A stretch of DNA of 64,000 bases, from assembly GCA_002269645.1 (NCBI GenBank), contig NIVC01003823.1, forward strand, positions 90,704-154,703, read 5' to 3'. Source of the DNA: Macrostomum lignano (lineage: Eukaryota). Of this stretch, positions 1-64,000 are shown piece by piece; positions within the stretch are counted from its first letter, which is position 1; each line of letters starts with the position of its first letter. The position numbers and the translations under genes are program-made. Below the pieces are notes generated by a model. The model was not told the origin of the DNA. It searched no databases and saw only the letters and a list, made by a program, of their open reading frames with translations.

Positions 1-221
1 ATTCAGGGAGAGAAAGCGGAGAGGCAGATTCAGGGACAGTAAGCGGAGAGGCAGATTCAGGGAGAGAAAGCGGAGAGGCAGATTCAGGGACAGTAAGCGG
101 AGAGGCAGATTCAGGGAGAGAAAGCGGAGAGGCAGATTCAGGGAGAGAAAGCGGAGAGGCAGATTCAGGGACAGTAAGCGGAGAGGCAGATTCAGGGACA
201 GAAAGCGGAGAGGCAGATTCA
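1..221. repeat. 27-bp minisatellite (GCGGAGAGGCAGATTCAGGGACAGTAA / ...GAGAGAAA) in an intron of the zinc-finger gene
   Basis: ATTCAGGG recurs at 1, 28, 55...; about 8 units. Confidence 0.95.
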
Positions 222-254
222 GGGAGAGAGACCACAGACGCAGTTTATGCTCAC

Positions 255-3200
255 CAGATCGTCACTCTTCGGTATAGGATATTGATTAACAGTTGCCGTG
301 CCATCGCTAGCGTACAAAGCCTCAGTCAGCTGAGGAAAATCAGCGGCAGACAGTACGCTAGACAGTGGCAAGTTGAGATCCGGTTCAGTAACTGTAGCCG
401 GGTTAGCCGCCCGATTCAATGACAGAGAGTTATGATTATTAGCTGCGATTGCGTTATCGCCAGACGGAATTCTTCCGAGGCTAGACGAGCCGGACACAGC
501 AGCGGCAGAGGCGGCAGCAGTGGAGGTAACGGATTGTACCGGCATAGATGACACCGGCACGGAGGCGGCCGCATCCAAGCTGGGATCGCCCAGATGGGTG
601 GGCACAACAGCATCTAGACTGTCCATCCCGGTAAGGCAGTTGTTTAACAGCCGATCGAAATCCTGCTCGATAACAGGGGCCGAGCCGTCCTGCAGATTCG
701 ATAGGAACGAAGCATCAGTCGGGCACAGGCTGGTCAGCGCGTCCTGCATCATGTCGTCGGTTGGTAGGACAGGAGCCGGGGCCTGCGGTGGGTCCGGGAC
801 CAGAGCCAGTGCGTAGCTGGTGCGCGGCACCGGGTCGCCGCGGCGAGTGTGCGCGATGGAGTGGCGCTTGCACTTGGTTCGGGTGCGGAAGCCCTGCGCG
901 CAGTGCGGATGGTGGAAATTATGCGGAGTCTGCTGTTGCTGCGGCAGCGGAGATTCGATTAGATATCGCTGCAGATGGGGGTACTAAACTCGAACTATTC
1001 CCTATTAAGGTTACCGCACATTTAAACTAAGCGGATTATGCCTTTTGATGAATGGAAGTACGTAGGGTATTGCTACCCCATAATTTAGAGCCCGAGTATT
1101 GTTAACGCTCCCATCCTTCGGAGAGTATTGCTGTCAGATCCATCAGTGGGTATTGCTATGCCAGATCCATCAGTGGGTATTGCTATGCCAGATCCATCAG
1201 TGGGTATTGCTATGCCAGATCCATCAGTGGGTATTGCTATGCCAGATCTATCAGTGGATATTGCTATGCCAGATCCATCAGTGGGTATTGTTATGCCAGA
1301 TCTATCAGTGGATATTGCTATGCCAGATCCATCAGTGGGTATTTCTATGCCAGATCTATCAGTGGATATTGCTATGCCAGATCCATCAGTGGGTATTTCT
1401 ATGCCAGATCTATCAGTGGATATTGCTATGCCAGATCTATCAGTGGGTATTGCTACAGTACCTTGTGGCAGACTTTGCAGAAGAAGCTGACGCCGTCTCC
1501 ATGCCAGTTGTCAATGTGCCGATTCAAATTGCTGCGACTTTTAAACGACATATTAGGACAGCGGTCGCACACGTAGGGCCGCTGGCCGCCGTGCACGGCT
1601 CGAATGTGCTGCTGCAATACATTCGAGGTGCTGTACATTCGATGGCACATCTGGCACTTGTGCGGCTTCAAATTCGAATGGCTCATAGCGTGGCGCTGGA
1701 GGTGGCCTTTCTTTTTAAAGATTTTGCCGCAATCTTTGCACCGATGCGGCCGGCTGGGATCCGGGGCGTCGGCTACAACGCCCTGACTGCGGCCGGGAGC
1801 GGACGGCACCAGCACCCGCTGGAACTGGCTGTCGTAGACAATCTCCAACGGGTCTAAGGCCGGCGCCGGGTCCAGCTGCGGCTCCAGTACGCGCGACACG
1901 GTGCGCAGATCCCGGGCCGGATGAGTGCGCATGTGATATTTCAAATTGCTCTTAGTGATGAAGCGATGGAAGCAGTATTTGCAACTGTAGGGATAGCTCT
2001 GCTCGTGGCGTCGCAAGTGCACCTGTGTATTAGTTAGGTAAGTTAATTACTTAGTCTGCAGGGGCCCGGTGGGCCGTAGCCCAGTGGTCCAGCGAATCTC
2101 GGCTTGTCTCTGCTCGTGCAATTAACGCCTCTTAAGGCCCAACCCCCCAAGGCAAATTGAAGTGTACATGCCTAACAATAAATAAAGCTAGGGCCGCTGT
2201 ACACTACTGTGTGAGTGTGTGCCTGTGCGTACGTATGTACGTATCCGCGCCCTTGTTTGCCTGATCAGTGAAGTAGGGCAACAGCGATATACCACTGAGT
2301 AGCACGGAATCGAACCCGGGTTGTTTAGCGCAGTGAGCTACTCTGCCACCTTGAGCATCGGTAAATAATAACAAACTTAATTCTAATGTAGATCAGGTTG
2401 GTTACCAGTGAACTTATTTGTTTGCGAAGTGTATTAAGTACAAGTGTACTATAACATCGTAAAAGTGCACCGGCCGTAAGCTGAACAAAATTGATTATTA
2501 TATCTCCTTAAATTTTTAATAAATCATACGAAATTTCATTTTAATGATATCCCACATGATCTAAGGAGAATTTTGGATATTTTATCAAATAAAATATACT
2601 TGTTTTAATTACAGTTGATGCTACTATGACTGCCAGTAGTAGTATATTAATTTGTTGATCAGGTTGGTTACCAGTGAACTTATTTTATCGCAAATTTAAG
2701 TACAAGTGTACTTTAACATCAAAAAAGTGCACCGGCCGTAAGCTGATCAAGCTGTATTAATATTATCTCCTTAAAGTATTATTAAATCATACATTCGATA
2801 CCAAATATTTGCATGAATGATATCGAGTATGAATTAAGGAGAAATAGACACTATCCTACTGAGACTATAAGTAGTCCCGAGTCGGACTATGAGTAAAAAT
2901 GCTCAATAACCTGTAGGTCAGGTTGGTTACCAGTGTACTTATTATCCTTGATGAATTAAGTACACGTGTACTTAACCATCGCAATAAAAGTGCACCGGCC
3001 GTAAGCTGACCAATTGAACAATAATTCATTATAATTTTCTCCGTTGGAAACAAATCAAATCGATGACGCAATTAAAATTATGCCAACGGACATCGATTAG
3101 TAAACGGAGACCTGCTTTAGAAATTTCTCGTCACTTTTGTTAAAAAATTGTTGGAAAGATTGATTACCGATGCACTTATAGTTGAAAAAAGTACATCGGC

Positions 3201-6200
3201 CAGTAATCTAACCATATTATTATACTCCCGCTAAACTAATTAGATATGTAAGCCATGCTTGATCTCAACCAGAAATGCCATTTGGAATATGGTGCACTGG
3301 CAGATGCAGGCGGCGGGAGATATGTCTACTACAGTCAGTCTGGGGTCAGTGGTTAAACTCCGAAATTCAGGCATACCACTTAGGGGATTCCTGACAGGGA
3401 TTCCCCTGGAGTGAATTCCTGACTGGGATTCCCCTGGAGTCCCCTGGGATTCCCCTGGAGTGAATTCCTGACTGGGATTCCCCTGGAGTGAATTCCTGAC
3501 TGGGATTCCCCTGGAGTGAATTCCTGACTGGGATTCCTCTGAAGGGATTCCTGACTGGGATTCCCCTGGAGTGAATTCCTGACTGGGATTCCCCTGGAGT
3601 GAATTCCTGACTGGGATTCCCCTGGAGGGCATTCCGCTGACTGGGATTTCCCTGAAGGGGGATTCCATCAACTGAGATTTCCTTGAGGGGCATTACGCTG
3701 ACTGGATTTCCACTGTCTGGGATTCAGCTGACTGAGATTCCACTAGGGGATTCCCATGGCTGGGATTTCCCTGATGGAATTCCACCGATTGGGGTTTTCT
3801 ACGTTTTCATTCTGAAATCATTAATAAAACTTTTAATTCAAAGTATACATTCGAGCATTACCTTAAGGCTAGCCTGACTAGATAATTTTTTAGAGCACTG
3901 CGGACACTCGACAGGCCTTGAGTAGTGCGATCGGAGATGCGGCAGCAGAGTCTGACGCAATCGGAATCGTTTGTGACAGACGAAACACGCGAATGGTCGG
4001 TCTTGGCTGTGACGGCGCATGTGTCTGGCGGGATGGCGGGGGGGCCGAGGTAAGATATATTAATAACCCCGATTCTTTCGCCCGAGGTGTGAATATAATA
4101 GACATATTGGGACAATACCAACATTTATTGTGGGATGGAAGCTACAAAAATCCCCATTATCTTAATTGGGATGGAAACCACAATAATCCCTATTATTTCA
4201 TTTGTGATGGAAACCACAAAAATCCCATTTTTTTCAATTGGGATGGAAACCACAAAAATCTCCATTTTTTCATTTGTGATGGAAAAAACCACAAAAATCC
4301 CGATTATTTCAATTCGGATGGAAACCACAAAAATGACGATTATTTCAATTCGGATGGAAACCACAAAAATCCCGATTATTTCAATTCGGATGGAAACCAC
4401 AAAAATCCCGATTATTTCAATTCGGATGGAAACCACAAAAATCCCGATTATTTCAATTCGGATGGAAACCACAAAAATCCCAATTATTTCAATTCGGATG
4501 GAAACCACAAAAATCCCGATTATTTCAATTCGGATGGAAACCACAAAAATCCCGATTATTTCAATTCGGATGGAAACCACAAAAATCCCGATTATTTCAA
4601 TTCGGATGGAAACCACAAAAATCCCAATTATTTCAATTCGGATGGAAACTACAAAAATCAACTAAAATATGACTAAAACTCTTCACTTTTTAATAAAAGT
4701 CAAAAAGCAACCCTATTATTGAAATAAACCAAGCTATGATAAACAAACCTAGCCAAGTCGACAATACGGCGAAACGCGTGCCTACAGACCATGCACCGTT
4801 TCCTATTGGCCACGGCTTCGTAAGTGAAACTGCGACCAGTTGCTTTATCAGTTGCCGATTTAACCAGAGGCTGCAAGCCAATCACAGTTGAGGTGGAGGT
4901 GGACGGCTGCTGCGGCTGCTGAGAATCGGCCGCTTCAACAGACGATTGACCGGAGGCCGCCGTTTTTGATGCCGACTTTGAAGCGGCGGCCGATCGTTTC
5001 GAACTCGGCTTAGCAACAGTGGCTGGAGGTTCAACAGCTGGTTCGGCGACAGCGGTGGCCGGGGCAGAATCGGCCGTTGCTTCAATTGAAACAGAAACTG
5101 CAGCAATGGTCGAATTGTCGCCATCGGCGGTTGTTGCGAGGTCGCCCCGTTCAACGGCATTGTCGGTGGCTGTGCCGACACTTTTAGATTTCGGCGGCCG
5201 GCGCTGTTTGATCTTCTCGGCTATGGCGGTTACCTGCAGTTTGGTTTGTCAATCTAGTTAACCTTCGTTGGAATTAGTCCACAGATAATATAGAACCTGA
5301 AGTGGCTGGCTACTCTTAGGACAGTAGTATAATTTGCATGCACTAAGATAAACTGATTAACACATAGAATGAAACTGGTAAGAAGGCAAGATATGTACAT
5401 CTTAGAGTTTGGTACAAATTTAAAAAGCATTGAATTTCATAATTATAATAAGATTTTTATATTCAAACAATGAAATTCTATCGGGTGTATACACAACTGG
5501 GGCAGATATCATCACAACTAGCCAGGGGGGTTCTAGCCTAGTGGTTAGAGCGTCGAACTCACGACTCAAGGTCGGGGGTTCGATTCCCGATCCCTCTGGA
5601 ACAATTTGTGTCCTTGAGCAAGACACACTAAACTCTGCATTGCTTCAGTTCACACAGCTGTATAATGGGTGCCAGTTGCACATCCCTATTAGGGGCAAGT
5701 GTAGTTAATTAGTATTATCAACACAACAGCAATCTCTGTACAGCTCTCTCACCTGCGGATCTTTAGCACATTCGCCGTGCTGCCTGGCCATGTGCAGTTT
5801 CAAATTGTACCGCTGAGCTGTAGAAAACTCGCACAGGTCGCACTTGTGCTTGCTGCCAGCGTGCAGCCGTTCGTGAGTGCGCAGAGTTGATCGCTGGTTA
5901 AACGATTTATTGCAGGCCAAACAGCGATAGGGCTTCTCGCCCGTGTGGGACAGCAGGTGCCTAATTAGTAGGAAATTCTTTGGGAAATCCTTACTACACA
6001 GAGGGCAACGGCGCGGGTGGCTAGGGTTTACCAGCTTGGCGGCTTCTGTGCCACGAAGCTCGTCGCCCAAATCAACAGCGGCGACGAGGCCGTCGGCGGC
6101 GCACCGGTCGGTGTCAGCGATCACTATTTTGCGAGGCCGATGGTATTTTCTCTTCTTTTTCTGTTGCTGCTGCTGCTGCGGCTACAAAGGTGATCGAATT

Positions 6201-7818
6201 AGGCTTCATTTGTTCGGCGAATGACAATACTGTACGCAGGCACAGCACTCACAGACACGCTCTTTATTAGAGGCAGGGGGTTGTGTGCACCCTGGCGCAC
6301 TTTAAGCGACATTGGCACACAACCGGCGAGAGGCATTGCTGCCCATTCCGCCGACTCCCCTGAGCAGGCACACAAGCGCGCGGATACGTACGCAGGCACA
6401 CACTCACACAGGAGTGTACAGCGGCCCTAACTTTATTTTATCGTTAGGCATGTACACTTCACTGCGCCTTGGGGGTTGGCTCTCAAGGCCGTTAATTGCA
6501 CGAGCAGAGCCAAGCCGAGATTCCAATTTAGCCCCAAATTAATGTGACTGCACTTGGAATCGAGCCTGGGTCGCTGGCACACCAGAGCAGCTGCGCTACC
6601 GCTGGGCTACGGCCCCCCTAACACAGACAGACACGCTCACACAGGGTGTACAGCGGCACTGCCTTTCTAGTTGTCAGGCATGTGCACCCTCTGCGCCTTG
6701 GGGGGGGGCTGGCCCTCTTGGCTGATTTCCATGCACACAAGCCCAAAAATGAATTCGGCGAGTTGAAACGAGCGAGTCAGATATGCGTTTAACGCGAAAA
6801 CCGTTCTGCCTACCTTAGTCTTAGCGGCAGGAAGTTCTTCACTAGGACTAGCACCGGCCGCCGCCAACTGCTGCTGCTGCTGCTTACGTCTCCGTTTCTT
6901 CAGCATTGGGCTGGACAAATCGGGCAGGGCGCCGGCGCTGCCAGACGGAGGCGACGCAGACGCCTGGCCATTCAGTGAGCGGAGCTTAGCGCTGCAAACT
7001 GAACGGAAATGCAGCAGCAGGTTGAGACGCTGATCGAAGTCTTGAGAGCACACTGGGCATTGATAGACTTCGTCTGTCCAATGCAGTGAGCAATGCGCCA
7101 CAAAAGCGGACCGACGCATGATCCGCTTGGAGCAGATCGGACAGACAAATCCGGACCTGGCAACTGATTGGTCCTCAGATTCTGCCGGAGAATTCGCATG
7201 ATTAATAGCCACGTGTAGACGGAGATTCTCCATAGTAGAAAACGCTTCGTCGCAATCGGCTACCTCACAGTCGAAGGGTTTACGTAGGGCGTGATCTAAC
7301 ACGTGCGAGGTGAGACTGTAGCAAGACACTAGTACCTGACAGCAGGGACAGTGAGCGTAGCCTATGGGCGGCGGAGACCTGGCGGCGGCAGGTGAATCAG
7401 AGCTCGGCTGTTGCAGCTGTTGATGCTGCTGTAAAGAAGCATTAGCAGGCGCAGAGGCAGTGGCAGTAGCAGTTGATTGGTCAGCAAAACTGACAATCTG
7501 CAAGTAGCCGCTGTTTGCATCTGAAGCAGGTATAGTTATGGTCGATGCCTGCGGCACCGCCATTGCTGCGGTATCATCTGTGGACACGGTGAGAGTCTGG
7601 TAGACACTACCAGAGCTTGCTGGGGCCTCTGCCCACAGGGCTGAAAGGAGAGCATCGCCACTACCAACGGCCGAGTTCAAGTTCACTATTTGAATGTAGC
7701 GACCATCAAGTTCGATGCACTGAATAGCATTCTGATTTGATAAAGAGGGGATTTCAACATTGTCTAAGGCAATATATACTCGCTGCTCTGCATCAGTTGG
7801 CTGCTTTAGTTGCTCCAT
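255..7818 (-). CDS. Multi-C2H2 zinc-finger protein (~15 fingers, >=1094 aa). Exons 7818-6814, 6181-5753, 5233-4749, 4024-3862, 2022-1462, 893-255; continues beyond the window start
   Basis: All introns are GT-AG with consistent phases (0,0,2,0,0). Fingers are completed across junctions, e.g. CMVCRHAFRRIVDLAR|HMRRH, CPQCSKKLSSQASLK|VHLRRH, CKVCHK|GFRTRTKCKRHSIAH. HTGEKPY linker in exon 2. Strong donor CTG|GTGAGC at 255/254. Confidence 0.9.
1130..1455. repeat. 27-bp minisatellite (ATGCCAGATCCATCAGTGGGTATTGCT), ~12 copies
   Basis: Direct tandem periodicity; abuts the donor site of zinc-finger exon 5. Confidence 0.95.
2061..2266 (+). mobile_element. SINE family 1, internally deleted copy
   Basis: Shares GGGCCGTAGCCCAG head and GAATCTCGGCTTG...GTGTACATGCCTAAC...GGGCCGCTGTACAC body with copies at 6262, 26381, 31647, 45533. 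Confidence 0.85.
2284..2361 (-). mobile_element. tRNA-derived SINE head fragment
   Basis: On - strand: A-box-like GGTGGCAGAGTAGC and B box GGGTTCGATTCC; no full cloverleaf. Confidence 0.55.
2384..2570 (-). ncRNA. Box H/ACA snoRNA candidate, copy 1
   Basis: Hairpin (TCTCCTTA..TAAGGAGA), H box ATATAA, hairpin with CTTACG/AACCAAC pocket, ACA (2389-2387) 14 nt below the pocket; sense to host intron. Confidence 0.75.
2650..2843 (-). ncRNA. Box H/ACA snoRNA candidate, copy 2
   Basis: TCTCCTTAA..TTAAGGAGA hairpin, H box ATAATA, TTGATCAG..CTGATCAA hairpin, ACA at 2655-2653. Confidence 0.8.
2909..3111 (-). ncRNA. Box H/ACA snoRNA candidate, copy 3
   Basis: TCTCCGTT..AACGGAGA hairpin, H box AGAAAA, GGTCAG..CTGACC hairpin (compensatory change vs copy 2), ACA at 2914-2912. 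Confidence 0.8.
3146..3320 (-). ncRNA. Box H/ACA snoRNA candidate, copy 4 (divergent)
   Basis: CTCCCGC..GCGGGAG hairpin, H box ATAATA, 12-bp upper stem GCCGATGTACTT/AAGTGCATCGGT, ACA at 3151-3149, 14 nt below the pocket. Confidence 0.7.
3380..3790. repeat. 28-bp minisatellite (CTGGGATTCCCCTGGAGTGAATTCCTGA), degenerating rightwards
   Basis: Direct periodicity. Confidence 0.9.
4130..4665. repeat. 36-bp minisatellite (CGGATGGAAACCACAAAAATCCCGATTATTTCAATT), ~15 copies
   Basis: Direct periodicity; explains the repetitive ORFs on both strands. Confidence 0.95.
5524..5700 (+). mobile_element. SINE family 2 (tRNA-derived)
   Basis: A box TAGCCTAGTGG, B box GGTTCGATTCC, body CCTTGAGCAAGACAC...CAGTTCAC...AATGGGTGCCAG shared with 26730-27038 and 50572-50820. 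Confidence 0.85.
6262..6618 (-). mobile_element. SINE family 1, full length (~360 bp); a partial copy follows at ~6620-6720
   Basis: Reverse complement of the 31647-32006 copy; A/B boxes and A-rich tail. Confidence 0.9.
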
Positions 7819-9539
7819 AGCAACCGACAGCTAGCAGACAGGCTGTCCAAATATGATGAAATCAAGCTCATGCAATAGAAATAAAAGTTTAGCTAGAGAA
7901 AGTTATATCTATTTGAACAATTAAAAAAGCAATGGCCGCATAAATTCGGCTTTTTTGTCAGACACAGGATGCATTATTCTTAACAACAATTGTTAAATGC
8001 ATAATTTAAGCTAACATTTGGCCAGTGGCCAGAAATCATGATATTTGTTATCATTATCAATCATATATACTAGAATACTAGAAAACCTAAAAATATAAAA
8101 TAGATTGAACATTGTAATCAATAAATGATGCATCCTTTAGCAATTAGCATAATTACTGCAATATACTATATGTATGCTATATTATAATAACTAAATATAT
8201 TTAGATTATTAGAGATAAATCATTTTAGCATAATAGATATAAAAGTATGTTTAATTTCAGGTTTTATCTAATCAATTCTATAAAATAGCATTTGGTATTA
8301 AAAGTTATTTCAAAGTTAAAACAAGTCTAACAAAGACTCTAAGTCATATAAAATATATCATAAATGATAGGCCTAACAACTAAAGTTATTTTTAATGAAT
8401 CTTAGGCAATTCTTATACTTAATCCTCAGATAAAGATTGAGGAATAGTATTATATCTCCTTATATCTTAATACTAAAAGTGGTGCGTTGTTTGTTTGTGT
8501 GTTGCAATTTTTCTCCTAGACTACTGGCAAGTCAGCGTTGAAACTTATATGGGAAAACTGCAAATTTTCCGGATTGGGTTTATAGCAATTTTAATCTTTC
8601 ATTTTTACATTTTAAGATCCCTAGAAAAGCAGAAAACTGTTTTTTTAACCCTCAATAACCTTCTTTGGCCACTCTGCCTGGGGCTGCAGCCAGTTTGTAA
8701 AAATAGCCACCCCAACCTCCGCCCGCGGGCCGCTGTGTATTGAGGGGTGGTGGGTGCGCATGTTCCGCGTTCAATGCAAATAACCCCCCCGCGTGTTGGG
8801 GGGTTCAATTAAATTTAACGATTCCCCCGGAATGGGAGGGGGTTGGGCTTGGGCTGAGTGTACATAGCAGTTGTACAGTGTAAGGAGATAGCTAGGACTG
8901 TGTCGAGATTTAATTGGTTTTATTATCGGCGGCATTCAATAGGCAGCCATGTGTATTTGCTGGGCAGTAAAATTTAATGAATAAACTTGCGAGCCTCTTT
9001 AGCAGGCTGTGAACGTACACTCGATACTTTAATGCTTTAAATCAGGAAATTTCAAGCGCTAACTGTTCCTCGAGTTTTAAACTTTCAGAAGAGAGACTTA
9101 TATTACTGGAAAGATCTTGCAATACTGAGTTCGGGGATATAAGTTGTTTGCTTTAAATGTGAAAACAAAAAGCACAGCATTTAAAAAACGATTTCCATAC
9201 TTTTAACTTTCGGCAGTGTACTCATTTTGGAGTTCAATGGGGGTTCGACCAACCCCCAAAAGTTGGTGGGAGGGGGGGTTCAACTTTTAATTGCCACTGC
9301 GTATTGGAAGGGGGTCAGTCGCTGTGTATTGGAGGGTTGATTTAGTTTGCGCAATCTTTTTGTTAACTTTTACCGAGACTGATACTGACTGACTGTGAAA
9401 TCGGTTGCGCATTCAATTAATTCAATTGGTTCAACACGCTGCTGCGTTGTAGCTCTAACCCTAACCCTAACCCTAACCACTAAATCCTGAGAGTTGATTC
9501 TTTTTTACGGAGAAAATTTCGATTCAGTCCAGTTTAATG

Positions 9540-9870
9540 GAGAGAATTTCTGTTTCGCGGAGACGATTTTGATGGATGTCAGTTTCACGGAGAGGATTTC
9601 CATGGAGTCCAGTTTCACGGAGAGGATTTCTGTTTCTCGGAGGGGATTTTGATGAATGTCAGTTTCACGGAGAGGATTTCCATGGAGTCCAGTTTCACGG
9701 AGAGGATTTCTGTTTCTCGGAGGGGATTTTGATGAATGTCAGTTTCACGGAGAGGATTTCCATGGAGTCCAGTTTCACGGAGAGGATTTCTATTTCTCGG
9801 AGGGGATTTTGATGAATGTCAGTTTCACGGAGAGGTGTTTGATGGAGTTCTCTTTTACGGAGAAGATTTC
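9540..9870. repeat. 80-bp tandem repeat built from ~20-bp GTTTCACGGAGAGGATTT subunits; a related tract lies at ~10960-11220
   Basis: Direct periodicity. Confidence 0.9.
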
Positions 9871-11229
9871 GATGATGTTCAGTTTCGCGGAGAGAAGTTG
9901 GATGATGGGATTCAGGGAATGGCATTTCAGGGAATGGAGTACCGGTGATGGGAATTCTTCCCCTTTCTCCTCCAGAGGAGGAGTTGGCCTCGTCCTTATA
10001 CTAAAACCGACGCGATGTTTGTCTGTCTGTATGTCTGTCTGTCTGTATGTAGCAAGTGAACTCCTACAATTCTGCCAAGTCAACGTCGAAACTTATATGG
10101 GAAAACTGCAAATTTTCCGGAGCAGGCTTTAGGCTATTTTAATTTTTAATTTTCACATTTTAACATCCCTAAAAAAGCAGAAAACTGCTTTTTTAACCCC
10201 AATAACCTTCTTTGGTCACTCTGCCTGGGGCTTCAGCCAGTTTGTAAAAATAGCCACCCCAACCTCCGCCCGCGGGCCGCTGTGTATTGAGGGGTGGTGG
10301 GTGCGCGTGTTCTGCGTTCAATGCAAATAAAACCCCCGCGTGTTGGGGGGTCGAGTTAAATTTAATGCTTCCCCCAGAACGGGGGTTGGGCTTGGGCTGA
10401 GTGTACATAGCAGTTGTACAGTGTAAATAGATAGACTGTGTCGAGATTCATTTGGTTTTATTATTGGCAGCCCTGTGTATTAGTTTGGCAGTGAAATTCA
10501 ATGAATAAACTTGCGAGCTTCTCTAGCAAGCAGTCGGGAAATTGGTAAATTTCAAACGCTAACTGTTCTCGAGTTTTAAACTTTGAGAGGAGAGACTTAT
10601 ATTGCTGGAAAGATCTTGCAACGCTGAGTTCGGGGATATAAGTTGTATGCTTTAAATATGAAAAGAAAAAGCACAGCATTTAAAAAACTATTTCCATACT
10701 TTTAACTTTCTGCAAAAATTGTACTCAGTTTTGCGAGACGTAATAGATAAAGTTGGGCGTATTGGAAGGGGGTCTGCCGCTGCGTATTGGAGGGTTGATT
10801 TAGATTGCGCAACCGTTTATTTAACTTTAAATAAGACTGATACTGTCTGACTGAGAAATGGTTTGCGCAATTAATTGATTCAATTAATTCAACACGCAGC
10901 TCTGTGCAGCTCTAACCCTAACCCTAACCAATGAATTCTGAGAGTTAAGTTCTTTTTGACAGAGAAAATTTCGATTGAGTCCAGTTTCACGGAGTATTCT
11001 GATGGTTTTCGGTTTCACGGAGAGGATTTCTTTTTCGTGGAGAGAATCTAGATGTATTTCTGTTTTACGGAGACGATTTTGATGGATGTCAGTTTCACTC
11101 AGAGGATTTCCATGGAGCCCAGTTTCACGGAGAGGATTTCTGTTTGGCGGATTGGATTTCGAAAGGAGTCCAGTTTCACGGAGAGGGTTTCTGTTTCATG
11201 GAGGGATTTTGATGGATTTGGTATCTTCA

Positions 11230-16190
<4,961 letters not shown>

Positions 16191-17986
16191 TCTAAGAATC
16201 CAAGGGACATAAGGAGAGGCAGAGGCCAGAGTTTGCCTGTTCGCAGCACCCCAGCCAACAATATAAATGTTTGCCTCAAATCCTAATTTTTCACGAATGT
16301 ACTCTATTTTATGTTTAATTCTAACCTAACTATATATTAACGAGTTTTTGTTTGAGTTTGACCTCAGATTTTAGAATACGAGTACATGCAAAAATAGTTC
16401 CAGGGATTGAAATTCCCCGGGTTCAAAATCCGCGGGTTTCAACAGCTTGTATAATATAGTTTTGGTGTCTTAGGCTATAGTTTGAGACTCAAGTCCCACA
16501 TTTGAGTTGCTAGCCATCTAAAAATATGCATTAAATCTAGGCAGCCTGTCCTTTTAACTTTAGATAAGATACCAAAAACTATATTTTATGTAGTACTATT
16601 TATATAATTATTGCTTATCCAACTGCTAGCCAACTTGGCTAATCTAGGATCTAGCTAGCATGAATTATAGCAAAGACTAAGCCCTGATGGTAAGCTACAA
16701 AAATAGATAAGAAATCAAATATTATATTTTGTTTTTAGGTCTAATTTATAAAACTAACTGAAATCATATTTTTAGTCATAACTAAATCATTTGCCTCATT
16801 GGAAAAGTGACATTTTCATGGATAGCTATTGAATATACTTAAGAAAATATTGGCATGCAACACTATATCTCTCCAATAGCAGTGTTATGCACCATTAATC
16901 AAAATCTTAACTTCCATTAATGACAAAAGCATTAGCATAAAAACCTCTTAACTTATAAACTCTTGATTTTGTGAAGTTAACTGATATAAGTTAATTGATA
17001 ATCATTAAAAAGCATTATTATAGTAAAGTTAACATAGAAATAAACATAAATTTTGCACTTTTTTTCTAAAAACAGACTTAAAATGCACTGTCTTTGCTTT
17101 TACATATTTTTAATGAAACACAAAGATGATCCAAGCAGTTTACAAGCTAAAAAAGTATAACAATAATTGTAAAAACTTGTGTGTATAATATTATTAACTA
17201 TATGCATATGGTAAAAGAAATAACTTACTTATTTGAAACTAAAAGCTAATTAGTTAATAAAGTATAAATAAGAAAGTTGTTTCAATAGCATTAGCAGAAA
17301 GTTAACAAAGAAATAAGTTAGGCAGTTAGGTAAATTTGAATATATTTATATTATAATTATAATCTTATCAGGCATATATTTTTGTTCTTTTTTTGTATCT
17401 TTGGTTATTGATATTGTCATTAATGTTAACAATGAATTTGTTGTTAATGTACAAAAATATTAACACAAATTTGTTAAACTATTAGTGCAAAAAATCTTAA
17501 TAGCAGCCTATTAACATTAATAAAAATCTAAACAGTTATAATGCTTATTAATGGATTAACATTTATTAATATACTGGTACCCAACATTGTCCAATAGAGC
17601 ATAATCTGTTAGAGGGGCTAAGAGATAGCACACTAGAAGGGTAGTGCATTAAAGGGGCATTGCATGCTTGTAGGATATCACAAAAATGATAGTAGGCCTA
17701 TATTCAAAGATAATATGCTAAAATCTGTCTTAATAACAATCTGATAACAAAATGAATAATTAAGTAAAGATAAAATAGATATATTTGTTAAGGAAATGCA
17801 ACAAATATTTAATGCATTAACTTACTGCCATATTGATATTGGTATAAGTCCTACCTTAGATTTTCTATTGTTGAGAGACCTGTTGAGATACATATTGGGA
17901 GACCAAGGGGGATATATACTAATCAAGAAATAAATACTAATAGACTAAGAAGATCTACACTGATTGATTGCCATTATACTTTATTC

Positions 17987-20900
17987 TAGGGGTAGGACGT
18001 GATCACGATCGTGATCACGATATCGTGAATTCACGACCTTTTTCAGTGTCGTGAATTCACGAGTCGTGAAACATTTTTCACGTGCGTGATCGTGATTGTG
18101 GGTTTCTTTCAGCTTCAGATGTTACTATGTTTATACTTTTCAGTTCCCCAAACCACAATCGTGTACAGTCCTAAATGTAGACTTACTTGGTTTTTGTTTT
18201 TCTTTTCAAATACAACGAATGTGTTTTAACACAAAACTTACAGAATAGAGTTTTCAGTTTACTTTACTTAGTTCAGAAAGTTCGAAGTTAAAGTGGATTT
18301 TCGAAGTTCAAAGCTTACTGCCTTATTCTTTTCAATCTTTTGTTTATTTTGTAAAATGTAAAATTAAAACTGAAAAGCACTGAATGAAAATATAAATTGT
18401 ATATATGTATGACTGTATATAAATTTCACTACATGATAGTACATGACATGTACAGACAAGTGTTTGTTAACTTGCTTAGCTGCCTACAGAACTGAAAACA
18501 GTGAAAAGTGAAAAACAGAAAAGCTTATCAGTGTATGAATATGAAGTATAAAAGAGTACATGTAGGTTTACTACTTTACTTTTACGTTCTACACATATAG
18601 TGTTATTACAATGACTAATTTAAGTCTAATCTATACTATACTAGCTACATGCAAAAAATCATACTACAGAGTCTACAGACTACAGAGTACACAGCTACAC
18701 ACTATAGCAACAGTTATCTATTCCTTATCGATAAACTTTTTCTTGTAGCTCCAACTCTACTTGTTCTATAGTCTTTGATTATTTATTTTCTCTATCATTA
18801 TCTTGTCTCTCTGATCTCAATCTTCAAAAAAGTAAAACTAATCACTAATCAGCAATAACAGCAATGAATTGAATGGACCCTGCTCATTTCTCTATGGGTC
18901 AAACTTCCGAACATTATAGTTAATAAAAACAAGCTTTTCAACGGTTTCGCCAAGCAGGCGACGTCGTTTCGGCTCGTAGATGTTTCCAACGTTGCTGAAG
19001 ATACGCTCACTTGGAACACTGGTAGGTGGTGGTCCCAGAAATTTCCGAACAAGTGCTGACATTGCAGTTGATGGAGTCTTGTCTCTCCAGAACTTCATTG
19101 GGTCTTCCTCAAATGGAAGTCGAGGCTCTGATAGGTAGGCTGCCATTTCACGAGCCAACTTGTCCATAGCATTGCCTCTGTTTGAAACTGGCAGTAGCGT
19201 TCCGGCCCTAGACAGGTCACGCAGAGTTGCAGCTGCAGCACTAGAAGTAGAAGACTTCTCGAACAGGGCTGACATAGATAGCTGCTGAGGCTGAGACTCA
19301 GTTTGTCTAAAAAGGTGAAATTAAAAGTTAAAAGTTAAAACAAAGAGAACTTTGATATATTAGTTATAAAATTTATAACTTACAGATGTAGCAAATGTAA
19401 TTTATAATTTAATTTTTTTGTTACATGTACATGTACATTGAATTATGAAATAGAGGAAATACTCACGGCTCAGTTTCGATAGATACATCGGAGAGGTCCT
19501 CGTCTATGGCTGTATCGCCATCAACAGTAGGAAGAGAAGTTTCACGCAAAATTTCATTCATTGCTTTTACGAGCTCAGCCTTAGCAAAGTTGCGCTGCTC
19601 TTCATCGAAAAAATCTAGCCGGAAGCGTGGGTCTAACATCGTAGCAACAATGTGGTGGTGACTCTTTTTTTCGTCAGAGAAGCGTTGAGTCAACCCTTTC
19701 ACCAGGTCGTCTCGAAGGTACGTGATGCCAAAGCAGTCTACCTGCTGCAGATGCTCCAGCGACACTTTCACCATCGGCAAGATACACGAGATGCTGGCAG
19801 TTTCCCTGCTGACTTCTAGCGTAAAAACCTCAAAAATCTCAAGAAGTTTGACAGCTTTCTTTGAAACATCTGACTCATTGTCCGTCAGGATTTCAATTGG
19901 TCGGTGTCTGGTGCGATAGACACTAAACGCTTCCTCTTGCTCGTTGATTCGGCGTAACATGGCTAGTGTTGAATTCCAGCGTGTGTCTACATCTTGCACG
20001 AGGCTGTGTGTTGGTAGCTTCAGCTGGAGCTGCAGTGTTTTGAGGTTTGCTTGAGCGGTTACAGAGTGGTGGAAGTGGCCAACAATGCTCCGTGCTTTGT
20101 CAAGTATTGTCTTCAGTCCTCGATGACCGGAGATGGAATCCTTAACAACAAGGTTCAGCTTGTGGGCAGCACAATGGGCAGATGGTACTTTCAGAAGTTC
20201 TCCTGCAAGCTTCATGTTGCTGGCCCCATCACGCAGGAGGAGGCTGACTTGCTCTAAGCCAATGCCCCACTCACCAAGGGTTGTCGAAAAAACGGCCGAG
20301 ATGTTAAGCCCAGTATGGGCATCAGTGAATGGCTTTACGCACAGTAAAAGCTGCTTACGCTCAAAATCTGGCGTGATAGAATGGATTGTGAAGGACATGA
20401 GTGCCAACTGGCCGTCACTCCACAAGTCACACGTGAAACCGAAATCTCGCAGTCTGTCTATTTCGTCCTGGACCTGCAATTTAATTTCTTCATAGAGAGT
20501 CTCTAGCTTGTCATGATAAAATCGAGTGCTCTTCAATCGATATTGCGGACATGCTTCTTTCAACAGATCGCGAAAGCCTTCACCTTCTACCACAGAGAAT
20601 GGCTGTGAATCCAACACAATAAAGCGGAGAATTTTTCGATCAATTGCAACCGAACGAGGGTGCGAATCCGACCATTCTTGAGCATTTGCTTGAGCAAACA
20701 TTGTGCTCAACTTCTGCTGCTTCAATGGTTGTGGTCCATCTTTACATTTTGGCTTTGCACGATCTGCCTCAGTGTTTAGGAGCTCTTTGAATTGAATTGG
20801 ATGGCAGGATTCTATGTGTCTTCGCATGCTGCCTGTTGATCCTGTGTTTCGTAGAACCTCCTTCTTACAAGCTAGGCAAGCAGCAGAATTCTCTTTTCCT

Positions 20901-22200
20901 TCAACGTCTTTAAAGTACAACCACACAGCACTGCCTCTTCCTCGAGGTTGCTGGGTTGGCTTATCAACAGAGGCCATTGCAAATGAATGGCTGAAATTGT
21001 TTGATTTGTAAATTGTAAATTGTAATGTAATATTGTGTAATTGCCTATTTTAATTTGCTAGGTAGAAAAGCAAAGAAAAAACAAGTATTATATTATTTTA
21101 AATTAAAATATTTATTTATATTTTAAATAAAATATTGCATAGTATAGCAGTATAGTGTAAATGTAAAGTCACTACAGACTTTAAAGTCAAATAGGCTAGA
21201 AAAAAATATTTTTAGACTAACCATATAGATTAGAAATATACTACTATGCATCAGGCAATCAGGCATACATATTCAATATACCAGTGTACCACATGATAGT
21301 ACTAGTACATAATAGTTAATACTATATTGAATATTGAATATTATTCATTATTCAATTCAATTCAAGAAGAAAAAGTATTTAATATTTGTGTTTGACTATT
21401 ATTATTACTATTAACAAATGACAATAACAATAGCAAATAACAATTTAATTTAGCATATCCATCAAGTATATTTGCTACTTAGTACTTAGACTTAGTCAAC
21501 CTTAATTTTTAATTTACAGCAATTTATTTTAGTAAAAAAATACTATGCTTATATATTAAAAATTATTAGTTATAAATTATAATTACTAAATAACTATTAG
21601 ACAATCAGATTATAAAATTATGCTCTAGTATCTACTATCTATCTGTATAGTATCTAATCTATTTATACATTATTATAGCATAAAAATAATAAGAAGAAAG
21701 AAAAACTCAAATATGCAAATTCATGATCAAAATGAAATGAAATTTTTGTTTTAACTATTTATTTAATACTAAATTCTAAAATAGTAATAGTAGCAAATAC
21801 TACTTTTAAATTAAAAATTTAAAAATAAAAATACTAAATAGTTACAGCTTTCAGCTTAGTTTGAGCTTTGAGAAAGCCAAAAAGCAACACAAATGTCTAA
21901 GAAGTAAGAACTTCTTACTTCTCAGCCAGACTCTGAGTTCCTTCTCAACCAGAGAAGAAAGCCAGATGGGCAGATGCAGATGGTATAAGCTGATGGTATA
22001 GAAGCACTTAAAAATAGAATCAAACACATTAACTGATAGAAAAATTCAAATTTGAAGAAAAAAAAACAAAATTTGAACGGAAATTTTTTACTTTTAATTT
22101 TTCACGAACCAATCACGATCACGATCACGATCACGGCAAAGCTGAAATTATTCACGACTACTCACGCCCGACCCAAAAATTTTTGCTCGTCCGACCTCTA
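17987..22200 (-). mobile_element. Autonomous-looking hAT DNA transposon (4214 bp)
   Basis: 8-bp TSD CTTTATTC (17979-17986, 22201-22208); TIRs TAGGGGTAGGACG / TAGAGGTCGGACG; clustered TCACGA subterminal motifs at both ends. Confidence 0.95.
18892..20977 (-). CDS. hAT transposase, BED finger + DDE + hATC dimerisation domain (641 aa; exons 20977-19467, 19306-18892)
   Basis: SAVWLYF..CLAC..HIESCH BED finger; TCDLWS, RDGASNM, CAAH, DTRWNST, SVPSERIFS motifs; phase-2 GT-AG intron joins the ORFs in frame. Confidence 0.92.
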
Positions 22201-22331
22201 CTTTATTCATAGAACTCTATCTCTCTCTCCTACACAATTGCTCTTTTTCCAATGTATAAGGGCCTACCATTGGCATTCTTTGTAGGATGCTTAGTGCACA
22301 GAGTGTATGATGCTTGGCACATATCTGAGTA

Positions 22332-22503
22332 TACATGCGCAACCTTGGGAATCACTTGGCCATTTCTATTGGCAACACACACATGGAAATCGCTATTGGC
22401 TAAGAGAAGTCACGTGACTACTATTCCGTCCAATAACAACTTACATGTGTGTGTTGCCAATAGAAATGGCCGGGTGAATCCCTAGGTTGCACCTAAGCAT
22501 GTA
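22332..22503. mobile_element. Fold-back MITE (172 bp), hAT-like
   Basis: Near-palindrome with a perfect 28-bp inner IR (GGCCATTTCTATTGGCAACACACACATG); TACATGC termini; 8-bp TSD TCTGAGTA/TCTGAGGA. Confidence 0.8.
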
Positions 22504-23121
22504 TCTGAGGATTTTGAGAATTTATTCCAATGGGTATCATTTGGTTAATATAAATTCAAAGATTACACATGAATATTAATAACTATTTTATTTAATAAGC
22601 TTAAATTAAAATCATAGGCCTATAACTAAGACAAAACTATTATTATTTGCACCAGAAAATTTAGTAAAATGTTTCTAATTCTAACTTATGATAAGCCCTA
22701 TTGTTTATAACTAGGCCTACCTAGGCTTTAGCCTTTAGAGTTAGAAATTAGGCCTGAGAGTAAGCATAATAGGTCAAGTCCTAAGTCTATATATGATGCT
22801 AGCCTATGCTATATGCCCATAAACAATGAATAATGTTTATAAGTTAGACTTATCAACTACAAAAATTATAGGCTTAGGCCATAGGCATAGTGTAGGGCCT
22901 AGCTAGGCTGCTAGGCTAGGCATAGCCTACTGTTTAGCTAAGAAAGCAAAAAATGAAGATTCAAACAAACTACAATTATGCAGTTAAATAGGCCTAGGCC
23001 TAGAAGAACACAGTAACTGTTTTGGAGAGTTAAAAATGAAGGCTAGCATAGGCGGCCTAGGCCTAAGCCTACGCCTACGGCCTACTGAGTACTGTACCAG
23101 GAATACATTCTAAAAATCCAC

Positions 23122-23613
23122 GGCATAATTCTAGTTTACTTTGTTATATTATTCTGCCTTTCGTTAAATTATTTTACCCCGTTTTTCTATCAATTTTAGG
23201 TTCAAGGTCAAGTCAAGTCCTAAACAGGATAATAAACAGAGGCCCAGTACAGCACAGCGCCGAAGGGGTTGTTAGGGTACATGTGGCGCCAGATGTACTC
23301 CTCAAGATGGGCCTCAAAAAGCACGTTGCTCATTCTGTGCATGGCGCGCAGGCGCCTCTTGGCCAGGGCCCATGTCCCCTCGATGCGGTTTGTGTGCACC
23401 CTTGGGTCAGCCGGATCCACAGCGTTAAGCTCGGCAGCATTAACAATTTTATTTGCAGGACAAATAACCGTCAGTGCAGCTGGGCGACCAGCCATAATGG
23501 CTGAAAGGGTTGTGGTAAGAGTACAGATGCAAGAAAATACATTAAAATAATATAACGAAGTAAAGACAAGTAGAATTATGAAATAATATAACGAAGTAAA
23601 CTAGAACTATGCC
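23122..23613 (-). mobile_element. Merlin (IS1016/IS1595-like) transposon deletion derivative with a transposase C-terminal fragment (23220-~23440)
   Basis: ~32-bp TIRs GGCATAATTCTAGTTTACTTTGTTATATTATT; 8-bp TSD AAATCCAC; ORF contains VHTNRIEGTWALAKR..HLEEYIWR. Confidence 0.85.
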
Positions 23614-23819
23614 AAATCCACAATATCATGTCATGTCACATGTGTGTAGATGGGTTAAATGCTTTATGGCTTCGTAGCCTAAGCCTAGGTTAAATATGTT
23701 AAACAGGTACAGGCCTTCTACCACTACGGCACTACCAGCACCAGAGGCAGACTGCCAAAGCACTCACTGCCGCAGGCCCGCAGCCAGCTTAGTTTAGTTT
23801 AGCATTCTTTTAGACTGAC

Positions 23820-23931
23820 GGCTATCCTGTAGTTTCGCACGTTAAATTATTATCCCCACCCCCCACCACCCTTGAATAGAGGGCGAAATAATTCCGTAAA
23901 ATAATTTAACGTGCGAAACTACAGGATAGCC
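23820..23931. mobile_element. 112-bp MITE, probably Merlin-type
   Basis: Perfect 32-bp TIR GGCTATCCTGTAGTTTCGCACGTTAAATTATT; 8-bp TSD AGACTGAC. Confidence 0.9.
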
Positions 23932-24962
23932 AGACTGACTAACTATAGCGTCAATTGCAATTTTATATAGGGCGGCTCTGCAATCAGTCACGCTTCAAGC
24001 CAATTCTATTAGTGCCGCCAGTAGTGTGTATTGTGTAATGATATTTTTGGTCCATAAAAAAGCTGGCGGCAGGCAACGATTATTATTATTCTTCTTTTTT
24101 TTCTAGTTATGATGGCGTCGTCGGCGTCAGTGGATTTTAAATGTTATAACAAGTATAACAAAGACAACAATATTAATACTTACCAAACACTATAAAGTAG
24201 GTATTTAGCTTTTTTTGTCCTCTGAGAAAAAACTTTTAAATAAAAAAAGAAGCTGATTTTTTTAGCGATAGTTGAAATTGTTAAAATCTAAATATATTTT
24301 GTCTATATAAGAAGCCATGAACGCGAGAACGCCTGGGCACTTTACGGACCAAATTCAAAGATAACTGAGACTTCCTGCCTTGATTTTACAACTTCAGTAA
24401 GTTTACTTTCAGATCAATTTTTCTGATACGTTAATATTTGTGTCGTCTAAACGTAATTTGTGTCAGTAAAATAAACCAATTGAGTTGAATTGTCAATACG
24501 GTTTGGTAAAGACTAAACTACGGTAAAATAAGGTGCATAGGACAGCTCCTTTCCCGGACTAATTATTCTCTACACTCGCTAGCAAATGCTTCTTTGAGTA
24601 ATTTTGGTGTTTGGGTTCCTAAAATAAACAAAATTGGACGATTCACACAAAAAATAGTCGTTTCGTACATGTGATGTATCACATTCTGTTTGTTTGAGTT
24701 ACTATAGCTATTCGCTCTATTTTTTGGATGACGCATGCATTTTTGACACCTCTTGATTTGTCGCTGAGTCCTGTTTTTGCAGCGGCATACACAAATAAAA
24801 AATTATATAATGCAAGTAAATGTACGACAAGGTATGATGATCACAGCTAACCGAGAAAATTATTTATACTACGCTTTCATACTTTACTTTGCAACACCAA
24901 AATAATCAATAGCGAACAATAGCAAATCTCATTCATTTAACTTTTACTACTTTTTTTCAGAG

Positions 24963-40453
<15,491 letters not shown>

Positions 40454-42260
40454 ACCATCTGCTTATGGAATATCCTGTCACATAATTTAAACAACTTGAT
40501 AAACTGATTTTAATTTTTAAAGGCAAATATATAGTCGCAGCTATTAGCAGATCAGCCTACTATATAGTAGCAAGTTTACCTTTTTGAAGAAAAGTTTAAT
40601 TAGCTGCCTGAAAAATGGATTTTACTGCACTTTGATTGGCTCGTTGCCTACGGAAGAGCTATACGGTTTCAAAATTAATTTGCTACCTTGACACTCTGCA
40701 ACTATTTTGACCTTTTATGAACTCAAATGCTTTTATTCTTTATTTTTGGAGGCTTACAATCGTACAAGTGTACATAAATTCATCAGCTGTGGAAGAAATA
40801 AATTTTTAATCTGGCTTGTGTTTTACAATTTGCGAAAAAAATGCTGCGAGTCACGAATTATTTTGTTATAGTTTTAATGATAAAGCTTCAATTAAACATT
40901 CCGGTTTACTTTGCTTGCCATCCAATTCTCACAGCCTTACATGTAAGTAAATATGTTTATTTGCTGTTTGGTATGCGGACTTATTTTAACAGCTGGATTG
41001 TTTTATAAATTTTCAGTAGCTTTTTGACAATGCACGCGTCAACTTTGCTGAGACTGAAATGCTATCTTTGGTTGCAACTGTGCACGCATTGTAAAATTAA
41101 TCGCTTTTGGAAGTGCGCTGTTTTTCTCTCGAGCTTTTCTATTTTAGCAAATAGTATACTTTTCTCGCTTCTTTTCGTTGTTGATTAAATAAAGGCTTAC
41201 GAGTACATGTATTTCTTTTTCACTGTAGTTTTCTCACTTGTAAATTTTAATTCCCATGAGTTTGTGTGTTTGAGTACAGTTGTAACCATTAACTCTGGGC
41301 AGCGCAGTTGGAAAGTGGCTCAGCATCCAAGCATGCACGTTGATGGTTACCATGTACATGGAGAAATTTTGATCAGGTTTCTTATACTAAACTTTAGAAA
41401 ATTTTCACAAGATATGCACGCAAAATGTACAATCCAAAGATGCTTTAAGAGTTCTCTTCTTTGCAGAGCAGTACGTCGTTTTGCAGTTGACAGCTAGCCT
41501 GCGCATATCTCGCGGTCATCCGCGGACAAGTGCGTGAAGCCGATGCTTATATTTATAAAGAACGCATAGCGTTGAGCGTGGCAATAAAGAACCAAAAAAG
41601 AAATACGAAGCACTATAATTTTGTTGTTTTGCTATAAAAAGATGTCATCAAAGCTGCATATGTCTCTGCCTTCGGCCGGCGGATGCACAGCTGCAGAAGT
41701 CCAGCGCCCGATAATCCAATTACATAGATGTACTATGTAGATATTTAGGCCTTAAATTTTGATAAATTAAATTTCTTAGCTGCAGCCTAAAGGTGCGATC
41801 CCGATCAATGCAGTATTAAATGCTCAGAGTAATTTTTGTTGCGCACGAATCAAGTTGTTTCAGTAAACTAAAATAATGAACGATGTTTTTCGATCTCATT
41901 CTATTTGATAAAGCAAATTATACGAAACGATTCAGGGTTATTGTATCCAATTACTGTTTTTTGCGCTCCGCAATAAATTGTAAATCAGTACAAAATTTTT
42001 TTATAATTTCGGTGTTATTAAAAGTTTAAACAAATTTTACGCATTAAAATGTTTTCAAATGATTATAGTGAAATTCTTTTATTTTAATATGTAAAATTTT
42101 ATGTTTTTATCATCAATTATTTAATATCAATTTATTCTGAATAAATATCTAGTGCCCACTATTCCTCAGTGAATTTGACGCAAAGGAATTCTGTTTTTTA
42201 TTGACGATTTTAGGATTTTTATCAAATATTTTCTGATGCTGTAGGACTTGGTTTTCAGTT

Positions 42261-45090
42261 ATGGCTTTGCATGAAATATTTTCACACCCAGAAGTTAGAG
42301 TTTATAAATCTACGCTAGTTTCCAAGGCTACATTTTTTCTTATATGTTGCGTAATACTAACATTTGTAGCTCCACTTTTGTCGGTGTATCGAGCATATGG
42401 TAAGCGGGTATTTGCAGTTTTTGACTGCATCTCCTGTCTAAAAGTTTTGCTTAGAAAAGCGCTTAGATTGCAGTGCCACATTTTTTTAATGGTTTTAGAC
42501 TCTTTTAAGACAGTAACTGATGGTTCAGTTAAGTGCTGTGAAACAGAAATATAAAATAAAAAATAGATATAATAAAACATGGAAGTTACAATGGTAGTTT
42601 GTTTAATATGTTTGTTATTTGTTTTGCTATTGTTTTCCTTTAAAATTTATATAACAAGCCTATATTTACTTAAGGTTTTTAAGGTTTTCGGTTTAGCACC
42701 ATAGTCTTTGTTCATATTCTCCTTGTCCTTATTGCAAAAATATTTAACAATTAAATTTAAAAAATGTAGTCTATTTAAATTCCTAATAAAATTTGAAAGT
42801 AAAAAATATGTTTATGCTGGGTTCGATTTTTGGCATATATTTTAAAAAAATAACCTAAGGATGGGTTTCTTTACAAATTCTATTCAAACATTTATAGAGA
42901 AAAATAGCAACTAAACCTTCAAAACAGACTTTGTTTGCCAAGTAGTACTTAAATAGATCTAAAAGAATATAGTATATAAATTCAAGTATCAAGTGTCAAC
43001 TATTCGATTCTAATGGAATAAAAAATTGCTTTTGGAATAAAAAATAACAATATATGTAATTCAATATATTTTAGTATACTGTTAAAACAAAGAGTTTTGG
43101 CGTACTAGTTTACATACTGAAAGTTAACTAGAAGATATATTTTCTTAGAAATTATTTGAAAATATGTTACGAGCATAAGCACAAAATCCTAGTACTAATA
43201 TAATTTAATGGAGGGATTCATTTGGTAATTTCTATTGGTTATTTGCTTGAACTTTGATTTTATTAAAAAAAATCTAGGATTCTGGAAGAAGGAAGATTTC
43301 TACACTGAGCAGCCAGTTGTGCGATTCAAATACCAGGCATTGCTCATCCTCAGCACCAGCACCACCCAATGGACATGGAGCACAATGACAAACTTGAACG
43401 CTCTGCAGCAGAAAAATCTACTGGCGGTGCAAATGAAGGTCATGGAGTCCGACTCTAATTTGGATGGAAAATACGAATCATTGTTGGTGCAGATTGAAGC
43501 GCCGCTGGCTTCCAGCGAGAACATTCTAGCAGCCAAGCTCATCCTTCTGTTTGACTACAAACTCTCGGTGAGTGGGCGGCTTGGGAGTCAGTGCCGAAAT
43601 CATGCCCTGAGCTGTGGGGAGCAGGTGCTACTTGAAGTGCACAGTCGATACCAGCTGTTGTGCTGATTTAAAAACAAATTTTTTTCTAGTATTAAAGTAG
43701 ACGGTATATTTTCCTTGTTATTTTTATTTTAAGTATTTTCCTATACTTCTACTGAAAGTAGGGTAGTTAGCAGAAGTTAACAATCTAAATATACTAAATC
43801 TCTAAGGTTTGTATGCTTGAATGAATGTCCATAATATATACTATTTTAGCTGTCTGTAAGTACTGCCTTGTACAGGGACAATGCTAGTTAAATAATTGCA
43901 TTTTTAGATGCATTTAATTTATCAACCGTTTAGTTTTTATGAATCTAGAGCTCGTATTCTGCAGCCAGGGGCGTCGCTACCGGGAAGGACGGGGAGACAT
44001 GTCCCCCCCCCAGTAAGAGCAATGGGGAGACATGACAATGCTTTGTAAAATTCTTGGCTTTGTCCCCCCCCCAACCATAACATCCATGGCGACTCCCCTG
44101 TCTGTAGAAGTTTGGCCTAATGGCCAAAAATACTTCGTATGAAACCAATTGAAATTTTTATTGCTCAATTGCAAGGCTTGGACTTTAACATGAACGCTAC
44201 TGATCTCCCACAGAAACTGTCGGACTTCACAATGCAGAGCATGGCCTACATAGACTACTCATCTAGTCAGTCGGGCGCTTCTCTGTCGGCAACTGGACAG
44301 CTCAGCTTCAAGCAAAAGACGCCGCTAAAATCATCGGGAATAGATGTTCGTTATAATGTGAGTTCGTCAGGGTTTTTATTCGGGCTTTTAAAATTGTAAT
44401 CAATCTGGTTATGTAAGTTTTATCAATTTTTACTATACCTATTTTTTCTGTTGAAAGGACTCGGTCATTCCCAGCACCAGTGTCGTCAGTTCAGACTATC
44501 AGCTATCGAAAATATTTTTGAATTATCAACAACGAAATGGTAAGACTTTTTATTGTTTTTTATGTACGCTGTGCAAAGAGGGGTAGAGAATCTGCAGGAA
44601 GTGATGTACACTGTGCACAGAGGGGTAGAGAATCTGCAGGAAGTGATGTACACTGTGCACAGAGGGGTAGAGAATCAACAGGAGGTGGTGTACACTGTGC
44701 ACAGAGGGGTAGAGAATCTGCATTATTTAAATTATGAAGATGTTAATATACTAGAAAATAAGGACAAAACTATCATAAACACCAACTCGTTCTAAAAAAA
44801 CTGCTCACTCAGTGACCACCATGTTCGACAATGCGCTGTACGTGTGGGAGACGGGCCGGCCAACTGGTGAACCCTTCAGATTGAACGCCACCGTGTATTA
44901 CCCGCCGGCAAGGGTTCTGTACCTGACGGGTTTCTGGCACCTGATCAAATGGGCCTGGGTGCAGTATGTGCCCCTGCTGCTGGTGTTCTTGTTCGTGTTC
45001 GATCGGATCAAAGTGTTCGTCTTCCAGAACCAGATTATTGGCACCCTTGTTCAACGACCGAAGGTGCCGTGCAAGCAGCATGACACTTGA
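42261..45090 (+). CDS. TMEM231: Ciliary transition-zone protein TMEM231 (310 aa). Exons 42261-42399, 43278-43567, 44214-44357, 44458-44539, 44813-45090
   Basis: N-terminus MALHEIFSHP..SKATFF..PLL..YG|FWKK..EQPVVRF and C-terminal IKWAWVQY match the family; phases 1,0,0,1 consistent; intact frame. Confidence 0.9.
43966..44100. mobile_element. 135-bp hAT-type MITE
   Basis: TIR CAGGGGCGTCGC / CAGGGGAGTCGC; degenerate 8-bp TSD TCTGCAGC/TCTGTAGA. Confidence 0.7.
44568..44722. repeat. 42-bp tandem repeat x~3.5
   Basis: GTGCACAGAGGGGTAGAGAATC recurs every 42 bp. Confidence 0.9.
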
Positions 45091-45532
45091 AGAGAGGCCA
45101 CGCAAATTTGTAACAAAAAATGATTTTTTACAACCTACAAATCAGGCTAACAGTATTGAGATGGTGCGTCGTCTTCTATCGCGTTGTCTAATAAAACTGA
45201 TTGATTCAAGACTATAGCTTTAAATATGAATTTATATAATCTAATCTATGCCCTGCAAATCATTGATTAATTATAAATAAATGCTACACACATTAAAATA
45301 TGACACTGATATTTTTCTTTCGGGCTGGCCCGACAAAGCTTTTACTTGTAAATTAGACGTCTTTGCTTTCAGCACAATGGGATATTAATAATCTTCAATG
45401 CTGATGTAAAAAATTAATCATTCATAGCAGTTGCTGTGGGACCTCCTAGAAGAAAAAATGTTGCCTAAATACTGAACTTCTTACATTAGACTAGCTGGTG
45501 CACTGTCTCAGGTGTATATGATTGCTTTCGAT

Positions 45533-46120
45533 GGGGCCGTAGCACAGTGGTCCAGCGCGGCGCTTTGATGTGCCAGCGGCCCAGGCTCGTGTAAGAGCTG
45601 AGAAATTAGAGTCAAAATTCACGAAGTATATTATTTGGCATGCACGATAACTATAGGGAGCGATTATATTGTCAGTGATAGAAAGGTAATAAAATGACTC
45701 ACCCAACTGGGGTGGAGGGCATGCACAGAGTAAATCAAGATGCAAGTAATAAGAGAGCAGCCCCCACCCCAAATGCACAAATCAAACGCAACCTCACACT
45801 CGATTCCAAGTGCAGTCACATTAATTTGGGGCTGAATTGGAATCTCGGCTTGGCTCTGCTCGTGCAATTAACGCCCTTGAGGGCCAACCCCAAGGCACAG
45901 TGAAGTGTACATGCCTAACGATAAATAAAGTTAGGGCCGCTGTACACTCCTGTGTAAGTGTGTGCCTGTGCGTATGACTGCGTACGTATCCGCGCGCTTG
46001 TGTGCCTGCTCAGGGGAGTCGGCGGAATGGGCAGCAATGCCTCTCGCCGGTTGTGTGCCAATGTCGCTTAAAATGCGCCAGGTTGCACACAGCCCCCCTG
46101 CCCTACTGTCTCTAATAAAT
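45533..46120 (+). mobile_element. SINE family 1 split by a solo LTR
   Basis: Head 45533-45589 and body 45799-46120 join into a canonical copy. Confidence 0.88.
45590..45798. mobile_element. 209-bp solo LTR (Gypsy-like)
   Basis: TGTAAG...CTCACA termini, 4-bp TSD CTCG (45586-45589, 45799-45802). Confidence 0.75.
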
Positions 46121-46221
46121 AGAGATTGGTTTTCGATTTCCAATAGATTATCTGGTCACGTGATTGGAAATGTTGGGACGAAGAAAGGTAAATGCGTTTG
46201 ACGTGATGCAGCTGTAGCTAT

Positions 46222-46366
46222 GCCGGCAAGATAAAAATTGAAGACGTTGGGCGACGCTATTCCAGGCGTTGGTCGAGACCGTCCTGCTGTACTGCGCAGA
46301 GACTTGGACGTTGACGGACTCTCTTGAACTGCAGATTGACGCAGTGCACGCTGGCCTTGTCTAATG
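46222..46366 (+). mobile_element. RTE-clade LINE fragment (region just downstream of the RT domain)
   Basis: Translates LFQALVETVLLYCAETWTLTDSLELQIDAVHAGL, matching the RTE LLYxxETWTL motif. Confidence 0.7.
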
Positions 46367-46377
46367 CGCGGAGTGTA

Positions 46378-46518
46378 CGAAGCAAACTCCCTGCAAGCAA
46401 ACTCCCTGCAAGCAAACTCCCTGCAAGCAAACTCCCTGCAAGCAATTAACTCCCTGCAAGCAATTAACTCCCTGCAAGCAAACTCCCAGCAACCAATTAA
46501 CTCTCTGCAAGCAAACTC
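46378..46518. repeat. 15-bp tandem repeat (AAGCAAACTCCCTGC)
   Basis: Direct periodicity. Confidence 0.9.
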
Positions 46519-47447
46519 CTAACGGAGACAAAGAAAGGATGTTTTGTCTTCTCTGTCAACAGAGTCTGCTTCAAATTGAGACTGAAATACGCTCGTAATA
46601 TACTCGTACAATGCAATTTGCTAACAAGTACAATATCAGCATTTACAAATTAGTATCTCATTAATGCACATAGATTATATTGGCTAAAACATGCCTTAGA
46701 TTTTAGCAAGGTTAAAGCAGCTCAATCCAGTTGAAAATAAGAGTTGGAATTAGAAAGAGAGAGAGGGAGAGAGAAAGAACTGTTTACTACTATGCTCTGG
46801 AAGATGCTTCGAAACAGACAGCCACCGGTCAAGTGATGAAGCCTCGTCCCTACATACGCTCGTACGGGTATAGGTTCTTTGGTTGTCACCCGCAGGCCTT
46901 CATCACTTTATATCTAGAGAGAGAGAGCAGCTTCTCATCTAGCAGCTTAGCGAAGTTCTAAGCCCTCAGCTCGTTCTAACCCATCCAACACAGCCAAACC
47001 CCATTGTTTGCTTTGTACAGAGACACACCCCTCAACTGGTTTTTGAAGAAGACTATTTTCATAGAAGCAGGAATAAGAGCGGGGAAGTTGCAGAGCATTT
47101 AGGCAGAAGCTCACCATTATCGTCTGTCCTTTCCGCAATTACTAAACGAGACAGAAAAAGAAAGAGAGAGGAGGAGAGAGAGAGAGAGATCTTCGCATTT
47201 TATTTAAAATTGCTACGAACTACAGCAGCACCAGCAGTCTTACTCACAGCGGGCAAGCTCAAGCAGGATTGGTAGTGCTGAGGCGGTTGGCTAGAAAAAC
47301 AGGGTAAGAAATAGAAAGAATTGTGATCTGCATTGGGTAAGCTATATATATACATTATACAACAGGCCTGGATGCAAGGACCCAAGCGAGCCTAATCCAC
47401 AACAACAACAATAATAAAAAGCTCCAATTCCCTGCCGTCTCAAAGCC

Positions 47448-49442
47448 ATGGCCAACCCTAGCGCGGTTCTCGCTGACATCAGCGACTTCGACAGAGACAA
47501 GATGAACCACGTCAAAGTCACGGAGAAATTGGTTCTACCCAACAGTGAGCAGCTCAAGTCTGAACGAAAAGAGACTCAACTACGCTCCGAAATTGAGCAG
47601 GGCCTCCAGCTGAATCATGTCGCCAAGGTGGAGGAGAAAGTCGTCCTGCCAGATGCCAGCGTCATCGCCCAGGAGAAACAGGAGCACGAGCTGCACGAGG
47701 GCATCAAGGGAAGGCCGAAATTAAATCACGTCGACGTAGAGGTGCGGAACAGCCTGCCGGGTGCGGAGGCGATTGCCCAGGAGAAACAGGAGCACGAGCT
47801 GCACGAGGGCATCAAGAGAAGGCCGAAATTAAATCACGTCGACGTAGAGGTGCGGAACAGCCTGCCGGGTGCGGAGGCGATTGCCCAGGAGAAACAGGTG
47901 AGCAACCGCTTAGAGTTCCAGTTCGTGCCAGTTGGTCTAAATTGAGTCATCACGCGGCTGATGCAAATAAAAAGCAACCGAAAAAGAAGCAGCTTATTCT
48001 CTGTCGAATCGCACAATTGGACCGCGTATCACTCCTAGTCGTCTGTTAGAGTAGCTTGGTAGATGTTTTGGTTGGCAATATAAGATCCCCATCCTTAGGT
48101 ACATGCATGTAAAGCCTAAATCTAATCCATCATCTCCGCACCGCACGCAGGAGTTGCAGCTGCGAACTTACTTACTTACTACTGACGGGGGGCGCAGGCG
48201 CCGCGAATAGGCCGCGAGGCCCCTATCGCAACCCCAAGGTAAAAGAGCACAAGGATTAGCCTTGGGGGTGCGCCCAGTCCCCGCCAGTAGTCGGCAGGTC
48301 CGCAGTGGAGGCATCGGCGACCCTCATCCGGCCGGAGTCCCGGACGAAGGCGCGGAGGTCTCGGATATTGTCCGCGGTGGTCAGCTCGTCCATCCGCTGG
48401 GGGTGGCCGAGGTATTTGTGCCGCGCCTTGTTGAAGTAAGGGCAGAAGGTGACGTGATGCTCCGCGGTCTCCTCTCCTATGCCACAGAAGGGGCAGGTGG
48501 GAGGGCAACCGGTTTGCAACGATATATGTCTCTGGAAGAATCCGTGGCCGGTTAGGACCATGCACATCTCCCTGAGGTCGGTTCTGTTAAGCGAAATCAG
48601 ATAATCAGAGACTTTCCTGTTCAGGTTAGGCATGGCAGAGCGGCTCTGCCTGTACTCGGTGCAGCTGTTCCAGTGGAGCTGGTGCTGCTGATGGAGCCAC
48701 CTGTTGATATGGCGGGTGACTTGCGACCTGGGAGTGGGTAGCCTCATCAGACGGTGGTTGCCGTCTGGGTTGCTGCCCTCCTTGGCGAGAGAGTCTGCGA
48801 GCTCGTTGCCCAGGATGTTGCTGTGACCAGGTGTCCAGATAATTCTAATCCTGTTAAGGACTGAGAGAGATTGCACACTGCGGTGGCATTGAGATACTGT
48901 AGCAGCGGAGATATTCTCAGTGGTTAAGGCCTTAATAGCAGCTTGGCTATCAGTGTAGAAATTAATGTCAAAATTATTAATGTTCGCCTGAAACAGTTGC
49001 TGGGCACACTGCTCGATGGCGCAAATTTCAGCTTGGAAAACTGAGGTGTTCTCACCGAGGTGCAGACTTTCCTGGAGAAGCATCTTACCCTCGTGGAAAA
49101 TGGCAATACCCGCTCCAGCGCGGCCGTTGAACAGCGAGCCGTCGGTGAAGCAGTGAATGCCCTGGCTGCGCCGGTTCACACCGACATCCAGCGGAATGTT
49201 GTCTCAGCTGACTGTCTCAGTTTACGCAGCTGCGAAGCGAAATTGAGAAAGTACACAAGCTGAACCCTGTAGACACGAAGGTGCGCATCAGCATGCCAGA
49301 CGCTGGAGACATCCTCCAGGAGCGTCGAGAGCAGCAACTGCGCGAGGAGATTACGAAGGGCGCGCCGCTGCGCCGCGTTGAAACGAAAGTCCGCGACAGT
49401 CTGCCCGACGCTGAGACGATCGCGGCCGAGAAGGCGTGCTGA
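47448..49442 (+). CDS. Six-repeat beta-thymosin/WH2 actin-binding protein (ciboulot/tetrathymosin-like). Exon 1 47448-47897; exon 2 48151-49442 interrupted by a LINE at 48167-49225
   Basis: Repeated LxxxI...L[NR][HPR]V.T/V.(EK/R)..LP...I.QEK units; donor CAG|GTGAGC, acceptor CGCAG|GAG; frame resumes ..QLR|[16 protein letters not shown]. Confidence 0.85.
48167..49225 (-). mobile_element. 5'-truncated non-LTR retrotransposon (I-group, LOA/R1/Tad1-like)
   Basis: 11-bp TSD GCAGCTGCGAA (48156-48166, 49226-49236); (TAAG)n 3' tail; RNase H ORF. Confidence 0.92.
48256..49203 (-). pseudogene. Truncated LINE ORF2 C-terminus: RNase HI domain + CCHC-like zinc knuckle
   Basis: FTDGS, FQAE, YTDSQAA, WTPGH..GNELAD..AK motifs; [14 protein letters not shown]; no stop in 316 codons. 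Confidence 0.9.
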
Positions 49443-50571
49443 GGCGCTGAAAAGGGCCTGAGTTGACGTTGGACTTAATCTCGAACCCATTGATAAAATA
49501 TAGCTACCCATACAGCTTATTCAAGCAATCTTCCTTTCTGGCGTTCAGCATACAATGAACCAAATTAGTAGTGAACATATCTATTCCCGGTATCACACAC
49601 AGAATTAGCATAGCTTAATCCAAATCCTTCCAATCAAGCTAATCTACATTAAATCAAAAGCGTTTTTGTTGAAAAGACAATAATAAAAATGTACATATAT
49701 TCAGCTTAGATGCAAAAGTACTCACTAAGTTACTTTTTACTTGCACTTTTTGTTGTGGTTCTCGACTTAGTACGAGCTACTTTTTCATGAGTGGAGGAAG
49801 TCTTAGAATGACTAATTAGTTAACCTAATTAGTAACAAGTATAGGGGTCCAATGGGTGCATAGGAATAGTCCTGCAGTACCAAGGGCATTATAAACAAAA
49901 TCATATGCAAATAAAGTGATTTTTTGTGTTAAGCCTCGATGCGAAAGATCTTAAAATCTGCTTTGTGTGGAATATGGTTGGTGTTTATACAATAACATTC
50001 TTGGTTTTGGGTTATTATAAAACAAGGTTGTAGCTTTTATAATAAAACCTTAATAGAAAAAGCAGTGCGACTCACCATTTACTCGTGCTTCATTAGACGG
50101 TATTGTTTGCGTTAAACTGTGCCTTATAAATAGCAATGAGCATACGAGCGTATATAGCCAAGTGTCTTTAGTAAATTGTAGAATAAAATAAGATACTAAA
50201 TTGACTCCAGTATTTTTATGAAAACAAATTGGATTTGAAAAAAACACAGTAAGTGGAGCGCAGGCCCTAACCCTAGCGGAGATACGTGGATATGAAGTTT
50301 AATTTCAGATATTTGGTCCATTGCTTATTTTTCGAAGGTATGACGTGTCGGAGTTATAAAAGAAATTGCTTTTCGGAGAAATGAATTTTCGGGTATCAAA
50401 CTTCGGAGATATGCATTCGGAGAAAATTGGATTAAAGTGACCTGGAACTAAAGCGGCTTTGAATGAAATAACTCATGGTCTCTGCGCTCTTAGATATGCA
50501 GTTGCAAGCATCAGCGGCTGCTATTGGCAGTAGTTAAGTTTTTAATAGAAAAATAATAAAATGCAACAAAA

Positions 50572-50820
50572 GGCGCTGTAGCATAGTGGTTGAAAGTTCC
50601 GGGATTCGATTCTCGACCCACTCGACACAATTTGTGTCCTTGAGCAAGACACTTAACTCTGCATTGCTGCAGTTCACCCGGCTGTAAAATGGGTGCCAGC
50701 ATTAGCTGGGGTAATTGAGGCTGTGTGGCGACCCCCCAGTCCTTGGACTGAACAGCCGTACGCAGCCTTCAGATGCTGTCGGTTGCACATCTGCCTATTA
50801 GAGCAGGTGTAATAAAAATT
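50572..50820 (+). mobile_element. SINE family 2
   Basis: Homologous body CCTTGAGCAAGACACTTAAC..GGGTGCCAGCATTAGCTGGGG. Confidence 0.85.
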
Positions 50821-51240
50821 AAAACAAATGAAGTATCCGATTATGCATTTGATATAGGATATCAACAAAATGTGTCCACTCTGATAAGTGAACAAACTGT
50901 ATATGCACGTTTATATAGCCATTACCACGGCAAGTAAGCGGTAGGAACTTGCTTATAAATTAAATATTAGGCGTCTGCATACAGATATAGGAGGAAAAAT
51001 CGCAAATCAACCATGCAAGACTTGAATTTGAATCGAATTGAAATACTACTCATAGTTATCTGTAACTAAGTAGTATCGTTATAGACACCAAATCACTATA
51101 GAACTGAATAAACAGCAGTAAATAAGATTAATATGTGAAACAAAAATTTATGCACTTACATGTATTTACACAAAATAAAAAATAATGGTTTAAATTCTTT
51201 ATAGCAAGAATAGTTAACCAAAGTACTAATCACAGATACA

Positions 51241-51666
51241 AAAATAACTGGATGGGCCACTCAGGCACATACTTAGTAAAACAGTTTTCTACTTTCAGTT
51301 CAGTAGCAAAGAAGAATACATAAGCTATTTTATAATAATAAAGGCAGCTGAAATGACTTTGATAAGTTTAGAAGCCAAGCTTGCAGGCGTAAACAACTTG
51401 CTAATTGGTTCAGCAATAATGTACATTGGCCAGTCCACCGAAATGTACATGGCAGCTTTAGGCTGCAATTCCGAGAAAGGCAATAAAAATTGGGGCGGGG
51501 CGGAGGGTAAAGTGGAAAGGCGCTATTGGAGGGTTTAGCTGGGGGGTCAGGGCCAATAAATGAACCTTGGCTTTAAAAATACATTAAAATGCTTCTGGTT
51601 TAACTTACTACTGGAACTGAAAGTAGCATACACGCAAATGCGCTGAGTGGCCCATCCAGTTATTTT
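51241..51666. mobile_element. MITE-like element with a perfect 24-bp TIR
   Basis: AAAATAACTGGATGGGCCACTCAG / CTGAGTGGCCCATCCAGTTATTTT plus an inner CTACTTTCAGTTC IR; possible TA TSD. Confidence 0.75.
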
Positions 51667-52385
51667 AGTATATGTGGTGTACTAAATTATACAATTAGCA
51701 GGAAAAATACATGCTGATTAAATTTTTCTCCAATTTTTAAATGACACAATTTACGCACATGTAAATCGGCTGAGCTATCAGTACGGGAAAAATAGGCAAT
51801 AGCAGGACGTTACTGTAGAAAGACCAGAAATCGTACTCAACACTAAGCAGGTTCTCATCCTTCAGTGCTTTTTCACTTTAGTAGTAACATAAAATTCGCA
51901 GTGTACTGTCATATACAGAAGAAGAAAAATGGTGAGACGTGCAAAGGCTCCAAACCAAAGCTTCAACAGTCAGTGCATGCAAGTATTAAATTGAGATGAG
52001 ATGTACATTCTTAAAAATAGTTCAAACTGTACACTCGTGATAATGATGGCGTAAAACCTTCCCTTACTTTGGTCCCTAAACAGAATACGAACTCAATGAC
52101 ACACTAAGACGTCACTTTCTTCGGCTCAAAATCAATGAATATTGATCTGTGGCCAAGAAATGTTTTAGAACTTTACCAATGTAGAATCTTTACTATAGCA
52201 GTCTGTTTCTCGCTAGGAGTTGCTATTTTTGCCAAAGAAATAATTTGTCAAAAATTATATATTGAGAGAGGTATAAATAAAAGTGTACTTTTATCTGGCT
52301 TACAGGCAGTTTATCCTCTAGATAGGTGCAAGCTAAAAATAATTTATATAGAAAGCATCATGTTTACAAAAAACACTGATTTGGG

Positions 52386-55300
52386 TCAACAGGAACAGCC
52401 GCCGGAGGCCTGTGGCTGCTGTTGGCCTCCGCTGCTGAGGGCGATGCCGTCCGGTCCGGCAGCCTCCCAGAGCCCAGGCGTCTGGATGATCTTCTCCACC
52501 AGCTCCTCGAAGGCGGTCTTAACGCCCTCGTTGGTCTTGGCGCTGGCCTCGATGAACAGCATGTGATGCCTGCGTGCAAACCGAAGGCCCTCGTCTCGGG
52601 TCACCTCGCGATCGGTCTGAGAGGTGTACAGGTGAGTTATGTGCTGACATAAACTCGACATTTAACACTAGTTGAAGATCACGCCATCCCAGTGTCATGT
52701 CTAGCTGGGAATCGTGTCATCCCAGTGTCATGTCTAGCTGGGGATCATGTCATCCCAGTGTCATGTCTAGCTGGGGATCATGTCATCCCAGTGTCATGTC
52801 TAGCTGGGGATCATGTCCTCTCAGTGTCATGTCTAGTTGAAGATCATGTCATCCTACTGTCATGTCTAGCTGGGGATCATGTCATCCCAGTGTCATGTCT
52901 AGCTGGGGATCATGTCATCCCAGTGTCATGTCTAGCTGGGGATCACGTTATACCAGTCTTCTTGTTAAAGTGATTTTAGTGACAAATAGTTTGCTATAAA
53001 ATTGAAGTGCTTACGCAGTCAATCTTATTGCCAACCAGCATCTTGACAAGATTATTTCTATTGGCAAAAGTGGCTAACTCATTGAGCCAGTTCTCCAATC
53101 GCATAAATGTGTCCTTTTTGGCCACATCGTACACCAGAATGACGCCCTGAGCATTGCGATAATAGCTGGGAGTTAAAGTGCGAAATCGCTCCTGACCTGC
53201 CGTGTCCTGTGGTAGAAAAAATATGGTGTCAACATTCAATAACAATGGAAATAAACCAAAAAATAATTTTTACAAAGTGTAAAAACGTGAAAACCTCACC
53301 CAGATGGCTAATTTTGCCTTGTTCCCATCAACAGTGATAGTCTTCACTTTGAAGTCAACACCTGAAATTTGATGTTAGATTGTACACTAGCAATCTACGC
53401 CCCCCGTTGGGGAGCCAAAGAAATGCAATACACGTTTTTTTAATAAGCTACATGTATCCTTGAAATCTTAAAAAATCTCCTATCAAACCTTGTAAGCCTT
53501 GACATGTCAGTAATTCCCCCCACAAGCTTTAACATATCAACTTCCCCCCTTGACATCTCAGCCATGCCCCCAATAAGCCTTGGAAATCTAAAAATATCTG
53601 TCAACCTTCTAACCCTAACCCTAACCTAACCCTAAAGCATTGAAATTTCAGTAATTCTCTCTAAGAGTCATTATAGCACTACTACAGCATTATAGCGATT
53701 CCCTGCAAGCCTCGACATCGTAGGGATTCCCAAATGAATATCTTAACTTCGACATGAAGCTTCTTTTAATCAGCGATCCCTCCCCTGAGGAGGCATCAAA
53801 TAATGTAATAAAAAGTTTTCAATAAACTACATGTAGCTTCTGACTTTAGCCTTGAAATCTCATTTATACCCCCGTGAGCCTTGACATCTCAGCTATTCCC
53901 CCGTAAGCCTTAACATGTCAGCGATGGCGCCCATAAACCTTGAAATCTGAAAAATCCCCTGCTAACCTTGAAACTCGATAAAATATAACCCTCAACCCAC
54001 ACCTGACCTAAACCTAACTTTAACCCAACATAAAGCCTTGAAATCTCAGCAATTCTTCTCCCCTAAGCCTTGACATTTTAGTGATTCCTTCTTTAAGAAT
54101 CACAGCACTATAACGATTTCCACCTAGCTTTGACATCGTAGCAATTCCCAAATGAATCTTTTAACTTCGACATGACTTTTCTTTTATGTATACATAGTGC
54201 TACTTTTATTTTTTACATGACTCTTCTTCTATCAGCGCCTCCCGTGGCGAGCCAACAAAGAATGCAATAAAAAAAATTGAGTAAAGTACATGAACTTTGA
54301 ATTAGCTTCTGACTTTTGCTTTGACATCTCAGAAACCCCCCCCCGTAATCTCAGTTATTCTCTGAGAGCCTTGACGTCTCAGTTTTTCTCCCCAGCACAG
54401 CATTATAGCTGCATTTAATTTTCCATGACACCTTTCATGTCTGACATGACGCTTCTTTTATTCTACTATGATGCTTCTTAATTTTTTAAATGACACTTTC
54501 ATTAGTTTTTAAATGACGCTTCTATGATTTTTTCATGACGATTCTATGATTTTTTACATGACGCTTCTATGATTTTTAGATGACGCTTCGATGATTGTTT
54601 ACATGACGCTTATATGATTTTTAACATGACGCTTCTATGATTTTTAAAATGACGCTTCTATGATTGTTTACATGACGCTTCTATGATTTTTTACATGACG
54701 CTTCTATGATTTTTTACATGACGCTTCTATGATTGTTTACATGACGCTTCTATGATTGTTTACATGACGCTTCTATGATTGTTTACATGACGCTTCTATG
54801 ATTTTTTAAATGACGCTTCTATGATTTTTATATTACGCTTTTACGATTTTTTACATGACGCTTCTATGATTGTTTACACGATGCTTCTATGATTTTTACA
54901 TGGCGCTTCTATGATTGTTTACATGGCGCTTCTATGATTGTTTATATGACGCTTCTATGATTTTTTAAATGACGCTTCTACGATTTTTTACATGACGCTT
55001 TTATGATGTTTTAGATGACGCTTCTATGATTTTTTACATGACGCTTCTATGATTTTTTACATGACGCTTCTATGATTGTTTACACGATGCTTCTATGATT
55101 TTTTACATGACGCTTCTATGATTTTTTACATGACGCTTCTATGATTTTTACATGACGCTTCTATGATTTTTTAAATGACGTTTTTTGATTTTTATATGAC
55201 GCCTCTATGATTTTTTAAATGACGCTTCTATGATTTTTATATTACGCTCTTACGATTTTTTACATGACGCTTCTATGATTGTTTACACGATGCTTCTATG

Positions 55301-58300
55301 ATTTTTTACATGACTCTTCTATGATTTTTACATGACGCTTCCATGATTGTTTACATGACGCTTCTATGATTTTTTACATGACGCTTCTATGATTGTTTAC
55401 ATGACGCTTCTATGATTGTTTACATGACGCTTCTATGATTTTTTAAATGACGCTTCTATGATTGTTTACATGACGCTTCTATGATTTTTTACATGACGCT
55501 TCTATGATTGTTTACATGACGCTTCTATGATTGTTTACATGACGCTTCTATGATTTTTTAAATGACGCTTCTATGATTTTTATATGACGCTTCTATGATT
55601 GTTTACATGACGCTTCTATGATTGTTTACATGGCGCTTCTATGATTGTTTACATGACGCTTCTATGATTGTTTATATGACGCTTCTATGATTGTTTACAT
55701 GACGCTTCTATGATTGTTTACATGGCGCTTCTATGATTGTTTACATGACGCTTCTATGATTTTTTAAATGACGCTTCTATGATTTTTATATTACGCTCTT
55801 ACGATTTTTTACATGACGCTTCTATGATTGTTTACACGATGCTTCTATGATTTTTACATGGCGCTTCTATGATTGTTTACATGGCGCTTCTATGATTGTT
55901 TATATGACGCTTCTATGATTTTTTAAATGACGCTTCTATGATTGTTTACATGACGCTTCTATGATTGTTTACATGACGCTTCTATGATTTTTTAAATGAC
56001 GCTTCTATGATTTTTATATGACGCTTCTATGATTGTTTACATGACGCTTCTATGATTGTTTACATGGCGCTTCTATGATTTTTTACATGACGCTTCTATG
56101 ATTGTTTATATGACGCTTCTATGATTTTTTAAATGACGCTTCTACGATTTTTTACATGACGCTTTTATGATGTTTTAGATGACGCTTCTATGATTTTTTA
56201 CATGACGCTTCTATGATTTTTTACATGAAGCTTCTATGATTGTTTACATGACGCTTCTATGATTGTTTGCATGACGCTTCTATAATTTTTTACATGACGC
56301 TTCCATGATTGTTTACATGACGCTTCTATGATTTTTTACATGACGCTTCTATGATTGTTTACATGACGCTTCTATGATTGTTTACATGACGCTTCTATGA
56401 TTTTTTAAATGACGCTTCTATGATTTTTATATGACGCTTCTATGATTTTTTACATGACGCTTTTATGATGTTTTAGATGACGCTTCTATGATTTTTTACA
56501 TGACGCTTCTATGATTTTTACATGACGCTTCTATGATTGTTTACACGATGCTTCTATGATTTTTTACATGACGCTTCTATGATTTTTTACATGACGCTTC
56601 TATGATTTTTACATGACGCTTCTATGATTTTTACATGACGCTTCTATGATTGTTTACATGACGCTTCTATGATTGTTTATATGACGCTTCTATGATTTTT
56701 TACATGACGCTTCTATGATTTTTTACATGACGCTTCTATGATTGTTTACACGATGCTTCTATGATTTTTTACATGACGCTTCTATGATTTTTTACATGAC
56801 GCTTCTTTGATTTTTTACATGACGCTTCTATGATTATTTCATGACGCTTCTACGATTTCTGCAGGACGCTTTAATGATTTTTACATGACACCTCTATGAT
56901 TTTTACATGACGCTTCTATGATTGTTTACATGACGCTTCTATGATTGTTTACATGACGCTTCTATGCTTTTTACATGACGCTTCTATGATTTTTACATGA
57001 CGCTTCTATGATTTTTTATATGACGCTTCTATGATTGTTTATATGACGCTTCTATGCTTTTTACATGACGCTTCTATGATTTTTTACATTACTCTTCTAT
57101 GATTGTTTACATGACGCTTCCATGATTGTTTACATGACGCTTCTATGATTTTTTACATGACGCTTCTATGATTGTTTACATGACGCTTCTATGATTGTTT
57201 ACATGACGCTTCTATGATTGTTTACATGACGCTTCTATGATTTTTTAAATGACGTTTTTTGATTTTTATATGACGCCTCTATGATTTTTTAAATGACGCT
57301 TCTATGATTTTTATATACGCTCTTACGATTTTTTACATGACGCTTCTATGATTGTTTACACGATGCTTCTATGATTTTTTACATGACTCTTCTATGATTT
57401 TTACATGACGCTTTAATGATTTTTTCATGACGCTTCTACGATTTTTTACATGAAGCTTCTATGATTGTTTACATGACGCTTCTATGATTGTTTACATGAC
57501 GCTTCTATGATTGTTTACATGACGCTTCTATGATTTTTTACATGACACTTCTATGCTTTTTTACATGATGCTTCCACGATTTTTACATGACACTTCTACG
57601 ATTTTTTACATGACGCTTCTATGATTTCTTACATGACGCTTCCATGATTGTTTACATGACGCTTCTATGATTGTTTACATGACGCTTCTATGATTGTTTA
57701 CATGACGCTTCTATGATTTTTTAAATGACGCTTCTATGATTTTTATATGACGCTTCTACGATTTTTTACATGACTCTTTTATGATTTTTTACATGACGCT
57801 TCTCTGATTGTTTACATGACGCTTCTATGATTGTTTACACGACGCTTCTATATTTTTTACATGACGCTTCTATGCTTTTTACATGATGCTTCACGATTTT
57901 TTACATGACACTTCTACGATTTTTTACATGACGCTTCTATGATTTCTTACATGACGCTTCCATGATTGTTTACATGACGCTTCTATGATTGTTTACATGA
58001 CGCTTCTATGATTTTTTAAATGACGCTTCTATGATTTTTTAAATGACGCTTCTATGATTTTTATATGACGCTTCTACGATTTTTTACATGACTCTTTTAT
58101 GATTTTTTACATGACGCTTTTCTGATTGTTTACATGACGCTTCTATGATTGTTTACACGACGCTTCTATTATTTTTTACATGACGCTTCTATGATTTTTA
58201 CATGACTCTTCTATGATTGTTTACATGACGCTTCTATGATTGTTTACATGAAGCTTCTATGATTGTTTACATGACGCTTCTATGATTGTTTACATGACGC

Positions 58301-61300
58301 TTCTATGATTGTTTACATGACGCTTCTATGATTTTTTAAATGACGCTTCTATGATTTTTATATGACGCTTCTATGATTTTTACATGACGCTTTATGATGT
58401 TTTAGATGACGCTTCTATGATTTTTTACATGACGCTTCTATGATTTTTACATGACGCTTCTATGATTGTTTACACGATGCTTCTATGATTTTTTACATGA
58501 CGCTTCTATGATTTTTTACATGACGCTTCTATGATTTTTACATGACGCTTCTATGATTTTTACATGACGCTTCTATGATTGTTTACATGACGCTTCTATG
58601 ATTGTTTATATGACGCTTCTATGATTTTTTACATGACGCTTCTATGATTTTTTACATGACGCTTCTATGATTGTTTACACGATGCTTCTATGATTTTTTA
58701 CATGACGCTTCTATGATTTTTTACATGACGCTTCTTGATTTTTACATGACGCTTCTATGATTATTTCATGACGCTTCTACGATTTCTGCAGGACGCTTTA
58801 ATGATTTTTACATGACACCTCTATGATTTTTACATGACGCTTCTATGATTGTTTACATGACGCTTCTATGATTGTTTACATGACGCTTCTATGCTTTTTA
58901 CATGACGCTTCTATGATTTTTTACATGACGCTACTATGATTTTTACATTACGCTTCTATGATTGTTTACATGACGCTTCCATGATTGTTTACATGACGCT
59001 TCTATGATTTTTTACATGACGCTTCTATGATTTTTTACATGACGCTTCTATGATTGTTTACATGACGCTTCTATGATTGTTTACATGACGCTTCTATGAT
59101 TTTTTAAATGACGTTTTTTTATTTTTATATGACGCCTCTATGATTTTTAATGACGCTTCTTTGATTTTTATATTACGCTCTTACGATTTTTTACATGACG
59201 CTTCTATGATTGTTTACACGATGCTTCTATGATTTTTTACATGACGCTTCTATGATTTTTTACATGACGCTTCTATGATTTTTACATGACGCTTCTATGA
59301 TTTTTACATGACGCTTCTATGATTGTTTACATGACGCTTCTATGATTGTTTATATGACGCTTCTATGATTTTTTACATGACGCTTCTATGATTTTTTACA
59401 TGACGCTTCTATGATTGTTTACACGATGCTTCTATGATTTTTACATGACGCTTCTATGATTTTTACATGACGCTTCTTGATTTTTTACATGACGCTTCTA
59501 TGATTTTTCATGACGCTTCTATGATTTTGCATGACGCTTCTAATGATTTTTACATGACGCTTCTATGATTTTTACATGACGCTTCTATGATTGTTTACAT
59601 GACGCTTCTATGATTGTTTACATGACGCTTCTATGCTTTTTACATGACGCTTCTATGATTTTTACATGACGCTTCTATGATTGTTTACATGACGCTTCTA
59701 TGATTGTTTATATGACGCTTCTATGATTTTTACATGACGCTTCTATGATTTTTTACATGACGCTTCTATGATTGTTTACATGACGCTTCTATGATTGTTT
59801 ACATGACGCTTCTATGATTTTTACATGACGCTTCTATGATTGTTTACATGACGCTTCTATGATTGTTTACATGACGCTTCTATGATTGTTTACATGACGC
59901 TTCTATGATTTTTAAATGACGTTTTTTGATTTTTATATGACGCTCTATGATTTTTAATGACGCTTCTATGATTTTTATATGACGCTTCTTATGATTTTTA
60001 CATGACGCTTCTATGATTGTTTACACGATGCTTCTATGATTTTTACATGACTCTTCTATGATTTTTACATGACGCTTTAATGATTTTTTCATGACGCTTC
60101 TACGATTTTTACATGACGCTTCTATGATTTTTACATGACGCTTCTATGATTGTTTACATGACGCTTCTATGATTGTTTACATGACGCTTCTATGATTTTT
60201 TACATGACGCTTCTATGATTTTTTACATGACGCTTCTACGATTTTTTACATGACACTTCTACGATTTTTTACATGACGCTTCTATGATTTCTTACATGAC
60301 GCTTCCATGATTGTTTACATGACGCTTCTATGATTGTTTACATGACGCTTCTATGATTGTTTACATGACGCTTCTATGATTTTTAATGACGCTTCTATGA
60401 TTTTTATATGACGCTTCTACGATTTTTTACATGACTCTTTTATGATTTTTTACATGACGCTTCTCTGATTGTTTACATGACGCTTCTATGATTGTTTACA
60501 CGACGCTTCTATTATTTTTTACATGACGCTTCTATGCTTTTTACATGATGCTTCTACGATTTTTTACATGACGCTTCTATGATTTCTTACATGACGCTTC
60601 TATGATTGTTTACATGACGCTTCCATGATTGTTTACATGACGCTTCTATGATTGTTTACATGACGCTTCTATGATTTTTAATGACGCTTCTATGATTTTT
60701 AAATGACGCTTCTATGATTTTTATATGACGCTTCTACGATTTTTTACATGACTCTTTATGATTTTTTACATGACGCTTTCTGATTGTTTACATGACGCTT
60801 CTATGATTGTTTACACGACGCTTCTATGATTTTTACATGACGCTTCTATGATTTTTACATTACGCTTCTATGATTGTTTACATGACGCTTCTATGATTGT
60901 TTACATGACGCTTCTATGATTGTTTACATGACGCTTCTATGATTGTTTACATGACGCTTCTATGATTGTTTACATGACGCTTCTATGATTTTTAATGACG
61001 CTTCTATGATTTTTATATGACGCTTCTATGATTTTTACATGACGCTTTATGATTTTTAGATGACGCTTCTATGATTTTTACATGACGCTTCTATGATTTT
61101 TACATGACGCTTCTATGATTGTTTACACGATGCTTCTATGATTTTTTACATGACGCTTCTATGATTTTTTACATGACGCTTCTATGATTTTTACATGACG
61201 CTTCTATGATTTTTACATGACGCTTCTATGATTGTTTACATGACGCTTCTATGATTGTTTATATGACGCTTCTATGATTTTTTACATGACGCTTCTATGA

Positions 61301-62810
61301 TTTTTTACATGACGCTTCTATGATTGTTTACACGATGCTTCTATGATTTTTACATGACGCTTCTATGATTTTTTACATGACGCTTCTTGATTTTTTACAT
61401 GACGCTTCTATGATTATTTCATGACGCTTCTATGATTTTGCATGACGCTTCTAATGATTTTTACATGACGCTCTATGATTTTTACATGACGCTTCTATGA
61501 TTTTTACATGACGCTTCTATGATTGTTTACATGACGCTTCTATGATTGTTTACATGACGCTTCTATGATTTTTACATGACGCTTCTATGATTTTTACATG
61601 ACGCTTCTATGATTGTTTACATGACGCTTCTATGATTGTTTACATGACGCTTCTATGATTTTTTACATGACGCTTCTATGATTTTTTACATGACGCTTCT
61701 ATGATTTTTACATGACGCTTCTATGATTGTTTACATGACGCTTCTATGATTTTTACATGACGCTTCTATGATTTTTATATGATGCCTCTATGATTTTTTA
61801 AATGACGCTTCTATGATTTTTATATGACGCTTTACGATTTTTTACATGACGCTTCTACGATTTTTTACATGACGCTTCTATGATTTTTACATGACTCTTC
61901 TATGATTTTTACATGACGCTTCTATGATTTTTACATGACGCTTCTATGATTTTTTACATGACGCTTCTATGATTTTTACATGACGCTTCTATGATTGTTT
62001 ACATGACGATTTTTTACATGACGCTTCTATGACGATTTTTTACATGACGCTTCTATGATTTTTTTTACATGACGCTTTTTATGATTTTTTTAGTTTTTTT
62101 GGCGTTAAAAAGCTTTAATTAAAAAAACTCTACTCTCTAAAAATTCGAACCATCGTTTCTGCATTTAGCAGTTCAGTCTGTTTACCTCTAGGCTAGCTCT
62201 CATCGTTTTGATAACATGAATTCAGCACTTATAATTATAAGTTTCAAAACTCCAAGCATAGAGTAAATCACACGAGGCAGTTATTACATAATCAATTTCT
62301 CAGTCAGTCAGTATCAGTTAACAATATTGTTGCGCAATCTAAATCAAGTCTGCAGTGCTACGCTTCCACACTGCATTTTCAATACTGTGACGCAATTCAA
62401 GTCGGAGTTACAATTCAGTTATGATGTAATCTATTTCAGAATCAGAATTCAACCAGTCAGTTTTTTCTCTAGCATTCTTACAATGCATTTCAAGTCGAAA
62501 AGTTTGCTTGACCTTTGCAAAAAAGCATGTTTTTCGAATATTTAATTGCTTTAACATGGAGCAATTTCTTAGCCAAGATGCATGTACCGTCCCAGGAAAA
62601 TTTCTGATCGAACAGTGCAAGTTCGAAGAAAATCGGTCCAGCCATTTTTTCTCTAATCGATTGCGTACAAACAAACAACTCATTTTAGTATATAGGATTT
62701 AGGAGTATACAATATAATGTATAATCGATAGCTATGTTAATATTTAACACTTACCAATAGTGGCAGGCTGATCATTGTCAAATGTATTGTCCACAAATCT
62801 TAGGAGCAGG
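52386..62810 (-). CDS. RAB18: Rab18 GTPase, 5'-partial. Exons 62810-62755, 53361-53300, 53206-53015, 52616-52386; first coding exon beyond the window end
   Basis: [19 protein letters not shown]|VDFKVK..KLAIW|[54 protein letters not shown] (CXC prenylation). Confidence 0.93.
52680..52950. repeat. 33-bp minisatellite (AGTGTCATGTCTAGCTGGGGATCATGTCATCCC)
   Basis: Direct periodicity. Confidence 0.93.
53387..62697 (-). mobile_element. 9.3-kb Helitron-like non-autonomous element with a central tandem repeat
   Basis: 5' A|TCCTATATACTAAAA..TTGTTTGTTTGTACGC head; 3' GCTCCCCAACGGGGGGC hairpin + CTAG|T; shares blocks with the 8465 family. Confidence 0.65.
54480..62090. repeat. ~7.6-kb 21-22-bp minisatellite (ATGACGCTTCTATGATTGTTTAC / ..TTTTTTAC)
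   Basis: Direct periodicity; roughly 340-350 units with higher-order structure. Confidence 0.97.
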
Positions 62811-63119
62811 CTAAAAATTTAAACATGATTTGTACATGAATAAGACATGAATATTTTATATGCATGTATACATGGCCTAAACCCATGGATGTCAAAACAA
62901 TCTATGGTATCTAAATCTGTTTTCTGTTTCAACTTTATGCAAAAAATTAATGTCTAAATCTCCATCTTCAACTCTGCATATTAGATAGATCTACTGTGTG
63001 GCTTGTGGGCTTATGACTAGATAACTAGTCAAAGTTTCATGTACTTTATGCTTGTACTATATACCATAGTCTAGATCATGTTGGGTGCATGTCTGAAAAA
63101 TTGAACAATTATGAATGCA

Positions 63120-63285
63120 TATGTAACAGGGTTGACTTCAATCCCACCACTGCCACTAAGTTGTAACAGGGTTGACTTCAATCCCACCACTGCCACCAAG
63201 TTGTAACAGGGTTGACTTCAATCCCACCACTGCCACCAAGTTGTAACAGGGTTGACTTTAATCTTACCACTGAGCCACCAAGTTG
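63120..63285. repeat. 40-bp tandem repeat x~4 (GTTGTAACAGGGTTGACTTCAATCCCACCACTGCCACCAA)
   Basis: Direct periodicity. Confidence 0.9.
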
Positions 63286-64000
63286 TATCAGGGGTTTCTT
63301 CCTACTTTCTATTGATCTTAGTATGATTCTGGTAGTGCTCTTAATATACTTTTAGTAGTGTCTTCAGCATAAGTCTAGCCAGTGTCTCTGTATAAGTCTA
63401 GTAGCATCTATGTACTTTTGGCCTAAGCAGTCTTATTGGTATATAAACTATATTTTAGTCTAAGCATTACTGAGATTAGAGTCATAATGTTTGACTCTTC
63501 AAACATTAAGAGTCAAACACTCATCTACTTACTCATCATGTTTGACTCATCTACTTAATTGTTGTTAAGTGAGCAACCCTACCCAATTTCATAATGTTTG
63601 CTCTTAGCACTCACTTTGTATGTATTCCCAATTCCCTTAGTGAGTTTTTCAAAACACTTCTTAGGATCTCTTATCAATTCCTATTCATTCCTATTCATTC
63701 CTAGAATCTAGGAATGAATTTAATTGAACAAGTTCAATATTTAAGCTTAAGCTTTATGTATAAATAGGTTGCTTTTTCTCCCCTAACTTGGCTCCATGTA
63801 TAGTAAAATTTTGGATATAGTTAAAACAAAAATAGAATATTTAAAATATTTTATGTAGTAAACAAATATTAATGTTTTTGCATAAGTCTTAAAGCTAATA
63901 TTTCTAAGAAATAAAGTACCACTTCTATAGGTCCCTAGACATTTTGGTGACAGCCTTTTTTGGTGACAATTTTGGATGTTTGGGTGACAAATTTAGACAA

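What the first reader, a model, noticed from the sequence alone, without database searches (positions are those of the whole stretch)
53387..62697. A single Helitron-like element inflates an ~82-nt RAB18 intron to 9.4 kb
Seen: the intron spans 53362-62754. On the - strand an element starts A|TCCTATATACTAAAA.. at 62697 and ends hairpin + CTAG|T at 53387, leaving only 57 + 25 nt of intron outside it. It contains a 7.6-kb minisatellite. Known: Helitrons have 5' TC, a 3' hairpin + CTRR, insert between A and T without a TSD, and non-autonomous forms can carry central tandem repeats. Inference: Helitron-borne arrays may be a main vehicle of intron and genome expansion here.
Basis: partly seen in the sequence, partly recalled or inferred. 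Interest (0 to 1): 0.7.

Follow-up and report, generated by a model that had tools for sequence, protein, structure and literature searches.

The report
Helitron-like repeat element fills RAB18 intron
One non-coding, Helitron-type mobile element carrying a 7.6-kb array of a 23-base repeat makes up 99% of a RAB18 intron that would otherwise be about 82 bases long; this kind of element is already known from other animals, so it is a well-supported but ordinary case.

Summary
RAB18 intron 2 (minus strand, 62754..53362, 9,393 nt) holds a 9,311-nt block (62697..53387). The block contains a 334-copy, 23-bp minisatellite, and 57 + 25 nt of intron lie outside it.

The Helitron reading survives testing inside the window.
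- **3' end:** A 17-nt GC hairpin, 8 nt and CTAG|T recur on the minus strand at 37220. Similarity stops exactly at CTAG|T in both copies.
- **5' end:** TCCTATATACTAAAA..GTTGTTTGTTTGT has relatives at 8463, 9993 and 11857, and similarity starts at the TC.
- **Other element types:** There are no terminal inverted repeats, no target-site duplication, no tRNA and no ribozyme.

Each relative carries a different array between a related head and a hairpin tail.

Untested or open points:
- No empty site, autonomous partner or source genome was reachable in any collection.
- The 5' junction is uncertain by about 7 nt.
- The array may have grown after insertion. The 23-mer occurs 1-3 times at two homologous places in the tail and 334 times at the third.
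- Half of the window's array DNA lies in this family, but at least 15 other arrays show no link to it.

Verdict: a new member of a known kind. Interest is moderate to low.

The parts
62755..62812 (-). RAB18 exon 2 (..[20 protein letters not shown]), followed by the donor GTAAGT
   Evidence: tblastn; sequence
62698..62754 (-). 57 nt of intron 2 upstream of the element, holding the 5' splice site. It ends ..TGTATACTCCTAAA. The last 7 nt (TCCTAAA, 62704..62698) may instead belong to the element.
53387..62697 (-). Whole Helitron-like non-autonomous element, 9,311 nt, in the same orientation as RAB18
62078..62697 (-). Head (left terminal region), 620 nt, with no coding capacity detected. It has three blocks collinear with relatives A and B: nt 1-31, AAATTTTCCTGG (62603..62592), and TTGATTTAGATTGCGCAAC..ACTGATACTGACTGACTGAGAAAT (62347..62295).
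   Evidence: Pfam and homologue searches empty
62667..62697 (-). 5' terminus TCCTATATACTAAAATGAG plus the GTYT microsatellite seed GTTGTTTGTTTGT. The same place reads TGTCTGTCTG.. in B/C and (GTCT)213 in X.
54444..62090 (-). 23-bp minisatellite (element strand AAAAAATCATAGAAGCGTCATGT), about 334 copies. Three spacer variants are interspersed, and there are multi-kb internal block duplications.
   Evidence: TRF
54232..54443 (-). Tail unit U1, a short version of the unit. It ends in a weak hairpin plus CTGA|T.
53770..54231 (-). Tail unit U2. It starts with 2-3 degenerate 23-mers, has 29-bp sub-repeats, and ends in the hairpin CCTCC-TCAGG-GGAGG plus GATCG plus CTGA|T.
53387..53769 (-). Tail unit U3. 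It starts with one 23-mer-like segment, contains (TTAGGG)-like repeats at 53636..53608, and ends with the true 3' terminus.
53387..53440 (-). Right terminal sequence: the hairpin GCTCCCC-AAC-GGGGGGC (53415..53399), the spacer GTAGATTG, and CTAG (53390..53387), followed by a flanking T
53362..53386 (-). 25 nt of intron 2 downstream of the element (TGTACAATCTAACATCAAATTTCAG), holding a branch-site-like TCTAAC and the acceptor
53300..53361 (-). RAB18 exon 3 ([20 protein letters not shown])
37220..40205 (-). Relative X, in an intron of the + strand Na/Ca-exchanger gene. It has the same right terminal sequence (..GCCCCGAAGGGGGGCACTAGATTGCTAG|T, ending at 37220), an 18-bp x 56 array (37439-38438), a B-like internal head (38439-39330) and (GTCT)213 (39331-40184). 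Its 5' end is not resolved.
8463..12058 (+). Relatives A (8463-9992), B (9993-11856) and the start of C (11857-12058+), arranged head to tail. They have a related 5' terminus, their own 80-bp and GA-rich arrays, and the hairpin CTCCTCC-AGA-GGAGGAG plus TTGGCCTCG directly before the next TCC.

Best explanation
The block is a non-autonomous rolling-circle transposon with canonical Helitron (HLE1-type) ends. It sits in the sense orientation in RAB18 intron 2, at or within 7 nt of ..CTCCTAAA|TGTACAATC... Its layout is a head, an array and a tail. The head is a 620-nt left terminal region beginning TC, with a GTYT microsatellite seed about 20 nt in. The array is 334 copies of a 23-mer. The tail is three diverged copies (61-69% identity) of a 210-460-nt unit. 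Each unit ends in a GC hairpin plus CTRR, and the last unit supplies the real 3' end (17-nt hairpin, 8 nt, CTAG).

Inferred mechanism, not shown here: a RepHel protein encoded elsewhere nicked at the 5' TC and peeled off one strand. It terminated at the hairpin/CTAG signal and integrated the strand between a host A and T without a target duplication. The insertion left the donor with 57 nt and the branch site and acceptor with 25 nt intact, so the gene still splices.

The 23-mer is homologous to the first ~23 nt of each tail unit. It occurs about once before U3, 2-3 times before U2, and 334 times before U1. The array therefore grew from an element-internal seed, by slippage and then by unequal exchange of multi-kb blocks. 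I cannot tell whether most of that growth happened before or after this insertion, and I put it at roughly even odds.
For: 3' end: Two independent structural scans pick it out. The first scan also found a second site at 37220 (minus strand) whose last 37-50 nt align with ours (81%; z = 7.4, 0 of 1000 shuffles). That site shares TAGATTGCTAG, and similarity stops at CTAG|T in both copies. A 20-nt pattern gives 2 hits against 0.03 expected. A search seeded with X alone finds ours at E = 0.069, ending exactly at 53387.

Hairpin: It is predicted in all five family ends, and 2 of 6 pairs show compensatory changes. The geometry is a 17-nt palindrome ending 12 nt from the element's end. This matches the published '16-20 nt palindrome about 11 bp from the 3' end', 5' TC, 3' CTRR and A|T (PMC4067079, PMC11417382).

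5' end: An unbiased BLAST of the head against the window hit A and B at E = 5e-6. The first 31 nt align with the first 31-36 nt of A (0 of 1000 shuffles) and B (6 of 1000). Flanks upstream of the TC are unrelated in B. The gapped chain score of ours against A is 81, against a shuffle maximum of 61.

Pairing of the two ends: X combines our right terminal sequence with a B-like head (chain score 55 against a shuffle maximum of 51, 0 of 200; 16 of 17 nt block).

Exclusions: no TIR (p = 0.97) and no TSD (p = 0.65), also with flanks included. No tRNA or Rfam family was found.

Context: The neighbouring intron 3 is 92 nt, so an ancestral intron of about 82 nt is plausible.
Against: No empty site, allele, orthologue or further genome sequence could be reached. 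Insertion between A and T is therefore read only from the flanking bases.

The 5' junction is ambiguous. TCCTAAA immediately upstream repeats the terminal TCCTATA, and relative A shares CTCCT(T)A(T)A upstream of its TC.

A profile built from A and B alone does not recover our head at E < 10, so head homology rests on short collinear blocks.

A and B end in CTCG, not CTRR. Their 3' end is only weakly alignable with ours (z = 2.6).

X has no recognisable TCCT..ACTAAAA terminus.

No RepHel gene lies in the window; the longest ORF is a 504-aa hAT-like protein. The left-flank microsatellite plus central repeats plus 3' stem-loop is also the architecture of Helentron-derived HINEs (PMC7492417).
Confidence: 0.72

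Rival explanations
1. It is a Helentron-associated non-autonomous element (HINE / DINE-1-like, HLE2) rather than a canonical Helitron. It would still move by a rolling circle, but its partner would be an endonuclease-bearing Helentron that targets T-rich sites.
For: The modular plan matches HINEs: a short GTYT/GTCT microsatellite in the left flank, a variable spacer, central tandem repeats, and a 3' palindrome. This is the plan described for Cg_HINE and DINE-1 (PMC7492417 section 7; PMC4067079). If the first T is assigned to the host, both flanks would be T.
Against: There are no 11-16-nt terminal or subterminal inverted repeats in ours, A or B. There are no runs of T at either junction. The end is hairpin plus CTAG|T in two copies, which is the HLE1 signature.
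Confidence: 0.12
2. It is a composite rather than one element. A head-family element and an unrelated tail-family element (or a local ~420-bp satellite) would have landed separately in the intron, and a minisatellite then expanded between them.
For: In this window the exact head and the exact tail co-occur only here. A and B carry a different 3' end, and X lacks the 5' terminal motif. The tail is itself a tandem triplication.
Against: A 5'-type end and a 3'-type end lie in the same orientation at the two extremes, with nothing but the array between them. No internal hairpin plus CTRR closes the head, and no TC-type start opens the tail units, which begin TA and TT after CTGA. The array monomer is homologous to the start of the tail units. 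A, B and X show the same head/array/hairpin-tail order, and X links a B-like head to our right terminal sequence.
Confidence: 0.11
3. There is no mobile element. An ancestrally long intron would have accumulated a minisatellite in place, and the TC/CTAG ends would be coincidence.
For: TC and CTRR alone are common, and structure-based Helitron finders have high false-positive rates (PMC11417382). Tandem repeats make up 31% of the window irrespective of this family.
Against: Both ends have homologues elsewhere in the window whose similarity starts or stops at the proposed boundaries. The full 3' structure is expected only 0.25 times per 128 kb.
Confidence: 0.04

Closest known systems
[quoted passage not shown]
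   Same: They are canonical-type Helitrons that carry an internal minisatellite. Many copies are fixed inside introns, and the array is remodelled after insertion.
   Different: Here the monomer is 23 bp and unrelated in sequence, and a single copy holds 334 units (7.6 kb). The tail carries three successive terminator-like ends. No link to 10-bp periodic DNA was examined.
HINEs: DINE-1 of Drosophila, HINE-Mo of mites, Cg_HINE of the Pacific oyster (PMC4067079; PMC7492417)
   Same: The plan is the same: a left flank with a short GTCY-type microsatellite, central tandem repeats that differ between subfamilies, and a right flank with a stem-loop. They are non-coding, frequent in genes, and arrays can reach about half of the element or more.
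   Different: HINEs have 11-15-nt subterminal inverted repeats and T-rich (TT) junctions. This family has neither, and it ends in hairpin plus CTAG|T. Oyster arrays are 2-29 monomers of about 165 bp, not hundreds of 23-mers.
DINE-TR1 and other transposon-seeded satellites (Dias et al. 2015, as tabulated in PMC9659126)
   Same: Central tandem repeats of a rolling-circle element expand into long arrays.
   Different: Those expansions are mainly heterochromatic satellite blocks. This one is a single intronic copy.
Head-to-tail Helitron concatemers and Helitron-like tandem arrays (plants, as cited in PMC11934779; Hydractinia HSymSHlR with a 372-bp internal unit)
   Same: Relatives A, B and C lie head to tail, with a hairpin end abutting the next TC. 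The triplicated tail unit of about 420 bp resembles internal unit repetition.
   Different: The arrangement here is three copies in a gene-rich window, not megabase subtelomeric arrays. The A/B junction reads CTCG|TC rather than CTRR|TC.

Membership tests
Canonical Helitron (HLE1), non-autonomous | 5' terminus begins with TC | tested here: met
   The element strand starts TCCTATATAC at 62697. Relatives start TCTTAATAC (8463) and TCCTTATAC (9993, 11857), and alignment begins at the TC. Caveat: an alternative start 7 nt upstream (TCCTAAA, 62704) also begins with TC.
Canonical Helitron (HLE1), non-autonomous | 3' terminus CTRR | tested here: met
   CTAG at 53390..53387, and CTAG again in relative X at 37223..37220. 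Similarity ends there in both. The internal pseudo-ends U1 and U2 read CTGA. A and B read CTCG, which does not fit.
Canonical Helitron (HLE1), non-autonomous | 16-20-nt palindrome about 11 bp from the 3' end | tested here: met
   GCTCCCC-AAC-GGGGGGC is 17 nt and ends 12 nt from the element end (8-nt spacer plus CTAG). A hairpin is predicted in all five family ends, and 2 of 6 pairs show compensatory changes. Definition from PMC4067079.
Canonical Helitron (HLE1), non-autonomous | Insertion between host A and T with no target-site duplication | tested here: inconclusive
   The flanks are A (62698) and T (53386). X is followed by T and A is preceded by A. No TSD was found. No empty site could be obtained from any collection, and the 5' junction is uncertain by 7 nt.
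Canonical Helitron (HLE1), non-autonomous | No terminal inverted repeats | tested here: met
   The best inverted match of the first 80 nt against the last 150 nt is 7 nt of A/T (p = 0.97). With flanks included, and for A and B, scores are no better than shuffles.
Canonical Helitron (HLE1), non-autonomous | Dispersed copies sharing both termini in unrelated flanks | tested here: inconclusive
   Each terminus has independent copies in the window: the 3' end twice, and the 5' end in three independent versions. X couples our 3' end to a B-like head. However, no second copy shows both of our exact termini, and only 64 kb could be searched.
Canonical Helitron (HLE1), non-autonomous | An autonomous partner encoding Rep/helicase with the same termini | not testable with these tools
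   No long ORF or Helitron-type domain lies in the window. The source genome is not in any searchable collection.
Helentron/Helitron2-derived non-autonomous element (HLE2, HINE, DINE-1-like) | 11-16-nt terminal or subterminal inverted repeats | tested here: not met
   Criteria from PMC4067079, PMC7492417 and PMC11417382.
Helentron/Helitron2-derived non-autonomous element (HLE2, HINE, DINE-1-like) | Insertion in TT or T-rich sequence, with T runs at both junctions | tested here: not met
   The junctions read ..CTAAA|TCC and CTAG|TGTAC. X reads CTAG|TCCC. There are no T runs.
Helentron/Helitron2-derived non-autonomous element (HLE2, HINE, DINE-1-like) | Left-flank microsatellite, central tandem repeats, 3' palindrome | tested here: met
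   The seed is GTTGTTTGTTTGT here, TGTCTGTCTG in B/C and (GTCT)213 in X. Arrays are unrelated between copies, and all have a 3' hairpin. This is a resemblance in layout, and it does not decide membership.
SINE or other retroposon | tRNA/7SL/5S-derived head, A-rich or simple-repeat tail, flanking target-site duplication | tested here: not met
   No tRNA, no Rfam match and no TSD. The true tRNA-derived SINE of this genome is a different ~370-bp family.
Retrozyme / hammerhead-ribozyme tandem repeat | Hammerhead ribozyme motif in each unit | tested here: not met
   An Rfam scan of 52000-64000 at E <= 1 gave no match.

The most novel reading that the evidence does not exclude
This little-sampled animal lineage (its nearest named relative in the databases is the flatworm Macrostomum lignano) may host a Helitron family with canonical Helitron ends and a HINE-like modular body. 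Two built-in seeds, a GTYT microsatellite next to the 5' end and a 23-mer at the start of the tail unit, would expand to kilobases after insertion. Each insertion would then act as a nucleation site for arrays, and the family would be a principal cause of the ~30% tandem-repeat content and of 100-fold intron inflation.
Probability: 0.2. Interest if true: 0.55.

Novelty: new member of a known kind. Interest (0 to 1): 0.33.

Why it matters
It is a clean, base-resolved example of how a housekeeping gene's roughly 80-90-nt intron can become 9.4 kb through one rolling-circle element and its internal repeat, without touching the splice signals. Three or four relatives lie within 64 kb, and each carries a different array. 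This suggests that in this repeat-rich genome the family seeds arrays rather than merely ferrying them. That idea is testable genome-wide and bears on how intron and genome size grow. Helitron- and Helentron-carried tandem repeats in introns are already documented in nematodes, flies, mites and oysters, so the case adds a lineage and a variant, not a new principle.

Tried and rejected
1. Finding other copies through spurious ORFs: the 91-aa head ORF has no homologue among 5.8 billion proteins and no Pfam family.
2. Finding the source genome or alleles: exact look-ups of two window ORFs found nothing on record. RAB18 and Na/Ca-exchanger searches gave at best 85% and 46% identity to Macrostomum lignano entries, so the species is not in the collections.
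3. DNA scans of public collections:
 - The 23-mer gave 0 hits in the metagenome and viral sets.
 - The right-terminus pattern gave 2 metagenome hits, followed by A and lacking the C-run arm, at about chance level.
 - The left-terminus pattern gave 1 hit in a bacterial MAG, against about 0.75 expected by chance, and none in viral contigs.
4. tRNA or SINE origin of the head: its GGTTCGAAT motif looked tRNA-like, but ARAGORN and Rfam found nothing.
5. A possible 16-nt degenerate TSD (TGTATACTCCTAAATC / TGTACAATCTAACATC) and a 14-nt inverted repeat between the two intron remnants: neither is better than shuffles.
6. The ~370-bp dispersed repeat next to several arrays: it is a tRNA-derived SINE, unrelated to this family.
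7. Profile (nhmmer) searches for more left or right termini near the other arrays found none.
8. The 3' end of relative C and the 5' end of X could not be located.
Full report
**1. The observation**

RAB18 lies on the minus strand. tblastn with human RAB18 and direct reading place exon 2 at 62812..62755 (..PATIG|GTAAGT) and exon 3 at 53361..53300 (TTTCAG|[21 protein letters not shown]). Two further exons lie at about 53207..53018 and 52613..52395, and the protein ends GGCSC. Intron 2 is 62754..53362, which is 9,393 nt.

On the minus strand the block begins A|TCCTATATACTAAAATGAG at 62697 and ends ..GCTCCCCAACGGGGGGCGTAGATTGCTAG|T at 53387. It leaves 57 and 25 nt of intron outside it. TRF reports a 23-bp array at 54444..62090 with 334 copies and 90% matches.

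**2. Anatomy on the element strand**

- **Head, 62697..62078 (620 nt).** It is unique sequence with no Pfam family and no protein homologue.
- **Array, 62090..54444.** The monomer is AAAAAATCATAGAAGCGTCATGT. Three spacer variants are interspersed. Long internal self-matches reach 91-92% at offsets of about 2.0 and 2.6 kb, which indicates growth by block duplication.
- **Tail, 54443..53387.** It consists of three diverged copies of one unit (61-69% identity): U1 54443..54232, U2 54231..53770 and U3 53769..53387. Each unit has 29-bp sub-repeats, a T-rich stretch, ATTGCATT, a GC hairpin and then CTGA|T (U1, U2) or CTAG|T (U3).
- **Origin of the 23-mer.** Each unit begins with sequence homologous to the 23-mer. 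This seed occurs about once before U3 (TTAAAAGAAGCTTCATGTCGAAG), 2-3 times before U2, and 334 times before U1. The minisatellite is therefore an expansion of an element-internal seed at one of three homologous positions.

**3. Is the 3' end a real terminus?**

Yes.

- A scan for a perfect GC-rich hairpin followed within 13 nt by CTRR and T gave three hits in 128 kb. One was U2, and one was a new site on the minus strand ending at 37220.
- That site reads ..TTGCTTCTTGGCCGCCCCGAAGGGGGGCACTAGATTGCTAG|TCCCAA. Ours reads ..TTGCATTTCTTTGGCTCCCCAACGGGGGGCGTAGATTGCTAG|TGTACA. The two share the arm, the loop position and an identical TAGATTGCTAG, and they diverge immediately after CTAG.
- Statistics support the match:
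  - BLAST gives 81% identity over 37 nt.
  - A global alignment has z = 7.4, with 0 of 1000 shuffles as good.
  - A 20-nt pattern gives 2 hits against 0.03 expected.
  - An nhmmer search seeded with X alone finds ours at E = 0.069, ending exactly at 53387.
- A stricter structural scan (stem of at least 6 bp) finds only our site, against a background of 0.25.
- The hairpin is 17 nt and ends 12 nt from the element's end. It is predicted in all five family ends, with some compensatory changes.

**4. Is the 5' end a real terminus?**

Yes, to within about 7 nt.

- An unbiased BLAST of the head against the window hit 9337-9401 and 10795-10859 at E = 5e-6. Reading upstream of those hits revealed three related starts on the plus strand:
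  - 8463: ..CCTTATA|TCTTAATACTAAAAGTGGTGCGTTGTTTGTTTGTGTGTTGCAAT
  - 9993 and 11857: ..GGAGTTGGCCTCG|TCCTTATACTAAAACCGACGCGATGTTTGTCTGTCTGT..
- Our TCCTATATACTAAAATGAGTTGTTTGTTTGTACGCAAT aligns from its first bases. Smith-Waterman scores beat all 1000 shuffles for A and all but 6 of 1000 for B. Two further collinear blocks follow, and the chain score is 81 against a shuffle maximum of 61.
- There are two caveats. A profile built from A and B alone does not recover our head. TCCTAAA just upstream repeats the terminal heptamer and A shows the same pattern, so the true start could be 62704.

**5. Do the head and the tail belong together?**

Relatives A (8463-9992) and B (9993-11856) have the same order of parts. 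They have a head, a short telomere-like motif, their own array (80-bp units and GA-rich repeats) and a tail ending in the hairpin CTCCTCC-AGA-GGAGGAG plus TTGGCCTCG. The next TCC follows directly. Their 3' end is only weakly alignable with ours (z = 2.6).

Relative X supplies the link. It carries our right terminus, an unrelated 18-bp x 56 array, and an internal region homologous to the B head. The chain score is 55 against a shuffle maximum of 51 (0 of 200), and it includes a 16 of 17 nt block. X also carries (GTCT)213 where A, B and ours have GTTTGT/GTCTGT seeds.

The head family and the tail family therefore co-occur.

**6. What it is not**

- It has no terminal or subterminal inverted repeats (p = 0.97). 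The result holds with flanks included, and for A and B.
- It has no target-site duplication (p = 0.65).
- It contains no tRNA gene and no Rfam family, hammerhead ribozymes included.
- The ~370-bp repeat next to several other arrays is a tRNA-derived SINE unrelated to this family.

**7. Classification**

Published definitions are as follows.

- Canonical Helitrons (HLE1) have a 5' TC, a 3' CTRR, a 16-20-nt palindrome about 11 bp from the 3' end, insertion between A and T, and no TSD.
- HLE2 elements (Helentron, Helitron2 and their HINE derivatives) have 11-16-nt (sub)terminal inverted repeats and T|T or T-rich targets.

Our element meets every HLE1 feature that can be read from one copy, and it fails the HLE2 inverted-repeat and T-run tests.

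Its body plan resembles that of HINEs such as DINE-1 and Cg_HINE: a left-flank microsatellite of GTCY type, a variable spacer, central tandem repeats and a 3' stem-loop. I therefore file it as a Helitron-like (HLE1-type) non-autonomous element with a HINE-like layout. HLE2 stays as the main rival.

Membership cannot be completed. No empty site and no RepHel partner could be examined.

**8. How it most likely works**

The ends, the family and the seed-to-array relation are shown. The following steps are inferred from established Helitron biology.

- A RepHel protein supplied in trans nicked at the 5' TC and displaced one strand.
- It recognised the hairpin/CTAG as the stop signal.
- It inserted the strand at a host A|T in the intron.

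The triple hairpin-CTRR tail fits either terminator read-through with acquisition of new ends or simple tandem duplication.

The residual 57 + 25 nt keep the donor, a TCTAAC branch-like site and the acceptor. The neighbouring intron 3 is 92 nt. An ancestral intron of about 82 nt (or 75 nt) is therefore credible.

**9. Was the array carried or grown in place?**

Arrays differ completely among family members, and seeds are present in low copy at homologous sites. Both observations argue that arrays arise within copies. Whether this one expanded before or after landing in RAB18 cannot be told from one locus.

**10. The wider inference**

Tandem repeats cover 19,966 bp, or 31% of the window. Of these, 7,749 bp lie in this element, 1,000-1,854 bp in X, 1,030 bp in A plus B, and perhaps 2,025 bp in the region after C.

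At least 15 other arrays show no left or right terminus of this family in profile searches. They include the 33-bp array that makes up 281 of the 404 nt of RAB18 intron 4. 'A main vehicle' is plausible for this family but is not shown for the arrays in general.

**11. Novelty**

Helitron-borne minisatellites in introns are known from C. elegans. Helentron-borne central repeats are known from flies, mites and oysters. Satellite birth from them and head-to-tail Helitron arrays are also documented.

This case is a new member in an unsampled lineage. It is notable for the size of one array and for its mixed set of features.

Noticed in passing
window 8463-12058 (+), continuing to about 16230: Three relatives of the element lie head to tail: A 8463-9992, B 9993-11856, and C from 11857. 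A 7-bp-stem hairpin plus TTGGCCTCG directly abuts the next TCCTTATAC. The B/C junction is a 97.5% copy of the A/B junction. GA-rich arrays follow, including a 1.5-kb segment duplicated at 96.7% identity (12337-13850 and 14071-15619). The 3' end of C was not found.
   Followed up: partly
window 37220-40205 (-): Relative X fills most of the 3' part of an intron of the + strand Na/Ca-exchanger gene, whose next exon starts about 40212 after ..ATTCCAG. X contains (GTCT)213 and an 18-bp x 56 array. Only about 27 nt separate the microsatellite from the exon, so the acceptor has no obvious pyrimidine tract.
   Followed up: partly
window 53608-53636, 9453-9484, 10910-10932, 29453-29470: Short interstitial telomere-like runs, (TTAGGG)3-4, sit inside family members. 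They read TTAGGG on the element strand in our tail unit U3 (with a degenerate copy in U2). They read CCCTAA on the element strand in A and B, just before their arrays. The opposite orientation is unexplained.
   Followed up: no
window 6253-6619 (+), 31646-32014 (-), 26387-26699 (+), 45799-46102 (-), 2094-2277: A ~370-bp tRNA-derived SINE family has five copies (77-96% identity). The copy at 31646-32014 interrupts a 30-bp minisatellite (31191-31644 and 32008-32538), so that array predates the SINE insertion.
   Followed up: partly
window 52614-53017 (-) and 63122-63293: Other RAB18 introns also hold minisatellites. Intron 4 is 404 nt, of which 281 nt are a 33-bp x 8.5 array. Intron 1 holds a 40-bp x 4.2 array. 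Intron 3 has none and is 92 nt. No terminus of the Helitron-like family flanks these arrays.
   Followed up: partly
whole window: Tandem repeats make up 31% of the 64 kb, in 38 arrays. The source species is absent from all the collections. The nearest named proteins are Macrostomum lignano entries (RAB18 85%, Na/Ca-exchanger fragment 46%), which suggests an unsampled lineage, possibly a flatworm.
   Followed up: partly
window 19463-20977 (-) and 48256-49179 (-): Other mobile-element ORFs are present. One is a 504-aa hAT-like protein with a BED zinc finger and a Hermes DNA-binding domain. The other is a 307-aa ORF with an RNase H / RT-like domain.
   Followed up: no
window 62704-62717 and 53373-53386: The two intron remnants next to the element form an imperfect 14-nt inverted repeat (TTATATTGTATACT / AGTGTACAATCTAA, 12 of 14). 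It is not better than shuffles (232 of 1000), so it is probably chance.
   Followed up: yes
window 24963-40420 (+), 43235-43666 (+), 47448-47945 (+): Neighbouring genes were identified. There is a Na/Ca exchanger with Na_Ca_ex and Calx-beta domains, whose introns are packed with arrays. There is a TMEM231 exon. There is also a multi-repeat thymosin-beta gene, whose 108-bp TRF 'array' (47667-47898) is coding repeat, not a minisatellite.
   Followed up: no
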